Shown: one piece after another, positions 1 through 64,000 of the stretch
Layout: each line of letters opens with the position of its first letter
Position numbering within the stretch: position 1 is the first letter of the stretch
Source of the DNA: a virus
Direction: 5' to 3' (one strand)
DNA length: 64,000 nt
Virus record (IMG/VR): IMGVR_UViG_3300021420_000017
Span: 1 to 64,000 of that record
Notes under the pieces: generated by a model
What the model was told of the DNA's origin: nothing
Seen by the model: the letters and a program-made list of their open reading frames with translations, nothing else
Databases searched by the model: none
Program-made: the position numbers and the translations under genes

Positions 1-91
1 GGTCGGGGCCGATCATCACCCCGCTGGAGGGCAGCTACTCCATCCAGTGGGCTCTCTCCGTGGATGAGCCCTCTCCCATTTCGGTCTAATC

Positions 92-1702
92 GTGGTCGCT
101 GTCTCCATTCTGGAACGACCACTGATGCCCAATGGTGGCTTCTATCACTCCTCGCGTGGTCTGTATCCTTTTCAGGCTGAAGCCGTCGCGCACATGCTCG
201 TCTACGGGCGCCTGATCGCCGTTGCTGACGTCGGGCTCGGCAAGACCCATATCGCCATGTGCACGGCCGCGAAGCTCTTCCAGCGGGGCGAGATCGACCT
301 GGTGATGATGGTCGGTCGCCGGAACAAGATCGTGGACCGCAATGAGTTCGCGGCCGACTGGGAGGAGTTCACCAGCTTCTCCAGCACCGTCTACCACGGT
401 ACTGGTCGTCAGGCCCGGTTGGGCAAGACTGGTGTCCCCCAGGTGTTCTTGACCACCTACGAGACCGGCAAGACCGAGCTGATGAAGATGATGCCCGCCC
501 CCAAGCGGAGCAAGGGAGTCAAAACTCCCGGCTCGCTGATGGATGCGCTCGACCTGCAAGGCAAGCGCATCTTGTGGATCTTCGATGAGATCACCCGCTT
601 CGGTAATCGGTCCAGTGATCTGTACCGGACCTATGAATGGGTGCTCAACACTCTGCGCAAGCAGGCCCCTCAGTATGTGCTCGGCCTCACCGCGACTCCC
701 TTCATGGACGACTACGAGCAGGCCTTCAACATCGGACGCCTGGTCGCTCCGGCTGAGATGCCCAGCATCGGTGCCTTCACCGAGACCTACGCCCGGGGCC
801 GCGATGATCGCAACAAGATGGTCTTCCGGGAGGAGATGCGCGAGCAGTTCGCGTCCCTGTTCCAGACCATCATCTACCGCAAGCGAGGCAGTGACCCCGA
901 CGTGATCTCGCAGATGCCCCGCCTGCTGCCCGATTTCTGGCCGGTGAGCCTGGACCCGCTGCAGCGCAAGTTCTACGACCGGATCGCCGAGATCTATTTC
1001 GATGAGGACAACGAGGATTACGCCGAGCTGGAGGACGAGCAGAAGAGCCATCTCGCGACGGTGCTCAAGCTCGTCTCGGGCCATCCGGCCGCCCTCCTGC
1101 ATGCCGATGACCCGTTGGCGACCGAGATTGTGGCAGCGGTCGGGGAGAAGGGCATCCGGGCGATCCCCTCGGGCAAGACGCTGGCCCTCATCGAGCGACT
1201 GGAGCCCCTGATCCGGGGACAGGGCTCCCAGGTGCTGCTGTTCAGCTTCTACGCCGATACGGTGATCCCTGAGGTCACCGCCGATCTGCGGTCGGCTGGC
1301 TACACGGTGGGGCTCTACACCGGCGCTCAGTCCGACTCCCAGAACCGGGAGTCCAAGCAGGCCTTCAAGTCCGGGCAGCTCCAGATCTTGTTCTCCTCCG
1401 ATGCTGGCTCGGAGGGGCTGAACCTGCCCGAAGCGGACTACATCATCGAATACGAGACGGCCAAGACTTGGGCCACCCGGGCGCAACGCTTCGGGCGGGG
1501 CACTCGACTCACCTCGACCTCGCCGGTGGTGCACGGCATCACCATGCTGGCCCAGGACACCCGTGAGGTCGGCATGCTGGCCAAGGTCTTTCGACGCAAG
1601 AACAACCAGGACATCCTGCTGGGCGATCTCGGGGCGCAGGGTCATATCACCGCCGCTGAGCTACGGACCATGCTCAACGCTAGTTACGAGGAGACATCTT
1701 GA
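92..1702 (+). CDS. SF2 (SNF2-like) helicase
   Basis: Motifs VADVGLGKT (I), IFDE (II), GLTATP (III), SSDAGSEGLNL (V), QRFGRGTR (VI). Confidence 0.88.
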   Translation: MVAVSILERPLMPNGGFYHSSRGLYPFQAEAVAHMLVYGRLIAVADVGLGKTHIAMCTAAKLFQRGEIDLVMMVGRRNKIVDRNEFAADWEEFTSFSSTVYHGTGRQARLGKTGVPQVFLTTYETGKTELMKMMPAPKRSKGVKTPGSLMDALDLQGKRILWIFDEITRFGNRSSDLYRTYEWVLNTLRKQAPQYVLGLTATPFMDDYEQAFNIGRLVAPAEMPSIGAFTETYARGRDDRNKMVFREEMREQFASLFQTIIYRKRGSDPDVISQMPRLLPDFWPVSLDPLQRKFYDRIAEIYFDEDNEDYAELEDEQKSHLATVLKLVSGHPAALLHADDPLATEIVAAVGEKGIRAIPSGKTLALIERLEPLIRGQGSQVLLFSFYADTVIPEVTADLRSAGYTVGLYTGAQSDSQNRESKQAFKSGQLQILFSSDAGSEGLNLPEADYIIEYETAKTWATRAQRFGRGTRLTSTSPVVHGITMLAQDTREVGMLAKVFRRKNNQDILLGDLGAQGHITAAELRTMLNASYEETS

Positions 1703-2037
1703 CCGAGATCGACGCGCGCATCGAACATCGCACTTTGACCGCATCTGTCCATCGCTGGACCTCAGAACAGGTGCGCGCAATGGATGAGCCGGTCATCTTC
1801 GATGTCGCGTTCCAGGTGATGCCCGATCCGCTCACGGAGGGTTTTCTGCCGATTGTGGCGATCTACCTGGAGGTGGCGGGCCCGCACGGGAAGGGTTACG
1901 TCTATGGCTGCCCGGTGCTCAATCCCGGGGCGCTCAAGGAAAACTTCGTCAAGGCTCTCGTGCGGGACGCTCTAGGTTCTCTGATCGCCACGCGCGAAGC
2001 CAAAGAGCGGGAAAGTCCGGTTTCTGCTTCCAACTAG
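1699..2037 (+). CDS. hypothetical protein
   Basis: 4-bp overlap with helicase stop, coding-like codon usage. Confidence 0.6.
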   Translation: MTEIDARIEHRTLTASVHRWTSEQVRAMDEPVIFDVAFQVMPDPLTEGFLPIVAIYLEVAGPHGKGYVYGCPVLNPGALKENFVKALVRDALGSLIATREAKERESPVSASN

Positions 2038-2204
2038 CGTTCGGGCGCAGACCGGGTATAGGGTCACTTTTCGGTACCCGGATATGGTGCGGGGCCCTGG
2101 AGCATGAGTCAGGTTGACTACTCTCCAAGGCCCCGCGATCTCGTCGCCAAACGAGTACCCCTCACAGGAGCGCTAACACCAGCAGAGGAGGCACGTCAGA
2201 GTCT

Positions 2205-3299
2205 ATGGATGTCGATGCCCAAGATGCAAGTTCTCCCCCATATTGGTGGGCCACGATTCGTACTGCGTTGCTGTCCGGCGTCTCTGTAGCCGAAGCGCGT
2301 ATCGCTGCGGCCCTTCTCATCGACCCCGACTCACTCAGTGGCAGTCGGGCTCTGGAGCGCGCTTGTGGCCTATCTCGGTCCACGGTGCTGAACACGATCC
2401 CAGCAGAGGGTGAGTCTTCGGATCTGCTCCACGCGGTGAGCCGGGGTGAGTCCGGATTGATCGATCCCCGTCCGATGGATGTCCGAGTAGTCCACCGGCA
2501 CTCGGCAGGCCAGGATGCTAATACCTTTAGTTCTTTAGGTAGCTCTCCGTGTGATGAGAGTGAAAAAGTAGTTGCTTTAGTTCAATTAGCTATTACTACC
2601 TATGAAACAGACAAAACTAGCGAAACCAATGAGCGCGCACGTACGCAGGCGCACACCCGCGCGCACGGATATCAACGGCTGCTGGACCCGTCAAGAGATC
2701 TGTGGTCCAACTCTCGACAAGACTCCGTTGGCACTGCGCGGGCCGGAGATCTGGGCTGGGTGTTGGCCACCGTTTACGGACCGGCCGAGCGCACGGTGAG
2801 CTACGAGGAGGTCCGGACCCTGCTCGGACTCAGTCCCCGAGGCCTCTCGGCGGCCCTGAGGCGGCTGGAGAGCGGCGGATGGGTGCGTAGGGAGCGCCAG
2901 GCTGGGCGCTGGGTCATTCGGATGCTCTGGTGGCTGTTGGCCGAGCCCGAGGCAGAGGAGATCGTGGGCCCGCGAGGCAGGCAGCGCTCTCATGGGATCC
3001 GACACGCGGGTGAGACGAAGATTTTCCAACGTCGGCGCACCCCGCTAGGTTTGATCGCCTGGGTGACGTGCAAGGAGCGAGCGGCCGGGATCGAGCAGAT
3101 TTGCTCAACCAGCTCGCCCGAGTGGGTCGCCCTGATCGAGAGCGGGACCGAGCAGGAGATCTATGAGCACATGAAACGTGAGCGCGATGCGATGAACAAG
3201 CCCGAGCCTGTAGTAACATCAACTTCAGTCGTCGCCAGTACCGAGCTAGCCAAGAAGAGCGAGTATTACTCACCATTCGCCATCTTCAGCGATTCTTGA
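2205..3299 (+). CDS. winged-HTH DNA-binding protein, candidate replication initiator
   Basis: Two HTH-like segments (ALERACGLSRSTV; EVRTLLGLSPRGLSAALRRLESGGWVRR) separated by an AT-rich low-complexity linker. Confidence 0.55.
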   Translation: MDVDAQDASSPPYWWATIRTALLSGVSVAEARIAAALLIDPDSLSGSRALERACGLSRSTVLNTIPAEGESSDLLHAVSRGESGLIDPRPMDVRVVHRHSAGQDANTFSSLGSSPCDESEKVVALVQLAITTYETDKTSETNERARTQAHTRAHGYQRLLDPSRDLWSNSRQDSVGTARAGDLGWVLATVYGPAERTVSYEEVRTLLGLSPRGLSAALRRLESGGWVRRERQAGRWVIRMLWWLLAEPEAEEIVGPRGRQRSHGIRHAGETKIFQRRRTPLGLIAWVTCKERAAGIEQICSTSSPEWVALIESGTEQEIYEHMKRERDAMNKPEPVVTSTSVVASTELAKKSEYYSPFAIFSDS

Positions 3300-3323
3300 T
3301 ACTCACCGTCGCAGCCCTAGAGT
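3296..3323 (+). promoter_or_regulatory. SigA-like promoter for DinG operon
   Basis: TTGATA-N16-TAGAGT, with CTC right after the -35 as in the other copies. Confidence 0.7.
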
Positions 3324-3359
3324 GATCACCACAAGACACCGACGAAGGAGCCAATCGAG

Positions 3360-5318
3360 ATGAGCTGGGACGAAGCGGAACTGAAGTTCGCGGAGGCGTT
3401 CACGGGATACGAGTCCCGGCCCGGTCAGCGAGCGCTCGGGCTGGCTGCGGAGAAGGCTCTCTCCTCCGGTGCTCATCTCATCGCGCAGGCTCCGTGTGGC
3501 ACCGGAAAATCGTTCGTAGCGCAAGTTTCTGGGGTTGACCACGCCTTCGCTGAGAAGGCGCCCGTCATCCTCGCCACTGCGACCAAGTCGCTTCAGGACC
3601 AGTACATCCGGGACTGCGAGGCCCTGACCAAGATCTACGTCGACTTCAAGTTCGCCCTGCTCAAGGGCCGTTCGAACTACGTGTGTGTCGCCAAGCTGGA
3701 AGAGAACCCGGCCACTGAGATCGACCTGGAACTGGTGCGGGCCGCGATTCGTGAGCCTGAGGCCTCCGGCGACCTGGACCGGCTCGGGCTAGCCCTGAGT
3801 AGCCGTGACCGGGGCCTGTTGAGCACCACTTCGGATGAGTGCCCCGGCAAGAAGGAGTGCCCCTTCGGCGACGTGTGCCTGACTGAGCGAGCCAAGAACA
3901 AGGCTTCTGAGGCGCAGCTCGTCATCACCAACCACTCGTTGCTGGTGCTGGATGCCGAGCTGAAGAACATGAGCGAGGGTTCTGGTCTGCTCCCGGAGTA
4001 TTCCGGGGTAATCGTTGACGAGGCGCACGAACTCAGTGAATATGCGACAAACATCCTCGGGGGAGAGATCACGGAGCGCTCGATCGCCAACCTGGCCGCC
4101 GACGTGGCCAGCTTCGTGGATGACGATGTCCTGCGACTGAAGACCATCGCCTCACTGGACAAGTTCTTCGCCGCCCTGGCGAGCAAGCTGCCCCCGGTGC
4201 AGACGCGGGAGAACACGACCCTGCTGACGCCGGACATGATCGTGGACGTGGAGGAGTTCTTGATCCCGATGACGCGCTGCTTCACCGAAATGAGCGCAGC
4301 CGTCAAGGCCAAGTCCATCCATGGTGACGACCAGGCCGCGCAGAAGCGCAAGCGGCTGGCCAAGCGGATCACGTCGCTCAAGGGCAAGCTCCTCGACGTG
4401 GTGACCAAGGACTTCGCCGAGCTGGTGCGCTGGGTGGAGCGGGAGTCCAAGACCGACCGGGCGGGCAACACCTACAGCTACGCGGCCCTGAAGTACGCCC
4501 CGCTGAGCGTGGCGGCCGACCTGAAGGCCAAGATCTGGGATCTGGTCCCGGCCGTGCTGATGAGTGCGACCGTGGCCATCGGCGGGGACTTCGCCTTCCA
4601 GCAAGAGCAGCTCGGCTTGCTGGGCAGCCAGACTTTCGACTGCGAGTCGCCCTTTGATTTCACCACTCAGGCTCGGACCTACATCCCGACCGACGATCTG
4701 GCCAAGGTCGGGGAGATGGCCGAGCTGATCAAGGCCGCCGACGGGCGCACGCTGGCCTTGTTCACGAGCTGGAAGGGCCTCAATGAGGCCTACGCGCTGG
4801 TGGCCCCGGTGGTGCAGCAGATGGGTCACCGGGTGCTCAAGCAGGGCCAGATGCCGCCCCGGATGCTGGCCCAGGCCTTCGCCGACGACGAGCACTCGGT
4901 GCTGTTCGGGGTGAAGAGCTTCATGACCGGGCTCGACATTCAGGGCGACTCGCTGCGGCTGGTCATCATCGACAAGCTGCCCTTCCCGGTCCCCTCCGAT
5001 GTGGTCTTCAAGGCCCGCGCGGAGCTGATCGACGCGCAGGCCCGCAACAAGTGGGTGGACGGGGCCTTCCCCAAGCTCAGCATCCCGATGATGGCCCTGA
5101 CTCTGCTGCAGGCGCACGGGCGCCTGATCCGCAGCATGGATGACCGAGGGCTGGTCGCGATCATGGACTCGCGGATGTGCCCGGCCAAGAAGGACGGCAA
5201 GGCGATCGCCAAGTCCTATGGGATGAAGATCGTCAAAGCTCTGCCGAATGCGCCGATCCTCACATCGTTGCCCGAGGCGGTCAGTTACCTGCACAGCCTG
5301 GAAGGGGCGTCGGTCTGA
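3360..5318 (+). CDS. dinG: DinG/YoaA-family Fe-S helicase
   Basis: APCGTGKS, LKGRSNYVC, Cys cluster ECPGKKECPFGDVC, VIVDEAHE, VLMSAT, GLDIQGDSLRLVIIDKLPFP, QAHGRLIRS. Confidence 0.93.
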   Translation: MSWDEAELKFAEAFTGYESRPGQRALGLAAEKALSSGAHLIAQAPCGTGKSFVAQVSGVDHAFAEKAPVILATATKSLQDQYIRDCEALTKIYVDFKFALLKGRSNYVCVAKLEENPATEIDLELVRAAIREPEASGDLDRLGLALSSRDRGLLSTTSDECPGKKECPFGDVCLTERAKNKASEAQLVITNHSLLVLDAELKNMSEGSGLLPEYSGVIVDEAHELSEYATNILGGEITERSIANLAADVASFVDDDVLRLKTIASLDKFFAALASKLPPVQTRENTTLLTPDMIVDVEEFLIPMTRCFTEMSAAVKAKSIHGDDQAAQKRKRLAKRITSLKGKLLDVVTKDFAELVRWVERESKTDRAGNTYSYAALKYAPLSVAADLKAKIWDLVPAVLMSATVAIGGDFAFQQEQLGLLGSQTFDCESPFDFTTQARTYIPTDDLAKVGEMAELIKAADGRTLALFTSWKGLNEAYALVAPVVQQMGHRVLKQGQMPPRMLAQAFADDEHSVLFGVKSFMTGLDIQGDSLRLVIIDKLPFPVPSDVVFKARAELIDAQARNKWVDGAFPKLSIPMMALTLLQAHGRLIRSMDDRGLVAIMDSRMCPAKKDGKAIAKSYGMKIVKALPNAPILTSLPEAVSYLHSLEGASV

Positions 5319-5635
5319 TGGCCGATCACATGCTGACGGTCACGAACGAGACCGACGAGGACGGTCATATCACGCAGATACTCAAGATGACCTGCACCGC
5401 TCCGGTCGGAGCCAGATGCCGGATGCACTGCCCAGTAGGCTGTTTTGAATGGTCATTCAATCATAATCACAAACTGATTGACTATGGAAAGTGTTTAGCG
5501 GTCGAGGGGCTGGATGCAGTTGACTATGTGGGCTATGAAGATAAGGTCTATGAGTCAGGTCCGGTGAACGTTTACTGGTCAGATGAGAGCTGGGAGTTCG
5601 AACCCATCACAGATAAGGTGGCAAATGAGGACTAA
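5318..5635 (+). CDS. hypothetical Cys-containing protein
   Basis: TGATG coupling to dinG stop (start moved from the track's 5177). Confidence 0.6.
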   Translation: MADHMLTVTNETDEDGHITQILKMTCTAPVGARCRMHCPVGCFEWSFNHNHKLIDYGKCLAVEGLDAVDYVGYEDKVYESGPVNVYWSDESWEFEPITDKVANED

Positions 5636-5948
5636 TCTGCGTGAGCACCTGGATAGGGTCGGTATGACTGATGCTCGATCGACGGATGTAATGACTGACA
5701 TTCGTATTGTGATGGCAGACCACATGATCAATGTGGTCGAGTCTGCGATGCTGGACGAGGGGATAGACGAGAAGACTATCCAGCGCGTGGTGCGGTTGAT
5801 CATCTATGGCGTCTCCGGAACTCCGGATCAGGTAATGCAAGCGCAGATGATTAGCACGGAGCGACAGCAGGAGAAGGAACGCAATATGTATCCGCTCATG
5901 CATCTTCCGGCTCATTTGATTCCGACGCTTTCGGATGATCAGTCGTGA
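5625..5948 (+). CDS. hypothetical protein
   Basis: ATG at 5625 overlapping previous gene end. Confidence 0.55.
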   Translation: MRTNLREHLDRVGMTDARSTDVMTDIRIVMADHMINVVESAMLDEGIDEKTIQRVVRLIIYGVSGTPDQVMQAQMISTERQQEKERNMYPLMHLPAHLIPTLSDDQS

Positions 5949-6379
5949 GGGAGAAGTGGGGTCAGAAAGAGCCCCCTGGTGCCCCGCCGGTCAAGATGGG
6001 TGACGGTATGCCCCCGCCAGCTACGAGCAGTAGATACGGCAAGAGGTTCGATGAGCGGGCCGACGAGTGGGCCTGCTTGGAGAACGATCACGACAAGATG
6101 CACCCCGGCCGAGACCAGTGCGGTGGTGTCGGGGGTTGCCCGATGATGCGTGAGGCTGTCGGGATCGAGCAGTCGCTGATCGAGCTTCTGGAGTCTTGGC
6201 GGGCGGGCTGCGCCTCGATGACCCCAGAGCATCAGGTGGATTACGGCCATTTCGGTTGGCGCTGTACCTGTGGCGCTGGCACCGATTGGCCGCTCGCTCC
6301 GGTAGCTCGCGCGCGGGCTGCATCTGACTTACATCTACGGGCTGTAAACCGTCGCGCTTTGAAAGAGGCAGGTCGATGA
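5945..6379 (+). CDS. hypothetical protein with Cys/His motifs
   Basis: GTGA coupling; WRCTCG motif. Confidence 0.55.
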   Translation: MREKWGQKEPPGAPPVKMGDGMPPPATSSRYGKRFDERADEWACLENDHDKMHPGRDQCGGVGGCPMMREAVGIEQSLIELLESWRAGCASMTPEHQVDYGHFGWRCTCGAGTDWPLAPVARARAASDLHLRAVNRRALKEAGR

Positions 6380-6579
6380 TCCCAGCAAACGAGGGGACTG
6401 CAGCGTCGTACGCGCCGACCATGTATGAGTGCCTCGTTAAGGCTGGAGTACCCCGCTTCTACGAAGAGGCCGCGCTTAATGCTGTCCGAGACTGGATTGG
6501 TTCGTGGCGGGGCCTGCCTGAAACGCCGGAGACGTTGCTGGCTTCCCTCGCAGGCGGACGGCCTGGAGGTAAGTGGTGA
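6376..6579 (+). CDS. hypothetical protein
   Basis: ATGA coupling. Confidence 0.55.
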   Translation: MIPANEGTAASYAPTMYECLVKAGVPRFYEEAALNAVRDWIGSWRGLPETPETLLASLAGGRPGGKW

Positions 6580-7058
6580 CCCCAGTAGACACAGCAGCAG
6601 CCCGGGAACTAGCCGGAGCCGCGACACCAGGGCCGTGGATCTTAACCCGCCCGAACCAATGCTGCTCGGGGTTCTGTGTCATCAACGATGATGGCGACGG
6701 GTCGATACACAACCGCTATGCGTGTACCGATCTTGACTTCGTTGCAGCTGCCCGCGATCTGGTTCCTGCGATGGCTGATGAGATCGACTCCCTGCGGGCT
6801 CTGAACGCCGAGCTACAAGCTGCGCTGAAATACAGCAACAACGCCCGGGAGATTATGCGCCAAGAGAAGGAGCATGGATGGCAGGAAGCGGAGAAGTTCG
6901 AGGACCGCGCCACGCATGCTGAGGCGCAGGTGAAGCGGGTACTCGACGTCTGCGATCAGTACGTTTTCTACTGCTATCCGTCGCCGGTGGGTGATAGTTC
7001 GCCTGACCGGGTTGTGCTGGTCGAGGACATCCGCAGGGCTGTGGGTGATACCCGGTGA
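6573..7058 (+). CDS. Ead/Ea22-like phage protein
   Basis: ATPGPW ... DLDFVAAARDLVPAMADEIDSLR pattern followed by coiled coil. Confidence 0.6.
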   Translation: MVTPVDTAAARELAGAATPGPWILTRPNQCCSGFCVINDDGDGSIHNRYACTDLDFVAAARDLVPAMADEIDSLRALNAELQAALKYSNNAREIMRQEKEHGWQEAEKFEDRATHAEAQVKRVLDVCDQYVFYCYPSPVGDSSPDRVVLVEDIRRAVGDTR

Positions 7059-8441
7059 GCACCGAGAGGACGAAAGCGCAGGACCGCGATGTCGCTCAGC
7101 TAAGTGGCTTACGGCGGGCTATCTACTATGCGGCCATCTCACGCGGCAAAGGGCATGAGGACGCTTTACGGCTGGCGTCGGCTCGCTGCTGCACTGCCAC
7201 TTCGGGACACGCGCCCAGTTGCGAGAACGCCGTCGAGGAATGGGACAAATGAGCACCGAGCACACCACTCACCATGACGACTGCGGGTGCCTGACCGCGA
7301 GGTATGAGGCGCAGCTCGCCGCGCTGCGGGCTGAGAACGCCGCGCAGGCAGCCACCATCGCAGCCATCCGCGAGCTGGTCGATCACATGAAGGGGAGCCC
7401 TGCTGAGAATGTCCGGGCGTGGGCTGAGATCGATCTAGATCCATTGCTGGCCGGTCAGGAGCCGACACAGTGAGCGCGCCGCCGCTCTTGACCCGCCGGA
7501 ACTACCTCATCTCCAAGGTGTCGCTGGCGGGGGCGCACTGGATTCTCGCGACCGAGGCTGTCGCGTCTACCGCTATTGAGCACCCGGAGTGGGACATGGA
7601 CGAGCAGAAGACTTGGACCGAATGGGAGGACAGCACCGATGACCAGCGCTGAGACCAGGTATTGCGATTACTGCCAGCGCTACAGCCCCAGGTACGTCGT
7701 GCGCTCTGACGATGAGGTGACCGAGGTGTGTGCGCGGCACCTGACAGGAGTAGTCGACCGACTGTCCGAAGGTCAGGACACCTACCTGACGGTAGCGCCG
7801 TTTGGAGGTACTGATGACCAGCACTGAGCAACCAAGCACGGCGGATAAAGGCCGGAAGCTCGCGAAGTGGCTCGACTTCATGTTCAGCGGCCCGCAGATA
7901 GGCGATCAGGTCCGGGTGTTGTGCGACGAGATCGACCGCATGGCCGCCCAGGTGGCTACCGCTGAACAGCGGGGACGGGAAGAAGGTCAGCCCGACGAAT
8001 GGCCACCACACTGGGCCAACTACGAGAAGCTCTCCGATCTGCATGCCCTCTACCACGGACAGACCGGCAACATGCTCGGTAAGGCCGAATGCGGCTGGGA
8101 GCGTTGCGACTTCTGGGAGACCGCTGAGTTCACTCTTGACGCATCCGCGGTGCTCGCCGGGTATCAGTGGGGACGGCGAGACGCACTGGCGTCTGTTGAG
8201 GATGTGATCAAGGACCGACAGGGGATCGGGTCAGAGGCGGTGCGGATCATCCGTGACCTAGCCGCGCTCGACCGCGAAATGTCCCGTGCTCGTGCTGGGG
8301 AGGTTGACACCGATGACTGAAAGATTCTGGTTCGTCGTGCACAACGTGGTGGCGCATCCACTGCTGGTGCTGCTTCCGCCTGTTGGTGGCCGGTTGCATG
8401 AGTTCAGTGCTAACCGCATGGGCGGGGAGGTTGACCAGTGA
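7055..8441 (+). other. run of coupled small hypothetical genes: 7055-7252, 7249-7473, 7470-7652, 7639-7827, 7814-8320, 8313-8441
   Basis: Overlapping starts/stops with GGAGG sites; 8313-8441 (MTERFWFVVHNVVAHP..., 42 aa) is absent from the ORF track. Confidence 0.6.
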
Positions 8442-8728
8442 ACAAACTAGTGCGCCTAATCGTATTGGTGTCACGCGAGAATCTTGAAGGCAAACTAGAC
8501 GAGTTAAATGAATCAGGGGCAACCCCTACATTGGCGGCGATCGACCGAAATGGCGTTGCGTTCCTCGCTTCATTGCACGAGGTCGATGGCGATATCACGG
8601 AACTCGTCTTCATCGGAGTGAATGAAGACGGTGGGCCTACTGCTCTCAGACGATGTGACGAGTGCGCCAAAGAACCATGGGACTGGGCTCCGCAGTACCC
8701 GGTCTACGTGATGGAGGTTGACCAGTGA
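8438..8728 (+). CDS. hypothetical protein
   Basis: Bounded on both sides by the GGAGGTTGACCAGTGA junction repeat. Confidence 0.6.
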   Translation: MNKLVRLIVLVSRENLEGKLDELNESGATPTLAAIDRNGVAFLASLHEVDGDITELVFIGVNEDGGPTALRRCDECAKEPWDWAPQYPVYVMEVDQ

Positions 8729-9108
8729 GGTACCGAAGAAGGCCCGTAGAGGTCGAGGCGATGCGGTGGACTGAGCCTCCGCGAGCAACGCCAGCCGATC
8801 AGGCAGAGTGCGCTGCTGAGATCGTCGACTGGGTAAACGCCAACGGCGGCGAAGCGCGGTATCAGCGCGACTGGGACCCGACGATGCCCGAACGTCCTGG
8901 GCCGGATGAGGCACACATTGCCATCCGCGCGATCACCGGCTGGGTCTACGCCAAGCCCGGCGACTACATCGTAATGAATCCGGGCAAGATCGTGGACTAC
9001 CGCATCCACGAGGACAGCGGTCTTGATCTTCCGGTATACGATCCGCCGCCGTCTTTCGCCGTGCTCGACTCGAAGACGTTCGAGCGCAGCTGGGAGGCCA
9101 TCCAGTGA
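8725..9108 (+). CDS. phage protein of the RxRPVxVEA...PGDYIV type (paralog of 51993-52409)
   Basis: RRRPVEVEAMRW, WVNANGGEARY, AKPGDYIV, FERSWEAIQ. Confidence 0.65.
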   Translation: MRYRRRPVEVEAMRWTEPPRATPADQAECAAEIVDWVNANGGEARYQRDWDPTMPERPGPDEAHIAIRAITGWVYAKPGDYIVMNPGKIVDYRIHEDSGLDLPVYDPPPSFAVLDSKTFERSWEAIQ

Positions 9109-9680
9109 CCGGGATCAGCGGTGATGACCGGGTAAACGATGTGATAGACGAGCTATCGATGCTCACCGACACGGTGATGACGCAAGCGGCCATCAAGGAT
9201 TTCGCTGCCAGGTACGCGCCTGCGTGGCGGCAGGTGCTCAGCGAATTTGAGGCCGCTGCTGAACAGCGGGGCTATGACCGAGGGCGCGCCAGCGCCGATG
9301 TCGACGCACAGCCCTGTACGACCTGTGAGGAGTCAACTGGAAATCCGGACACCTTCTGTGATGCCTGCAAGCTGAATGATCTGGAAGAGGATTGCGATCG
9401 ACTGCGCGGTCAGCTCGTCGTCGCGAATGACCAGATTAGGTCGCTGTGCGCTGAAGCGGAGTCGCAACTCGCGGAGATTCGTTCGGCTGAACAGCGGGGG
9501 CGGGAAGCCGCTTATGCCGCGATCGATCGTCTGCCCCGTCGATCGGGCACCCCTGAGTGGAGTTCTCACCGCGCAGAGACTCAGGCAGCGGGCTACGACA
9601 TGGGCCTCGCTGCTGCACGCGATGCTGTGATCAGCATCACACTAAAAGAAGTGGCCGGTGTCGAGAGTTCTCAAGGTTAG
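9105..9680 (+). CDS. hypothetical coiled-coil protein with AEQRG repeats
   Basis: GTGA coupling; CxxC..CxxC; two AEQRG modules. Confidence 0.6.
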   Translation: MTGISGDDRVNDVIDELSMLTDTVMTQAAIKDFAARYAPAWRQVLSEFEAAAEQRGYDRGRASADVDAQPCTTCEESTGNPDTFCDACKLNDLEEDCDRLRGQLVVANDQIRSLCAEAESQLAEIRSAEQRGREAAYAAIDRLPRRSGTPEWSSHRAETQAAGYDMGLAAARDAVISITLKEVAGVESSQG

Positions 9681-9686
9681 GTTGGC

Positions 9687-9714
9687 TTGTTACTCGCCAC
9701 AGAACCGCTAAGGT
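9687..9714 (+). promoter_or_regulatory. SigA-like promoter
   Basis: TTGTTA-CTC-N13-TAAGGT; GTCGCCAA at 9759-9766 just before ATG 9768. Confidence 0.65.
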
Positions 9715-9767
9715 AATAACCAATAAACAACTCAGCTACTTGCACACAGAAGGAAGTCGTCGCCAAC

Positions 9768-10469
9768 ATGACCCTCACCCCTGCCGCCGGAGTTGAACTT
9801 AAGGCCCTGCTCGCCAGTAACGGGACCTCTGTCACTGATCTTCTGGAGCGTCTAGCCACTCGGCCCAAGCCGCCGACCGACGAGGACCGCAAGCCGATCC
9901 CTGTCGTGGTGCCGGTCAGCGACGAGCAGAAGAAGATCCTCAAGGCCATCATCGCCCGCGCCGAGAAGTTCGCCTTCCCGGCCGAGCCTCGCGTGCTTAC
10001 CGACGCCGAGGCGCGGGAGGCGATCTCGATCTATCGGGACATCAAGCAGGCCTCCGCCGCGCTGGCTAACTTCGAGGCAGCCTTCAAGGCCACTTTCCAC
10101 AACTCACTCGACGTGGCCCTGGTTGCGGCCGGGGAGGACAAGGGAGTCCCCCAGAACGGTGATGGGCACTACGTCGCGCGGGGCGAGATCGCCCCCGCCG
10201 GGATCGAGGTCATGATCCGGCGTGAGACCTCCGGTGGCGCGGCTGCTGCGCTGACCCTGGCGGATTTGGCCGACATGGAGGCCAAGGGCGACATCACGCA
10301 CAAAGAGTACCTCGCGATGACCCGTGAGGTGCCCCGGGTACTGGTCCCCGACGCGATCATGGCCCACGTACGCAAGGCGCCCGAGTTCACCAAGGTGCTC
10401 AAGCGCTATGCCCGGCTGACCACCCCGACCGCGAGCATCAATATCCGACCGAACAAGGTCAAGAAGTAG
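9768..10469 (+). CDS. hypothetical protein
   Basis: Strong codon bias, own promoter. Confidence 0.75.
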   Translation: MTLTPAAGVELKALLASNGTSVTDLLERLATRPKPPTDEDRKPIPVVVPVSDEQKKILKAIIARAEKFAFPAEPRVLTDAEAREAISIYRDIKQASAALANFEAAFKATFHNSLDVALVAAGEDKGVPQNGDGHYVARGEIAPAGIEVMIRRETSGGAAAALTLADLADMEAKGDITHKEYLAMTREVPRVLVPDAIMAHVRKAPEFTKVLKRYARLTTPTASINIRPNKVKK

Positions 10470-10477
10470 GCGAACCA

Positions 10478-10660
10478 ATGAATCTGGATGATTTCATCGA
10501 GAAGCTCAAACTGATCGAAAGCGAAAATCCCAACGCTGGTGTGATGGTACTTGGTTCGAATGGGATTATCAGTGAGATCATTGATGTCAAACACGAGTGG
10601 GAAGATGAGTACGACGGAGTCAGAGGATCGACGGTATGGATACGGGTTGACGAGTTCTGA
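10478..10660 (+). CDS. hypothetical protein
   Basis: Short acidic ORF in operon orientation. Confidence 0.55.
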   Translation: MNLDDFIEKLKLIESENPNAGVMVLGSNGIISEIIDVKHEWEDEYDGVRGSTVWIRVDEF

Positions 10661-10705
10661 TGGCCGAAGCGTCTGGGCCTGCGCCCCTGATGGAGTGCTG
10701 TACGC

Positions 10706-10909
10706 ATGCTGACTACAATTGAGAACTACCGTGTGCTGGTTCGTCAGGCGCCGTGTCCGTTCTGCGAGGCGCAGCCCGGCGAGCCGTGCGTGAAGTGGTA
10801 CCCGCCGCCTCCCGGACCAGCCATCTGCACTGCGCCGATTCCATTGGAGTATGTGCACGATGATCGCAGTGCGGTCTATCACTTTAACTTCATTTTCAGT
10901 CGCCGCTAA
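10706..10909 (+). CDS. small Zn-finger protein
   Basis: CPFCEAQPGEPC ... H motif. Confidence 0.5.
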   Translation: MLTTIENYRVLVRQAPCPFCEAQPGEPCVKWYPPPPGPAICTAPIPLEYVHDDRSAVYHFNFIFSRR

Positions 10910-10977
10910 AGTTGAGGACTTGTCATGCCGGATGAGAGAGTAGAGCGCAAGATCGCGATGGAGGACCCTCTCCGCTG

Positions 10978-11739
10978 ATGGGCAAGATTCTTGTCCCCGT
11001 CGAGGTCGAGCTGCCGGTCTTCGATACCCCTGACGGCCGTGACTTCTGGTCCGACCCGAGCATGGATCGGCCCCGCTTCCAGACCGCGCAGGCCGCTCGG
11101 ACCTTCTTTGGTCGCACTGGCCGTTGGCTGCTTCAGGTGCCCGGGGAGGACGGCTACCAGCTCGACGGGGTGCCGATCGTGATCGATCGAACCCCGGGAG
11201 GGCGCCGGAGTTGGACTCTCTATGACGTCGAGCGGGTGGCTCATGGACTTACTCAAAAAGGCCGTATGCAAGTCGCGCATTTACAACGTGTAATTGCGCA
11301 GGTAAAGTTACTGGCGGAAAACTATAAGTATTTGCCCCAATCGGAACTTGGCGCTCTAGTCACTCCACAGAGCGCCGAGGTGTACAGGAAGGCGCGCATG
11401 GCGACCCAGCTCATGAGCCTCGTGTCGGATGACATGGACGGTTCGGCGGGCGCTCGGACGCGGCACTTCGCGATCGAGAACGTGCGCTACAAGATTGACC
11501 TCACTGACGTTAACTGGGAGGCCTTCCTTACCGCAGTCGGGCCCTTCATGCTCAAGGCCAGCCCGGACAAGCGCCGCCGCTTGGCCAGTTCGGATGAGAT
11601 CAGAGAGCGAGCTGAGATCCGGGCCTGGGCTCAGCAGAACGGCAGGGCGGTCGGGGCTCGTGGGCGGATCCCACTAGAGGTGGTCGAGTCCTACCGCCAG
11701 GCGCACGAGTCCGCTGGCAAACACGCTCAGCCGGAATAG
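10978..11739 (+). CDS. lsr2: MerR-like HTH domain fused to a complete Lsr2 nucleoid-associated protein
   Basis: C-terminal half from ATG 11398: DDMDG..YKIDL dimerisation domain and EIRAWAQQNGRAVGARGRIP DNA-binding domain; N-terminal RRSWTLYDVERVAH. Confidence 0.85.
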   Translation: MGKILVPVEVELPVFDTPDGRDFWSDPSMDRPRFQTAQAARTFFGRTGRWLLQVPGEDGYQLDGVPIVIDRTPGGRRSWTLYDVERVAHGLTQKGRMQVAHLQRVIAQVKLLAENYKYLPQSELGALVTPQSAEVYRKARMATQLMSLVSDDMDGSAGARTRHFAIENVRYKIDLTDVNWEAFLTAVGPFMLKASPDKRRRLASSDEIRERAEIRAWAQQNGRAVGARGRIPLEVVESYRQAHESAGKHAQPE

Positions 11740-11927
11740 TGCACAAGGCCCACGTCGAGGGCGTCGGGAGCCTGTATCGATCGATCTGCTCGTCGGGCGA
11801 CTATTCCTCGGCGTGGTTGCTGGAAGAGGTCTACGCCCAGATTCGGGGCAACCAACACTGCCGTGCGGCCAACAAGGCTGAGCGCAAGAGGTTAGCGAGG
11901 GAGCGCGGCGGTGTTAATGATACTTGA
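11739..11927 (+). CDS. hypothetical protein
   Basis: 1-bp overlap with the lsr2 stop. Confidence 0.5.
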   Translation: MHKAHVEGVGSLYRSICSSGDYSSAWLLEEVYAQIRGNQHCRAANKAERKRLARERGGVNDT

Positions 11928-12786
11928 CGGGAACAATCTGGGCATGAGGAGCTTTCATGCAGCTAAGGGTTCGATGTCCTCTAAGGGCGAGGAAACGGGC
12001 GCACTTCATCTCTTTGTGACGGCCCTCGCCAAGTACGTGCGGGACGAGCGCCCTGACCGGCTCCTGGTGGTCTGGGATTCCCCTGGTGGCTCCTTGGTGC
12101 GCCAGCAGATCTATTCGGGCTACAAGGCCAGCAGGAGGGCCGCACAGGCGGCCTCTGGCCAGGAGGCCGAAGCCCACCGTCCGCTGTTCCGGCTGATCAA
12201 GCAGTTCCTGCACCTGGCCGGGGTCGAGCAGTGGCAAGTGCGCGGCTTCGAGGCGGATGACCTCATCGCCGGGGTGTGGCGAGTGCATCGTCACACTGAG
12301 AAGATCGTCATCCTCTCCAGCGACAAGGACATGCTCCAGCTCCTGGACGAGAACACCGAACAGGTGCGCTTCAGTTCCTACAGCGCCCCGACCGATCGCT
12401 GGACGCGCACCCGGGTCATCACCGACATGGGCTGTCGGCCTGAGCAGATCCCCTTGATGATGGCCCTGACCGGGGATTCCTCCGACGGGGTGCCGGGCAT
12501 GCGCGGCATCGGGCCCAAGAAGGCCCTGAAGATGCTGGATGCCGCCAACTGGGATCTGGATAAGGCGATGGCGCCCTATCCCGAGCACTATTCCATCGTG
12601 AAGACCTCTCAGGCCCTGGTGGATCTTGCCTACCCCGCAACCATGATCGAATGCCCGGAGGTGCCTGACATGGACCTCACGGATTCGCAGGACGATCTGT
12701 GGGTGCAGTTGCTGGGTTTCTGCCAGTACTACGAGCTGTCCGTGATTGAGGAACTGCTTACAGCACAAGGGCTCTGGTCTCGATGA
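11911..12786 (+). CDS. 5'-3' exonuclease / flap endonuclease (PolA N-terminal type)
   Basis: ILDGNN, VVWDS, RQQIYSGYKASR, EADDLIA, SSDKDMLQLL, GDSSDGVPGMRGIGPKKA (H3TH). Confidence 0.92.
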   Translation: MLMILDGNNLGMRSFHAAKGSMSSKGEETGALHLFVTALAKYVRDERPDRLLVVWDSPGGSLVRQQIYSGYKASRRAAQAASGQEAEAHRPLFRLIKQFLHLAGVEQWQVRGFEADDLIAGVWRVHRHTEKIVILSSDKDMLQLLDENTEQVRFSSYSAPTDRWTRTRVITDMGCRPEQIPLMMALTGDSSDGVPGMRGIGPKKALKMLDAANWDLDKAMAPYPEHYSIVKTSQALVDLAYPATMIECPEVPDMDLTDSQDDLWVQLLGFCQYYELSVIEELLTAQGLWSR

Positions 12787-12849
12787 TGTTGGAGTGCGCA
12801 GACCGGATCAAGTGAAATGATCATGCGACACGCCCAGCATCGCTGACAG

Positions 12850-12878
12850 TTGCTCGTACCCGTGCCGTGGGATAACGT
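12850..12878 (+). promoter_or_regulatory. SigA-like promoter
   Basis: TTGCTC-N17-TAACGT in the 220-bp intergenic gap. Confidence 0.55.
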
Positions 12879-12945
12879 TCACGCTCGGTGGCGGTTCACT
12901 TGGTTTGACCAGGACCCGACATCGGTTCTAAACCCCCGTTGCGTA

Positions 12946-12979
12946 GCCTCGCCCCGCACTCTGATCTGCGGGGCGAGGC
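12946..12979 (+). terminator. 13-bp perfect hairpin (terminator or leader structure)
   Basis: GCCTCGCCCCGCA / TGCGGGGCGAGGC with 8-nt loop; no U-tract. Confidence 0.6.
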
Positions 12980-13005
12980 GTCCCCCGTCTGGTAGGTGAT
13001 CTTCG

Positions 13006-13371
13006 TTGACCGCAGTTGTAGAACGTGGGTCGTCCAGAGGCGGAGATCACAAGCGAAGAGATGTAGATAACAAGCAACTGTTCCAAGCAGTCAAAGACAA
13101 TCGCAGTTGTCGCTTCTTGTTGTCACCCGATTGGGTGATTGAGGGCTACCTCGCTGGCATCAGCACGTTCCACTATGTTGTAGTATCTGGTCTGCAAGAC
13201 GGTACCGTCGCCAAATATCAGATCCACAAGGGACTCACCCCTGTTATCGACCTGACTGCTCGTCATCTGCTAGAAGATGAGCACCAGGCAGTTCACGACG
13301 CGTTGAGCGAGATCATTGCTCCGTTCAGGGCATGGGTAATGTCTAACCACTTCAACTCACCGAAGGTTTGA
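13006..13371 (+). CDS. candidate Sm/Hfq-like RNA-binding protein
   Basis: Helix followed by CRFLLSPDWVIEGYLAGISTFHYVVV (Sm1-like) and KYQIHKG (Sm2-like); similarity judged by eye. Confidence 0.45.
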   Translation: MTAVVERGSSRGGDHKRRDVDNKQLFQAVKDNRSCRFLLSPDWVIEGYLAGISTFHYVVVSGLQDGTVAKYQIHKGLTPVIDLTARHLLEDEHQAVHDALSEIIAPFRAWVMSNHFNSPKV

Positions 13372-13814
13372 GGGCTAAAGTGACTGACCAGTTACTGTGG
13401 TTTGACTCGGAAATCGATGTTGACCCCACTCTGCGCAGGACTGTTGTTGAGATACATACATCAGTGACCACAGTGAGTGAAGAGCTGGCGATCATCCGAG
13501 AGGATGCCCGACCTCGATCCTATGTTTCTCAAAACGATGAGCATTGGGATTGGGAAGCATTGCGTGACTATGTAGTGGAACAGATCGAGAAGCGCCACGG
13601 CATGTTCCCCCGAGAGGGAGCCAAGGAGAAGGCGATCTTCGCCCGCTTCATCAAGGACTGGGGCCCCCGGGCCGCCCCGATCGCGCGTTACGCCTTCGAG
13701 GTGCGCGGGGGGATCTGGAAAGGTGCCCCGATCAAAGTCACCCGATTCACCAAGGCTTGCGATCCCTATTTCGCCGCTGAGATCGACACGTACCTGCAGG
13801 CCAACCAACCTTAG
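13368..13814 (+). CDS. hypothetical protein upstream of the helicase loader
   Basis: TTGA coupling; strong codon bias in the second half. Confidence 0.7.
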   Translation: MRAKVTDQLLWFDSEIDVDPTLRRTVVEIHTSVTTVSEELAIIREDARPRSYVSQNDEHWDWEALRDYVVEQIEKRHGMFPREGAKEKAIFARFIKDWGPRAAPIARYAFEVRGGIWKGAPIKVTRFTKACDPYFAAEIDTYLQANQP

Positions 13815-13860
13815 CTCTACCTCGTCGCCAAACACCGCCTGCCCCCGAAGGTTGACCTCC

Positions 13861-14706
13861 GTGAAAACGCTGCCCGCTCTTCCCGCGTCCGTGCGGACGC
13901 TGACTGAAGACGAGATTGAGCGCCTGCGTAAAACGCGCACCCTGCCCGCCAGCCCAGAGGACTGTCCGACCTGTCATGGCCGGAAGACCTTTCGCTGGTG
14001 GGAGAAGGATCGAGGGATCCTGCCACAGGATCGCGTCGCGGTGGATTACGTGTGCTCCTGTGTCGATCAGTTCCTCCTCCATCGCTACCTGATGAACTCC
14101 GGGTTGGAGATGGCTGCCGCTCGCCACCGGTGGGCCGACCTGACGGCTCTCTCACCTGAAGTCATGGCTCCGCTGTTGGAGTATCTAAACGACATCGAGT
14201 TTTTCATGCTGCAGGGAACAGGTCTGTTCCTGCACGGGATGAATGGGGCGGGCAAGTCGATGTTCGCCTCCCTACTGGCCAAGAGGGTCCTCCAACTGGG
14301 CAGCTACACCGTGCGCTATGTGCGCTTCACCGAGCTGTTGGATCACTATCGGTCTAGTTGGCGCGATAACGAGCAGCGTGAGTGGTTTGAGGGCTCGATG
14401 CGCAATGCTCATCTGCTCGTGCTCGATGACATGGGCAAGGAGTATGACGGGGTGCTTCGGGTCGCGATGTCGGCGGTCGACACGATCATTCGCTTCCGGA
14501 CGCAGAACTCCATGCCCACGATCGTGACCACCAATCTCGATCGCGATGACTTTCAGACGCGCTATGCGAAGTCGGTCAATGAGCTGGTCACTGAGGCATG
14601 CCGGGTATCAGAGTTCATCATTGACAGTTCTTGGAGGGCGTCAGCGCGAAACCGCAAGGAGATTGAGTACGCCCAGCGTGTGACCGTCCCGATTACTTTC
14701 GGCTGA
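13861..14706 (+). CDS. DnaC/IstB-like AAA+ helicase loader
   Basis: Zn knuckle CPTC..CSC, Walker A HGMNGAGKS, Walker B LLVLDD, PTIVTTNL; GTG 13861 preferred over 13723. Confidence 0.85.
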   Translation: MKTLPALPASVRTLTEDEIERLRKTRTLPASPEDCPTCHGRKTFRWWEKDRGILPQDRVAVDYVCSCVDQFLLHRYLMNSGLEMAAARHRWADLTALSPEVMAPLLEYLNDIEFFMLQGTGLFLHGMNGAGKSMFASLLAKRVLQLGSYTVRYVRFTELLDHYRSSWRDNEQREWFEGSMRNAHLLVLDDMGKEYDGVLRVAMSAVDTIIRFRTQNSMPTIVTTNLDRDDFQTRYAKSVNELVTEACRVSEFIIDSSWRASARNRKEIEYAQRVTVPITFG

Positions 14707-14710
14707 CACA

Positions 14711-16033
14711 ATGAACTATTCAGAACAAGTTATCTATAGTCATCTGACCAATGCCGACTCGTTAGACATCATTGCCAAGGAAGGGTTCAACAATCCCGTC
14801 AGCTTAGAGGTCATCCCGACCGAGGCCGGGCGCAGACTGATCACCTGGACCCTTCGCTACTTTTTTGACTCCAACCGGATGATCGCTCCCTCCAAAGAGG
14901 CGATCCTGGAAACGTGGGGAGAGGTGATGGAAGCCACTGATATCTCGATCGAGGATGAGGTCGAGACCGACACCGTCCAGTGGGCCATTGAGACCCTGCG
15001 TAGCAATCACGTCAAGCGCGAAGCCAGCGAGTGGGCACAGACCTTCTCTCGCAGTGTGTATGAGGCCGACTCCCATGAGCGCGTGACGGAGTTGATCAAA
15101 GGGAGCCAGCGTCTGCACCAGCTTGCCGAGCAGGTGCGCAGTCGTCGGCATGAGATGGACGGCCTGGAGGGGGTTGACGACGCGATCATGCGCTACAACC
15201 AGCGCGTGGCCGAAGGAAACTCTCGGGGCGGCATGATGCTCGGGATTCCGGAGATCGATGATCATATGTATGGGACACACCCCGGGGAGATCACCACTAT
15301 TTGTTCGGCGAGTGGTATCGGGAAATCGTGGTGCGCTGGTCACATCGCCTACAGCGAGTTCACTCGGGGTCGCCGGGCGGTCCTGGTGACGCTAGAGAAT
15401 GATATCGAGATGAGCTATGACCGTTTGGTATGCATGGCGGCGAAAGTGCACTACGAGTCCTGGCAAAGGGCCGAAGCGCTGCCTGAGGAGATGACTCGTG
15501 TAGCGCAGTTCAGGGAGCAAATGGACGCCAGCGAGAAGCGGCCACTGGTCTCCCAGTTGCCGATGGAGGAGCGCACCCCGAGCGCCATCGTGCGTCATGC
15601 CCAGATGCAGGGCGCCGACTCACTGATCATCGACCAGTTGTCCTTCATGCGGCCCGAGGCCAGCTCTAAGATGCGCGAGAGGCATAGCCAGGTGGCCGAG
15701 ATGATGCACAAGCTCAAAGAGCTGGTCAGCGGAGATATCAAGATGCCGGTGGTGCTGATGGCCCAGATTAACCGGGAGGGGATCTCGGCCGCTCGCAAAG
15801 AGGGCCGTTTTTACAAGGATCATCTGGCAGATTCAGCCGAAGTGGAGCGCACTAGTGATTTCCTCTGGGCGATCTACCAGGACTCAGAGATGGCCCTGGT
15901 GGACTGGGCCGAGTGGCAGTCGCTCAAGGCGCGCCGGACTTCGGAACGACACTTCCGGACGATCTGGCGACCCCAGGTTGGGGACATCCGGGTGTTGGAG
16001 TCCGACATCACGATCGGGAAGAAGACTCCATGA
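14711..16033 (+). CDS. dnaB: DnaB-like replicative helicase
   Basis: SASGIGKS, LVTLE, LIIDQL, VVLMAQINRE, SAEVERTSD. Confidence 0.88.
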   Translation: MNYSEQVIYSHLTNADSLDIIAKEGFNNPVSLEVIPTEAGRRLITWTLRYFFDSNRMIAPSKEAILETWGEVMEATDISIEDEVETDTVQWAIETLRSNHVKREASEWAQTFSRSVYEADSHERVTELIKGSQRLHQLAEQVRSRRHEMDGLEGVDDAIMRYNQRVAEGNSRGGMMLGIPEIDDHMYGTHPGEITTICSASGIGKSWCAGHIAYSEFTRGRRAVLVTLENDIEMSYDRLVCMAAKVHYESWQRAEALPEEMTRVAQFREQMDASEKRPLVSQLPMEERTPSAIVRHAQMQGADSLIIDQLSFMRPEASSKMRERHSQVAEMMHKLKELVSGDIKMPVVLMAQINREGISAARKEGRFYKDHLADSAEVERTSDFLWAIYQDSEMALVDWAEWQSLKARRTSERHFRTIWRPQVGDIRVLESDITIGKKTP

Positions 16034-17073
16034 GTACGTGGTCCTACTCGCTTATGCCCGATGAGCAGAAGCGCGAGCTGTGTCTTGAGCTACTGGAGGA
16101 GTTCGGCGCGACCGGCATCCAGGAGACCACCAAGGGCGAGTTACGTCATCGGTGCACGTTACCTATCGGTGCTCATACCGATCGCAACTCCATCACCGCT
16201 TCGGTAAACTATCGCAAACTAGTTTTTCGGTGCTATGTATGTAACAACCGGGGCGGTTTGCTGTGGTGGATCGCCACCAATCGGGGTGAGAACACTGAGC
16301 AGAGCGAGAAGTGGCTTTCCAAGGAATCCGGTGTCAGTGAGGTACTGGATCTACCGATGTTGCTCAAGCTCATTGAGGCTCTGGCTCGGCCTAAGAATAC
16401 TGAAGTCCAGCCGATGCCTACCTACGATGAGCGCATTCTGGATAGCTGGCGTCGCTGGCGGATCTTTCATCCTTATCTGACACTCCCGATCTCCGAGGGA
16501 GGGCGGGAGTGTCCCGAGGTCAATCTCGCTCGCTACAAGGTCGGCTATTGCGATGAGGATGTGCACTGGCGCTATCACCAGCGCATCATCATTCCGCTAC
16601 ATTGGAATGGCGCCCTGGTCGGTTGGCAGGCTCGCAAGTTACTAGAAGACGACCCTGAGCCAGCCAAGTATAGGAACACTCCTCAATTTCCGCGCGATCG
16701 TACTGTTTACGGCGATTTGGGGGAACGGGATATCGTGCTGGTGGAGAGCCCGCTAAGTGTGCTGCGTCACGCGCATCACCTGCCTATGGTGGCCACCTTC
16801 GGATCGGCTGTGAGTGATATGCAGATCCCATTACTCCACCGCTATCGGCGAGTGACTCTCTGGTATGACAATGATAAGTCTGGCTGGGAAGGGGTCTACT
16901 CGTTGATTGCTCGGCTGAAGAATTATGTCGACCTGCGCATTGTGGATTCTCCATGGGATGCTGACCCTGCCGACATGACCGAGGCCGAGGCGGCCGAGCT
17001 GGTTGAGGGAGCTATTCCCTATATGCTCTGGAGCAAGCCAATGACACTGACGCACTATGAGAGAGCAGCCTGA
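16030..17073 (+). CDS. DNA primase (Zn finger + TOPRIM)
   Basis: C..H..CYVC Zn finger, LVESPLS, WYDNDKSG, DPADM; ATGA coupling to dnaB. Confidence 0.87.
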   Translation: MSTWSYSLMPDEQKRELCLELLEEFGATGIQETTKGELRHRCTLPIGAHTDRNSITASVNYRKLVFRCYVCNNRGGLLWWIATNRGENTEQSEKWLSKESGVSEVLDLPMLLKLIEALARPKNTEVQPMPTYDERILDSWRRWRIFHPYLTLPISEGGRECPEVNLARYKVGYCDEDVHWRYHQRIIIPLHWNGALVGWQARKLLEDDPEPAKYRNTPQFPRDRTVYGDLGERDIVLVESPLSVLRHAHHLPMVATFGSAVSDMQIPLLHRYRRVTLWYDNDKSGWEGVYSLIARLKNYVDLRIVDSPWDADPADMTEAEAAELVEGAIPYMLWSKPMTLTHYERAA

Positions 17074-17285
17074 TGACGGAGTCGCAGACGTGTATCTCCC
17101 CAATGGTCGAGTTGGTCGGTGTTACTCGGGAGATGCACGAGGTTCAGCAGCGCATGAAGGAGCTTGGTGATAAGCGACAGAGCTTGGTCATCGAGTTACG
17201 TCAGACGATGGATGTCAGACAGATTGCCAAAGAGCTTGGCATCACTCATGTTCGTGTTTATCAGATCATAGCCGGGAGGCACTGA
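17073..17285 (+). CDS. small HTH DNA-binding protein
   Basis: VRQIAKELGITHVRVYQII. Confidence 0.7.
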   Translation: MTESQTCISPMVELVGVTREMHEVQQRMKELGDKRQSLVIELRQTMDVRQIAKELGITHVRVYQIIAGRH

Positions 17286-17425
17286 TGGGGTTTAGAAAGT
17301 TCGGCACTGGTGATGATCAGAAGGTCGAACCAGAAGATCAAGATCCGCAGATTAAAACTGCAGCCAAGAAGGCTGAGTGGAGCGAGACCGACCAGCGCGA
17401 GCTGGACAAGGAGAATGAACGATGA
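17285..17425 (+). CDS. small hypothetical protein (46 aa, missed by track)
   Basis: TGATG start and ATGA end coupling; MGFRKFGTGDDQKVEPE... Confidence 0.6.
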   Translation: MGFRKFGTGDDQKVEPEDQDPQIKTAAKKAEWSETDQRELDKENER

Positions 17426-17691
17426 GTTTTATCTACATGACTGAGTTCAAGGTCAAGTCTGAAGTGATCGCACGAGAGCTTCACGCGCTGATCGCTAAGG
17501 TCTTGGAGGAGACTGAGCACGAGATCAGTGGCTGGAGGGCTGGGTTCGAGCATGCATTCGGAGAAGCCCTAGTTGTTTTGAAGACGAATGATACTGCCCC
17601 TGTGAATCCAACAGAGGCCCTCTCCGAGGAGTTGAAGTCCCCGCTACCGGAGCCCGCCGCAGTCACGCCTCCCGCAGCCGTGACTGGCTGA
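17422..17691 (+). CDS. hypothetical protein
   Basis: ATGA coupling, GGAG RBS. Confidence 0.6.
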   Translation: MSFIYMTEFKVKSEVIARELHALIAKVLEETEHEISGWRAGFEHAFGEALVVLKTNDTAPVNPTEALSEELKSPLPEPAAVTPPAAVTG

Positions 17692-17695
17692 CCTT

Positions 17696-19831
17696 ATGGG
17701 CGGCATATACCGCACTCTCGATGCGACTCCCTTCCTGGCAAACCTGGGAGTCGATGCGGCCGAGCTGGGGTTGCGTGCTGCCCGTACGGTGACATTGCCC
17801 AATGGGCAGACGGTTGTTGATCGGATCACACTGGCGGCCTCCGGGCCGTCGGTGTGGTCCACCAGCACCGCGCTGGTGCCCCTGAGAAGCCTGCCGATCT
17901 GGGATGTGAACTACTACTATCGCGAGTTGGGGATCAAGGCGCCCTACCGCAATGTCAGTAAGAAGCAGCTCCGTGATGGCTACACCGCCCGCAACGGGCA
18001 ATCCAGTGAGCGGTTGACCTATTGCTTCAAGCAACTGCTCGATCCCCAGATCCGGGCCAAGTATGACCGGATGCCCCTGGGCAAGCCAATGGATGACAAA
18101 TATCGCTGGAAGCTGATTGAAGAGGCCGCCGCCGAGTGGGCAAGTCGGCGATCAGCCGAGACGGGCGAGGTGCACGAGGCCAAGGAGTTTCTCGAAGAGG
18201 TCGGGATGGATCCGGAATCCATCGCTGCGCGTGAGGCCGAGATCGAGGAGGCGATGCACTCCTTCAAGACCTACGGCTGGCCCTACGCCTACTACCTCTG
18301 GCGCTCGCGCAAGTTCGATGATGCCACGTTGTCAGAGTGGCAGTCCATGCTCATCTCGGCGTGTTCGGAACGCGACTTGTCATGTCAGCTCTCGATCGGC
18401 TACGTTGGTGCCTCCGATCAGACTTGGCTCATCAAGGAGCATGACGGCAATCGGGTTGTTTTCTTCAACGAGGATGCCGTCCCTGATCCGCTCGTCGCCG
18501 CAGAAATCGCTGATTCGCTCTACCCGCTTTTCGCTCCACGAACCATTCCCACCCCAATCTCAGGCACGGATGACGTGTCGCACGGACAGGAGACCCCCAT
18601 GACCAATCCAGTTGACGAGGACTACGAGGATTACTTCCTCACCGGTGGAGTAGCCGCCCGGGAGGACGGCGATGCCGCAGCCGCTGCTCGAAAGGCGGCG
18701 CGAGGTAAGACCGAGTATCTGACCCAGTTGATGCCTAAGCCTGGCGATTCCTGCATTATTCGCTGGGTCACCGACGACCAGGATTTGCTGCGGACCAAGC
18801 AGCACAGCTTCGTAGCGACCAAGCCAGCACCGGCCGACAAGCCAGCCAACATGACCTGGCCCTCGACGTCGGGCGCGGTGTGTCGCTACACCCTCAAGGC
18901 AGACAAGAAGACTCGTTGGCACAGTGATTGCTATATCTGTGATCACATGAAGAAGTCCGACGGTGACAAGTATTTCCCATCGGATCGAGTGTGGGGACTT
19001 GCTGCCGTTCGCGAGGAGATTCTGGGTACTCAGGAGATGGTCAACGAGGGCAAGATTCGAGTGGATCAGATCGATACTGTGGTTGGTATCAAGGACGCTG
19101 TCATTGAGTACGACGAGATCGATACCAATGGCAATCCGACTGGTATCAAGTTGCGTAAGAAGCGCATCGTGATTGTCAACATGGCGATCAAGAACTTCTT
19201 CGGTCCCTTCACCAGCTACTACCAGATGTATGGCACGCTGCTGGACCGGGATTATAAGATCATTCGCCGGGGCGAGGCCAAGCAGACCGACTACCACTCG
19301 GGTGCGCTCAACCAAATCTCCAAGCCGATCATCGGGGCAGACGGGCAGCCCACTGGCCAGTATGAGATCTATGACCTGCGTAACCCGAAGTACGCCGACC
19401 TCTACGCGGACAACGACATGAACCTCAAGGTTCTGCGCAAGCTCGTTGTCCGGCAGGCCAGTGATGACTACTACGCTCGCTATTTCGATGTCACCAAGGC
19501 CACCACGTGGAAGCGTGAGGACGACGACAACGGTGCGACCGCTGCACCGAGTGCCGTTCCGGCCCAGGGGTCAGCGACGGCCGAGCCCGCCGCCAACACC
19601 CCGACCGCCAGCCGGTTGGCTGCGATGCGCGACGAGGTCATGAGAGACAACACCCCCACTCCTGCGGCCCCCATGCGGGATCTCAGCGAGCCGGTGAAGC
19701 CTGCTGAGCCGACTGCGGTCCCCGAGGCCACCTTTGCCTCTCCTGCTCCGCAGAGCGCCCCTCCAGTTGCGTCGGCAGCGACTTCTGTCCCGGCCCCGGC
19801 TGGTACCTTCGCCGACTTCAGCATGGACTGA
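17696..19831 (+). CDS. J-domain-like protein fused in frame to a putative ssDNA-binding protein (internal ATG 18599)
   Basis: YYRELGI...LLDPQIRAKYD J-like segment without HPD; C-terminal part has C/H Zn ligands, an Ala/Pro linker and acidic tail FADFSMD; AGGAG RBS 6 nt before ATG 18599. Confidence 0.65.
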   Translation: MGGIYRTLDATPFLANLGVDAAELGLRAARTVTLPNGQTVVDRITLAASGPSVWSTSTALVPLRSLPIWDVNYYYRELGIKAPYRNVSKKQLRDGYTARNGQSSERLTYCFKQLLDPQIRAKYDRMPLGKPMDDKYRWKLIEEAAAEWASRRSAETGEVHEAKEFLEEVGMDPESIAAREAEIEEAMHSFKTYGWPYAYYLWRSRKFDDATLSEWQSMLISACSERDLSCQLSIGYVGASDQTWLIKEHDGNRVVFFNEDAVPDPLVAAEIADSLYPLFAPRTIPTPISGTDDVSHGQETPMTNPVDEDYEDYFLTGGVAAREDGDAAAAARKAARGKTEYLTQLMPKPGDSCIIRWVTDDQDLLRTKQHSFVATKPAPADKPANMTWPSTSGAVCRYTLKADKKTRWHSDCYICDHMKKSDGDKYFPSDRVWGLAAVREEILGTQEMVNEGKIRVDQIDTVVGIKDAVIEYDEIDTNGNPTGIKLRKKRIVIVNMAIKNFFGPFTSYYQMYGTLLDRDYKIIRRGEAKQTDYHSGALNQISKPIIGADGQPTGQYEIYDLRNPKYADLYADNDMNLKVLRKLVVRQASDDYYARYFDVTKATTWKREDDDNGATAAPSAVPAQGSATAEPAANTPTASRLAAMRDEVMRDNTPTPAAPMRDLSEPVKPAEPTAVPEATFASPAPQSAPPVASAATSVPAPAGTFADFSMD

Positions 19832-19865
19832 GACTGGATCTGATCCGACCCCGTAGCGGAGCTGT

Positions 19866-22800
19866 GTGCGCATGTACCAGTTAATCCAGCAATACGGGGA
19901 GCACGGCCAGTGGGAAACCCCCGCTGGCCGTGTCTTCCCCGTCCCCTCTCTCGTTGAAGATGCAGACGGCCTGAGGTTGTTTCTGTGTGGTGCATTGATC
20001 CCCAAGCAAGCTTGGGAGTCTGCTCGTGCGCAGGAGGTGCAGGGGCTGTTGCGAGTGCTCGGTGAGCACTCCTACTGTCCGGCCGAGGAGTTCGACAAGA
20101 CGCGCCGTACGAATCTGGTCGCAGCGGCTTACGAACTCCCTGAGTCTTCATGGCATCCTGTCGAGCCAGGATCGGTGTATGAGATGCACCATCGGGTGCG
20201 GGAGTCGGCGCCTGTGCTACCCGACAACTCGTTTGTACATTTACATACACATTCGGAGTTTAGTCCGTTAGATGGGCTCTCCACGATGGACGAGATCGTT
20301 GGTGCCGTCCAGGCTGATGGGCAGAAAGCTATTGCTGTCACCGACCACGGCAACTGTGCCGGTCATCCGGCTCTTCAGTCAGCCGCCCGTGAGGCCGGGA
20401 TCAAGCCCATCTTCGGCATCGAGACCTACTTCGTTGATGATCGTCATTCCCGGGAAGGTGCCAGCAACGCCTATACCCACCTGGTGTTATGGGCCCAGAA
20501 TCAGCAGGGCCTGAAGAATCTCTGGGCATTGTCGACGGAGGCCTACCGTGAGGGCTTCTATCACAAGCCCCGAGTCGACTGGGATACGTTGACCAGGCTG
20601 AACTCCGGGCTGATTATGTCCACTGCGTGTCTCGGTGGCCCGCTTGCGCGTCCCTATCTCGCTGGTGACCCCGAGCTGGCCATGAGTAACTTCTCCCGAC
20701 TCGGTGACATCTTCGGCAAGCGCATGGTCATTGAGCTGCACGCCAACCACCTGGAAGACCAGATCAAGGTCAATCACTGGCTGGTGCCACTGGCCCAGAA
20801 ATATGGCGTTCCGCTGGTGGCTGCTGTGGATGCCCACTATGCCGAGGCCGAGCACCGTGATGATCATCAGGTTTGGCTGGCCATGACCACGAACTCCGAT
20901 GTGGATGATGAGTCCAGCCTGTTCGGGGGTGGTCAGAGCTATCACATGATGGGAGTGGCCGAGGTCCGCGATGCTTTGAGCTACCTTCCGGCCGAGGCGG
21001 TCGAGTCGGCCATCGCGAATACGGGCAAGGTCGCGGACATGTGCAACGCCGAGATCATTCCGAAGAAGGGGATGCCGCACTACTCCCGGCCCACTCCCGA
21101 GCACCCGGACGTGGTCGCCCACGATGCTCAGCGGCTCCTGCAGATGTGCAAGGACAACTGGGACGAGCGCATCACCAAGTACGTGCCCAGGGAGGAGCAG
21201 GGGCCCTATCTCGACCAGATCCGCTATGAGGGCGGCTTGATCGTTGATAAGGAGTATCCGGGTTATTACCTCACAACCTCTGATTTCGTGACTTATGCCA
21301 AAGACAACGGCATACTTGTCGGACCCGGACGAGGTTCGGGAGCAGCCTCGCTTGTCGCCTATCTCGCCCGTATCACCGAAATCGACCCAATCCAGGGCAG
21401 GTTATCACTGGATCGGTTCCTGACCGTCGGGCGCAAGTCGCTGCCCGACTTCGACATCGACTTCCCCAGCTCGCGCAAGGATCAGATGATCACTTATGTG
21501 CAGCAGCGCTGGGGGGAGGAGCATGTGGCCCAGATCGGCAACCACATGCGACTGCAGAACAAGGGCACATTCAAGGGAGTGCAGTCCGCGATTGCCTCCC
21601 GGCTCCCCGGCGACAGCTATGGCGCAGTAGTGATGATCAACAAGATTATCGAGGCAGCCGAGGCATCTACGGCGGGGTTAGGACTGTCGTGGTCAGACCT
21701 GTTTGCCCAGGTTGGCGAGTTGCTCGAACCATACCGGCAGTCCTACCCGGAGTTGTTCCGTCTTGCCGAGCGCTTCCGGGGGCGCCTGAGGACCTATTCC
21801 ACGCACGCGGCCGGGCTCGTCATCGATCCCGACGTGGACCTCTATGCCGAACTGCCGATGCGCAACGGGGCGGCAGGCGGCCCGATGGTCACCCAGTGGG
21901 ACATGGCAGCCCTGGAGCCCTTGGGCTACGTCAAGTACGACTTCCTCAACCTGCGCAACCTCGACACGCTGCAAGAGACCATCGATATCATCCGCAACAC
22001 CACCGGTTCCACGATCGATGTCTATGGCTGGCGGGATGAGTATGAGGATCCCGAGGTCTATGAGGAGCTGGGTAGCGGCTGGACGATGGGCGTCTTCCAG
22101 ATCGAAACCTCGCTGGGTACCAGGACCACCAAGCAAATTCGCCCACAGACGCGCGATGAGCTGAGTGACGTCATCACACTGGGTCGTCCCGGTCCGATGC
22201 GCTCCGGCCTGGACAAGATGTACATGCGCCGTCGTGCCGGGCAGGAGCAGGTGGCCTACGCCGATCCCCGGCTCGAAGAGGTCCTTAAAAGGACATGGGG
22301 CGCAATGTTATACCAAGAAGACATCATGGCTGTGTGTCGTATCTTGGCGAACTACGACGCAGACGAGGCAGACCATGTCCGCAAGATCCTGGGCAAGAAG
22401 AAGGTCGATGAGGTTGCCGAGGAGGGTCTGCGGTTCATCGCTCGTGCGGTCGAGAATAATGTGGCTAGAAAGAATGCAACGGACATCTGGGATCAAATGG
22501 GAGAGTTCGCAAGATACTGCGTAACGGGAGATACAAAGATACATCTTGCCGGGAGCAATGCTAACTCTGACGGCACGATCGAGGTGGAAGCGTTGTACCG
22601 CCGAATCCATGCCCCGAAAGGTCTACGGCGATTAGATCAGGATGAGTGTGATGGTTGTGGTCGTGCGCTATTGAAACATGCTACAACGACTATCTGTCCT
22701 CCATGCCGTTCCTGGCGTATTAAGTTCCATGATCCAAAGCGTGCGTTGTATGGGTTGAGTTATTATGCCGATGATCGGATCAGACCAGCTCGGATCTTGG

Positions 22801-24392
22801 ATGTGATTGAGAATGGAAATCGAGAGGTATTTGAGGTCACATTAGCCGATGGCAAGTCTATTATGGCTACTGCGAATCATCGACATCTTAGCGATAAGGG
22901 ATATCGACGAGTTGACGAGCTTTCCATTGGTGATTCATTATTAATTGATGGGGGTTATGAACCGCAACAGCATGAGCCCAAAAATAGATTGACCAAAGGT
23001 GATCGGCAGGGCGCTGGATATGTTAATGGTGCTTTCGGAGAAGATAACGTTGGCTATATCGATGGCGGTCATGCATATTGGAGTGCATGGCGAGCGGTAA
23101 ATCCTAGAATCTGTGCTCAATGCGGTGAAAAAGATGGGCGTATTGAGACGGCTCATCTTGATGGAGATCACACCAATAATATTGAAGGTAACCTGGCGTG
23201 GCTATGCGTGTCCTGTCACAAGTCTTATGATTACGCCCATAATGACCGACGACGACGGTGGCAGAAAGGTCATCTAGTTAAGTCAGTTGCGATTGTCTCT
23301 ATCAAGAGTGCGGGGGTGAGACCCACTTACGATGTCGTGATGGATGCTCCGCACAGCTTTGTCGCTAATGGTATCATTTCTCATAATTCGTTCAACCGTG
23401 CGCATGCCTATGCATATGCCACATTAGCGATCTGGACCGCTTGGTTCAAGGTCCATTACCCTCGTGAGTTCATTACCGCTTCTATGGCGACGGTGGACAA
23501 GGAACGGATCCCGCAGTTCGTTGGCGAGGCCCGCCGTATCGGCTATCAGGTGCTCCCCCCGGATATCAACATCTCCGGGCGCGGATTCACCGGCCACGAG
23601 CTGACGATTCGCTACGGGATCGAGGGCATGCCCGGCATCCGGGAAGCTAAGGCGCTGGGCGCGCTCGCTGGACAGCCCTACGCCAGCTTCGAGGACTTCC
23701 TGGAACGCAAGGGGCCTAAGTGCGACTCAGGTACGACGAAGAGGCTCATCCGGGTCGGCGCTTTCGAATCGATCGCCCCGAATCGACGGGCGCTGGAGGC
23801 GCGGATCGCTGATGATGAGTCGGGTGAGTCCACCAAGTGCGTAGACAAGGACGTGACCTTCGTCAATGAGTTCGATCTGCCGTGCCACTTCGACTGGACC
23901 AGTGAACCGATCCAGCTCGGGCGCACGGGCAAACCGCTGAAGAACCAGAAGAAGCCGCCGAGCAAGTGCACCAAGGCTTGCCGTCACTACCGGGCTAAGC
24001 CGCAGAGTAGCTATGAGCACATCGAGCCCTACACCGAGGAAGAGATTCGTAATATCGAGGTGGAGATGCTGGGCGTCTATCTCAGTAGCTCTCCGTTCGA
24101 CCGGGTCCCCGTCGAGGTGATGTCTCAGCTCCTGTCGGCCGACGATCTGGCGGTCGCGGAGTATGGCACGCACGCCATCGTGGGGATCGTGCATACCGCA
24201 CGCCCAGACCCCAAGGGCCGCGACTTTGGTTTCGTCACTATCCACACGCATTCGGGCTCGCTGGACGCCATCGTGTACTCCACTCAGTGGAACATCTGGT
24301 ATCCGCTGCTCAAGCGCGGGCAGATGGCATTGATGGAGATCATCAAAGATGATCAGGACCGTTATCGCCTCTACCTCTTCGAACCTATTTAG
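19866..24392 (+). CDS. dnaE: DNA polymerase III alpha subunit containing an intein
   Basis: PHP HLHTHSEFS..TDHG, GPGRGSGAASLVAY, PDFDIDF, THAAG, KYDFL, GVFQIE, GRPGP, FNRAHA. Confidence 0.96.
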   Translation: MRMYQLIQQYGEHGQWETPAGRVFPVPSLVEDADGLRLFLCGALIPKQAWESARAQEVQGLLRVLGEHSYCPAEEFDKTRRTNLVAAAYELPESSWHPVEPGSVYEMHHRVRESAPVLPDNSFVHLHTHSEFSPLDGLSTMDEIVGAVQADGQKAIAVTDHGNCAGHPALQSAAREAGIKPIFGIETYFVDDRHSREGASNAYTHLVLWAQNQQGLKNLWALSTEAYREGFYHKPRVDWDTLTRLNSGLIMSTACLGGPLARPYLAGDPELAMSNFSRLGDIFGKRMVIELHANHLEDQIKVNHWLVPLAQKYGVPLVAAVDAHYAEAEHRDDHQVWLAMTTNSDVDDESSLFGGGQSYHMMGVAEVRDALSYLPAEAVESAIANTGKVADMCNAEIIPKKGMPHYSRPTPEHPDVVAHDAQRLLQMCKDNWDERITKYVPREEQGPYLDQIRYEGGLIVDKEYPGYYLTTSDFVTYAKDNGILVGPGRGSGAASLVAYLARITEIDPIQGRLSLDRFLTVGRKSLPDFDIDFPSSRKDQMITYVQQRWGEEHVAQIGNHMRLQNKGTFKGVQSAIASRLPGDSYGAVVMINKIIEAAEASTAGLGLSWSDLFAQVGELLEPYRQSYPELFRLAERFRGRLRTYSTHAAGLVIDPDVDLYAELPMRNGAAGGPMVTQWDMAALEPLGYVKYDFLNLRNLDTLQETIDIIRNTTGSTIDVYGWRDEYEDPEVYEELGSGWTMGVFQIETSLGTRTTKQIRPQTRDELSDVITLGRPGPMRSGLDKMYMRRRAGQEQVAYADPRLEEVLKRTWGAMLYQEDIMAVCRILANYDADEADHVRKILGKKKVDEVAEEGLRFIARAVENNVARKNATDIWDQMGEFARYCVTGDTKIHLAGSNANSDGTIEVEALYRRIHAPKGLRRLDQDECDGCGRALLKHATTTICPPCRSWRIKFHDPKRALYGLSYYADDRIRPARILDVIENGNREVFEVTLADGKSIMATANHRHLSDKGYRRVDELSIGDSLLIDGGYEPQQHEPKNRLTKGDRQGAGYVNGAFGEDNVGYIDGGHAYWSAWRAVNPRICAQCGEKDGRIETAHLDGDHTNNIEGNLAWLCVSCHKSYDYAHNDRRRRWQKGHLVKSVAIVSIKSAGVRPTYDVVMDAPHSFVANGIISHNSFNRAHAYAYATLAIWTAWFKVHYPREFITASMATVDKERIPQFVGEARRIGYQVLPPDINISGRGFTGHELTIRYGIEGMPGIREAKALGALAGQPYASFEDFLERKGPKCDSGTTKRLIRVGAFESIAPNRRALEARIADDESGESTKCVDKDVTFVNEFDLPCHFDWTSEPIQLGRTGKPLKNQKKPPSKCTKACRHYRAKPQSSYEHIEPYTEEEIRNIEVEMLGVYLSSSPFDRVPVEVMSQLLSADDLAVAEYGTHAIVGIVHTARPDPKGRDFGFVTIHTHSGSLDAIVYSTQWNIWYPLLKRGQMALMEIIKDDQDRYRLYLFEPI
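22518..23387 (+). mobile_element. intein (290 aa) with HNH homing endonuclease
   Basis: FARY|CVTGDT ... TANH ... FVANGIISHN|SFNRAH; internal CAQC..HLDGDHTNN..NL..LCVSCH; visibly lower GC than flanks. Confidence 0.93.
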
Positions 24393-24399
24393 GAGCGAC

Positions 24400-25620
24400 A
24401 TGGCACGAGTAGTAGAAGGGCCAGCAGCGGGAGCGCTGAAGAAGTTCGAGGATGACTTCGCCAAATCCTTTGGCGCGAGCAGTCTGGTAACGCCTGCTCG
24501 AAGCAAATACGAAGTGGTCTCCACCGGCTCGCTGACCCTCGATCAAGCGCTCGGGTGCGGGGGCGTCATCGTGGGGCGTCTGGTGGAGATCTGGGGGCCT
24601 GGTGGTGTTGGGAAAAGTACGCTATCTACTATTATTGCCGCTAACCATCAAATCCAGTATCCCAAACGATTAGTCGGTTGGATCAATGTTGAGCGCACCT
24701 TTGATGAGGACTGGGCCACTGATCACGGCATGATCATGCGGCGAACTCGGCTCTATAACCCGGAAACATCCCAGGATGTTGGTGATGCGGCACAGAAGAT
24801 GGTGCGCTCGGGCCTGTTCTCCATCGTGGTTATCGACTCTATCGGCGGCATGATCGGCAAGGCCGAGATGGAGAAGGATGCCGAGGATGCCGTCGTGGCC
24901 GAGACCGCGCGAGTGGTCACCCGCATGGTCAAGCAGCAGGCGGTTTGGGCCGATGACAACAAGACCACGGTTCTGCTGATCAATCAGGTGCGCAGTCAGA
25001 TCGGTTCCTACGGCGGGGGCAACACCACCGGCGGGGGTAATGCGCTCAAGCACGTCACGACGCACAAGATCCGGATGCGTCGGACCGCGACCTCTCCCTA
25101 CATGCTCACCAGTAAGCCCGAGGACGGCGAGGCGGGCATCGAGATCGCCGCCATCGTGGAAAGGAACAAAGTAGCACCACCCATGAAAATTGCTACGTTC
25201 GCCCTATTTAACCAAGACTCGGATAAATGGGGTCCTATGGGGATCGATATGGCGACGGAGGCCCAGATCATGGGTCTTCGCTACGGGGTGATCGAGAACC
25301 CGGCTCAGGGGACCTATCAGCTGCCCGACCGAGAGAAGCCGGTGCGCGGCAAGCCAGCGGTGTTGCAGGCCCTACGTGAGTCGCCCGAGCTGTTGCAGAT
25401 GATCCGTGAGCGCATCTTGGCAATGAGTGCCGGTGATGTCGTAGGGGAACTCAGCGATATCGAAGAAGACGTTGAGAAAGACGAAGACGAGTCCGCAGGC
25501 CCAGAAGTCAGTGAGGATAAGATCGAGGAGCTGTTTCAGACCGGCCTGCCACAAGATCTGGATCACGACCCGGCAGTCTTGGCCTCTCCGGTGCTACCAG
25601 TCCTGGTCGATCAGCCGTGA
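24400..25620 (+). CDS. recA: RecA recombinase
   Basis: STGSLTLDQALG, GRLVEIWGPGGVGKST, VIDSI, LINQVR, GGNALK, RNKVAPP; AGGAG RBS before ATG 24400. Confidence 0.94.
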   Translation: MARVVEGPAAGALKKFEDDFAKSFGASSLVTPARSKYEVVSTGSLTLDQALGCGGVIVGRLVEIWGPGGVGKSTLSTIIAANHQIQYPKRLVGWINVERTFDEDWATDHGMIMRRTRLYNPETSQDVGDAAQKMVRSGLFSIVVIDSIGGMIGKAEMEKDAEDAVVAETARVVTRMVKQQAVWADDNKTTVLLINQVRSQIGSYGGGNTTGGGNALKHVTTHKIRMRRTATSPYMLTSKPEDGEAGIEIAAIVERNKVAPPMKIATFALFNQDSDKWGPMGIDMATEAQIMGLRYGVIENPAQGTYQLPDREKPVRGKPAVLQALRESPELLQMIRERILAMSAGDVVGELSDIEEDVEKDEDESAGPEVSEDKIEELFQTGLPQDLDHDPAVLASPVLPVLVDQP

Positions 25621-25952
25621 GCACGTGGCCCTTGCTCGCGGTCTTCATCGTGGGCTATGGGGCGTTCGCGGTCGCGATCTATGCCCAGGACCGACTGCGC
25701 CGCCGGGATGCTCAGCTCTTCACTGAGGGCCTGCGCAAGGCACAGCTCGCGGCAGTGGTGCGCACCGTCCCCCCACTGGGCGCGCCGAGCTTCACTGATC
25801 GACGCAGGTGCTCTAGCTGTGGAGGCGAGATCCGTGAATCCACCCCAGACTCAACCCCGGCTCAGGTGCACATGTATGTCGACCTGATCATGGGCAAGCG
25901 CATCCCGGTCACCATCTGGGTCTGTAGTGATTGTCAGTCATCTCGTGGCTAG
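25617..25952 (+). CDS. membrane-anchored Zn-ribbon protein
   Basis: N-terminal hydrophobic helix; CSSC..CSDC. Confidence 0.55.
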   Translation: MSTWPLLAVFIVGYGAFAVAIYAQDRLRRRDAQLFTEGLRKAQLAAVVRTVPPLGAPSFTDRRRCSSCGGEIRESTPDSTPAQVHMYVDLIMGKRIPVTIWVCSDCQSSRG

Positions 25953-25968
25953 ACCAACGACGCGACAG

Positions 25969-26295
25969 ATGAGTGATAAGCATGAAGAGTTCCTAGCTGA
26001 ACTCATAGACGGACGTCTCATGCCAGGGTCTGGTAATCAGTTCGCTAACCAAATGGATGTGCGGAATGACTATCGCCGACAGAAATATCCATTCTGCTTC
26101 GATGGCAAGTCGACATTCAATAAGTCGATTAGCGTCACCCTCGATATGTGGGAGAAGGCGATGAGTCAGGCCCACAATGAGGAGCCGGGACTGGCCCTGC
26201 GCTGGTACCACGATGAGCGCTTGCGCACGAGCACCGATCTGATAGTGGTCCGGGCCCAGGATTTCAGCCGGATGCTGGGAGACCTTCGTGCCTGA
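25969..26295 (+). CDS. PD-(D/E)xK Holliday junction resolvase-like nuclease
   Basis: HEEFLA..MPGSG..DV..DGKST pattern. Confidence 0.65.
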   Translation: MSDKHEEFLAELIDGRLMPGSGNQFANQMDVRNDYRRQKYPFCFDGKSTFNKSISVTLDMWEKAMSQAHNEEPGLALRWYHDERLRTSTDLIVVRAQDFSRMLGDLRA

Positions 26296-27073
26296 CGACG
26301 ATTTCGGTCTGTTCCTCACCGGACTAGCCCGAGACGATTTGGTGCTGACGCCCATTACCCGCGCCGCGCTGTACGACCCGGACTTCAAGGGCTTCATGGT
26401 CGAGGTCGAGCCCTTCGTCCCGCGCCCCTACGACGGACTTTTCCACCCCTCTACCCACAGCCTGTGGACAGTGCGCCAGCTCTACCTCTACTTGGTCGCG
26501 CCGCATGTGCTCGACGCGGAGAGGATGGACATCACCGGCGTGCTGGCTGTGACCTCCGGCAAGTTCTGGCACCGCTTCCTTCAGTTGCTGTGGCTGGAGG
26601 ACGGGGTCATGGTCAAGGACGAGGCTCCCGCGCGCGATTACTTTACCAACCGAACTGGACATGCAGATGGTTTGTTGCGTAATGGAGAATGCGTAGAAAT
26701 TAAGACAATTAACGAGTACCAAGTACATAAGATAGATAGCGAGAAGATTCTCAAAGAGAAAAAACCGCAGTATTGGGCCCAAACGCAAGACTATCTGGAT
26801 ATTTTGGGACTGGAGTCGATGCGGTATTTCCTCATGCACCCAGCCTATCCGTTCCCGATGACCGAGTTCCTGGTGAAGGTCGACAAGAGCTACAACGCGA
26901 TCAGGCGCTCGGAGTACCGGCATGCCATTGAACTAGCGGAAGAGTTTCCCGACTACAAAGCGCTAGCCGATCCTGCACACTCGGGTGTGCCGATCTGCGC
27001 AGGCTGCTCGCCGCGCTCGAAGATGGCCAAACAGTGTCCGGTGAGACGCGGATGTCCTGTAGGGAGCTTCTGA
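26288..27073 (+). CDS. Cas4/RecB-family exonuclease
   Basis: FHPST, GHADG..EIKT, YWAQTQDY, C-terminal Cys cluster. Confidence 0.75.
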   Translation: MPDDDFGLFLTGLARDDLVLTPITRAALYDPDFKGFMVEVEPFVPRPYDGLFHPSTHSLWTVRQLYLYLVAPHVLDAERMDITGVLAVTSGKFWHRFLQLLWLEDGVMVKDEAPARDYFTNRTGHADGLLRNGECVEIKTINEYQVHKIDSEKILKEKKPQYWAQTQDYLDILGLESMRYFLMHPAYPFPMTEFLVKVDKSYNAIRRSEYRHAIELAEEFPDYKALADPAHSGVPICAGCSPRSKMAKQCPVRRGCPVGSF

Positions 27074-27294
27074 TGAAGGTCTACATCGTTAGTGATGATC
27101 GGCACGGTGATGGTTCAGAGATTCATGGTGTCTATGACTCTTTAAATAAAGCGATGAATGATAATTGCTTTGGCAATCGTGAGAGCTATGGTAATTGGAT
27201 AGCTCAGGATCCTTCAACTGGCGTTCTCTGTATAGCGATTCACAAACAGTTCTCCTCGGCTCGACTGGCGATTTTTGAATGGGATGTCGAATAA
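27073..27294 (+). CDS. hypothetical protein (AT-richer)
   Basis: TGATG and TAATG coupling on both sides. Confidence 0.55.
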   Translation: MKVYIVSDDRHGDGSEIHGVYDSLNKAMNDNCFGNRESYGNWIAQDPSTGVLCIAIHKQFSSARLAIFEWDVE

Positions 27295-27935
27295 TGGTTA
27301 TCGGAGCAACTGGTCTGCAGTCACTGGTTGATTTTGTTGATGCCGTCGAAACGAAGAAGAGGGCTCGTGTTAAACCTGAGTGGCAGCCACTCAACTTGGA
27401 GGATCTGAAGCCAGGTAAGTATTTGGCCTGCGATCAATCCCTCGCGGCGACCGGGCTGGTCATGCTCTGGGTGACCGACGAGCACAAGGTCTACCTACAG
27501 GGCGCGGGCCGTATCAGCACTTCTCAGGGGACCTCGGGCTGGGAGATGGTGCTACAGAGTGCGCTGTCCCTGGAAGGGCTCATGGCAGCCTGGATCCGCG
27601 CGAATGAGCCGGAGTACACCTCCTACTGGGCTGTGCATGAGGCCCCGCCGGTCGGAGGGGGCCGGTTTCTCAAGCCTGAGTTGAGCCTGGTCAGCGCGCT
27701 TGCATTCCGGATGGCGGTCGGACCGATGGTTTCGATGCTCCCCATGGTGCGGCGCCAGGATCATGCGAAGCTGATCTGCGGCAACGGTAATGCGAGCAAG
27801 ACCGAGCATCATGCCGCGCTGAAGGAACTCTTCCCCCAGATTGTTGGCTCTGACATGGTTACAAATGAAGCGACCCGAGATGCCCTCTCTGTCGGTCTTA
27901 TGGCCGCACATCGACTCGGGGGACAGATCAAGTGA
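27294..27935 (+). CDS. ruvC: RuvC-like Holliday junction resolvase
   Basis: LACDQSLAATG, VHEAP, GNASK, NEATRDAL. Confidence 0.8.
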   Translation: MVIGATGLQSLVDFVDAVETKKRARVKPEWQPLNLEDLKPGKYLACDQSLAATGLVMLWVTDEHKVYLQGAGRISTSQGTSGWEMVLQSALSLEGLMAAWIRANEPEYTSYWAVHEAPPVGGGRFLKPELSLVSALAFRMAVGPMVSMLPMVRRQDHAKLICGNGNASKTEHHAALKELFPQIVGSDMVTNEATRDALSVGLMAAHRLGGQIK

Positions 27936-28138
27936 GTGGCTTGCCCTTCTCCAAGGGGTCGCTGGGCCGCATAGGTGAGCCTTATTTAGCGACTCATGCC
28001 CTGGATGACCTCTTCCGCCAGGTGCCGAGCAGCAGTCACACCCGGGAATACGTCATGCCGGACGGCCGAGTCGCGTTCTATACGGTCGGGACCCAACGTC
28101 GATGGGCTGAGGAAGAATGGTGGAAGAGCAGCGCATGA
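27932..28138 (+). CDS. hypothetical protein
   Basis: Coupled at both ends. Confidence 0.5.
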   Translation: MSGLPFSKGSLGRIGEPYLATHALDDLFRQVPSSSHTREYVMPDGRVAFYTVGTQRRWAEEEWWKSSA

Positions 28139-28854
28139 CCGAGCTACGCGCGAGCGGAAAGACAGTTGGTGATGAGATCGCGGCAGAGGAGGCCATGAAC
28201 GGCTTGGGTCTCATCGGGGAGAAGGGTGAACTCGGTCTAACAGGCGGGGTGGTAGGGAAGCTGCCGGAGGATCTGCACTCTTCCATGGCCCCGGCCTGGC
28301 GCAGGATGGACACCTCCTGGACGTCCCCGGATCACGAGATCCTGTCCCAGATGCGCCGCGCGGTGGACGTCATGATCAAGGAACGCTTCGCTGAGTGCTT
28401 CGAGCTGTTCTACGAGATCAACATGCTGGTGCGCGAGCCGATTATCGATGAGGCGAGCGGGGAGATGCAGGTGGACGAGTTCGGGCTGCCTGAGTGGCAA
28501 CGTACGGCCATGGGAGCCTACAGGGAGGACTGGTCCAGGCTCGGCTACAAAGAGCGCGAGAACTTCCTCTACAAGCTCACCGTGGGCCTGTTCCGGTGGG
28601 AGCAGCGAGCGGTCGACCTGCAGGGGGAGGCGCTGTTGGGCAGAGCGGTATTCGAGGAGGCTTTCAGCCACGGTTACGAGGCCCGGGACGATTCGCGGGC
28701 CACGATCGAGGATCGCACCGCGCGGGCCCGGGTGCTGGCCGCTGAGTATCGCTATCGAGCTGTTTATATGACCTATTTATCGAAGCGAGCGGATGCGGTT
28801 TGTCGGTCTGCAGAGCGACTGGCGCTTCGTTTGCGCGACCTTCACACCAACTAA
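28135..28854 (+). CDS. hypothetical protein
   Basis: ATGA coupling, strong codon bias. Confidence 0.75.
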   Translation: MTELRASGKTVGDEIAAEEAMNGLGLIGEKGELGLTGGVVGKLPEDLHSSMAPAWRRMDTSWTSPDHEILSQMRRAVDVMIKERFAECFELFYEINMLVREPIIDEASGEMQVDEFGLPEWQRTAMGAYREDWSRLGYKERENFLYKLTVGLFRWEQRAVDLQGEALLGRAVFEEAFSHGYEARDDSRATIEDRTARARVLAAEYRYRAVYMTYLSKRADAVCRSAERLALRLRDLHTN

Positions 28855-28989
28855 ACTGGCCTGACAAGTCGAGGATTGGTTGGAACGATTGTCACACTTG
28901 CGAGTCGCAACTTGCGCAAAGTCATCTAGCTCAGGCATCCTGTCTGCATAGGGTTTCGAGCAGCCCTTCCGCCGACTGCAGGCGCCCCC

Positions 28990-29646
28990 GTGAGATCAGA
29001 AGAGACGGACCGGACCTGGTTGTGGATCCCGAGTGATTCTCGGACTGACTCGCGGGTGAATAGTCTTCGGATTTTATTTAGGCACCTGCTGGCGTTTCGC
29101 TCACTGCATGAGGCTGACGGAACATTCGAGATCACCGCCCCAACCGGTCAGACATGGTCACTCTTTGATATCGAGTATCTCTACTCGGCAGCGATGCGCA
29201 GACCGATTGATGTCACCGGAACATTGCGCGTGGCGGAAGATCTCGCCCCCGGTTTCTATGTTCAGCTCTCGGGTGTCTGGAGCCTCATTGAAGGTGTCCA
29301 TTGCGATGTCAAGACCAAATCGAAACCATTGGTGCTTGCTCTGTCACAGGAGCGTGTGAAGCGCTTTGCTTGCGAGGCCAGCGTGTTGTCTCTGAGTCCT
29401 CAGGAAAAGCGCCTGCTCGACCACAACAAAGCCAATCCGTGCCTCCCTCTACGTCAGCAACAGGCGATCGAGCTGTTCCTGGTGTTGAACCTGCCCGAGG
29501 CCGAAGCTGCTGTCCGGATGGGTCTAGCTCCTACCAATCCAGTGGGTATGTACGCTACGTCTGGCCTGACGCGCTTGCTCAAGCTCATGGATGAGGGTTA
29601 TCTGCCCCGTTTCGCCGATGATGGCCGCATGCTGTCCGTAGCTTAG
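28990..29646 (+). CDS. sigma-70 region-4-like HTH transcription regulator
   Basis: LPLRQQQAIELFLVLNLPEAEAAVRMGL C-terminal HTH. Confidence 0.6.
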   Translation: MRSEETDRTWLWIPSDSRTDSRVNSLRILFRHLLAFRSLHEADGTFEITAPTGQTWSLFDIEYLYSAAMRRPIDVTGTLRVAEDLAPGFYVQLSGVWSLIEGVHCDVKTKSKPLVLALSQERVKRFACEASVLSLSPQEKRLLDHNKANPCLPLRQQQAIELFLVLNLPEAEAAVRMGLAPTNPVGMYATSGLTRLLKLMDEGYLPRFADDGRMLSVA

Positions 29647-29655
29647 GAGAGATAG

Positions 29656-30021
29656 ATGAGTTTGAGAGTGCATTCCGGAATCCATCGGGAATCTGAAGAC
29701 GAAGCCGATCGCTTGATTTACGACAGCATTCGACACATCACTAACCGCGAGTTGAAAGCTGATGTGCTCACCCCCTGGAAGGAGCGGCACCGTCAGCAGC
29801 ACGAGGTCTATACCAGTCATGGTGGCCCGGTGGACCCTTCGACTCGCATAGGCATCTTCGGTCGGGCCTATAACTCGCGCCAGACCCATTTGAACTCCTA
29901 TGACGGACCAACGCGCCCTATCAAAGACAAGTCTTGGGATCCGGATCTCTCTTTCGGTGGAGGAGCGTTGTTCCTCTCTCCCGATATGAGGAACGCTGTC
30001 GGTGTGGACCGGCTGGACTGA
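29656..30021 (+). CDS. hypothetical protein
   Basis: AGGAG RBS; TGATG coupling to next gene. Confidence 0.7.
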   Translation: MSLRVHSGIHRESEDEADRLIYDSIRHITNRELKADVLTPWKERHRQQHEVYTSHGGPVDPSTRIGIFGRAYNSRQTHLNSYDGPTRPIKDKSWDPDLSFGGGALFLSPDMRNAVGVDRLD

Positions 30022-30707
30022 TGGGGAAGTCCGTCTCTCCTCTGCGCACCTCGATGGTGGAGATCAAGATCGGCAACCGGATCTATCCGGCCCATCGATC
30101 CAACCACTGTTCGGTCTGCATGCACCCGGCGCGCGCGCTGATTGAGGAGCGGCTGCTCCTGAATGAGCCCTACTCCTCGATTACGTCATGGGTCAGCGGG
30201 CTGGAGACGAGGCAGGACGACGGCACCCCGGTGACCTACGCGCATATCACCCCGCAGCAGTTGTCCAATCACTTCAAGCGGGGCCACTGCCCGCTCGATA
30301 CCAAGGTGCTGCACGAGATCACCGAGCAGTTGATGGCCGACGTCAGTGCCCCTTACGAGGAGTCCATTGGGCGCATTGTCGAGCCCCTGGTGCTGGCCAA
30401 GCTCACGATGATGCGCACCCAGGAGATGCTGGCCAGGGGCGAGCTGGTCCCCACTGTGCGAGAGGGCCTCGCGGCGGCCAAGTTGGTGCACGCCATCGAG
30501 ATCGATGCCCAGCCGACCGAGATGGAGCGCCTGCAGCTCTATGCCGAGGCAGTAAGGGTCTACTTCGCCTCGGTGCGCAAGCACGTGGACAAGGCCACCT
30601 GGAATGCTATTTCCGATGACCTGGCAGGAAGCCAGGAGCTAGCCGCGATCGACGCCAAGTTGAGCGAGATCGACAACATCCAAGACGCAGAACTGGTGGA
30701 AGGTTAA
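30021..30707 (+). CDS. Zn/HTH protein, possible terminase small subunit
   Basis: CSVC..H, ITPQQLSNHFKRGH helix; position upstream of terL. Confidence 0.4.
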   Translation: MGKSVSPLRTSMVEIKIGNRIYPAHRSNHCSVCMHPARALIEERLLLNEPYSSITSWVSGLETRQDDGTPVTYAHITPQQLSNHFKRGHCPLDTKVLHEITEQLMADVSAPYEESIGRIVEPLVLAKLTMMRTQEMLARGELVPTVREGLAAAKLVHAIEIDAQPTEMERLQLYAEAVRVYFASVRKHVDKATWNAISDDLAGSQELAAIDAKLSEIDNIQDAELVEG

Positions 30708-30710
30708 GCA

Positions 30711-31127
30711 ATGAGTGGACTCTGGACTCCGCAAGGCTCAGGAACGTCGGCGATCGAGATCGATGATTCGCAAGTGGAACTGCACGATAGCGACTTCCTC
30801 AAGATCGAGAAGGGTCCGCTCGCGTACGCCCGAGAAAGGGCGCACTCCTCGATGGAGATCGACGCCTTCGTGCGGGCGATGTCGCATGAGTTCTATCAGA
30901 TCGGTCTGGTGGTAGACGTTCAGCCCTGGACCACGCAGCAAGAGGGCACCTACATTTTTAAGTGCGTCATTGTGAAGCGACTCACCGAGTTCGATCCGGA
31001 CCGGCAGGTTCATGAAGTGGTGTCTAACATTCTTGAGATCCCCGGCGAGGGTGGTTGGATCAATACAAAGAACGCGATGCAGGATCGCGATAAGAGTCGG
31101 GGAGACAATGGCCGACACAAGCATTGA
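30711..31127 (+). CDS. hypothetical protein
   Basis: Codon bias, operon position. Confidence 0.7.
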   Translation: MSGLWTPQGSGTSAIEIDDSQVELHDSDFLKIEKGPLAYARERAHSSMEIDAFVRAMSHEFYQIGLVVDVQPWTTQQEGTYIFKCVIVKRLTEFDPDRQVHEVVSNILEIPGEGGWINTKNAMQDRDKSRGDNGRHKH

Positions 31128-31425
31128 GGTAGACCTGTACACCATTTTCCTGGGTGGTATACATATCGCTTGCTACGAGTGTGACGTGGTCAGTCATGAG
31201 ATCGAGATCGGGATATTCATCGACGATTCTGAATCAGAGATGGAGTCGATCGGGGTTATCAAGTTCGATAGCTGTCAGCACTTGTATATGTGTGGTTGTC
31301 TCACAGATATTATTGCTCTTGCGATCGAGCACCATCAGCAAGGCGTTCTCAGCATCCATGACATCTGCAAGCTGGATGGCTGCACATGCCCCGCCGACGA
31401 TGAAGATGCGTCTGATCCGTCATGA
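31108..31425 (+). CDS. Cys/His-rich hypothetical protein
   Basis: GGAG RBS, ATG 31108. Confidence 0.55.
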   Translation: MADTSIEVDLYTIFLGGIHIACYECDVVSHEIEIGIFIDDSESEMESIGVIKFDSCQHLYMCGCLTDIIALAIEHHQQGVLSIHDICKLDGCTCPADDEDASDPS

Positions 31426-33491
31426 CATCCATGCGGGTGCGCCCTCGCCCGAAACAGGCGGCCAGCTCTTTCGCGCTGCCCAGGATCACGAATCATCGTG
31501 AGGCGATGGGGGACCTGAGTCTGAAGGTGCCCGACCCGATCACCTTCGCCACCAGCGAGAAGTACCTCAACCGCTATCTCTACCCCCGGCAGGCGACCTT
31601 CCTCAAGGTCATCTTCCTGCGGTTGGACCTGTTCACCGCCTATGACTATCAGGTCGTCGCCGAGTGGGAAGAGTCCTTCAAGGACACCCAGAGCAACGGC
31701 ATCACGCCCGGGGTCATCGATCGGATGATCTATCTGAAGGCGAATGGCCACAAGTGGTTCCGTGAGGTGCTGCTGGTGCTCGGCCGCCGCGCCGGTAAGG
31801 GCTACGTGTGCGCCATCGCGATGGCATACGTGCTGTGGAACTACATGGCCAAGGGCGACCCGCAGAAGGCCTACGGCATCGACCGCGATAAGCAGCTCAC
31901 CTGCCTGATATATGCGGGCAAGAAGGAGCAGGCCAAGGCTAACCTGTACAAAGATCTCTACAACGTCATTATCGGCGCCGAGTGCTTCACGCCCTACATC
32001 CCCGGCCGTCCGCTGGGCGACTCGATCTCCATCAACGCTCCGGTCGATGCAGAGAAGATGCGCAAGCTCGCCGCGCGGGGGATCCGACCCAACCTCGACC
32101 TGGCCACGTTCAAGATCGAGCCCCGTGAGGCCACGGCCATGTCAGCTCGTGGTGGGGCTGGTTTCATGTTGGGCTTCGATGAGTTCGCTCACGTCAACAA
32201 GTCGGTGTCGGCCAGCGATGCGGATGCGATCTATGGCTCGGCCAAGCCTTCGCTCGACCAGTTCAAGAAGGACGCCTTCATCGTTGAGCCCAGCTCGCCC
32301 TGGGAGATGATCGGTCAGTTCTACATCAACTGGCAGCACGCGCAGGAGATCGACCCGGAGACGGGTCTGCCGACCTACCCCGAGATGTTGCTCCTCCAGC
32401 TCGCCAGTTGGGAGATCTACTACGACTGGGACACCGCCGACGAGCTGCCCTTGTTCCCGGAGGAGTTCCTTGGCGACCTGGGTGAGTACGAGACCATCGA
32501 CCCGCCTTCGCTCTACACCCAGCGCAATGACGATGGGGAGCCCATCCCGCCTCCGCAGGAGTATGACGAGGCGATGAAACGGGAAGAAAAGGGTAATCCT
32601 GATACTTTCGCCGTGGAACGTCTCAGTCACTGGCAAACAACTCAAGACGCCTATTTAGACCGCGAGAAGATCGCAGAGATGTTCCAACCATTCGCCGGGC
32701 AGCCCGCTCTGCAGATGACCACCAGAGGGGCGCTGGGGACTTACTACCTCGGGCACGCCGACCCCAGCACGGTGAACGACAATTTCGGCCTCGCGGTAGG
32801 GCACACCGAGCGAGATCCGCTGACCGGCTTTCAGTGCGTCGTCTTCGATTACCTGCATCACTGGAACCCGGCCGACTGGCCTGATCACACCATCAACTAT
32901 GTCGAGATCAACAAACAGCTCTGGGATATTATTAAGGGGTTTCCGGTCGACGTCTTCACCTTCGACCAGCATCAGAGTAAGTTCTTCATCGACGAGTTGA
33001 ATATGCGAGCGCGCAAGTCTCAACTGCCGAAGACACCGCGCATCGGGCTGAACACCCAGACCGCTCCGCGCAAGCTCAAGGTCGCAGAGAACTTCAAGAT
33101 TGCGTTGAATCAAGGGTGGGTAAAATCGCCCTTTTACGAACAAGCAGAACAAGAGCTACAATTTCTACAATTCAAAAATGGCAAGGTAGTACACCAGGAG
33201 CGCGGGCCGGTACAGCACGATGACGTGGCGAGCTGCATGTTCGAGGTGGTCTATGCCCTGCTGGGTAACCAGGTTAAGAGCTGGCGCGACGGGGACAACC
33301 TGATCCCCTTGACCGGAGCCGCCTCGGGCGGGATCCGGCCCTTCATGTCGCCCGGCACTGAGAACGACAACGCGATCATCAGTCAGTTCACCGAGCTGCG
33401 GAAGAGCCGGGGACAGAGCTATTCCCCTGCCCGGGGACCGCGCCCTGACTCGATGCGCCGACCGGGCCCCTCGGGCGGATTCCGCAGGTAG
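31422..33491 (+). CDS. terL: terminase large subunit
   Basis: Walker A LGRRAGKG, Walker B LGFDEFAH, RNase H-like GHADPS..ND.F, FDQHQS, HDDVA. Confidence 0.88.
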   Translation: MTSMRVRPRPKQAASSFALPRITNHREAMGDLSLKVPDPITFATSEKYLNRYLYPRQATFLKVIFLRLDLFTAYDYQVVAEWEESFKDTQSNGITPGVIDRMIYLKANGHKWFREVLLVLGRRAGKGYVCAIAMAYVLWNYMAKGDPQKAYGIDRDKQLTCLIYAGKKEQAKANLYKDLYNVIIGAECFTPYIPGRPLGDSISINAPVDAEKMRKLAARGIRPNLDLATFKIEPREATAMSARGGAGFMLGFDEFAHVNKSVSASDADAIYGSAKPSLDQFKKDAFIVEPSSPWEMIGQFYINWQHAQEIDPETGLPTYPEMLLLQLASWEIYYDWDTADELPLFPEEFLGDLGEYETIDPPSLYTQRNDDGEPIPPPQEYDEAMKREEKGNPDTFAVERLSHWQTTQDAYLDREKIAEMFQPFAGQPALQMTTRGALGTYYLGHADPSTVNDNFGLAVGHTERDPLTGFQCVVFDYLHHWNPADWPDHTINYVEINKQLWDIIKGFPVDVFTFDQHQSKFFIDELNMRARKSQLPKTPRIGLNTQTAPRKLKVAENFKIALNQGWVKSPFYEQAEQELQFLQFKNGKVVHQERGPVQHDDVASCMFEVVYALLGNQVKSWRDGDNLIPLTGAASGGIRPFMSPGTENDNAIISQFTELRKSRGQSYSPARGPRPDSMRRPGPSGGFRR

Positions 33492-33516
33492 AGCGATCTT
33501 AAGGGAGAATCAAGGA

Positions 33517-33744
33517 ATGAAGATCATGATGATAGTGGCACCCTCTGAGGCGGAGTATGAGGTCGGCACTCAGCGCGTTATTGAGCAGTTGGAAAATGTT
33601 CTCCCGGTGGTTGATTTGACATTAGTTAGGGCAGATTTTGCAGATATATGTAGTCGAAAATCAGTACATATCTTGCTAGATGCCCTGCTTGATGCGGCGA
33701 ATGAAGATTGCGCGCGGCGAGGACTGACCGCAGATCTGGTCTGA
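33517..33744 (+). CDS. hypothetical protein
   Basis: AAGGA RBS; AT-richer. Confidence 0.5.
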   Translation: MKIMMIVAPSEAEYEVGTQRVIEQLENVLPVVDLTLVRADFADICSRKSVHILLDALLDAANEDCARRGLTADLV

Positions 33745-33756
33745 TATTCCTGTCGC

Positions 33757-33785
33757 TGGTTACTCGACCGGCGTCTGGATAGCGT
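33757..33785 (+). promoter_or_regulatory. SigA-like promoter, probably leaderless mRNA for 33792
   Basis: TGGTTA-CTCG...-TAGCGT (17-nt spacer) ending 6 nt before ATG 33792. Confidence 0.55.
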
Positions 33786-33791
33786 TCTGGC

Positions 33792-34262
33792 ATGGATGAC
33801 AACGAAGACATCGACTATGCCGTTGAGCTGCGCCGCCTCGGGGCCAAAGACCCACTGCGCCCGATGCGGGCTCGATGGTTTCTCGATGCAGACGGTTCGA
33901 ATCGTGCGCCCGTCCTGAACATCTACCCGCCCGATGGTGGGTCGATTGTGCGCACTCTGGGAGTCGGGGTGAACTTTCTTGGCCTGTGGAAGGAGCCGCA
34001 GGTCAACTACTATTTTGACAGCAACGAGATCGGCAAGACGTGGGAGCAGATCGCGGCGCATGCCTATGGCCAGGTGCTGCGCCAGCGAGCACTGGCCGAA
34101 CGACTAGGCCGGGTCGGAATCAGGCGCGAGCCCGAGCCCTACATCCTGGATGGCACTGAGCCCAACTCGGTCAAGCGCAGCATGGTGCTGAACTTCGATG
34201 AGCTGGATATGCTCTTGGACCTGGCCAAGGTGCCGCAGAGCGATCTCGACCTCTTGAAGTAG
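33792..34262 (+). CDS. hypothetical protein
   Basis: Codon bias, own promoter. Confidence 0.7.
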   Translation: MDDNEDIDYAVELRRLGAKDPLRPMRARWFLDADGSNRAPVLNIYPPDGGSIVRTLGVGVNFLGLWKEPQVNYYFDSNEIGKTWEQIAAHAYGQVLRQRALAERLGRVGIRREPEPYILDGTEPNSVKRSMVLNFDELDMLLDLAKVPQSDLDLLK

Positions 34263-34372
34263 TGAGAGGTCTTCCCGCGCCGGGCCGACCCCAGGACCCG
34301 ACCGCAGCGCGACCTGATCAGAGGCACCCGGCGCGGGAGCCCGTTCTGTCTAGTCCGCCCGGGAGGGATCTA

Positions 34373-37300
34373 GTGGTAAGAATCGAGCCTGCTCCGTCTC
34401 CTCAGCGAGTCCCGGGTGAGAGCACTGAGCACTTCCTCATGCGGCAAGCCAACTGGAAGCTGGATCGGGATTCCTTCCGGCGCCTGGCTGGATGGGAGGA
34501 CGAGAATGACGCTGACGACGGCCGGATGCAGCACAGACCGGCCGACCGGGATGGCACGCCGATCCACGATATGACCCATAACTTTCCATCCGATATCTAC
34601 ACACATCCGCACTACTACTCAGACATGACTGAGCCTTCCAATCAGAAGGCCCATGACGTCATTAATCGGGTGCGCGGCAATCCTGAGGCCAACGTGCACA
34701 TCTACCGGTCACTGCCCGCCGAGCATGCCCACCAGGGGTTCCGGCCAGGCGACTGGGTCTCGACCTCCAAGGACTATGCCAGGCAGCACGGCACCCACGC
34801 CAGCGACCCAAAACACGACTGGCCGGTCATCCACACCGTGGTCAAGGCCAAGGATCTGCACACCGACGGCGACGACTTCCGCGAGTTTGGCTACAACGGC
34901 GATGAGCGCAAGCCGGGCAACGTTGCCTTCAAGGGCGGCTACCACCAGGAGGTGCGTGATCATCCCGATGGTGGTGTGGTGCCGGTAGTGCATCGGGGTC
35001 CGACCCCGACGAAGGGATACACCTTCCGTAACAGCCAGCAGTCCTGGGATGGCAGCGCTGGCAGCGCTGGTCACATCACGGCCTATGCTCCCGATGAGTC
35101 CTACGCCGGGCATGCTACCTACTGGCACGGTAAGCCCGACGAGACGCACATCGACCCTGACCACCAGCATTTGGCCGATGAGCTGACCGAGCGCATGCAC
35201 AGGATGATCCCGAAGTTCCGGGAGGCATCTTTGCAGGTAGAGGCTGTCCCGGCTCCACAGAGAGCGCCTGGGGAGAGTATCGAGCACCTGCGCGCCAGGC
35301 ATGCCAACTGGCGGCTCGACCAGTGGGCGCTCCAGATGCTGGCTGGAGCGGACAAGATCGAGCACCCCTACCTGCAGGTGCTGGATCACGAACTGGAAGA
35401 TCTGGATGACGAGGGACTGTCAGCGCAGGCCGTCCAGGTGCCGCCAGCGGGCCTGAGTTTCACCCACGACGACATGGAGACTGGCGGCTCTAAGCATCCG
35501 ATCAGAACCCATCTGCGGGCGCATACGCCGGAGGACGGTCAGGTCGGCGCGCTCATCTATTACCCACCCAGGCGCCGCAATGGCGTGGTGACGATCCACA
35601 ACTTGCATGTTGAGCCAGATCAGCGGCGCCGGGGGATCGGTAGCGCGCTGATGGATGAGGTTCAGCGTCGCCACCCGGATTCGACCCTAGATCATGGAGA
35701 TAGGACCGCAAACGGGGAGGATTGGTGGGAAGGCTATACAGACGGCAAGACGGTGCGTCGGGGTCGCACGGCTTTGCTGGAGAGGGTCGAGAAGTTGGGT
35801 CCGATCATTCCGGTCGCGGGTGTTTTGGAAGGGTCAAGCACCCCCTACGACGCGACGTATCAGACCCCCGACGATCTGCATTATCTCCATCGAGATCCCC
35901 AAGGCGTGTACTCGCGCACGAAGGCTGGCCGATTGAGTGGATTTCTGAACTGGAACAGCCAGGGCGAGGTCGGATCCGTTCAGGTCCACCCGGATTACCG
36001 TCGACATGGGCTTGCGAGCGCTCTCTGGGAGCACGCCAAGATGGCCGAACCTAACTTGCACCACTCGACCACTTTGTCCAATGACGGTGCGGCCTGGGCC
36101 GAGAAGACTGCCGGGGCCGAAGGCGCTAATTACGCTAATATTCGTTTTCAGAAGGAGGATGGAGATTCTCATAACGAGTACTCTTTGTTTGCGGTGCATC
36201 CAGATCATGGGGATGTAGGGTATTTAAGGTACAGCGATGGAGGGGATCCTGCCGCTCAGGTTCAGGTTCACATGATGAGGGTGCGTCCTCAGCACCGACG
36301 CAGGGGCGTCGGTAGTGCGTTGATGGATGAGTTGCAGCGGCGATATCCCGGCGCTTCGATTGATCACGGTGACAGGACCGCCAACGGGGATGACTGGTGG
36401 GCTGGCTACTCCGACGGTAAGACGGTGCGCCGAGGTCGGACGGCTGCCGTGTCTCAGACCCACTGGCACGTCAGTGACAGTCGCAATCGGGACTCGATCG
36501 CCGAGCATGGGTTGGATCTTGCGCACAGCTCCGACGGTCAGCACATTTGGCTGCACGGAGATGAGGACGAGGCCCGCCAGTACCAGCAGATGGGCGCGAC
36601 TCGCGACATGCACGGCACTCCTGTGACCAAGGATCTCTACCGCGTCGACACCACCGGCTACCGGACTTCCAAGGAGCCGCACGGGGTCGCCGATATCGGC
36701 CAGAGGGTGGTCAAGCGATCCATCCCGCCCGAGCGCATTGAGCGCATCGAGTCGTCACTTGTTACTCGATCCCTTCTAGTGGAGAATGTTGTCTATGAGC
36801 ACCCACGGATCGATCCAGAAGTACTCCGCCGAGGATCTGGAGTCGGCTCGGTTGAACGGCATGTCGCCCGAGGAGCACGCGAAGATCCTCGACCGGATCA
36901 GCTACTTCGACACGCCGCATCCGGAGAGTGTGTGTCCTCCGCACATTTCTTCCCGGGAATGGCACGCGATGCAGCGGGCAGCCAGCAAGGCGCCACAGAG
37001 CCTCTGAGTTACGATCCACATCCGCAGATTGCCAGTGATCTTCGATTGCTGCCGGATCGGGTGCAGGATGCATTTCACGACCGCGTGGACGGGCTGCGTA
37101 GCGGCGAGCGGCATCCGTCAACTCATCCGCTTAAGGGCAAGCTTCAGGGCGGTTGGCATGGGACGTCGATCGGCGGGAATCAGTATCGGATGATCCATAG
37201 GGTGCGCGACGGGGTGTTGCAGGTGTCGGCCGCCGGTGCTCATGACGACGCTTACAACAACGCGATCAAGCGGCAGAAGGGTACTAACTCCTACTTCGGT

Positions 37301-40159
37301 AGTTGGATCGCCAGTGTCAATAGTCGATGGCGCGAGGGTCAGCGAAAGCGATGCCCCTGTGGGTTGATGGCCGAGTTCGATCCGCTTGATGGCTGGCAAC
37401 ACTTGGATGGGTCGATCAGCCACGAGGACGGTGGCGAGTCCGTCTCGCAGAGGATGTCTTGTACTGCCTGCTCCGGCACTGGCGAGCAGGGAACTGGGCA
37501 TGAGTGCTATCAATGTGATGGCACGGGGCTGCGCGAATATCAGAACCCATCAGTCGACAATGCCAATTCAGAAAATGAGCTGCTGGTGGGACGCGACGAT
37601 GGCAACGGCATCAAGCCCGTACTTGCAGCTCGATTTACTCCGGACCAAAGGGTGTTCACCCATACAGATGGCCTAGACCATCGCCTGTTCGACCAGGATG
37701 GACATCTTCGCCCCGAGGTGCGCAGCTACATCATGGGCTCGATCGAGCAGTTCTGGCGAGGTCGCTATCGTGACTGGGCGCACTGGGCGAAGGTCTACTT
37801 TGCTGGCTCAGAGGCTTCCATGTGGACGTCTCCGACACTAGAGGGCAACTCAGATTTCGATGTCCTCGTCGGCGTGGAGTATGACCGGTTCCGTGCGGCT
37901 AATCCGCAGTACGCCGATCTGAGCGACGCCGAGATCTCGGCTCAGATGAACCACGAGTTCGGGGCCGGGCTGAATAACTCCGAGACCTACATCACGGTCG
38001 ACGGAGTGTCTACGGGACCCTGGTCGCGCACGACCTACGTGAACGAAGATTCGTACGATATTAAGCGCATTAAGCCATATGCAGCCTATGATGTCGGCAA
38101 TGACCGCTGGGTCGTCAAGCCACCGGACCTGCCGCACTGGTCAGTCGATGACCTCCCCAAGCCCGTGGTGGCTGAGCTGCGTGCGGTTGAGGCCTACGCG
38201 AAGGCCGTGCTGAAGCTCCCCGAGCCAATGCGTACTCAGCAGGGTGCAGCGCTGTTCGAGCACCTGCACTCTGATCGGTCACGAGCCTTTAGCGATAGAG
38301 GAGAGGGCTGGATCGACCCCGGGAATCTCGCCGAGAAGTGGCTGGATATGGGTGGCTGGTGGGCTGAGCTGGTCGACTGTGCCCACCGAGCCAAGGAAGG
38401 GCTCGACCTCGCTCCCGCTGACTGGTCGAACACGCCGCCCGGCTATACCGCATCTGCTAGCAGTTTGCAGATCACTCATAAGTCTGAGACAAATCCTGAT
38501 GCCGATCCTGATGATGAATATGATAAAGATTGGGTGTTGCATACCATCGTTGGTCATGTGAATGGTCAACAAGTGGGGAAGTTAGAAGTTGATAAGCATC
38601 CTTCCGAGGCGCGAGGCGTCGTATCAGACATAGCTATTCATCCGGATCATCGACGCAAGGGATACGCCACTGCGCTATTGCAACATGCTCGCGAACATCT
38701 GGGTTTCCCGATCGATCATTCAGAGCGACTTACCGATGACGGTAAAGCCTGGTCGGATAAGGTCGGCCATATGGTTAAGTTGCCCAAGACCGAGACCTGT
38801 AAGTACTGCGATCAGCCCGCAACCGGGCGCGTGATCTGGGCAGAGGGTATGGCGTACATCCCAGTTTGTGACGAACATGAGCGGCGTGCGATCGACCATG
38901 TCGGCGACGACTATTGCAACACTCGGCCGATCCCGAAGACTGCGGTGCATCATCAGGCGATGCCATGGCATGAGCAGCGCGGGGGTGAGTCGGCCGAGGA
39001 GGTCGGAGCCAAGTCGGTGCGTCATGCGGGTTTCAAGGGATTTGTTGGGCCGAGTTATGACGATGAAAGCTACGGCGAGACTCACCATGATGGCGAGTTC
39101 GATGAGGATGCTTGGGATCGAGCTGCACCAGAGCCGACTTCGGCAGAGCATGCTCATTATGAACAGCATGACGAGTATCCAGATACTTATCACGAACGTC
39201 ATGAGCAGGCATATGGCCATGAGATCGACAAGAAGCGCCAGGAGGATGTGCCCGATCACGAGGACGACCACTTGCACCACTTCATCAGCGAGCACGGGGC
39301 TGAAGCCCCCGTGTGGACTAAGCACAGCAAGCAGCCAGTCCGAGTTGATCTGACCAAGGGTGTCTATGCGACCCAGAGCCATGTCGGGCAGAAACATATC
39401 GATCGATATTTGGCTGACCCGCATGATCAGGCCTGGCATTTGCAGTCGCATCCTGGCGCAGATAGTGATGGATACCTTGGTAACGGGCACCCGATGTTCG
39501 TCACCCATGAGGGGCGACTTCATGTCACAGAGGGGCATCACCGGGTCGCGGCTGCTCTCCAGCGAGGCGATTCTTCGATCGAGGGCTGGCATCACGATCT
39601 GGACAAGCACCCGATCGCGGAGAACTACCACACCCACGAGCCATGCGAGGACTGTCAGTATCACGCCAGCGGAGACGAGGAGAAGCGCCATTTTGCCTGG
39701 CGTCACATGGGGCTCAGGCGAGACGATCTTTACGGCACGGGCGACGTAGATAAGCTCTTCCACGGCAGCCCGACCACTTCGGCGCCCTTCACCCCTGCTG
39801 GCCGCTCCAAGCGCTATCACGACTATGACAAGGATCTGGTCGCGCAGGCGATCTCACACCCGGAGGATCACCACATGCAGGATGTGGATCCGCGCGAACT
39901 GCGTAGTACCCAGCCCAGCGTGATCCGGGCTGGAGTAAGCCATTACCTCACTGATAAGTACGACAAGACCGGGGAGACGTATGCAGACATGCACCATCCC
40001 GGCAATCGGCGGCCGATCGTCTATCACCGTGAGGCAGATGACAACAAGATCCTTCTGAGTGGACACCACCGTGCCGCTGCTGCTCTACTACAGGGTAAAC
40101 CACTTCAAGCGATCGTCGTGCGAGGCGGTTACGGAGAGCCGAGAGGAGGCACCTCATGA
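34373..40159 (+). CDS. large polyvalent protein: ART-like, GNAT x4-5, Tpt1/KptA-like ART, RelE-like, Zn fingers, nucleotidyltransferase, ParB-like x2
   Basis: IYRS..WVSTS..EFGY; V.P..RRRG.GSAL GNAT motif A repeated; H.S...N..SI..HGL; HPLKG..YRMIH..GAH; CTACSGTG..CYQCDGTG; AGS..DFDV; GHHR twice. GGAGG RBS favours GTG 34373 over 34262. Confidence 0.8.
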   Translation: MVRIEPAPSPQRVPGESTEHFLMRQANWKLDRDSFRRLAGWEDENDADDGRMQHRPADRDGTPIHDMTHNFPSDIYTHPHYYSDMTEPSNQKAHDVINRVRGNPEANVHIYRSLPAEHAHQGFRPGDWVSTSKDYARQHGTHASDPKHDWPVIHTVVKAKDLHTDGDDFREFGYNGDERKPGNVAFKGGYHQEVRDHPDGGVVPVVHRGPTPTKGYTFRNSQQSWDGSAGSAGHITAYAPDESYAGHATYWHGKPDETHIDPDHQHLADELTERMHRMIPKFREASLQVEAVPAPQRAPGESIEHLRARHANWRLDQWALQMLAGADKIEHPYLQVLDHELEDLDDEGLSAQAVQVPPAGLSFTHDDMETGGSKHPIRTHLRAHTPEDGQVGALIYYPPRRRNGVVTIHNLHVEPDQRRRGIGSALMDEVQRRHPDSTLDHGDRTANGEDWWEGYTDGKTVRRGRTALLERVEKLGPIIPVAGVLEGSSTPYDATYQTPDDLHYLHRDPQGVYSRTKAGRLSGFLNWNSQGEVGSVQVHPDYRRHGLASALWEHAKMAEPNLHHSTTLSNDGAAWAEKTAGAEGANYANIRFQKEDGDSHNEYSLFAVHPDHGDVGYLRYSDGGDPAAQVQVHMMRVRPQHRRRGVGSALMDELQRRYPGASIDHGDRTANGDDWWAGYSDGKTVRRGRTAAVSQTHWHVSDSRNRDSIAEHGLDLAHSSDGQHIWLHGDEDEARQYQQMGATRDMHGTPVTKDLYRVDTTGYRTSKEPHGVADIGQRVVKRSIPPERIERIESSLVTRSLLVENVVYEHPRIDPEVLRRGSGVGSVERHVARGAREDPRPDQLLRHAASGECVSSAHFFPGMARDAAGSQQGATEPLSYDPHPQIASDLRLLPDRVQDAFHDRVDGLRSGERHPSTHPLKGKLQGGWHGTSIGGNQYRMIHRVRDGVLQVSAAGAHDDAYNNAIKRQKGTNSYFGSWIASVNSRWREGQRKRCPCGLMAEFDPLDGWQHLDGSISHEDGGESVSQRMSCTACSGTGEQGTGHECYQCDGTGLREYQNPSVDNANSENELLVGRDDGNGIKPVLAARFTPDQRVFTHTDGLDHRLFDQDGHLRPEVRSYIMGSIEQFWRGRYRDWAHWAKVYFAGSEASMWTSPTLEGNSDFDVLVGVEYDRFRAANPQYADLSDAEISAQMNHEFGAGLNNSETYITVDGVSTGPWSRTTYVNEDSYDIKRIKPYAAYDVGNDRWVVKPPDLPHWSVDDLPKPVVAELRAVEAYAKAVLKLPEPMRTQQGAALFEHLHSDRSRAFSDRGEGWIDPGNLAEKWLDMGGWWAELVDCAHRAKEGLDLAPADWSNTPPGYTASASSLQITHKSETNPDADPDDEYDKDWVLHTIVGHVNGQQVGKLEVDKHPSEARGVVSDIAIHPDHRRKGYATALLQHAREHLGFPIDHSERLTDDGKAWSDKVGHMVKLPKTETCKYCDQPATGRVIWAEGMAYIPVCDEHERRAIDHVGDDYCNTRPIPKTAVHHQAMPWHEQRGGESAEEVGAKSVRHAGFKGFVGPSYDDESYGETHHDGEFDEDAWDRAAPEPTSAEHAHYEQHDEYPDTYHERHEQAYGHEIDKKRQEDVPDHEDDHLHHFISEHGAEAPVWTKHSKQPVRVDLTKGVYATQSHVGQKHIDRYLADPHDQAWHLQSHPGADSDGYLGNGHPMFVTHEGRLHVTEGHHRVAAALQRGDSSIEGWHHDLDKHPIAENYHTHEPCEDCQYHASGDEEKRHFAWRHMGLRRDDLYGTGDVDKLFHGSPTTSAPFTPAGRSKRYHDYDKDLVAQAISHPEDHHMQDVDPRELRSTQPSVIRAGVSHYLTDKYDKTGETYADMHHPGNRRPIVYHREADDNKILLSGHHRAAAALLQGKPLQAIVVRGGYGEPRGGTS
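36795..37007 (+). CDS. nested 70-aa ORF in another frame inside the polyvalent gene
   Basis: High GC3 codons in this frame, GGAG RBS at 36781, promoter motif CTTGTTACTCGATC at 36758. Confidence 0.5.
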   Translation: MSTHGSIQKYSAEDLESARLNGMSPEEHAKILDRISYFDTPHPESVCPPHISSREWHAMQRAASKAPQSL

Positions 40160-40395
40160 GTACGAGCTGGTGGATCACCCCTACCCTTATGCTCGGGGCA
40201 CTCCCGGCCAAGATCTACCGCGCCAAGCGTGTGAGCAGTCCTGATGAGGCCCTGTCGGCCGTCCAGGCGGGTTATACCGCAGTGCTGCCTGACGGGGCCT
40301 GGGAGGCCGCGACGCGCGTCCTGCTCGATCTGGGGCTCTCGCGCCACGATGCCGAGGATCGGATCCGCTTCGCTCGTACCGGAGCGACCGCGTGA
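40156..40395 (+). CDS. hypothetical protein
   Basis: GGAGG RBS, ATGA coupling. Confidence 0.65.
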   Translation: MSTSWWITPTLMLGALPAKIYRAKRVSSPDEALSAVQAGYTAVLPDGAWEAATRVLLDLGLSRHDAEDRIRFARTGATA

Positions 40396-40658
40396 GAGAG
40401 TCCTGCGCGATCGTGAGCGTGCGCATTCCGGATGGCCAGATGGAGTCCGTGCGCAGACAGGCGGCCCAAGTCGGGCTCAGTGTGTCGGCCTACATCCGGG
40501 ACATGCTGGTACCCGTCGCGCCGGTGCGTACCTATCAGAATGGCTCTGTCTGGATGAGCGGCCCGTTCCTGGAGCCGCCCATGATCAATGGGGAGCCCTT
40601 GAAAGAGATTGAGTCTGTGAGAGCGGGGTTGAGATGGGGCGTGCCTATCTTGACCTAG
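40392..40658 (+). CDS. ribbon-helix-helix DNA-binding protein
   Basis: IVSVRIPDGQMESVRRQAAQVGLSVSAYIRDML. Confidence 0.7.
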   Translation: MRESCAIVSVRIPDGQMESVRRQAAQVGLSVSAYIRDMLVPVAPVRTYQNGSVWMSGPFLEPPMINGEPLKEIESVRAGLRWGVPILT

Positions 40659-40837
40659 TCGATGTTTCCGAGGTCGCAGATCTGCTCGGGATGAGTCGTC
40701 AGCGCGTGCACCAGATGTGTCTCGCAGAGACCGTGCCGACCCCAGCGGGCTATGTCGGGGCTCGACGGCAACGGGTATGGTATCGCGCTGACATCCTTGC
40801 ATGGCTGGAGCGCCGAGCTGTCGATCGCGTGAGCTAG
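40634..40837 (+). CDS. AlpA/excisionase-like HTH protein
   Basis: DVSEVADLLGMSRQRVHQM..PTP..VWYRADILAW. Confidence 0.7.
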   Translation: MGRAYLDLVDVSEVADLLGMSRQRVHQMCLAETVPTPAGYVGARRQRVWYRADILAWLERRAVDRVS

Positions 40838-40917
40838 AATCTTGGTTGATCGCACGCAGGCGCAAATCTGGTGCGCAGTCACTCCCTCTGTTCCCCCGAG
40901 TAGCCGGAGGCTGCCGC

Positions 40918-41331
40918 ATGTCCCCCGCCCGATTGAACCCTGAGACCGGCCGCAATGAGTACGCGGCAGCCCAGGTCCAGGCCCGCTTCTACGTCCACAA
41001 CGTGAGCCACACTGCAGTCCCGAACGGCAAGAACAATGGCCCCGTCGAGTTGTATCCCACCACGCGCGGCCGGGAGAACAAGACCTGGGCGCAGGCCACC
41101 CCGAGCGGCAACATCAAGCTCACGATCAACGGCAACGCGCTGGAGTGGTTCATGGACCGCCTCGGCAAGGACGTCGCGATCACCTTCGAGGACCGGCCGC
41201 TGATCTGCGCCAAGTGCAAGGGTGAGCTGAGCGGCGACCAGTACGGCAGCACGACCGAGCCCGTGCCCGGCACCGACGGCACGCAGTGGCAGCACCGAGC
41301 CGGATTGTGCTCAGGGAGCGGCAACGCCTGA
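40918..41331 (+). CDS. hypothetical phage protein
   Basis: GGAGG RBS; N..WAQATPSGNIKLTI motif. Confidence 0.65.
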   Translation: MSPARLNPETGRNEYAAAQVQARFYVHNVSHTAVPNGKNNGPVELYPTTRGRENKTWAQATPSGNIKLTINGNALEWFMDRLGKDVAITFEDRPLICAKCKGELSGDQYGSTTEPVPGTDGTQWQHRAGLCSGSGNA

Positions 41332-41993
41332 TGTACCCGGCGGCGCAGACCTATTGGCTGGAACCCACCAAGACGGTCGCAGTGGGTCTGCGCCGCTACA
41401 CATCCCCTCCGTGGGCGACCGGCGAGCCCCGAGACTGTGAGCACGGTTGGCATGACGTCCTGGTCTATATCGGCCGAGATGAGGCCCAGTTCAACGAGCA
41501 TGGCTATCGCGACTCCTGGTCGGAGGCCCCGCAACATGATGATCCCCGCTGGCCAACCCGGTGCGAGCGCTGTGACTATGTCTTTACTGCTGAGGACACC
41601 TGGCAGCCGTGGTCTGAACTGATCTACCAGCAGCCCGGCACGGGCAAGGAGTACGTCATCCATTCGAACCCGGCGTGCTCAGCGCAAGCGGTGGGCGCTC
41701 CACAGGCTGCTCCAGGGGCCTGTTATGACGCCTGGTGGTATCACCGCAAGGGCCCGGATGGGATCTCGCTCGCGGTTGTCTTGCCGAATCAGAATGTCTG
41801 GCTGGTTGACTCCGAGGCCAACAACTGCACGCGCAAGGGTGAGTCACACTATTGCTGGATCCGCAAGGGCGACCCGAAGGCGGGCACGGTGACCGTGGGC
41901 AAGGACGGCAATACGTGCGCGGCCGGAGCGGGATCGATTCAATCAGGGGAATACCACGGGTTTTTGCAGAATGGTGTACTTACGGCCGGATAG
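41331..41993 (+). CDS. Cys/His/Trp-rich hypothetical protein (DUF6527-like C-terminus)
   Basis: TGATG coupling; C..C, HYCW, GSI..YHGFL.NG. Confidence 0.55.
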   Translation: MYPAAQTYWLEPTKTVAVGLRRYTSPPWATGEPRDCEHGWHDVLVYIGRDEAQFNEHGYRDSWSEAPQHDDPRWPTRCERCDYVFTAEDTWQPWSELIYQQPGTGKEYVIHSNPACSAQAVGAPQAAPGACYDAWWYHRKGPDGISLAVVLPNQNVWLVDSEANNCTRKGESHYCWIRKGDPKAGTVTVGKDGNTCAAGAGSIQSGEYHGFLQNGVLTAG

Positions 41994-42033
41994 CAACAGC
42001 CCACGCCGGGAGCCATCTCGACGTGGGCTGTTG
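41994..42033 (+). terminator. hairpin terminator at the convergence of + and - transcription
   Basis: CAACAGCCCACG / CGTGGGCTGTTG 12-bp perfect stem directly after the stop codon. Confidence 0.75.
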
Positions 42034-42058
42034 GTCTGTGGAGTCTCGGTGTTTGAGA

Positions 42059-42211
42059 CTATTTCGAGGGTACGATCTGCACTTGGTAGCCGCCTTCGAC
42101 AGCGACCGCTTTCTCGGCTTCGGCAGTCGTGCGACCTACCCACCCGGTCCAAATCGTCCATTCCTCCTGCGCGGCTGATTCACGGATCTCGACCGTCTAG
42201 ATGCTGTCCAT
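42059..42211 (-). pseudogene. 50-codon gene interrupted by TAG at codon 5
   Basis: ATG GAC AGC ATC TAG ACG GTC GAG ATC...; start coupled to upstream TGA; coding-like codons after the TAG. Confidence 0.55.
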
Positions 42212-42798
42212 CAGTGGGATCCATGAGTTATGGCGCTCGCCAGGATGGCGTACCAGCTCGTTAGATCGATCCCCCCGCTGAGGGCTGTGCGTTGCGCCCC
42301 GTCTTCCTCACCGCGCCGATGACGCATCAAGGCATATTCGATCACCATCTGGTGCTCAGGCGAGTCGTAGCCGAAGCGCTGAGCCCGGGTCATGCCAGCC
42401 TCGACGTCGATCGCGTCCACGTTAACGCCGGGCGTAAGCGGGCTGCCGTCCGAGGTCCGGCCGCGACTTACCGAAGTTATCCGCATGAGCCACGCCTTTT
42501 CCTCGCTGGCTATTAGTTCAGCGGCCAGCGCGGCCCACGCCTCGTTGAGGGTCTCGAACAGGTCGCCGTGGCAGGCATCGCGACCTGTGTTTGTGCGCAC
42601 GTCCCAGCCGCATTCTCGATCGTGCTCGATGCCACCGGGGCAATAGCTGTGATTCGCACCAAACTTGCCCTCGCGCATTGGGTGCGGACCTTCGCAGAAT
42701 GACACCTCACGCGCCCGACCTATTGCGTAGCCACGAGGGTTCGTGACCCACTCGCCGTCCTTGAAGTCGAGCGTGAGCCCGTGTCGGGTGCGCTTCAT
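42211..42798 (-). CDS. hypothetical protein
   Basis: TGATG coupling, codon bias. Confidence 0.7.
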   Translation of the reverse strand: MKRTRHGLTLDFKDGEWVTNPRGYAIGRAREVSFCEGPHPMREGKFGANHSYCPGGIEHDRECGWDVRTNTGRDACHGDLFETLNEAWAALAAELIASEEKAWLMRITSVSRGRTSDGSPLTPGVNVDAIDVEAGMTRAQRFGYDSPEHQMVIEYALMRHRRGEEDGAQRTALSGGIDLTSWYAILASAITHGSH

Positions 42799-43346
42799 CA
42801 GCGAGCTGCGCAGACTGGCCCGAGGCCTCTAACGACTGACTCGGCTGCCTTGAGCATCCGACCGCAGTCCCCGCAGAAGCCGTAGCGTACTGCGAAGTCA
42901 TGGAAGCGGTCCTCGGTCACCTTCCAGGATGAGTCGATCTGCTCCAGGGGAAACGAGCGCCACTCGAACTTCACGAACTCGCCCGCCTTGGTGACCCGTG
43001 TCCCGCCGATCTCGACCAGCAGGCTGGCTCGCATCCCGGCCGCCGTGTTGATGACCTTATGCACCTTGTCAGTGATCGGGTGGATGTAGATACCCGTCTC
43101 AGTGGGTACGTGCAGTTTGTTGGTGTCGGCGAGTTTGGGGAGCGCCTTCAGGTCTTCGATCAGCTCGCTGGCCTGCTTGCTGTTGGCGACCGCGAAGTAA
43201 CGCTCGCGGATTCCGTCAAACTCGACGGAAGGCCGCAGGAAGCGGTCATTGATCAGGTCCACGCAGAACTTGGCCTGCCTGCGGGTCATGCTCGGGTGGT
43301 AAGGCCCGTCGGCCTCGGTTTGCCGGATTGCGCTCATGTTGCTCAT
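42798..43346 (-). CDS. DUF6011-like Zn-binding protein
   Basis: C-terminal CGDCGRML...S...GLGPVC; AGGAGCCATC RBS and own promoter fix the start at 43346. Confidence 0.7.
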   Translation of the reverse strand: MSNMSAIRQTEADGPYHPSMTRRQAKFCVDLINDRFLRPSVEFDGIRERYFAVANSKQASELIEDLKALPKLADTNKLHVPTETGIYIHPITDKVHKVINTAAGMRASLLVEIGGTRVTKAGEFVKFEWRSFPLEQIDSSWKVTEDRFHDFAVRYGFCGDCGRMLKAAESVVRGLGPVCAAR

Positions 43347-43377
43347 GATGGCTCCTAGGTTGTTGGCGACTGAGTCC

Positions 43378-43405
43378 AACCTACCGGCGCGGCGATGAGT
43401 ATCAA
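43378..43405 (-). promoter_or_regulatory. early-type promoter
   Basis: TTGATA-CTC-N13-TAGGTT, then CTCAGTCGCCAA and AGGAGCCATCATG. Confidence 0.8.
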
Positions 43406-43489
43406 GGTCTGCGGTTCTGGCTTTCGTTTTCGATCTCTTGAGCGATATGCCAGCGGGCGGCATCAAGAGTCCAGACCTTGATCGGCTCG

Positions 43490-43926
43490 TCATCGAAGTA
43501 GTAGATCGTCCAGTCGTAGCGACCCCATCGCTTTGTGGTGGCTCGGATGACTCTGCGTTCTTCTCGATGACGCGCGTAGGGCGCGATCTCCCTTGCCGGG
43601 CTCGGGCGTGAATGTGGACTTGGCCTTCTGCCGCCGGAGTTTGCCAACGTGGTAGTTCAGGGCCCGGTAGAGCAGTTTGATGTCGTGCTCATCCAGCTCC
43701 ATCAGGCCACCTCACCCTCACTGTCGTTATACCAAGGACCGGTGATTTGGGCGCTGTGTACCACCTCGACCTCGGCGAACATTTCCAATGCCTTCCCTGT
43801 GCTCCAGAGCATCGTGATTTCGGATTCGGCCTGCCGACGGGAGTAGGCGGTATGAATGTGGTATTGATTCACGAGCATCGAATCGGGGTCGATTACTTTC
43901 ATGCGAATGCCCCAGTAGAGATCCAT
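43490..43926 (-). other. two small coupled genes, 43702-43926 and 43490-43702
   Basis: TGATG couplings and GAGG RBS. Confidence 0.5.
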
Positions 43927-44807
43927 CAGGTCACCTCCTCAGTCGGGTCCAGGCCGATGCCCGCAGCGATCGTGTTGACTGCTTTGAGCACGTTCTGGGC
44001 GGCCGCCTGCAGCACCTCGGGCTTACTGTTGGCCCAGCCTGCGACGTAGCTGATCGAGCTGGCGTCCAGGTCGAGCCCGAGCAGCCCGGCGAGCACGTAG
44101 GCAGCTGATTCGGCTTCGGTCTCGGCCAGGCCCCGGTGGGCCACGTACTCGGCCGAATCCTTGTGCAGGAGTGCGTGCGCCGCCTCGTGCAGTAGTACCG
44201 CGAGCTGGGCATCGATACCGAGCTTGTCACTCAGCGCGATGCGCTTGCCTACGTGGCTGGTGTAGCCCTCCAGGCCGCTCCGGGTCTCCTCGGTTTCGAC
44301 GATCCAGCCCTCCACGGCGAGCCAAGTCTTGAGCAGGTTCAGTTGGAATCCGTGGTCGCTGCTCTCGGGCAGGACGCAACCCTGATCGGGCAGATCATCG
44401 CCCTCTGTTTGGGAGACGTCGAAGACGCTCAGGATGGGGAAGGTTGGGATCTGTGACTCCTCGTCCTCGCCGGTGGCGGGATTGGTCTGTACTACCTTGC
44501 GGCTGGAGTAGCCCAGAATCTTGATGGCCCTCTCGCCCTTGCGGACCTGGCGACCGAACTCCTGCCACTTGCGGAATCCGGCCACGCGGGTGGCGTCCGG
44601 GCGCTGGGTGAGGATCAGCATCTGGTTGTTGAAACTGTACTTGCGGAAGGCTCTTGTGAAGTTCAGGTAGGCGATCCACTCAGCCGAGTTGGACAGGGTG
44701 GTGATCTTGCCGTTCAGGGTCTCCAGCAGCGCCTCGCGCTCGGCGCGGTGTTGCTCGGGGGTCTTGCTCGCTTTCCTGGCGGCGAGACGGGTCTTCATGG
44801 CGGTCAT
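43926..44807 (-). CDS. ardC: ArdC-like antirestriction protein (ssDNA-binding N-domain + zincin metallopeptidase domain)
   Basis: YSFNNQMLI..Q, VAGFRKWQEFGRQVRKGE, VFDVSQTEG, HEAAH..H, ETEAESAAY, SISYVAGW; AGGAGCCATC RBS. Confidence 0.85.
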   Translation of the reverse strand: MTAMKTRLAARKASKTPEQHRAEREALLETLNGKITTLSNSAEWIAYLNFTRAFRKYSFNNQMLILTQRPDATRVAGFRKWQEFGRQVRKGERAIKILGYSSRKVVQTNPATGEDEESQIPTFPILSVFDVSQTEGDDLPDQGCVLPESSDHGFQLNLLKTWLAVEGWIVETEETRSGLEGYTSHVGKRIALSDKLGIDAQLAVLLHEAAHALLHKDSAEYVAHRGLAETEAESAAYVLAGLLGLDLDASSISYVAGWANSKPEVLQAAAQNVLKAVNTIAAGIGLDPTEEVT

Positions 44808-45031
44808 GATGGCTCCTCGGTGGTACGTGGCGACGATGCAGACGATGTGGTTCCGAACTTGTGCAGCCAGATCTCTTGCTCGATGTAGGCGCGGGTGGCC
44901 CCGCCGGTCTTGGTGTCGAAGTGCCCGCACGAGCAGGTGGCGTCATAGCCCCACTGCCCGCGCATCCTGGTTGTATGTCTGATGCGCTCGCTCCCGGCGT
45001 AGACCCACCAGCGGATGTTGTGGGCGGCCAT
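44804..45031 (-). CDS. small Zn-binding phage protein
   Basis: MRGQWGYDATCSCGHFDTKTGGA. Confidence 0.65.
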   Translation of the reverse strand: MAAHNIRWWVYAGSERIRHTTRMRGQWGYDATCSCGHFDTKTGGATRAYIEQEIWLHKFGTTSSASSPRTTEEPS

Positions 45032-45279
45032 CAGTAGTGCATCGGTCCGGAGCATAGCCACGCAGCCATACCATGCTCGCAGGTGGCCTCGGTCATGGCC
45101 ATGAGTTCGGCCAGATCGGCAGTGCCTATGCCTGGGCAGCGGTAGTAGTTGGTGTTGAGTGCCCGGTAGATGTGGGGGTCGTGGGCCTCGTAGGTATCGC
45201 AGAAGGCGTCCGGCCGGGGCTGGTCCATCTCTGGGATGAAGGTGTCGTAGTCCTCTTCGTACTCGGCGATCTCGCTCAT
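45031..45279 (-). CDS. small Cys/His protein
   Basis: Own promoter and RBS; CEHG..LC.GP.HY. Confidence 0.7.
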   Translation of the reverse strand: MSEIAEYEEDYDTFIPEMDQPRPDAFCDTYEAHDPHIYRALNTNYYRCPGIGTADLAELMAMTEATCEHGMAAWLCSGPMHY

Positions 45280-45311
45280 GATGGCTCCTATTCGTTTGGC
45301 GACTGAGGACA

Positions 45312-45339
45312 ACTCTACCGGACGGTGATCGAGTAACAA
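45312..45339 (-). promoter_or_regulatory. early-type promoter (leftward of a divergent pair)
   Basis: TTGTTA-CTC-N13-TAGAGT, CTCAGTCGCCAA, AGGAGCCATCATG. Confidence 0.8.
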
Positions 45340-45378
45340 GTGTGCTCTGTGATGATCGACAGTGAGCGAGTCGTTCGC

Positions 45379-45406
45379 TTGTTACTCGATCATGGTTGGG
45401 TAATGT
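45379..45406 (+). promoter_or_regulatory. early-type promoter (rightward of a divergent pair)
   Basis: TTGTTA-CTC-N13-TAATGT, GTAGCCAA variant. Confidence 0.75.
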
Positions 45407-45440
45407 ATGACCTGTAGCCAAACACGCAGGGAGTCACCTC

Positions 45441-45906
45441 ATGGACAGCACTGAGATTGACAAGACAGCAGACGGAGTAGAGATCCAACCGGGACTGGTC
45501 GTGTGGACCAATGATTATGTCCAGGCTCGCGTGGTTGGTCCACAGACCTACCGCAACCCGAATGAGCGCCAGTGGTACGACATGGAGACCTTAGATGGCA
45601 AGCATTCGGCCATGATGGATGGTCCTCGCATGAGCGTACGCAAGCCTTTCTAGTTACTGCGATCACATTGGAGTCTTGATGAGTCAACTGAAAGTATCGC
45701 CTAGCACTCGCATCGGGATGAAACGGGGATCGCAGATCGCGTTCCCCGCTCTGCACGTAGTCACCGGCATTCGTGACTGGCACTCAGGGATACTTGGCAG
45801 GTCCGAGTGCGGGCTCCTCTGCAACGTGCTCGAAGCCGTCGCCGACGACAGCAAGGTGCAACTGTGCGAGAGATGCCGCCGTTCGCTCGGTTGGGATCGT
45901 GCTTGA
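45441..45906 (+). other. two small hypothetical genes, 45441-45653 and 45676-45906
   Basis: RBS-like sites; the second has H..CG..C..C..C. Confidence 0.55.
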
Positions 45907-45930
45907 TACTCGTCGCTGCATCGATAGATT
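45903..45930 (+). promoter_or_regulatory. early-type promoter
   Basis: TTGATA-CTC-N13-TAGATT, CTCAGTCGCCAA, AGGAGCCA. Confidence 0.8.
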
Positions 45931-45964
45931 GATCTCAGTCGCCAAGCACACGAGGAGCCAAATC

Positions 45965-46621
45965 ATGATCAGCACGCAGACCGAGATGGCTGCCCACGAT
46001 AAGGTCACTTGGGAGTTCTACATCGAGGCCGTCCGCGCCGGTGCGATGCGCATGGCGGCCGACGCGACGGTGGCGAGCTACTACGAGTCGCTCAACTCCA
46101 AGAAGTCCTGGGAACGCATGAGCGTGTCGAGCTGGGACATCGAGTCGATGAAGGACCGTGCCGCGCAAGCGTTGGCAACTGAGTCGCAGTGGCAGGCGCG
46201 CCTAGAGGCTCACGAGAAGGCCTACACCGGCTGGAGCCGCTTCTGGTGCGTGCCGAACGGCCACATCCACTCCTCGCGCAACTGCTCGACCTGCAACAAG
46301 ATGGGCAAGCCCACCGAGTTCTACCTTGCCCACGAGGTCAGCGGGATGGATGAGGCCGCTGCGGTCGCCGCCCAGGGCCCGGTACTGTGCACCACCTGCT
46401 TCCCGACCGCCCCGCTGGACTGGACCAATGGTCTCGATGAGGCGGCCAAGGCCAAGAAGGCGGCCGAGTGCCCCGGCTCACGCACGTACGACTATGACAC
46501 CCAGACGGCCCGTATGGGCTACTACGCCGGTAACGCGGGTACCTGCAATCACTGCGGCGGTCGGATCACTCTGACTTCCGCCAACAAGCTCCGTGGCCAT
46601 AAGCCCGAGAAGAAGGATTGA
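45965..46621 (+). CDS. multi-Zn-site phage protein
   Basis: WSRFW..GHIHSS..CSTC, LCTTCFP, CPGS..CNHC..H; start set by the promoter/RBS module. Confidence 0.75.
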   Translation: MISTQTEMAAHDKVTWEFYIEAVRAGAMRMAADATVASYYESLNSKKSWERMSVSSWDIESMKDRAAQALATESQWQARLEAHEKAYTGWSRFWCVPNGHIHSSRNCSTCNKMGKPTEFYLAHEVSGMDEAAAVAAQGPVLCTTCFPTAPLDWTNGLDEAAKAKKAAECPGSRTYDYDTQTARMGYYAGNAGTCNHCGGRITLTSANKLRGHKPEKKD

Positions 46622-46624
46622 GAT

Positions 46625-49430
46625 ATGCCTCCTCGCAAGCGATTTAACGTGTGGTCCTACGACGCGCGGAGTACGCGCTGGATGGTGGTATTTGAGAATG
46701 TTCCTGAGGATGAAGCGCTCGCTGATGTCGCGAGGAAGACCAGCTCGGCGGCGCGGTTCGGAATAGAAGGCCACTGGGTCGTCAAGCCGATGGGCCAAGA
46801 GCCCACTCTGATAGACCGGTCCAGGGTGACCGAGGCTCCGGTTGAGGAGAAGGCCGCCGCGTTCGATCCGACTGCGTTGCCTGATGGGTCGGTGATCTCG
46901 TTCGGAGTGGATCTGATCCTCATCCGCAACCATCCGACCAAGTGGAGCGCTTGGTGCGCGACTAACGGTTCAAACTGGAGCGATGACGTGCTGCGCGCCG
47001 AATCGAAGAGGTCATGCGCTCCTGTAGTCCAGGTACTGCGCCGGGGATGGGAATGATCAAGACCTTGATCGAGGCTGTCGGCGGCGTGATCTATGTCGGT
47101 GTTGGTCTTAAAGTACTGAGTCTGAACTACCGGCGCGGGGGCCACGAGGCATCTCGATTGCATCAGAAAGCTATCGAGGTGGAGAAAAGCCGCTGGCCGA
47201 ACGGGATCGATGATGAGTATTCGCGGGCTGCGATCAGGGCTCGCGAGCGGCTCTACCGAGTGGGTCTGTACTCGGGGATCTACTGGCGCGCGCTGCTTTG
47301 GCCCCTGCTGATCCCTGTCGGGACGGTGTCGTTCGGTCTCAAGTTCCTCGTGGGGCGCCTGAGAGCCAACTGGAGCGAGGGATATCGACTAGGGCAGGTC
47401 GAGGTCGAGCTTGCGCGTGTACGTGAGCGTGAGCGAGTCGAGCAGGAGGCCATCTTTGTCTCCGATCCCGAGCTGCGGCAGGCGCGGGAGGTCGTTGCTC
47501 GCGACTCGCTCGGGAGAGGCGCTTGATTTACTTGTAGGGATGCAAGTACTATATGTAAAGTTCGAATATGTCGCCAAACAAGTAGGAGTCTCAACATGCT
47601 AGGAAGATTGACAGACAGAGGGCGGTTTGTCTTCATTGTGATCCCCTCTGTGTCTGTGCTCGCCTTCGTTCTGACCCTGGCGGTCATCGCTGTGATCGGG
47701 CCGCGTTGATGGCCACGCAGAGCGCCGGGGAGAACGAGGCCGACCCCTGGGTCACTAGGGAGGATGCGTCCAGCGCATGGTTGATGTTCATCGAGCTGAA
47801 TGCTCATGATCTCGGTCGTGAAGGTCTGGAGGCCATGCTCGCGGGGGTGACGGGGCCCAGTGTCTACGCTCAGCTACTCGATGATCTGGGCGACCCGTTC
47901 CGCCCGATGGAGGAGGCAGCATGATCACGCAGGGATATGTGAGCTTGAGCCTGATAGCTCTCGGAACCGTGATGGCGGTGCTGATCTCGCGGCACAGAAG
48001 GTTGGGCCTTGTCGATGACACAGAGGCTATGCGTTATTGGGGGCGTCTGCGTGAGTCCGAGGGGCGTCGGGGGAGTGAGATGCGCCCGGGGATCGTTCGT
48101 GCGACTAGCCATGTCGTCGCTTCATGCGGTACAACTGACACCACTACCCCCGCATCCGAGGAGCTAGTTGATGCTGACAGCGAGCGATCTTTCGCCCTCG
48201 GGGCTTACGTCGCGCAGCTACGATCTGCCCGACGGTACCTATCAGCTCATGCAACTTCCCAGCGGGATGTGGGCAGTGCGTACGCCGGACGACACAGACT
48301 GGTCCGAGAAGTTCAGCTCGCGGCGTGAAGCGAATCTCGCGATTGCCTCCGGCGCGTTGCGCTAGTCACGCAATCCTCGACTGCGATAGCGGTAGTGTTC
48401 GGCTCGATCGCTGATGCCGCAGCTCAAGGCGCGCTTTCACAAGGGCCTCACAGCGAGGTTGCGCTCAGTCATGAGGATGAGTGGCATTGCCTTCGATGAG
48501 GAGCTAGCTCAGTTCGCCCTTGCGGGGAAGCGGATGTTGAGCGAGCCAGAACTCGGTGTTCTTGATCGCGCCAAACATGATGTTCATCAGCACCGTTTCG
48601 AATTGATGCGCCTATGGGAAGGCAAACATCCAGGACAGAAGCCTTTCGCACCATCCTTCCCTCAGCGAATCCTGGATGAGATGAAGAAAATCTACGACTC
48701 GGTAGACGAGGGCGAAGTATCCGCTCTGGAAATACGCATGATGCTCGATAACATCATCACGATGTGTAAGAGTGAGCTAGATGACGATGACGACAAAGAC
48801 TAACCTCGATCAAGGAGCAGAATGCCCGCATCACAGAACCTGAGTGTCTACCTCTCGCAGGAGATGGCTGACGAAGTGGCCGAGGCGAAGGAAGCCGGGC
48901 TCATCGACCCCAAGGAGGTCGTCAAGGCCGCGCTGCTTGTCGCTCTGCATCCCGAGCAAGTCCAAGACACTGTCAGCACGCAGGGCGAGGACCACGAGCA
49001 TGTCGTTCTCCTGTCTGGCCTCGTGACACAGGCTGCTGCTGCCAAGGATCAGCTTTCCGAGATCCTGACGCTCGACAGCCCTGATGGGGTCGAGTGGGCC
49101 GAGGTGACCGCCAAGGTCAAGCTGCTCATGGCCGAGTACCGCCGACTGCGCGCGCTGGAGCTGGAGGCGAGTCAGACGGATGAGCCTCAGCCCGATGTGA
49201 ATACGTCCAACTTCATCAGCGCCCGGGCCCAGGATGAGTATGTGAACGAGCCCGTGACAGGGCGGGGTCACAGTGGTGTGCCTATTGTTTACGAACTGAC
49301 TTTCGCCAACACTGTCGATGAGTTCAATGGTCGGCTGGAGGTCATTCAGGCCAATAATGGTTGGATCCAGTCACACTCCGAGAACCCGGATGGCAGCTTC
49401 AGTCTGCTCGTCGCGTGGCCGCAATCATGA
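46625..49430 (+). other. accessory genes 46625-47056, 47053-47526 (TM), 47596-47709 (37-aa TM peptide), 47709-47924, 47921-48328 (TM), 48168-48365, 48414-48803, 48822-49430 (RHH-like N-terminus)
   Basis: Couplings and RBS sites; 47596 has the GTCGCCAA-AGGAG leader and is absent from the ORF track. Confidence 0.55.
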
Positions 49431-49477
49431 CCTGGGCGCCCGCGTGGCCACCCAGGCGTGGCCTGCGGTAGTTCGGC

Positions 49478-49963
49478 ATGACTGTGTGCCGGGCTCACCA
49501 CCCGGAGTACTCCACGGTGATGTGCAATAAGAGCGCCAGTCATCAGCAGCACAGTGGCTATCTGGATCAGCATGGCTATATCGACTGGGTCAATGAGGAG
49601 TACGTGCCGCCGCCTGCAAAGCCCGGCGCCCATGGTGCGCTCCTCAAGCAGTTAACTGCCCAAGTGCCGCGCCCGATGGTGCGCAAGGACGATCCGCCGA
49701 CCGCGCACCAGGCGATCAGCAGTTACCAGCCCAACCTCAAGACCCGCAAGGGCGCAGTCGCGCAGTATCTGATTAGGCACCTGGGACAGTGGATCGACGC
49801 CCCTACCTTCGCCCATGAGGATGTCGGCGGCTTCGCTGGGACTCGCAGGCTCAGGGAGCTGCGCGAGGATCACGGTTGGCCAATCAGCACCCGGGAGAAG
49901 CCGGGTCATCCGAATCTCTGGCAGCACCGGCTCGATGAGATGCCTGAGGCAGGAGATCGGTGA
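49478..49963 (+). CDS. Zn motif + winged-HTH protein
   Basis: C..H..C..H N-terminus; GGFAGTRRLRELREDHGWPI. Confidence 0.6.
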   Translation: MTVCRAHHPEYSTVMCNKSASHQQHSGYLDQHGYIDWVNEEYVPPPAKPGAHGALLKQLTAQVPRPMVRKDDPPTAHQAISSYQPNLKTRKGAVAQYLIRHLGQWIDAPTFAHEDVGGFAGTRRLRELREDHGWPISTREKPGHPNLWQHRLDEMPEAGDR

Positions 49964-50558
49964 TGAGAGAATCAATACACATTTGTAGATGGATGTTTGC
50001 TCGATTGTTGATGCGCACTCTGCCTGGAGTGATTCACCAGCACTTCGTTGATAGCGAAGTTGATTCACGTTTGAGTTACGCTACTGCATGGCCCGTGAAT
50101 GGGATTCAACATCTCACCTATCAACCCACGCCATTGGGCAATATAACGTTTTGTGGAAAGTTCGTCGCCACTGTATCGAGTGTCCCGCAGAACACTGCGC
50201 TGGGCTATCAATGTCGAACCTGCGTCCGTCGTGGCCAGCGTTACGCCCGAGTGAGGAAAGAGAGTCGATGAGTAGCGCCAACGAGGCGGGGTCCCGATGC
50301 ACTAGGGCCAATGGTGGCACGAGAGGCAGGCGGTTCACCGATGACCAGCACTGATGACCTTGCCGAGCTGATCACAAACTTCTACTCGCCACCGCCTTCG
50401 CATCCCGCTGACCTGGCTGAGATCGCTCAGCTAGCTGATCATGTCGTGCGGTCGGACTGGTTCAAGGCAGAGATAGCTACCGAGTACAAGATGGGCTACG
50501 ACCAGGGCTTCGAGGACGGTTACGAGAGTGGCAGCGCGCCCGCACTAGGGAGGTCATC

Positions 50559-51371
50559 ATGACTAGCCCTGATGACGAGCTACAAGTGCACGCCAAACGG
50601 CTTCGGGAGCACCGAGGGATGGACGCTGCACAGCTCCGTAGGCAGTACGACGACATGGGAGCCGTGAACTACCCGGACGATGCTGTCGTCGTACTGCTCG
50701 CTGAGGTCGCTGCTGCCGAACAACGAGGAGCCGAGAAGGCTCAAATCGCGATCTGGGCGATAGCTCGCGAGTACCTGCCAGCAGCGATCGGCTTCAACAC
50801 GTTGCCGGAGATCATGCGCGGTATCGCTCGGCAGCGTGACGCCCAGCGCGAGATCAAAGACCATCTGGCCGATACTGCACGCAAGCTCACGGAACGAGTT
50901 GAGGCGGCAGAGGTAGCTCTTGCCGCCGAGTATCAGCGGGGACGGCGAGACGCACTGATCGGCGCCCACCGCGAGCTGCGTGAGCAAGCATTGAACGACT
51001 GGGGTGACCCGAGCTATCGGCACGCCATCGAGTGGGCGGCCGAGCATCTAGGGGCTCAGGCCAGGGAAGCTATTTCGACTGGCGGTTCCACTCAGACTAT
51101 CTGGGATGAGGTGGCCGCTGAGCGCGCCCGGGCGCACGCGAAGCATGGCGACAGGTCGATGGAGTCGGCTGACCCATCTGACCCGACGGGGCATCGGTAT
51201 CGGATTCTCTGTGAGGAGATAGGAGAGGTCGCCAAAGAGTTTAACGACGCTGCGAATGACGAGCGCTCGGTCGACTTGGATGCACTGCGCAAAGAGCTAA
51301 TCCAGGTGTCCGCTATGGCGGGCGCGTGGGCCGACGCCATCCCGGTTCATGCTGGGGAGGTTGACCAGTGA
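50559..51371 (+). CDS. coiled-coil protein with C-terminal MazG-like NTP pyrophosphohydrolase
   Basis: EVAAERARAHAKHG..ILCEEIGEVAKE..ELIQVSAMAGAW. Confidence 0.7.
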   Translation: MTSPDDELQVHAKRLREHRGMDAAQLRRQYDDMGAVNYPDDAVVVLLAEVAAAEQRGAEKAQIAIWAIAREYLPAAIGFNTLPEIMRGIARQRDAQREIKDHLADTARKLTERVEAAEVALAAEYQRGRRDALIGAHRELREQALNDWGDPSYRHAIEWAAEHLGAQAREAISTGGSTQTIWDEVAAERARAHAKHGDRSMESADPSDPTGHRYRILCEEIGEVAKEFNDAANDERSVDLDALRKELIQVSAMAGAWADAIPVHAGEVDQ

Positions 51372-51996
51372 GTACGAACTATCTGCGTGAACTGGACGAG
51401 GAGTCCTACGCCCTGCTGCCGGACTGTCGCATCCTCATCGAGCGGGCAGCGTTCGAGTCGATCAGCGACTACACCCGCTCGCAGCCGACCAGTCCGAGCG
51501 CCGGTCGCGTTTACCGCAAGAATCTTAGTTGGCATCCGGACTGTTCGGATATCTGGTTCGTCTACATCGTGCGGAGTGACCCATACCAGCATTGCCTGTA
51601 CAAAGTGGAGATCGTTGGGGAGGTTGACCAGTGAGTGAGATGGAATCACTATTTGATCTCGACAACGGTCGGCCGATGTATGTCTACGCGGGCACCGGCC
51701 TTGCTGATGCGGCGATCATTGAAGCCGTCACTGAGTCGATGTATGAAGAGCCGGATGGTCTGATCGGCTATCGCTTGGAGATCAGGGAAGGAAACTGGGG
51801 CTGGTCGCCTCGGATGAAACACTGCTCGAATCATGACTCCGGCTGGGGTTGTGACCAGGAAGGCGATTGGCACCAGCATTTCAGCTCGAACTACAGCGGC
51901 GATCCGGTGACCGTGGTGACTGTCTTTTCTCCTACTTGGAATCCATCGCCGCACCCAGATGCACGGCTCGTTCTGGTTGGGGAGGTTGTTCAGTGA
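51368..51996 (+). other. two small genes, 51368-51634 and 51631-51996
   Basis: Delimited by GGGGAGGTTG(AC/TT)CAGTGA junction repeats. Confidence 0.6.
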
Positions 51997-52409
51997 AATG
52001 TCGCACTAGGCTCGTTGAGACTGAGTACATGCAGTGGGAGATTGGCAACTCGCCGCAGGGCGAGATGGGCAGTCAGATACAGGCTGTGGAGATCGCCGCC
52101 TGGGTCAACACACACGGCGGCTGGGCGCGGTATGAGCCAGAGCACTACGACATGCCGGACTTCGCTGGCGAGAGCACCTGGCATCCCGCGCGCATTGCCA
52201 TCAGCGGGCGGGATCACCTGGTCTCCGCCAAGCCCGGCGACTACATAGTGATGGGTGCTGCGCACTGGTGCATGGGTTGCGGCCACTCGGTGACAAGGAG
52301 TGGCGAACACATTGAGTGCCAGTGTCAGTGTCTTGGGACGGCTGATCTGCGTGAGTTTCAGGTGCTCACTCGGGATGAGTTCGAGCGCGACTGGGAGGCC
52401 ATCCAGTGA
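51993..52409 (+). CDS. paralog of 8725-9108
   Basis: WVNTHGGWARY, AKPGDYIVM, FERDWEAIQ. Confidence 0.65.
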   Translation: MKCRTRLVETEYMQWEIGNSPQGEMGSQIQAVEIAAWVNTHGGWARYEPEHYDMPDFAGESTWHPARIAISGRDHLVSAKPGDYIVMGAAHWCMGCGHSVTRSGEHIECQCQCLGTADLREFQVLTRDEFERDWEAIQ

Positions 52410-52622
52410 GCACTGCGTCGATCCTCGGGATGCCGGTCACAACCGACTGCAACGTACCGATCGGCAAGTTCCTCATTGTCGATCGCCGGATCCATACGTC
52501 GATGACGCTCGATCAACTAATGGTCAAGCTTTGGGTGGGCGATGCGCTCAAGAAGGCGCGCACGCATCTCGCCGGGCTTGTGGAGGCCGTTGAGCTGCGC
52601 TTGTTTGGAGAGGGAGTTACCC

Positions 52623-52964
52623 ATGGCTGACAAGGTGCGTATCCATGAGCTGAAGGTCGTCCCGCCGTACTTCGATTCGCTTATCGCGGGCAGCAAGATG
52701 TTCGAGGTCCGGCGAAACGATCGTGCTTATCAGCGCGGCGACATTCTGCGGTTCCGCGAGTGGCACCCCGAGCACACCAACAGTGCGCGCCCGTGCGTGC
52801 ATAGCGACTGCGGGTACTGGAGTCATGCGTTCGGTCACTGGGCCGGGCGGGCGGAGCGATTCGAATGTGTTATCACGTTTGTCTACTCCGGGGATCCGAG
52901 GCTTGACGGCATCGAGCCTGGGTATGTCGTCCTCGGGCTAGGGGAGGTTGATACCGATGGGTGA
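52623..52964 (+). CDS. ASCH/PUA-fold protein (DUF3850-like)
   Basis: IHELKVVPPYF...GSKMFEVRRNDRAYQRGDILRFREW...ITFV..PGYVVLGL. Confidence 0.8.
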   Translation: MADKVRIHELKVVPPYFDSLIAGSKMFEVRRNDRAYQRGDILRFREWHPEHTNSARPCVHSDCGYWSHAFGHWAGRAERFECVITFVYSGDPRLDGIEPGYVVLGLGEVDTDG

Positions 52965-55759
52965 TCGCCAAACCGAGGGCCCGAGCATAGACGAGGTCAA
53001 ATGGGTGCTGAAGGAGATGGACCGCCACGGCCCTAATCGTGGCTGGGTCTTGTGCGCGGCGCTGTGGCGTGCCGTTGAGGGCACCCCAATCGCCCCTCCT
53101 GAGGCGCTGGAGCGCATGCGCAGAGAGGCCGGTCGGTGATTGACCCCCAGATTGACCTCCGGGTTGATGACCTTAAGCGCCGTATCCGCGAAGCTTCCAG
53201 ACTGCACACCAAGACGTCCACTCGGTACCAGGGCTTGACACCAGCCGGGCTGGCGCACCTTGAGGCAGGCGGAGAGATCGGACCCGACGGCATGCCTATC
53301 TCGGAAGCGATGAACCCCACCGCGATCTGCGCGAAGTGCGGTGAACCAGCACCATGTGAAACCTATCGGATACTGTTGAGCGAAGAGATCACCGAGGAGG
53401 GAGATAGAGGATGACGTTCAAATCAAAGTTTTTGGGCACAGTGGTGATTAGGCCCTTCGTCATCAGCGGTGTCGATCGTCATAGTCCACCCCCGGAGATG
53501 TGGGGCTCATATTATACTGGTGCGCAAGGGTGGCATCGTAGGATCTGTATTGAGATATCCGTTGACGGAGAGAGTGTCGAGTCAGTGCGTGCTGCATTAA
53601 AAGATGCCGCTGATGCGATGGAAGATGCATTCTTAGATTTAACATTTGTGGATAACTATGGTGATCCAGATGTGAAGATTACAGCGAGAGGGCATCGTAA
53701 AGCCACCAGCGAAGAGATTGTATTCATCGAACAGCAGCAAGAGGCTGAGAAGAGGAAGCAGCAGTTCGATGACGAAGATGACATCGAGAGATTCAAGAAG
53801 AGACACCCCGGGCTTCTTAAATGACATGGACTACTGATGTGCTCTCGCAAGATCTTGCAGAGTGGCTGCTTGGCTGTGTCGCCGAGGATGAGAAAGCAGC
53901 CCGGAAGATGGATGCTGTTTACCCGTCTCCATGGGAACTTATTGATCGCGGCTGGGTGGCATATATCAAGGCTGGCGCCCCACATTTTCGTGAAGTGGTG
54001 CGCCTCGACCAGGACGTTGAGATAGAAGCGGAATGGCTCGGCGACGTTCTCAGCCATGTGCTCAAGCATGAGCCGATCCGGGTGCTAGCCGACTGTGCGG
54101 CCAAGCGCGAGCTGATCAAGCTGGCTCGGACCATCGACCCCCTCCTCTGCCCCTCAGTCGGCCCCTGGGCGCACAGGCCCTTGCGCCTTGAAATGCTGCG
54201 CCCCCTTCTCATGTCCTACAGCGATCGCCTCGGCGCGCTCGAACTGCTGCAGAGGATAGATTCCCACGGCCCGGGCGTGGCCTACCTGATGCCGCCCGGG
54301 CGCGAGCCGCAAGACGCGCTGATCGAGGCCAAGCAGCAACCAGAGACAGACTGAGATGACGTGGTACGAGGCGCTCCCCCTCACGATTATTCCGTTGATT
54401 CTTGCTCTCAGGTTCCACCGTCGAGCGTGGCTACGGCGCCAACTCCAAGAAGCCGAGTATAGGGCGCGGGTCAATAAGGCAGTTCGCGTTCCGCTCTCGG
54501 TGAAGAGATCAGAGTCGGCACTCGACCAGGTGATGGACGACTATGGAGTCCGCGCTGTAGACGTCCAAGAATCCTGGCTCGGCTACCCGTATGGTCAAGA
54601 TCAAGTCGAGAGTTGGCTTCGAATCATCAGACTCGAAGCCAAGGAGTGGGCATATCGATGCGAGCGTGAGCGCATGCTTGGGCCCAAGTGGGCGCAGTGC
54701 GAGGGAGCCGGGGTCGCCAAAGCCAGAGCGCGCCTACTCGACAGCGGCGGGAGCACGGTTCGAGCGATCTTCCAGTATCAAGCCAAGGGACTCATCCCCG
54801 ACGACCAGGCCCGGGAGTATGTGCAGATGGTGCGCGCCCTCATGCCCGCCTTCGAGGTCGGCGACCGTGTCATCCTCGTGCCCCCGATTCGCTCGACTCG
54901 CTCACAGTGGGAAGGAACCCCATGATCGACCCCGTGCCGGGCCCCTACGTCTCACTCCCTCGCTGCCGCAAGTGCGGGGAGTACGGAGCTAGCGCCGAGT
55001 GGATGCCGACCCTCAGGTCGGCCTGTTTTAAGGGTGACGCCAAGCAGTACTACCCCGACTGTGATCCCGACACGGAGGTGCTACGGCGCCGCTGTGATCA
55101 CTGCGGCTTCAAGTGGGTCGAACTGCCTCTTGATGCAGACCCGGCTCTCTCCGCCAGCCAGGGGCCCGCTGAGGCCGATCCAGAAGATGCTCCCGGGATA
55201 CTCTTGAATGTCGGGGACGTGCTGATGAACCTCGGCGACCCGTATGAGATCGAGAAAATCGACTTCACTGAGAGAGTTGGTTTCATCGTCGCCAAGAACG
55301 TGGTCGGTATGAATCTCGTCCTGCGCAGGCTCTGAAATGCCGCCCGAGCCGTCCAGGGTGGTCGCGCCGCCTCTGGAGTGGCACCCGGCCTATGAGGATC
55401 GCCCCTGGCTGATGGACTGGCTCAACGGGCAAGGTCCGTCCGGTCGGCATCCCGTGATCAAGCTGTCCATGATGCGCGGGCTGGAATGGGGCCACATGGA
55501 TAGGCACCGCAGTTCGTCGCTATCCGGGACCAGACTCCTACGGAGACAGCAGTGCTGGGCTCTAGCGCCCTACGTGGGTCGCGAGTTCGTCTACATCTGG
55601 TCGGTCGCGGTAGATGAGCTGGGACGGGCCATCGCGGGTGAGGCCGGGATCCAGTATCTGCGCCCGGAGGAGGCACCGGATGCGCATCCGGTGAGAGGAG
55701 CAGAGAGGGGCACTGAGGGGTCGAGAGGTCCGTTGAGGCGTCTGTCCAGCAGAGTCTGA
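52957..55759 (+). other. accessory genes 52957-53139, 53136-53414, 53411-53824, 54356-54925, 54922-55335, 55337-55759
   Basis: Tight coupling; several CxxC motifs. Confidence 0.55.
53821..54354 (+). CDS. DUF6221-like actinobacterial phage protein
   Basis: WL..CVAEDE..A, PIRVLADCAAKRELI, L..YSDR.G. Confidence 0.65.
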   Translation: MTWTTDVLSQDLAEWLLGCVAEDEKAARKMDAVYPSPWELIDRGWVAYIKAGAPHFREVVRLDQDVEIEAEWLGDVLSHVLKHEPIRVLADCAAKRELIKLARTIDPLLCPSVGPWAHRPLRLEMLRPLLMSYSDRLGALELLQRIDSHGPGVAYLMPPGREPQDALIEAKQQPETD

Positions 55760-55792
55760 TATGTCTGAGTACAAGTAGCTCATTACCGAAGT

Positions 55793-55821
55793 TTGATACT
55801 CGATTGCTAGATGATTAGTAT
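55793..55821 (+). promoter_or_regulatory. early-type promoter
   Basis: TTGATA-CTC-N14-TAGTAT; GTCGCCAA at 55853; ATAGGAGCCC RBS. Confidence 0.7.
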
Positions 55822-55878
55822 TTATGCAAGTCGTGAGTTGTACAACGTCAAAGTCGCCAAACATAGGAGCCCACTATC

Positions 55879-56316
55879 ATGACGGACTTCGATGTCGAGA
55901 TGGACAAGCTAGAAGCCAGGAGGGCCCAGCAGTCGAGGAGGGACATCGCCATGAGCCATAGATACGGGGAAGACGTGGAGCGAGAAGTGAAGAAGGCCCG
56001 AGCCCAGCAGGTAAGCGCGGGGAAGCAGGACGAGCCAGGTCAGCCAGGTCAGCCAGATCAGCCAGATCAGCCAGGAGAAGCCACGAGCCAGACCTACCTG
56101 GACTTCTCTGAGCGTGTGCCCGGCGCGGAGCTATTGTCCTTTGTCGAGCTGCGCGGGCAGAAGCCACAAGAGGCTAGCGACCTGCCCACACTGGAGATCC
56201 GCGTTGACGATGGGCTGGAGGATCTCGCCATCGTGCTCGGGAGCTATGGCATCCGCCGGTTGCGCCTCTTCCTGGAGCACTATGAGCGACTGATCGAGAA
56301 GGCGGCCCAGTCATGA
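55879..56316 (+). CDS. hypothetical protein with QPG/QPD repeat
   Basis: Promoter/RBS module; 9-nt tandem repeat. Confidence 0.7.
   Translation: MTDFDVEMDKLEARRAQQSRRDIAMSHRYGEDVEREVKKARAQQVSAGKQDEPGQPGQPDQPDQPGEATSQTYLDFSERVPGAELLSFVELRGQKPQEASDLPTLEIRVDDGLEDLAIVLGSYGIRRLRLFLEHYERLIEKAAQS
56032..56076 (+). repeat. 5 x 9-nt tandem repeat (C/G)AGCCAG(G/A)(T/A)
   Basis: Directly read; encodes EPG-QPG-QPD-QPD-QPG. Confidence 0.9.
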
Positions 56317-56395
56317 CGTCGGCCCCGATCCGTCGCGGTACCTGTCCGGTGTGTGGTCGCAGCATCGGGCTGATGAAGGACGGCGAGACTCCGTC

Positions 56396-57213
56396 GTGAG
56401 CTACATCAAAGTCACCTACTCTGCGCATGTCTATGTCGGCGGTCGAGAGGTGAAAGTTCCTCTGCGAGTCAGCACGCTAGCCGAAGCGCAGCTAGAAGCG
56501 AAGAGATTGAGCAAGACCAACTGGTGCATCGCAGGTGAGGCGGTGCGACCGGTCCAGGTGAGGAAGACAGAAGAGACGCTCATGGCGACCTACGTCAATG
56601 GCAAGCGCGAGAGTATCAGAGAGGATAAGTCACGATCATGACCGAAAACCTAGGAGGACGGCTCGGTGAGTGGTCGCAGCGATTCGATCATCTCTCGGGG
56701 TTCAGTGGGCCCGGTGCGGATGACAACAATGCTGACTTGGTAGCCCATTTGATGGATGAGCATGGAATCTATCCGGTCGACTGCAACGGACTGTCTCTAG
56801 GTGGGTTGAGGACATTGCATGTCCATCTCCATCCAGAAGGGCATGCCGTCGTGCACAACGTTGCGCGCCCCGTTTATGCGAGCAGCAGGACATTGATTGA
56901 GCGCACGCACTACATCTTGGTGCGGGTGATTGAGGATGAGCGCAACGCTCCCGGCCGGGTCAACCTCGCGCTGACGGCTCCCGCACAGCCCTACGGCGTC
57001 ATGACTGCGTTCTCCTCCAGAAGCTGGCATGGCGACCAGGCGGGAGACGAGGAAGGCGAGGACAGTACGGCTGACTACGCGAAGCTGGCCGACATCATGA
57101 ACCGTCGAGATGGGACGGCAAGTAGCGCGGAGATGCGCGCTCGGCATCAACGGGAGTTACTGGAGCTAGAGGCGCAACAGGCCGCTGAGCGCAAGGATGC
57201 AGGTTTGACCTGA
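56396..57213 (+). other. genes 56396-56641 and 56638-57213
   Basis: Coupled starts. Confidence 0.55.
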
Positions 57214-57222
57214 CCTGTATGA

Positions 57223-57243
57223 TACTCTGTACTCTGTACTCTG
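57223..57243 (+). repeat. 3 x TACTCTG tandem repeat in a promoter/leader
   Basis: TACTCTGTACTCTGTACTCTG running into TCGCCAA. Confidence 0.85.
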
Positions 57244-57278
57244 TCGCCAATCGATTACCCAAATAATAGGAGTCGGTC

Positions 57279-57676
57279 ATGACCTACTTTTCGGCAACTA
57301 ACACCAGGACCATTGTGTCGATGACCCGGCTCAAGAACAGCCCCAGTGGCAACCCGCGCTATAACGTCCTGCTGCATGGCGCGCTGGCTCCGATCTCCAC
57401 CAAGCCCGACGCGGCGTTCGTTTATGGTCTGCGCTCAGATTTGACGGGGCCCGCAGAAGTGACGTTCGAGGGCGGCTACATCACCAACATCGTGCCGCTG
57501 GAGGAGTCGTGAGTATGTCCAAGGCGCTGATGAAGCGCGAGTTCTGGGCTCAGGTGCTTTTCGATCTCCTCGGCGAGGAGATCGAGCGCGCCGAAGAGGA
57601 ACTCGCCGAGATCACGATTGAGCTGCGCAGGAAATGTCACAGTGCCACAGGTTGGAGACGACATGATGGCGCCTAG
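57279..57676 (+). other. genes 57279-57512 (RLKNSPSGNPRY motif) and 57509-57676
   Basis: TAGGAG RBS; GTGA coupling; the second is absent from the ORF track. Confidence 0.6.
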
Positions 57677-57961
57677 ACGGGACAACGTACTCGCGGCGAG
57701 CGGTATGCACTCGTGCTCCAAGTGCGGGGCGTGGCCCAACGACCCGTGCCGTACGCCGATCGGTCGCGCGCCGAGCGCGTGGCTGAGCTGCTGCGCAACA
57801 GCTCAGCCACGCATATCCACGTGCATACCTCAGCGCTGAAGAAGTATGAGGATGAGCCGCCCGGCATGTGGGAGCGCGCTGACTATGAGGGCGGTCGAGA
57901 TGATGGAGAAGTTGGTGGGTAGCGGATCGTTCGGAATAGGGGCCCCGTGAGTGCTATCTTT

Positions 57962-58205
57962 GGGCATGTCCGCCGAAGCTAGCTTTTGCTGACGTGGATA
58001 GCGCAACGGCGTACAACGTTGCGCGCCCCGCGAAGGTCGCAGTCGAATGACGGAGAGCTACATCGCGCCAGGGCAAATCTGCACAATTTATGCTCTGCGG
58101 GCTAACTCCAAGCTACGGCTAGTCACCGCTGGTTCCGATCTCGTGGATGTGTAAGACGCGATACCAACTATGCCCCGTCCCCCACAGGCGGGGCATAGTT
58201 TTTCC
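57962..58205 (+). ncRNA. candidate ~240-nt small RNA (or sORF transcript)
   Basis: Extended -10 TGCTATCTT (57952-57960), internal hairpins, intrinsic terminator at the end. Confidence 0.35.
58166..58204 (+). terminator. intrinsic terminator
   Basis: AACTATGCCCCG / CGGGGCATAGTT 12-bp stem followed by a T run. Confidence 0.85.
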
Positions 58206-58286
58206 GGTGCCGGATCGAGCTGTGCTGCTGTTGAGTGTGATCATGATCTGATAGTCTGCAGTCTCGAACAAGGAGATCTGTCGCCA

Positions 58287-58631
58287 ATGAGTGAATCAAC
58301 TGAGCTAGCGCTGAACCCGTTCGTTGAGGTTCAAGCTACGCAGCGCGTCCTGAATAGCGGAGTGCAGTATGAGTTCAAGTTCCGCAACGGTTGGGGCGCG
58401 AGTGTCGTGCGCCATGAGGGTAGCTACGGGCATGAGGCTGGTCTCTGGGAGCTTGCGGTCCTGGATCGCGCGGGCAATATCAACTACTCCACGCCGGTCA
58501 CTAACGACGTGATCGACTGGCTGGATGTCGAGGGCGTGCGCGCCACATTGTTGCAAATCGCAGAGCTACCTCCCTGCTTGCTGACGCCGATCGCAGAGCT
58601 GCCTCCCTCTGAGCTGGAGTCCGGGTGGTGA
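58287..58631 (+). CDS. phage protein of the FxNGxGASV..SYG..GL.E.AVL type
   Basis: Motif pattern; AGGAG and GTCGCCAA directly before ATG 58287. Confidence 0.75.
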   Translation: MSESTELALNPFVEVQATQRVLNSGVQYEFKFRNGWGASVVRHEGSYGHEAGLWELAVLDRAGNINYSTPVTNDVIDWLDVEGVRATLLQIAELPPCLLTPIAELPPSELESGW

Positions 58632-60598
58632 TCGTTCACTTCCACGGAGGCCCACTGAGCGGGAAAGAGATGGATATCGAACGACCGACTAGTCCGATCC
58701 TTATTCTGCGACCGGACTGGGTTCCTAGCATGGACTGGCGCCAGCACTACCATCCCGGCTCTTACCGCCGGGATCCCGATAGTGCTGGCGGGCGCTGCTA
58801 CGACTGGAGAGAACGCTGATGACCGCCGTGCGATGTGCCGGGCTCGATGAGCTACACAGAATCGCTGGCTTGGCGGTAAAAGGGGAAGAAGCCGAGATCA
58901 GGATCGCTGAGTTGCGGGCCGAGATCGCTAGCCTGCAGCGTCAGCTAGCGGCTCTGAAGAGGAGCGCGCCGATCACCTTGAAGGGCTATCTCATGCTGGC
59001 TCTCGCGGCGCAGGATCGGCCAATGGGGATCCCCGAGATCCGGTCTGCGATGGTCGACTTGGGGTGGATCTCAACGAGCTATAGCCCGCGCAAGATCATA
59101 CGCGAGCAGTTGGGCAAGTGTGAGAGGGCAGGGCTGATTGAGCGCACTGAGCGTGGTTACTACCGACTTGCAGGACGAGAGGATCAGCGGTGAAGCTCCG
59201 GCGTAAGACCTTAGTGCGAACCCTGCAGTGCTTCGATTCGGTCGAGGTAGATGGTGTGAAGTACATCGTTGCGCGAGTATCTATTGATTACTCCAACGGT
59301 TCGGCGATGATCGATCTGCTCACTGAAGAGCAATGGAATCGACAGCATCGTTTGGGGATGCAGCGCACTGCGAGTCAGGCCCGGGATGAGGAGAAGATCG
59401 GCTGATGCCCATCCACGCGGCGATCTATCGCAGTAGTCACCCTGAGGTGCAGTTGGCTTGGGAGAAACAGCGCGCACATGCCACGGGATGGCGCGACGAC
59501 CTGCAGGACTTCTGCACGAAGTGGGGCATGGATCCCGACACGGCGCGCTCGATGATCCAACCTGATCGGGCTCTCCTCATGGGCTTCCGGTTGCCTCGCT
59601 CCCAGTCTCCAGCCGACGGTTGGCGGTGGGATAGCGCTTCACGTAACTGGGTCCCGGCGTTGCGCACCGAGCTGGGCAAGCAGATCAACTCTGACCTGAA
59701 GACGCTCGGCCCGGAGTTCGGGATCCGCTACTACCTGGATCGGGTGGGTATGCCCTCCAGCTTTTCGGGCGGAGGGGCGCGGCGCTGGAGTGGCGTGAAG
59801 CAAATCCTCGACACGACCTGGGTCCAGTGGAACTGGGAGATCGACATTGATGATCCGCGCTGGGAGCGGGTGAAGCTCTCCGACTACTGCCTGATGGTGG
59901 AGTCGGGCGAAGACCCATTATTCTTCGATGAGGAGAATGAAGACGATGACTAGCTTCTTGTTGGCTGATTACCAGCCCCAGGATGGCCGCAGGCTGGCGA
60001 TCATCGCCCCGAACCATGCTGAGGGCCAGTATTGGTTCAGCGAGGTCGAGAGCCATCTTCAGTGCCCGCTAGGGCCGCATGAGTACGTGCTGGTGACTGA
60101 GGCGAGCGACTTCCATGGCCTGGGCAATGTCGCGCTGCTGTGGTGCCCCGGTTGGTATCGCGGCAAGCACGGCCGAGGTGTCGATATCGCGCATACGGTC
60201 GCCAAGCTGAAGCTACGCGGCGAGGTCGAGGAGTTCTTTGTGGACGAGCTGCCCAGCGATCGCGCCGTCTTGGAGACGAGTATCCCGGAGCGCCGCGAGT
60301 GAGTACGAGATGGGGGTTCGTCTGTGTGAGTCATGATCCTGAGTTGGGTGATCATGACATGGTCGGTGGCTCCGGTGATTATGGCAAGAACATCCTCATG
60401 GATCTGTGGAGTGTGCGCGCGACGTACGCTGCGCTCAATGACGATATCTTCCAGGATGCGGCTAACGGTTCGACCTATACTAGTGCTGTCTACTTTTTAC
60501 GTCAGCATCCTCGCTGCGTGCTCGTGATCGAGAGCGAATACGGCGACCGCTATGATCCAGTGAGCGGTCTCTATACGCAGAGTGAGAGGCGCACATGA
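58628..60598 (+). other. small genes 58628-58819, 59190-59405, 59405-59953, 59946-60302, 60299-60598
   Basis: Coupled starts, codon bias. Confidence 0.55.
58819..59193 (+). CDS. coiled-coil + winged-HTH protein
   Basis: RPMGIPEIRSAM..LG..LIERTERGYYRL. Confidence 0.65.
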   Translation: MTAVRCAGLDELHRIAGLAVKGEEAEIRIAELRAEIASLQRQLAALKRSAPITLKGYLMLALAAQDRPMGIPEIRSAMVDLGWISTSYSPRKIIREQLGKCERAGLIERTERGYYRLAGREDQR

Positions 60599-60963
60599 TC
60601 CTGCTGTTGCTCACTGCGATCGGGCTGACGAACGGCTCAGGCCGCTGGTATCTGTGGTGGTCGGGCTTTTTCGCTGACCTGACCATCTTCACCCTCGCCT
60701 ACGCGAACTGGAAGAAGCACAACTGCCACGATCATTGGTGCGCGCGGATCGGTCGGCACCCTGTGCTCGATGGCAAGTACCTGGTCTGTCGACGGCACCT
60801 CAACCAGATCCTGGGCCTCCCGAAGAGGCATCGGCTCAGCGTGCATCACATCAGAGACGAGCACAGAGTCAACACCACTGACGGGGCCTTCAAGGACCAC
60901 GTTGTCGCTGGCGAGATCATTACCACCGGAGCAGAGGGGCCGGACGGGTCGCATGTTGCTTAA
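60595..60963 (+). CDS. membrane protein with Cys/His cluster
   Basis: Hydrophobic N-terminus; HNCH..C..GRH..VC.RH. Confidence 0.6.
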   Translation: MILLLLTAIGLTNGSGRWYLWWSGFFADLTIFTLAYANWKKHNCHDHWCARIGRHPVLDGKYLVCRRHLNQILGLPKRHRLSVHHIRDEHRVNTTDGAFKDHVVAGEIITTGAEGPDGSHVA

Positions 60964-61558
60964 CGACGGAGACATCCTCCATGCCTTGAAAGATCAGTCG
61001 CTCAGCATTGAGCCGTTCGATTTGAGTCAGATCCAGCCCTCCAGTGTCGATCTACACCTGGGCAACGAGTTCGCCATTGTGAACGACAACGACGGCAAGA
61101 CTATGTACCTGAAGCATGACAATTCTGAGCGTCTTATCCGAATGTCTGTTCCGGCTGGAGATTACTTCGTTCTCCAGCCGGAACATTTCGTGCTGGCTAC
61201 CACCGTTGAACGGGTGCGCCTCGGCAACACCTTGGCCGCGCGGGTGGAGGGTAAGAGCAGCCTGGGGCGCCTCGGCTTGGTGGTTCATTCGACCGCTGGG
61301 TTCATCGATCCGGGTTTCGAGGGCCAGGTCACCTTGGAGCTGGCAAATCTCCTCCAGGTGCCGATCGCGCTTTACCCGGGCATGCCGGTGTGTCAGCTTG
61401 CGATCTTCATGCTCAGCAGTGCTGCTCTGACTCCGTATCGGGGCAAGTATCAGCATCAGACCGGGCCTCAAGGCAGCCAGTATCACCGCAATTTCGAGCC
61501 CGCAATGAAGCGTGAGTTCAAGACGCTGCTGCGAGAAGTAGTGGACGGATCAGAATGA
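60953..61558 (+). CDS. dcd: dCTP deaminase
   Basis: IQPSSVDLHLG, EGKSSLGRLGL..HSTAGFIDPGFEG..TLE, VCQL, GKYQ.Q. Confidence 0.95.
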   Translation: MLLNDGDILHALKDQSLSIEPFDLSQIQPSSVDLHLGNEFAIVNDNDGKTMYLKHDNSERLIRMSVPAGDYFVLQPEHFVLATTVERVRLGNTLAARVEGKSSLGRLGLVVHSTAGFIDPGFEGQVTLELANLLQVPIALYPGMPVCQLAIFMLSSAALTPYRGKYQHQTGPQGSQYHRNFEPAMKREFKTLLREVVDGSE

Positions 61559-63868
61559 CCGACGGGCATAGGGCGGCTGAACCCGAGAAGGGCCTCCAGC
61601 GGATGTTCCGGGAGGCGCGAGAGCGAGATACCCGGCGCTCGCCGTTCTCCTACTGTGTCACGATTGAGGACGGCTTGGATGGTTTCGCGATCCACCATGC
61701 CGACTGCCCGAGCGCCGGTGAGGCGTGGCACAGCGGTTCAACTTGCATCGGCGGGGCCGCTCGACGCTACAGCGGGCCGTCGCAGCCGTGGGAGGCGCTG
61801 GGATGACTAGCCCAGATCGCCCGCTCCACGGGGCTGTGGTGACCTACCTGGGCAGCTATTGGACTTTCGATGGCGTTTATGGTTACTGGCACGGTCGTGG
61901 CTCTGCTGATCAGCGAAGTGGGGCCTTCGGTGTCGCGCGTGAAGGCGGTAGCTTTGCCGATACGCTGCTAGCGAAGTGGGTGGCCCACCTCGATAAGGAC
62001 TTAGAATGGGGGGCGGGCAATGATCGAGTGGATCGTCAATGTGTGTCGCATCGCGTGGGTCAACATGTTGGTGTCGCATCGACTGTGGACACCCAGAAGT
62101 AAGAGGCGATCGGACATCACGCCGGAGATGTTGTTCGCTAAGCCGATCATGAGTTGCGCCTACTGTCATCACCGATTCCCGAGTCCCATCAGACCCAGTG
62201 AGCTGGTCTTTCATATCCGAGATGAGTGTCCGTGAGGAGCCCGGAGGAGGCGCGCGAGATCGCTTCTCTGAGTGGTTTCAGGCGCGAGTTGTATGAGTGG
62301 CTTCGCTTACGACGCAAGACCCATAGTGACGCTTTTCGGGCCGCCAGTCTCCGCTGCTGCAATCCTGAGACTGGCTCCGGCCACACCGAGGAATGTCGGG
62401 CGAGTTGGTCCTTGTGAGCACTGACAGCATGTTCGATATCCAGATGGGCATCTACCGCCACTACAAGGGACCGCTCTACCAGGTGATCGGGCTGGCCCAT
62501 GACGCGAACGCGATGGACCTGTTCGTGAGTGAGGCCAGCAAGTTTGGGTGCGGCCAGCACTGCTACCTCGGTGAGCGCACGGTGGTGGTCTACATGCCGC
62601 TCCAGCTCGACGGCGCGCACCCGGGGCCGAGAATGGCCGTCCGGACGCTAGAAGACTTCGTGGCTCGCGTCGGGCCGAGGAAGATGACCAAGCGGTTCGA
62701 GTACCTCGGCCCCGTTCTGATTGCCGAGATGCTCCAATGACGCGCAGGCGAGCGCCCCGGTGAGTCAGGAGCGCCTTTCGATTTTCAATGCGGATCGCTG
62801 TGCGTGTCAGTTAGGGTTCTGCCAGAACAGGGCGACAGTAGATTGCTTGTGTGACAGTTGCTGGCTAGAGTACTCAGCGATGCGAAACATGTACTTAACC
62901 TCTGAGGAGTGGCACTGATGAGCCAGACTGATCCTGATGAAGCAAAAGAGGATGAGCCGATCAACTACATGGATATCAAGGAGTTCCGTGAGTTAGGATT
63001 CCTGCAAGAGGTGAATCGACTCTTCTTTCATCCCCTAGGTCTAGCACTAGAGGTGGTAGTAGAAGAGGACGGAGATGAACACCTAGGCGGCATCTGGGAC
63101 TACCGCGATGATCCTGAGGGCATAATATTTCTCGGTGGAGCAATCGATGAGAGCAAGGCAGTTCGAGTGATCGAGGAGCGGGCACGACACGCTCCAGCCC
63201 GCATGAAGATGTTCGGTCAAGTCATTCAGCCAGGCGATCTGGGCGACCGCGCTGAGAGTTCTCCGTGATCTTCTGGGATCATGGACGGGTGTTGATCGAT
63301 ATTGGCATTGGAGCCGGATTCGGTTCGTTCAATTGGTGGCGGCGCAACTCGATGGCGCAGATGCAGTTCGTCACCCTTGCCTGCGCTGCGCTTCTGGCGA
63401 TATGCGCAGTCTTGGTCGTGGTGTGGACCAATGTGTTCCCGTACGGTTGTTCTATCCAGGTAATCGTGTTTCTTGCTATCTATTGGCGTAACGGGCCGCG
63501 TGGTCGGAAGAGGATCGCCAAGCTGATCGGTGCGAAGGCCAAGGCCGAAGTCGTCCCCAGTCCGTTCTCCGGTGAGCGCATGATGCGCTGTGCGATCTGT
63601 GGAGGACGGGTGTGGTTTGCGTGGCTGTGGAGATCGAGGTTCCACCAGATATGCGCCGACATCTATCTGCGTGATCGATTGCGCTAGCATGGGCGCCATG
63701 ATGATCGAACCTGATTCCCAGACACCCGAAGACGACACATCCTTCTGGGAGTCCCAGCCCGGCGTGCACGAGGACATCGACTCCGGTCGAGCAGCAGCAC
63801 CTGACGAGCTGTACGACGAATCGGCAGTGCGGCGACGCTACGGTGTTGCAACCCCCGACGGGCAATGA
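61555..63868 (+). other. small genes 61555-61806, 61803-62102, 62020-62235, 62226-62417, 62721-62918, 62918-63268, 63265-63687 (TM), ~63699-63868
   Basis: Coupled starts; 62918-63268 has LQEVNRLFFHPLGLALEV. Confidence 0.5.
62393..62740 (+). CDS. DUF1653-like protein
   Basis: GIYRHYKG..YQVIGLA..VVYM..VRTLEDF..RFEY. Confidence 0.75.
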   Translation: MSGELVLVSTDSMFDIQMGIYRHYKGPLYQVIGLAHDANAMDLFVSEASKFGCGQHCYLGERTVVVYMPLQLDGAHPGPRMAVRTLEDFVARVGPRKMTKRFEYLGPVLIAEMLQ

Positions 63869-64000
63869 GCAGACCTAGTCCACAGGGACTAGTAGTTCTG
63901 TCACGGGGCGGACCTCAGCAACACTGCCTATTTCGCATCGAAAGATAGTGCGTGACGTCTCGTCTCTCTGGTAAGACTCCACCGCCTTGTTCTGGTGGGG

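Follow-up and report, generated by a model that had tools for sequence, protein, structure and literature searches.

A giant modular gene behind the terminase of an actinophage carries an overprinted antitoxin-like gene and may encode head cargo that the prohead protease cleaves

A gene next to the terminase of a large soil phage encodes a protein in which about 15 enzyme and zinc-finger modules are joined in one chain. Our reading of this gene, to which we give somewhat better than even chances, is that its product is head cargo that the prohead protease would split into individual effectors for ejection, and that an overprinted antitoxin would guard the producer cell. An earlier note on this DNA had described the product as a packaged polyvalent toolkit. 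The genomic context (terL, a promoter-like motif and fusions to a head protein) does indicate that the protein is late and probably packaged, but it is better read as a cut polyprotein with a nested antitoxin-like gene. The proposed processing in trans, the nested antitoxin and the family itself appear to be new: neither the family nor the joint motif nor the nested antitoxin is described in the literature searched, although an earlier mention, in the E3 proteome or the 2020 phage G capsid papers, may exist.

The 64,000 nucleotides analyzed here (hereafter the window) open a contig of 146,650 bp whose ends overlap. Judged by TerL and protease homologs, the phage is close to Rhodococcus phage E3, the cluster C mycobacteriophages and Gordonia phages Skog, Pupper and Stormageddon, and the host is likely to be an actinomycete. 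The giant gene lies in a single frame that is open from 34262 to the stop at 40159, and its best start is a GTG at 34373, preceded by GGAGG 6 nt upstream. In agreement with the earlier note the frame is intact and terL lies upstream. The stretch 36758-36997 looks off-frame when read in the giant frame, as would be expected if separate genes had been joined by misassembly or by chance read-through. This stretch is accounted for by the nested gene described below, however, and the giant frame is open there in many independent genomes. A Logan contig across 31000-41000 is identical to the window and crosses the gene unchanged; it probably derives from the source sample and hence is not independent. 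Dozens of homologs are likewise single giant ORFs, which makes misassembly, named in the earlier note among the things that would undo its reading, very unlikely. The independent homologs already largely refute it and we give it next to no weight. The features of the gene are as follows.

34373..40159, plus strand: giant modular ORF, 1,928 aa; GTG start judged likely
34382..34489, plus strand: N-terminal leader, ending in the junction-like sites RQA (34448) and RLA (34487)
34490..34930, plus strand: ART1, ADP-ribosyltransferase fold with R-S-E triad (AF2 model, structural neighbors, invariant residues)
34985..35227, plus strand: degenerate GNAT-like module, usually attached to ART1
35429..35773, plus strand: GNAT a (Pfam), RTA junction at its end
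35774..36112, plus strand: GNAT b (Pfam), KTA junction at its end
36113..36445, plus strand: GNAT c, duplicate of GNAT a (Pfam), RTA junction at its end
36446..36757, plus strand: ART2, small ART/KptA-like candidate, called from motifs
36795..37007, plus strand: nested +1-frame gene, 70 aa, antitoxin-like (own GGAG site, codon bias, homologs); its stop abuts the RNase module
36995..37276, plus strand: putative RelE-superfamily (YoeB/YafQ-like) RNase module (profile match to YoeB)
37349..37540, plus strand: CPCG zinc-ribbon-like module, then DnaJ-type CxxCxGxG finger (sub-threshold Pfam match, conserved motifs)
37631..38452, plus strand: Pol-beta-superfamily nucleotidyltransferase with helical C-lobe (AF2 fold; conserved core of the family)
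38453..38767, plus strand: GNAT d (Pfam), GC 0.49
38777..38944, plus strand: CxxC...CxxH zinc finger, KTA junction at its end
38945..39697, plus strand: ParB/Srx-like candidate module 1 with an acidic, His-rich N-terminal part; GHHR at 39533, conserved in 15 homologs
39698..40159, plus strand: ParB/Srx-like candidate module 2; GHHR at 40061, conserved in 10 homologs

Most of the domain assignments made in the earlier note were borne out, and the positions it gave for GS, DFD and the two GHHR motifs are exact. Four GNATs pass Pfam (E 1e-31, 4 stretches). The module described as a degenerate GNAT indeed lacks the acetyl-CoA motif, but a profile built from its family detects gp113 of phage Alice, a solo GNAT (E 5e-7). 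The GC shifts described between modules are small (0.57-0.69), the exceptions being GNAT d (GC3 0.42), which is likely a recent acquisition, and the region where the nested gene overlaps the giant frame (GC3 0.46). Single-sequence searches of Pfam, NCBIfam and PDB were empty for ART1, ART2, the nucleotidyltransferase and the ParB-like modules, and Foldseek gave no E below 0.001 for the ART1 and nucleotidyltransferase models; the fold calls for these two modules are therefore based on weak matches that are all of one kind and on VIA-align. The AF2 model of ART1 (pLDDT 85) has nearly exclusively ART-fold proteins among its 50 top structural matches, including CNFy D4 (Z 6.3, rmsd 2.4, 88 aligned) and KptA (Z 5.8); the best Z values, 6.3-6.4, are modest. 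Residues R72, S92 and E131 of the segment are invariant. This supports the ART-like nature proposed for the first domain, as a predicted ADP-ribosyltransferase fold of the R-S-E clade. Similarly, the nucleotidyltransferase model (pLDDT 93) has minimal nucleotidyltransferases as its best matches (1ylq, modest Z of 5.7; rmsd 3.5; 89 aligned), and its Foldseek list consists almost entirely of nucleotidyltransferases (E about 0.01). The GS (37805) and DxD (DFD, 37853) motifs are intact; the position of the third carboxylate is taken by an invariant Thr on the expected strand, with a nearly invariant Asp nine residues later. By predicted fold, these data support the Pol-beta-type assignment.

The remaining modules are called with less certainty. 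The Tpt1/KptA-like identity proposed for ART2 has in its favor YH and EHG motifs that are conserved in its family of 10 segments, but Pfam, PDB and NCBIfam returned no match. The ParB-like modules likewise have conserved GHHR motifs but no library match in Pfam, PDB or NCBIfam; for module 1, ESM Atlas gave a lead (0.86) to a cluster with 26% ParB_N. These three identities are accordingly motif-based candidates. Three zinc-binding modules are present. The DnaJ-type finger matches Pfam below the cut-off (E 3e-4), and the CxxC...CxxH module at the position of the reported zinc finger also occurs in E3 gp206. The earlier note did not include the CPCG zinc module (about 37349-37456), the duplicated leader, the junction motif, the late-promoter-like motif or the nested +1 gene. 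The 35-aa leader is duplicated at 35243-35344 as an ungapped 108-nt repeat, and in relatives the protein starts with a leader of FFR-x-A form.

The surroundings of the gene contain two features that bear on its time of expression.

31422..33491, plus strand: terminase large subunit gene, terL (phrog_2, E 5e-17), conserved upstream neighbor by synteny
34255..34265, plus strand: late-promoter-like motif TGAAGTAGTGA, 10 exact copies in the genome

The 11-mer TGAAGTAGTGA is located 108 nt 5' of the start codon of the giant ORF. All 10 copies are on the plus strand, and the other nine are found within 80928-137204, the virion half of the genome, mostly at boundaries 5' of head, protease and tail genes; they include copies preceding the tail sheath gene, the protease gene and the gene for a 1,635-aa head protein. 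The motif may act as a late promoter; a sigma-70 scan of 33400-41000 detected no promoter. Encoded in the head module itself (80-103 kb) are a portal, the 1,635-aa protein, a head maturation protease that has a scaffold-like tail, and a major capsid protein, for which gp27 of phage G is the nearest relative of solved structure. The protease domain runs from genome position 98656 over roughly the first 225 aa. In at least eight relatives, the effector modules seen in the giant protein are inserted in the counterpart of the 1,635-aa protein, which lies upstream of the protease. Based on the motif shared with virion genes, the fusions of modules into the head-module protein and the position next to terL, we read the giant gene as late and head-associated, and regard packaging of its product in the virion as probable. 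Early expression, on which the earlier note had made its reading depend, is an unsuitable yardstick because the gene looks late. In an RNA library of a second soil study four short identical contigs were found; their depth is low and DNA carry-over is possible, so they are no evidence of expression.

A short sequence motif connects the joints between modules to the head proteins. Local alignments between relatives begin or end at short basic-x-Ala sites fourfold more often than by chance (2,471 versus 619). In 92 proteins the density of [RK]TA, counted per 1000 aa, is 6.06 near the edges of modules but 0.41 in their cores, and similar densities (7.18 and 0.41) were obtained for 129 proteins kept out of profile building. 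The extended form [RK]TA[ASGM] occurs 156 times compared with 18 in shuffles. The giant protein itself contains six [RK]TA sites (0.85 expected), four of which are at joints.

35771, 36110, 36443 and 38942, plus strand: clear joint sites, at the ends of GNAT a, GNAT b, GNAT c and the second zinc finger
34448, 34487, 35225, 35342, 36914, 37310, 37628 and 38450, plus strand: looser joint sites from the motif scan

The same motif is abundant in the protease/scaffold of the source phage and in neighboring head proteins. Phage G, an AT-rich Bacillus phage, has 10 sites in gp7 (1.7 expected), 4 in protease gp19 (0.4) and 3 in the portal (0.6), and enrichment was also found in head-region proteins of Alice and Stormageddon, including the portal of each and the Alice protease. 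Tail sheaths lacked the motif and capsid proteins had almost none of it, whereas some conserved [RK]TA sites are present in TerL orthologs. Phage G gp19 is 36% identical to the protease of the source phage (E 4e-23), and the proteases of the source phage, cluster C and phage G form one family with conserved His and Ser motifs. No enrichment was observed in classic polyvalent proteins with ART1 (43 versus 49 in shuffles), nor in Dickeya phage JA13, even though JA13 has a distant protease homolog. A weight matrix obtained by EM from head proteins, including those of the source phage, did not find the whole giant protein enriched (2 versus 1.9); this matrix had converged to a diffuse motif and is not treated as primary evidence.

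The simplest reading of this distribution is that the motif is a recognition site of the shared head protease, and we think it likely that it is also the cut site. The enriched motif is [KR]-T-A plus a small residue, not A-X-E with a cut after Glu, and by analogy we assume that the cut (P1) would be after Ala. Searches for virion proteomes turned up none that reports protein termini. Herpesvirus assemblin cleaves after Ala and prefers small residues on both sides of it, and the small residues around Ala in the motif resemble this specificity. The protein could instead be packaged and stay one polyvalent chain, the basic-T-A element being a core-binding or packaging tag, or be cut only after ejection. 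Restriction of the motif to head-region proteins fits a tag equally well, and the strict motif is present at only 47 of 124 non-redundant junctions, with several joints of the giant protein degenerate. Moreover, the virion RNA polymerase of phage N4 is packaged unprocessed (PMC5512222). A single tag would suffice for packaging, however, and yet the sites recur at internal joints and also flank the protease domain itself. Given this, and the likeness to assemblin, we consider a tag or a late cut unlikely and retain cleavage by the head protease as the preferred reading.

The module at 36995-37276 had been described as RelE/YafQ-like. Its profile matches YoeB in the PDB (6l8e, E 9e-4, 78 of 90 positions), while NCBIfam TIGR02385 reached only E 0.049. 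In this segment H44, R65 and H83 are invariant; R65 and H83 align to YoeB, and a His stands at the position of the YoeB Glu, presumably as in YafQ. We take the three invariant residues to be candidate catalytic residues. Together these data support a RelE-fold (YoeB/YafQ-like) putative RNase.

Immediately upstream of this module, the +1 frame contains the small nested gene. Its GC3 is 0.82 in its own frame and 0.50 in the giant frame, and values of 0.82-0.92 versus 0.40-0.58 were obtained across the loci for which this was computed. An equivalent ORF of 41-70 codons is present in 14 of the 15 loci with DNA; it has a ribosome-binding site of its own and terminates where the first residues of the toxin are encoded. 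For homologs known as protein only, the nested frame was assessed by codon compatibility alone; the C-terminal signature is compatible with 11 of these 29, compared with 13 of 3000 background windows. Most of the nested peptides end in W-E-x-hydrophobic-K-x-x-L-G-L or a related helix, which we take to be typical of RelB/ParD-like antitoxin tails, and the peptide of the window aligns with those of other loci via Pro-Glu and Arg residues. Pfam and NCBIfam searches with the nested peptides (41-70 aa) were empty and no DNA-binding domain was recognized. A frameshifted module is disfavored as an explanation of the peptide, since it has no in-frame homolog among the polyproteins. Modeled together with the RNase, the nested peptide scored 0.78 (best control 0.01), a mark reached by 58 of 80 solved pairs but by just 2 of 110 mismatched ones. 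At least 89% of contacts are common to the runs, the partner pLDDT is at least 66, and the modeled interface includes a contact between the invariant R34 of the antitoxin and the invariant H9 of the toxin. The model predicts binding of the nested gene product to the RNase, although, as solved RelE-antitoxin complexes exist, its score may partly reflect likeness to these. We consider it very likely that the nested gene is the antitoxin of the RNase module.

No ATG, GTG or TTG is present near the toxin start in nine of ten loci, including the source phage, which indicates that the RNase is made within the polyprotein and the small gene is translated separately. This bears on the possibility that the protein acts inside the producer cell or lysogen, as a late modifier, a superinfection-exclusion kit, or a toxin-antitoxin addiction or defense module of a phage-plasmid. 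Such a role would fit relatives with the giant gene in Streptomyces isolate assemblies, which are 152-157 kb stand-alone contigs, and the few homologs whose called protein starts at the RNase module. It would also fit the finding that 5 of 10 loci have a TANNNT box no more than about 40 nt from the start of the nested gene (7% background); the source genome has no such box upstream of the nested gene. A toxin that generally lacks its own start speaks against it, as do the motif that links the protein to head proteins and the fusion of modules to the head-module protein, and we hold action within the producer cell to be quite unlikely. Delivery from the head remains the reading we prefer.

The gene belongs to a family in which modules are extensively reshuffled. 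Fifty-eight giant relatives carry the modules in shuffled order, and 92 proteins display 68 module orders. The nucleotidyltransferase is the core of the family, with 365 clusters at 50% identity (E below 1e-30); a viral scan with a single nucleotidyltransferase sequence as query gave no match. In essentially every large-genome case among the IMG/VR loci, the nucleotidyltransferase is part of a 500-2,000-aa gene directly behind terL, a position seen in about 30 loci. A few relatives carry PF18760 or SprT. Smaller versions are E3 gp206 (zinc finger, GNAT and ART1), which is away from terL, and Skog gp173. The family is uncultured, and our best reading is that the gene serves a large actinophage group as a cargo slot of variable content. 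The variety of architectures, the internal duplications and the one degenerate GNAT could also result from mostly neutral accretion, if head proteolysis tolerated insertions, recombination piled up modules and only the nucleotidyltransferase core mattered. BRock-like phages, which retain a solo nucleotidyltransferase only, and the lack of a terL-linked gene in cultured cluster C, E3 and Stormageddon phages are in line with this. On the other hand, catalytic motifs are retained in ART1, the RNase, the four GNATs and both ParB-like modules, and two frames kept open over about 200 nt in many lineages point to selection on an active toxin. We therefore regard neutral accretion as improbable and favor selected cargo.

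The mechanism that we propose is as follows. The gene would be transcribed late, together with the virion genes with which it shares the upstream motif, and the polyprotein would be built into the prohead. There the assemblin/HK97-type head maturation protease would cut after Ala at joint sites of the form basic-(Thr/Gln/Leu)-Ala followed by a small residue. The products, separate proteins of 10-30 kDa, would be ejected along with the DNA and would comprise acetyltransferases, ARTs, a nucleotidyltransferase, an mRNase and ParB-like NTPases or nucleases. Judged by their folds, the effectors could modify host targets by acetylation, ADP-ribosylation and nucleotidylation as infection begins, when the RNase could cut ribosome-bound mRNA, with the outcome that the host is redirected or its defenses are blunted. 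According to PMC5512222 and PMC7824862, RNA polymerase is modified by T4 Alt and phiKMV Rac; these are precedents, not evidence. The RNase may have arrived as a whole toxin-antitoxin cassette, of which the toxin would have joined the polyprotein by in-frame fusion and in most cases lost its separate start codon. The antitoxin gene would have persisted in the +1 frame, overprinted but still equipped with a ribosome-binding site, and its product would quiet the toxin in the producer cell. Against this, early mRNA of the phage itself would have to be spared if a general mRNase is delivered, and an antitoxin that binds tightly might end up packaged along with the RNase. More tentatively, and at slightly less than even chances, we suggest a general strategy of phages with a gp19-like head protease: effector polyproteins would be processed by it, any enzyme flanked by basic-T-A would be packaged, then released and ejected, and overprinting of the antitoxin would allow a toxin-antitoxin operon, once captured, to become a delivered weapon.

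If this is true, tailed DNA phages fill their heads with an exchangeable set of enzymes by a strategy like that of RNA-virus polyproteins. From the joint motif one could predict the phage proteins that enter the host by ejection and the points at which mature proteins begin, and cultured phages (phage G, Bxz1/Alice, E3, Skog) allow a direct test of such predictions. The motif would also represent a previously unreported cleavage code of phage G and the cluster C mycobacteriophages. In the laboratory it could serve to load the heads of mycobacteriophages or Streptomyces phages with protein cargo. The family offers hundreds of uncharacterized nucleotidyltransferases, ARTs and GNATs as candidate host-takeover or anti-defense enzymes. 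Finally, the nested gene, overlooked by standard annotation, would be one way for a phage to make a toxin without killing the producer.

Polyvalent proteins combine 2-15 disparate domains in one polypeptide (Iyer et al. 2017, PMC5512222). The giant protein falls within this broad definition but lacks the usual hub domains of the class. Like these proteins it unites ART, GNAT, Pol-beta nucleotidyltransferase, ParB-like and BECR-fold RNase domains in one chain, in a portal-terminase phage and a late context, and its family displays architectural mosaicism. ART1 is moreover shared with proteins bearing LPD, MuF_C or InPase (E about 1e-29), and the solo GNAT gp113 of Alice noted in PMC5512222 is a homolog of the GNATs of the giant protein. 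Pfam detected no zincin MPTase, MuF, LPD, ArdC-N or H-Y-D ART domain, all common though not obligatory hubs, in the giant protein, and its lone HExxH-like string is not conserved. Also unlike that class, ART1 is of the R-S-E type, the nucleotidyltransferase belongs to a 260-aa two-lobed family rather than to the minimal firmicute one, and we propose both a nested antitoxin and processing in trans, with the head protease acting at a motif that is repeated along the chain. The available part of PMC5512222 does not treat this actinophage family, nor does the word "overlap" occur in it.

Among cultured phages, E3 gp206, Skog gp173, cluster C gp75 and gp113, and gp39 of Streptomyces phage BRock share ART1, GNAT, zinc-finger or nucleotidyltransferase modules with the giant protein, and the first two also have motif-like joints. 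Unlike it they consist of one to three modules, are encoded in the tail or lysis region and not behind terL, and are annotated as hypothetical or acetyltransferase.

The RNase and nested gene resemble type II toxin-antitoxin systems of the RelE superfamily (YefM-YoeB, DinJ-YafQ) in that a small gene is located immediately upstream of a YoeB/YafQ-like RNase, with its stop abutting it, and binding is predicted by modeling. They differ in that the antitoxin has only 41-70 aa, without a recognizable DNA-binding domain, and is overprinted inside the ORF that hosts the toxin, and in that the toxin is an internal module, usually without a start codon.

Prohead-protease systems with internal or ejection proteins include T4 gp21, with IPI-III and Alt, and phiKZ gp175. 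As in T4, phiKZ and SPN3US, a short motif is common to protease, portal and internal head proteins and absent from the tail, JA13 excepted, and the ejection of cargo with the DNA that occurs there is proposed here as well. The substrates of those systems, such as the internal head protein gp245 of SPN3US, which is cut at A-X-E (PMC10052503), mainly lose an N-terminal propeptide after Glu. Here, in contrast, cutting is predicted at a basic-T-A motif that recurs between enzyme modules, in the manner of an RNA-virus polyprotein.

Beyond the giant ORF and terL, genes noted in the window include the following:

19866-24392 (+), a DnaE-type DNA polymerase in which an HNH/intein-like segment is inserted (PHROG matches, residues 980-1310)
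28117-31127 (+), a cluster of five or six uncharacterised genes that precedes terL
40156-40658 (+), a pair of small genes, coupled to the stop codon of the giant ORF
43926-44930 (-), an ArdC-like anti-restriction protein, its metalloprotease-like part included (phrog_7245, E 1e-15)

Synteny of the block upstream of terL was observed in nearly all related loci, and one of its genes contains a sigma-70 region 4-like stretch. Judged by eye, the second of the two small genes looks ribbon-helix-helix-like; in a related locus (L035), a homolog of the first is found C-terminally in the polyprotein. Just past the window, at genome positions 64795-67193 (-; locus L007 of this genome), lie two genes that, judged by eye, seem to encode a nicotinamide phosphoribosyltransferase and a PRPP-synthetase-like protein. 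As a putative NAD+ supply pair, they could provide for the ARTs of the giant ORF.

Six related loci (L013, L016, L020, L022, L023 and L026) contain a single nested gene of a second subtype, followed by tandem RelE-RelE modules. In L021 a large insert interrupts the nucleotidyltransferase, and in L036 it is divided at about the same position between two ORFs. In the BRock-like Streptomyces phages (L003, L037-L049 and L057-L059) it stands alone as a gene of roughly 330 aa, which in BRock itself adjoins the endolysin gene. Other relatives (L053-L055) are complete-size contigs of 152-157 kb within Streptomyces isolate assemblies, and these are possibly inducible phage-plasmids.

In the head module of this genome (locus L004), a 1,635-aa protein (genome 92885-97792; L004:13885-18792) carries numerous junction motifs as well as an intein and a NUDIX domain, and its homologs constitute a second slot for the effector modules of the giant ORF. 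The portal (genome 88129-91023; L004:9129-12023) appears by eye to carry, close to the N-terminus, a short insert that resembles an intein.

Within positions 1-45000 of phage G (L060), the basic-x-Ala motif known from the joints of the giant ORF is enriched 5-9 times in the head-region proteins gp4, gp7, gp11, gp14 and gp19, and it is found on the flanks of the gp19 protease domain. The motif is a candidate cleavage code of this cultured megaphage.

What the first reader, a model, noticed from the sequence alone, without database searches (positions are those of the whole stretch)
36758..37270. Gene within a gene: promoter motif and 70-aa ORF nested just before the RelE-like domain
Seen: for 36750-37005 the long-frame translation looks like filler, whereas another frame gives MSTHGSIQKYSAEDLESARLNG...SKAPQSL with strong GC3 bias, a GGAG RBS and the motif CTTGTTACTCGATC (as at 45378). 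Its TGA (37005-37007) overlaps CTG-AGT-TAC, the first codons of the RelE-like domain, like a decayed ATGA coupling. Known: antitoxin genes usually precede and overlap relE-type toxins. Inference: a captured toxin-antitoxin-like unit, with the nuclease absorbed into the polyprotein and its inhibitor still made from the nested frame to protect the producing cell. Caveat: the GC3 bias makes an open overlapping frame likely by chance, and the -10 is weak.
Basis: partly seen in the sequence, partly recalled or inferred. Interest (0 to 1): 0.72.

Follow-up and report, generated by a model that had tools for sequence, protein, structure and literature searches.

The report
Small gene nested before phage toxin domain
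About 210 bases of a giant multi-enzyme gene of a soil phage are read in two frames: one gives a linker leading into a RelE-type RNA-cutting toxin domain, the other a small, separately started protein placed like that toxin's antidote, a layout kept in every relative found and missed by gene callers.

Summary
The window is part of a 147-kb soil phage genome. ORF 34262-40159 is a polyvalent multi-domain protein next to the terminase gene.

- **Frame flip:** only at 36780-37005 does the coding signal move to the +1 frame.
- **Nested ORF:** 36795-37007 (70 aa) has GGAGA 10 nt upstream and an alt-frame TAG just before it. Its TGA overlaps the first codons of a domain that folds as RelE/YafQ/YoeB.
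- **Conservation:** ten other loci from independent assemblies (seven lineages) keep the same layout, a 45-55 aa +1-frame ORF with its own SD and ATG. It ends 8 nt before the domain's His-Pro motif in nine of them (17 nt in L007, 14 nt in the window).
- **Selection:** substitutions show purifying selection on the nested frame (pN/pS 0.31-0.65) and none on the main frame there. Yet stop-creating codons are avoided in the main frame (0 of 119 sites against about 22 expected). Both frames are therefore kept.
- **Promoter-like element:** TTGnnn-17-[G/T]AGnnT-7-ATG precedes the nested start in 5 of 8 lineages.
- **Binding:** a complex model supports binding of the peptide to the RelE-like domain (0.73 against best control 0.41).

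The antidote role is inferred, and the relatives' peptides are unusually basic. The scan found this layout before on other DNA. I found no paper describing it.

The parts
34262..40159 (+). Polyvalent multi-domain protein gene (1965 codons as an open frame; the database version starts 59 codons later, 1906 aa). It has four GNAT domains, a conserved domain at 36446-36760, the RelE-like domain and further domains.
   Evidence: terminase large subunit just upstream; relatives carry PF18760 ART-PolyVal and ParB_N hits, weak or faint
36446..36776 (+). Conserved main-frame domain upstream of the module, 59% identical to L003.
   Evidence: no Pfam hit
36758..36771 (+). 14-mer CTTGTTACTCGATC holding a -35-like TTGTTA (36759-36764). 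It is identical to the two divergent promoter-like sites at 45327-45391.
36777..36779 (+). TAG in the +1 frame, closing that frame directly before the nested gene's start signals
36781..36787 (+). GGAGA Shine-Dalgarno (10 nt before ATG 36795), overlapping a -10-like GAGAAT (36782-36787) that lies 17 nt after TTGTTA and 7 nt before the ATG
36795..37007 (+). Nested +1-frame gene, 70 codons plus TGA. It is a divergent member of a small-protein family conserved before this RelE-like domain in all relatives.
36780..37003 (+). Main-frame reading of the same bases: an R/A/G/V/P/S-rich linker of the polyprotein, not conserved as protein but kept free of stops
37004..37288 (+). RelE/YafQ/YoeB-fold domain of the polyprotein (main frame). 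It has no start codon of its own (CTG at 37004).

Best explanation
A real, separately initiated small gene (36795-37007, 70 aa) is nested in the +1 frame of the phage's polyvalent-protein gene, in the segment that joins an upstream domain to a RelE/YafQ-fold RNase domain.

**Shown**
- The nested frame carries the amino-acid constraint.
- The main frame is kept open, so ribosomes read through it as a linker. This makes the roughly 210 bases dual-coding.
- The small gene plus the RelE-like domain travel together as one module through different polyvalent architectures.

**Inferred**
- The small protein binds and masks the RelE-like domain, acting as an antitoxin-like inhibitor, while the polyprotein is made in the producing cell.
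- It is made in excess from its own well-spaced SD, and in about five of eight lineages probably also from an internal promoter. The geometry of that promoter would give a leaderless or near-leaderless transcript.
- The toxin domain has no start codon, so it can only be made as part of the polyprotein. Inhibitor can therefore be made without toxin, but not the reverse.
- The domain would be freed after delivery or processing, when the inhibitor is lost.
For: - **Frame flip in this genome:**
- **Same layout elsewhere:** ten other loci from independent assemblies (L003-L012) have it. The alt stop lies 8 nt before the His-Pro motif in nine of them, 14 nt in the window and 17 nt in L007.
- **Family features:** the peptides share a motif (His-Pro-Thr-Trp..Ala-Glu..Arg......Trp..Val.....Ser-Lys.Ala-His), and each start has an SD 5-12 nt upstream.
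- **Substitution pattern:** in the nested region differences fall on alt-frame third positions. For L004-L005 the counts are 7/6/18, with alt pN/pS 0.31 against main 1.11; L004-L007 gives 0.61 against 1.89. In the adjacent RelE-like domain the pattern is reversed: main 0.23-0.40 and +1 frame 1.1-2.8 in eight of nine pairs (L008-L009, 0.80 against 0.99, is saturated).
- **Main frame kept open:** P(open | nested protein, synonymous resampling) is 0.047, 0.006, 0.015, 0.005, 0.072 and 0.012 in six lineages. T-ending codons occur 0 of 119 times before stop-prone codons against 34 of 282 elsewhere (Fisher p = 5e-6).
- **Fold:** the AlphaFold2 model has pLDDT 90.7. Its best PDB matches are YafQ, M. 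tuberculosis RelE1, RelE, YoeB and HigB (TM 0.66-0.76, probability 1.0). PHROG 'RelE-like toxin' matches at E 6e-4.
- **Binding model:** the score is 0.73 against a best control of 0.41. That mark was reached by 58 of 80 solved complexes and 2 of 110 mismatched pairs. Runs agree in at least 89% of contacts and the partner's pLDDT is at least 78. My own alignments were used, so the counts hold only roughly. The interface covers the conserved Arg66, His80 and Asp81 of the domain.
- **Promoter-like geometry:** TTG lies exactly 36 nt before the nested ATG in 5 of 8 lineages (binomial 2e-9). The 14-mer is identical to a divergent promoter pair at 45.3 kb.
Against: - No direct evidence of translation or transcription start exists. 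The one RNA contig covers only 36326-36476.
- The relatives' peptides are strongly basic (pI 10-12) and the RelE-like domains mostly basic too (pI 9.4-10). This is unlike acidic classical antitoxins.
- The peptide has no recognisable DNA-binding domain and no known family.
- The window's peptide is the most divergent member, 16-33% identical to the others, and its pairwise pN/pS values are saturated.
- The complex pass could partly reflect likeness to solved RelE-antitoxin complexes.
- The -10-like hexamer coincides with the SD, so the promoter reading rests mainly on the -35 and the shared 14-mer.
- Toxicity of the domain is untested.
Confidence: 0.6

Rival explanations
1. The nested gene is real and translated, but its product is not an inhibitor of the RelE-like domain. 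It could be a basic nucleic-acid- or ribosome-binding peptide, a transcriptional regulator of the module, or a chaperone or packaging adaptor for the polyprotein.
For: The relatives' peptides are very basic (pI 10-12) with conserved Trp and His residues, and have no antitoxin family match. Strict linkage to the RelE-like domain would also fit a cofactor or specificity factor.
Against: The complex model passes its controls and covers the putative active-site residues. The gene order, the abutting stop and the own promoter are the type II antitoxin-toxin layout. In L006 the pair is called as two coupled genes.
Confidence: 0.24
2. The nested ORF is a relic. A toxin-antitoxin pair was captured and fused into the polyprotein, and the former antitoxin frame is no longer translated. 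It persists only through shared ancestry.
For: There is no expression evidence. The window's copy is highly diverged.
Against: Start codon, SD, stop position and peptide motif are retained across eight lineages whose synonymous sites are near saturation. Alt-frame pN/pS is 0.31-0.65 in the informative pairs, while the main frame evolves at 1.1 or more. In the window the alt frame keeps host-like codon usage.
Confidence: 0.07
3. The alt-frame segment belongs to the polyprotein itself. It would be joined by two programmed ribosomal frameshifts, or the apparent shift is a pair of sequencing or assembly indels.
For: The coding signal leaves the main frame and returns to it.
Against: The alt frame is closed by a stop directly before its SD and ATG, and by a stop at the domain boundary, in all loci. 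In L004, L005 and L007 the module sits at the gene's N-terminus with nothing upstream to shift from. By eye, I saw no slippery heptamer at either end in the window or L003. An independent contig at depth 17 has no indels. Eleven independent assemblies agree. Avoidance of main-frame stops is not expected if the main frame were unread.
Confidence: 0.03
4. It is a chance open frame produced by GC3 bias, with no biological meaning.
For: Off-frame windows of 75 codons are open 10-14% of the time in this genome.
Against: The codon-model flip is confined to this spot. The peptide family, start signals and selection pattern are conserved. Other long +1 ORFs in the same gene (38868-39353, 39360-39749) translate to junk and show no flip.
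Confidence: 0.01

Closest known systems
Type II toxin-antitoxin operons of the RelE/ParE superfamily (relBE, dinJ-yafQ, yefM-yoeB; PDB 9lew, 9g12, 2a6q, 4fxe)
   Same: - The toxin has the RelE fold.
- A small partner gene lies directly upstream, and its stop abuts or overlaps the toxin's first codons.
- The module has its own promoter-like element.
- Binding is supported by a model.
   Different: - The toxin is an internal (or N-terminal) domain of a 775-1974-aa phage polyvalent protein. In all loci but L006 it has no start codon at the boundary.
- The partner gene lies out of frame inside the same ORF, which is kept open across it.
- The partner has no DNA-binding domain and no sequence relation to RelB, DinJ, YefM or Phd.
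- The partner is basic in most members.
Polyvalent proteins of phages and conjugative elements (Iyer et al. 2017, PMC5512222), including their BECR-fold RNase (PBECR) domains
   Same: It is a multi-domain effector-type protein with GNAT, ART-like, NTase-like and ParB-like modules. It is encoded beside the terminase and shows shuffled domain orders among relatives.
   Different: The paper describes no inhibitor or immunity gene for such RNase domains, nested or otherwise. The domain here is of the RelE/YafQ type by fold. Whether it belongs to one of the PBECR clades was not tested.
PaaA2 of the paaR2-paaA2-parE2 system (short antitoxin without DNA-binding domain; from my own knowledge, not checked here)
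   Same: It is a short partner (about 45-70 aa) that would consist only of a toxin-wrapping segment.
   Different: PaaA2 is a separate, non-overlapping gene. No sequence similarity was tested or seen.
Out-of-frame nested genes: lambda Rz1 inside Rz, and comS inside the srfA-B synthetase gene of Bacillus subtilis (from my own knowledge)
   Same: A small gene with its own start signals lies in the +1 frame inside a larger gene. With comS, the host gene encodes a giant multi-domain protein.
   Different: Those products are not proposed inhibitors of a domain of the host protein. Here the nested frame looks ancestral and the main-frame linker looks like the overprint.
MuF-type phage polymorphic toxins with downstream immunity genes, and fused toxin-antitoxin proteins (Gerdes 2025, PMC11980606, for fused BECR forms)
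   Same: A phage- or defence-borne toxin domain is paired with a cognate neutraliser encoded at the same locus.
   Different: In those systems the immunity gene lies downstream and does not overlap, or the antitoxin is fused in frame. Here the partner is a separate polypeptide from an overlapping frame.

Membership tests
RelE/ParE (BECR-fold) toxin superfamily | beta-alpha-alpha-beta-beta-beta(-alpha) fold matching solved RelE, YafQ, YoeB and HigB structures | tested here: met
   The AlphaFold2 model has pLDDT 90.7. Foldseek top hits are YafQ, RelE1, RelE, YoeB and HigB, with TM 0.66-0.76 and probability 1.0. phrog_1213 'RelE-like toxin' matches at E 6e-4. There is no Pfam hit.
RelE/ParE (BECR-fold) toxin superfamily | Conserved basic or His/Tyr catalytic residues on the sheet and C-terminal helix | tested here: inconclusive
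   Invariant Arg62, His65, Arg66, His80 and Tyr84 (domain numbering) occur across nine sequences. They sit where RelE, YoeB and YafQ carry catalytic residues by my recollection. No residue-level structural superposition was made.
RelE/ParE (BECR-fold) toxin superfamily | Ribosome-dependent mRNA cleavage; growth arrest when expressed alone | not testable with these tools
   Needs expression and cleavage assays.
Type II toxin-antitoxin module | Protein antitoxin gene adjacent to the toxin and co-transcribed | tested here: met
   The small ORF lies directly upstream in all 11 loci, and its stop lies 8-17 nt before the His-Pro motif.
Type II toxin-antitoxin module | Antitoxin binds and neutralises the toxin | tested here: inconclusive
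   The complex model scores 0.73 against a best control of 0.41 (58 of 80 solved, 2 of 110 mismatched; contacts agree at least 89%; partner pLDDT at least 78). This supports binding but does not show it. Neutralisation is untested.
Type II toxin-antitoxin module | Toxin and antitoxin are separate genes, each with its own start; the antitoxin usually has a DNA-binding domain for autoregulation | tested here: not met
   The toxin is a domain of a polyprotein without its own start in 7 of 8 lineages. The antitoxin-like gene is overprinted. No DNA-binding domain was detected.
Polyvalent proteins (Iyer et al. 2017) | Several unrelated conflict-type domains in one polypeptide of a phage or conjugative element, in a virion or transfer gene context | tested here: met
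   There are four GNAT domains plus the RelE-fold domain and other conserved modules. ART-PolyVal and ParB_N hits occur in relatives, weak or faint. The terminase large subunit lies directly upstream. The record is a 147-kb virus record.
Functional overlapping (dual-coding) gene | ORF, start signals and stop conserved in diverged relatives | tested here: met
Functional overlapping (dual-coding) gene | Selection detectable on both frames | tested here: met
   Alt-frame pN/pS is 0.31-0.65, with the control reversed in the neighbouring domain. Main-frame stop avoidance has p = 5e-6.
Functional overlapping (dual-coding) gene | Both products detected | not testable with these tools
   Only Logan contigs were available. 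The RNA contig does not reach the region.

The most novel reading that the evidence does not exclude
The small gene, its promoter and SD, and the RelE-fold domain form a portable cassette that inserts anywhere in phage polyvalent genes. Fusion is achieved by reading the inhibitor gene's -1 frame as a linker, so the inhibitor gene is obligatorily dual-coding. The choice between two start codons a few bases apart (N-terminal type), or between internal and upstream initiation (internal type), sets an inhibitor excess over a toxin that can never be made alone. This would be a general way for phages to ship a translation-cleaving toxin safely.
Probability: 0.4. Interest if true: 0.8.

Novelty: new variant of a known kind. 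Interest (0 to 1): 0.7.

Why it matters
- **Missed gene:** standard gene callers report one giant ORF and miss the small protein. In one relative they split the locus arbitrarily.
- **Clean example of dual coding:** selection is measurable on both frames, and the direction of overprinting can be read. The small gene looks older and the polyprotein linker looks like the overprint.
- **An open problem for polyvalent proteins:** if the peptide is the inhibitor of the RelE-fold domain, it explains how a phage can synthesise a translation-cleaving toxin domain in its own producer cell. Toxin-antitoxin logic would then extend to a toxin with no gene of its own.
- **Practical use:** the peptide and domain pair is small, separable and easy to test.

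Tried and rejected
- **Search of the nested peptide against 1.84 billion representative proteins:** all six hits are highly repetitive, unrelated proteins. Their single matches reach only 25-28 bits and are summed over repeats. I treat them as spurious, so no homologue was found this way.
- **DNA searches of phage and plasmid collections:** no match.
- **Single-sequence and two-sequence scans of viral contigs:** nothing.
- **Nine-sequence profile scans:** one further IMG/VR locus, L012. Nothing turned up in one genome per bacterial species or in JGI metagenome contigs. These pattern-based scans can miss relatives.
- **Stand-alone RelE-like homologues of 50-168 aa:** none found by word index.
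- **Family and structure searches for the peptide:** Pfam, PHROGs, PDB sequence search and ESM Atlas gave no credible family.
- **Folding the upstream domain, linker and RelE-like domain together from a two-row alignment:** the linker has pLDDT 25-32, but the upstream domain is equally poor. This says nothing about linker disorder.
- **Generic sigma-70 scan:** it found no promoter in 36300-37400. The promoter reading rests on the phage's own 14-mer and on conserved geometry.
- **RNA run X2:** it holds only a 151-nt contig at 36326-36476, which is no evidence for or against expression of the nested gene.
- **Other long +1 ORFs in the same gene (38868-39353, 39360-39749):** their translations look like junk and show no frame flip. 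I rejected them as genes.
- **P0013:** its contig DNA could not be fetched.
Full report
**Context.** The window is the first 64 kb of a 146,650-bp IMG/VR virus record that is 94% complete and about 60% GC. A DNA run of a soil metagenome holds it in full. ORF 34262-40159 (1965 codons) carries four GNAT domains and several other conserved modules. It follows a terminase large-subunit gene at 31422-33491 (phrog_2, E 5e-17). This is the make-up of a polyvalent protein as defined by Iyer et al. 2017 (PMC5512222). Relatives carry ART-PolyVal and ParB_N hits, weak or faint.

**The observation.**
- The +1 frame is open from 36780 to 37004.
- It is closed by TAG at 36777-36779 directly before GGAGA (36781-36785).
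- ATG codons lie at 36786 and 36795. The second is 10 nt from GGAG, which makes it the likely start and gives 70 aa.
- The frame ends with TGA at 37005-37007, inside CTG-AGT-TAC of the main frame.

A frame-specific codon model trained on 24 other long genes of this genome prefers the main frame throughout the 5.9-kb ORF. The clear exception is 36821-36941, where the +1 frame wins by 8-18 log units, with GC3 of 0.78-0.82 against 0.42-0.50. The other exceptions are the probably non-coding 5' end and one marginal window at 38681 (1.3 units). Openness alone would be weak evidence, because 10-14% of such off-frame windows are open.

**Relatives.**
- The peptide alone finds nothing credible among 1.84 billion representative proteins. 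The six hits are repeat proteins whose weak matches are summed.
- The main-frame flanks found one relative (P0010, L003).
- A two-sequence profile of the downstream domain then found eight more polyvalent proteins of 775-1974 aa. DNA could be fetched for seven of them (L004-L011). One IMG/VR contig was added later (L012).
- Together with the window these are eleven assemblies from different samples, falling into eight lineages.

**The layout in relatives.**
- In every locus the +1 frame directly before the domain holds an ORF of 45-55 codons. Its stop lies 8 nt before the domain's His-Pro motif in nine of the ten other loci, 14 nt in the window and 17 nt in L007.
- Every nested ATG has an SD 5-12 nt upstream.
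- The peptides align into one family with a shared motif. The window's copy is the most divergent (16-33% identity) and has about 20 extra N-terminal residues.
- The upstream context differs among loci. The same conserved domain precedes the module in the window and L003, other domains precede it in L008 and the L009 group, and nothing precedes it in L004, L005 and L007.
- In those three the main ATG lies 7-19 nt before the nested ATG. In L006 the gene caller made two genes with a TGATG overlap.
- The small gene and the domain therefore move as one module.

**Which frame is selected?**
- In the least saturated pairs, differences concentrate on third positions of the nested frame. L004-L005 gives 7/6/18, L004-L007 gives 16/15/25 and L005-L007 gives 16/14/24.
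- For those pairs nested-frame pN/pS is 0.31, 0.61 and 0.57, against 1.11, 1.89 and 1.38 for the main frame.
- In the adjacent downstream domain the pattern is reversed. The main frame gives 0.23-0.40 and the +1 frame 1.1-2.8 in eight of nine pairs; L008-L009 (0.80 against 0.99) is saturated. The amino-acid constraint therefore switches frame exactly over the nested gene.
- The main frame is nevertheless kept open. With the nested protein held fixed and synonymous codons resampled from each locus's own usage, the chance of an open main frame is 0.047 (window), 0.006, 0.015, 0.005, 0.072 and 0.012. It is about 0.5-0.6 in the two GC-richest lineages.
- A codon ending in T precedes a stop-prone codon (one starting AA, AG or GA) 0 times in 119, with about 22 expected. 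Elsewhere the count is 34 of 282 (Fisher p = 5e-6).
- The segment is therefore truly dual-coding. It encodes a constrained small protein and a linker whose only visible constraint is to stay open. The nested frame looks ancestral and the linker looks like the overprint.

**The downstream domain.** An AlphaFold2 model from nine sequences has pLDDT 90.7 and the order strand, two helices, three strands, helix. Foldseek against the PDB returns YafQ (9lew_B), M. tuberculosis RelE1 (9g12_B), HP0894, T. thermophilus RelE, RelBE2, HigB1 and YoeB. TM-scores are 0.66-0.76 and probability is 1.0. PHROGs gives 'RelE-like toxin' at E 6e-4, while Pfam gives nothing. Arg62, His65, Arg66, His80 and Tyr84 are invariant. 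The domain has no ATG, GTG or TTG at its start except in L006.

**Binding.** A complex model of the domain (A4) with the peptide (A3) scored 0.73, and the best of three controls scored 0.41.
- That mark was reached by 58 of 80 solved complexes and by 2 of 110 mismatched pairs.
- The three runs agree in at least 89% of contacts, and the partner's pLDDT is at least 78.
- My own alignments were used, so these counts hold only roughly.
- RelE-antitoxin complexes are solved, so part of the pass may come from likeness to them.
- The interface includes Arg66, His80 and Asp81 of the domain.
- This supports binding but does not show it.

**Start signals.**
- The 14-mer at 36758 is identical to two sites at 45327-45340(-) and 45378-45391(+). 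Those form a divergent promoter-like pair (TTGTTA, 16 nt, then TAGAGT or TAATGT) between two divergently oriented genes with SD-bearing leaders.
- At the nested gene the geometry is TTGTTA, 17 nt, GAGAAT, 7 nt, ATG.
- The same geometry occurs in L003 (TTGACA/GAGGAT), L008 (TTGTTA/GAGAAT), L006 (TTGATA/GAGACT) and L007 (TTGTAC/TAGGAT).
- TTG thus lies exactly 36 nt before the nested ATG in 5 of 8 lineages (binomial 2e-9, not corrected for relatedness).
- The -10-like hexamer coincides with the SD, so the two readings cannot be separated here.
- If it is a promoter, the transcript would begin at or next to the ATG. Leaderless messages are common in Actinomycetota (my own knowledge).
- A generic sigma-70 scan does not pick up this site.

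**Mechanism proposed.** Ribosomes on the long message read the main frame through the segment and make the polyprotein with its RelE-fold domain. Other ribosomes start at the nested SD and ATG, on the long message and probably on a short internal transcript, and make the small protein. The toxin domain has no start of its own, so the small protein can be made without toxin but never the reverse. In the N-terminal type of locus the SD is well spaced for the nested ATG and badly spaced (0-1 nt) for the main ATG. That would favour an excess of the small protein. The steps that remain inferred are binding, masking of the active site, and release after delivery or processing.

**Caveats.**
- There is no expression evidence.
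- The relatives' peptides are strongly basic (pI 10-12), and the domains are mostly basic too. This is unlike classical antitoxins and leaves room for a nucleic-acid- or ribosome-directed role.
- The window's peptide has a pI of 6.2 and is the odd member of the family.

**Artefact and frameshift readings.** Four results exclude them for practical purposes.
- An independent contig at depth 17 is identical and has no indels.
- Eleven assemblies agree on the frame layout.
- The nested frame is closed on both sides.
- The N-terminal-type loci have nothing upstream from which to shift.

**Earlier work.** The two papers read describe polyvalent proteins with BECR-fold RNase domains (PMC5512222) and mono-, multi-domain and fused RelE/ParE toxins (PMC11980606). 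Neither mentions an out-of-frame nested partner. Two further full-text searches found no natural case. This scan has noted the same layout several times on other DNA, in Streptomyces phage-plasmids and soil phages. I looked those notes up after my own analysis. They agree with it but are not independent evidence.

Noticed in passing
window 45279-45443: A divergent promoter-like pair: the exact 14-mer CTTGTTACTCGATC sits on both strands (45327-45340 minus, 45378-45391 plus). Each copy is followed 9 nt later by a -10-like hexamer (TAGAGT, TAATGT) and by a leader holding G(T/C)(A/C)GCCAAAC before an AGGAG or AGGGAG SD. The genes start at about 45281 (minus) and 45441 (plus). A 2-mismatch copy lies at 33756, upstream of ORF 33792-34262.
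   Followed up: partly
window 34262-34440: The first 60 or so codons of the long ORF score better in the +1 frame, and the database version of the protein starts 59 codons later (1906 aa). The true start is probably near 34439, not GTG 34262.
   Followed up: no
L004:1001-1010, L005:1001-1022, L007:1001-1010: Where the module sits at the N-terminus of the polyvalent gene, the main-frame ATG and the nested ATG are 7-19 nt apart. The SD is spaced well for the nested ATG only. This could be a start-codon choice that sets the ratio of the two products.
   Followed up: partly
window 38868-39353 and 39360-39749: There are two long +1-frame ORFs (161 and 129 codons) inside the acidic, His-rich part of the polyvalent gene. 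Their translations are M/S/T/R-rich junk and the codon model keeps the main frame. They are probably by-products of composition.
   Followed up: yes
window 31422-33491: A 689-aa ORF matches the PHROG terminase large subunit (phrog_2, E 5e-17) but no Pfam model. Relatives place a 660-680-aa gene one or more small genes upstream of the polyvalent gene, and ribonucleotide reductase or rIIB-like genes downstream.
   Followed up: partly
window 37290-37560: Between the RelE-like domain and the next shared module the window has about 100 extra residues with CxxC pairs (a DnaJ-type zinc-finger look). L003 lacks them.
   Followed up: no
window 36326-36476: A 151-nt contig of a soil metatranscriptome run (X2) is identical to part of the third GNAT region. 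The phage sequence is therefore present in an RNA library, though DNA carry-over cannot be excluded.
   Followed up: no
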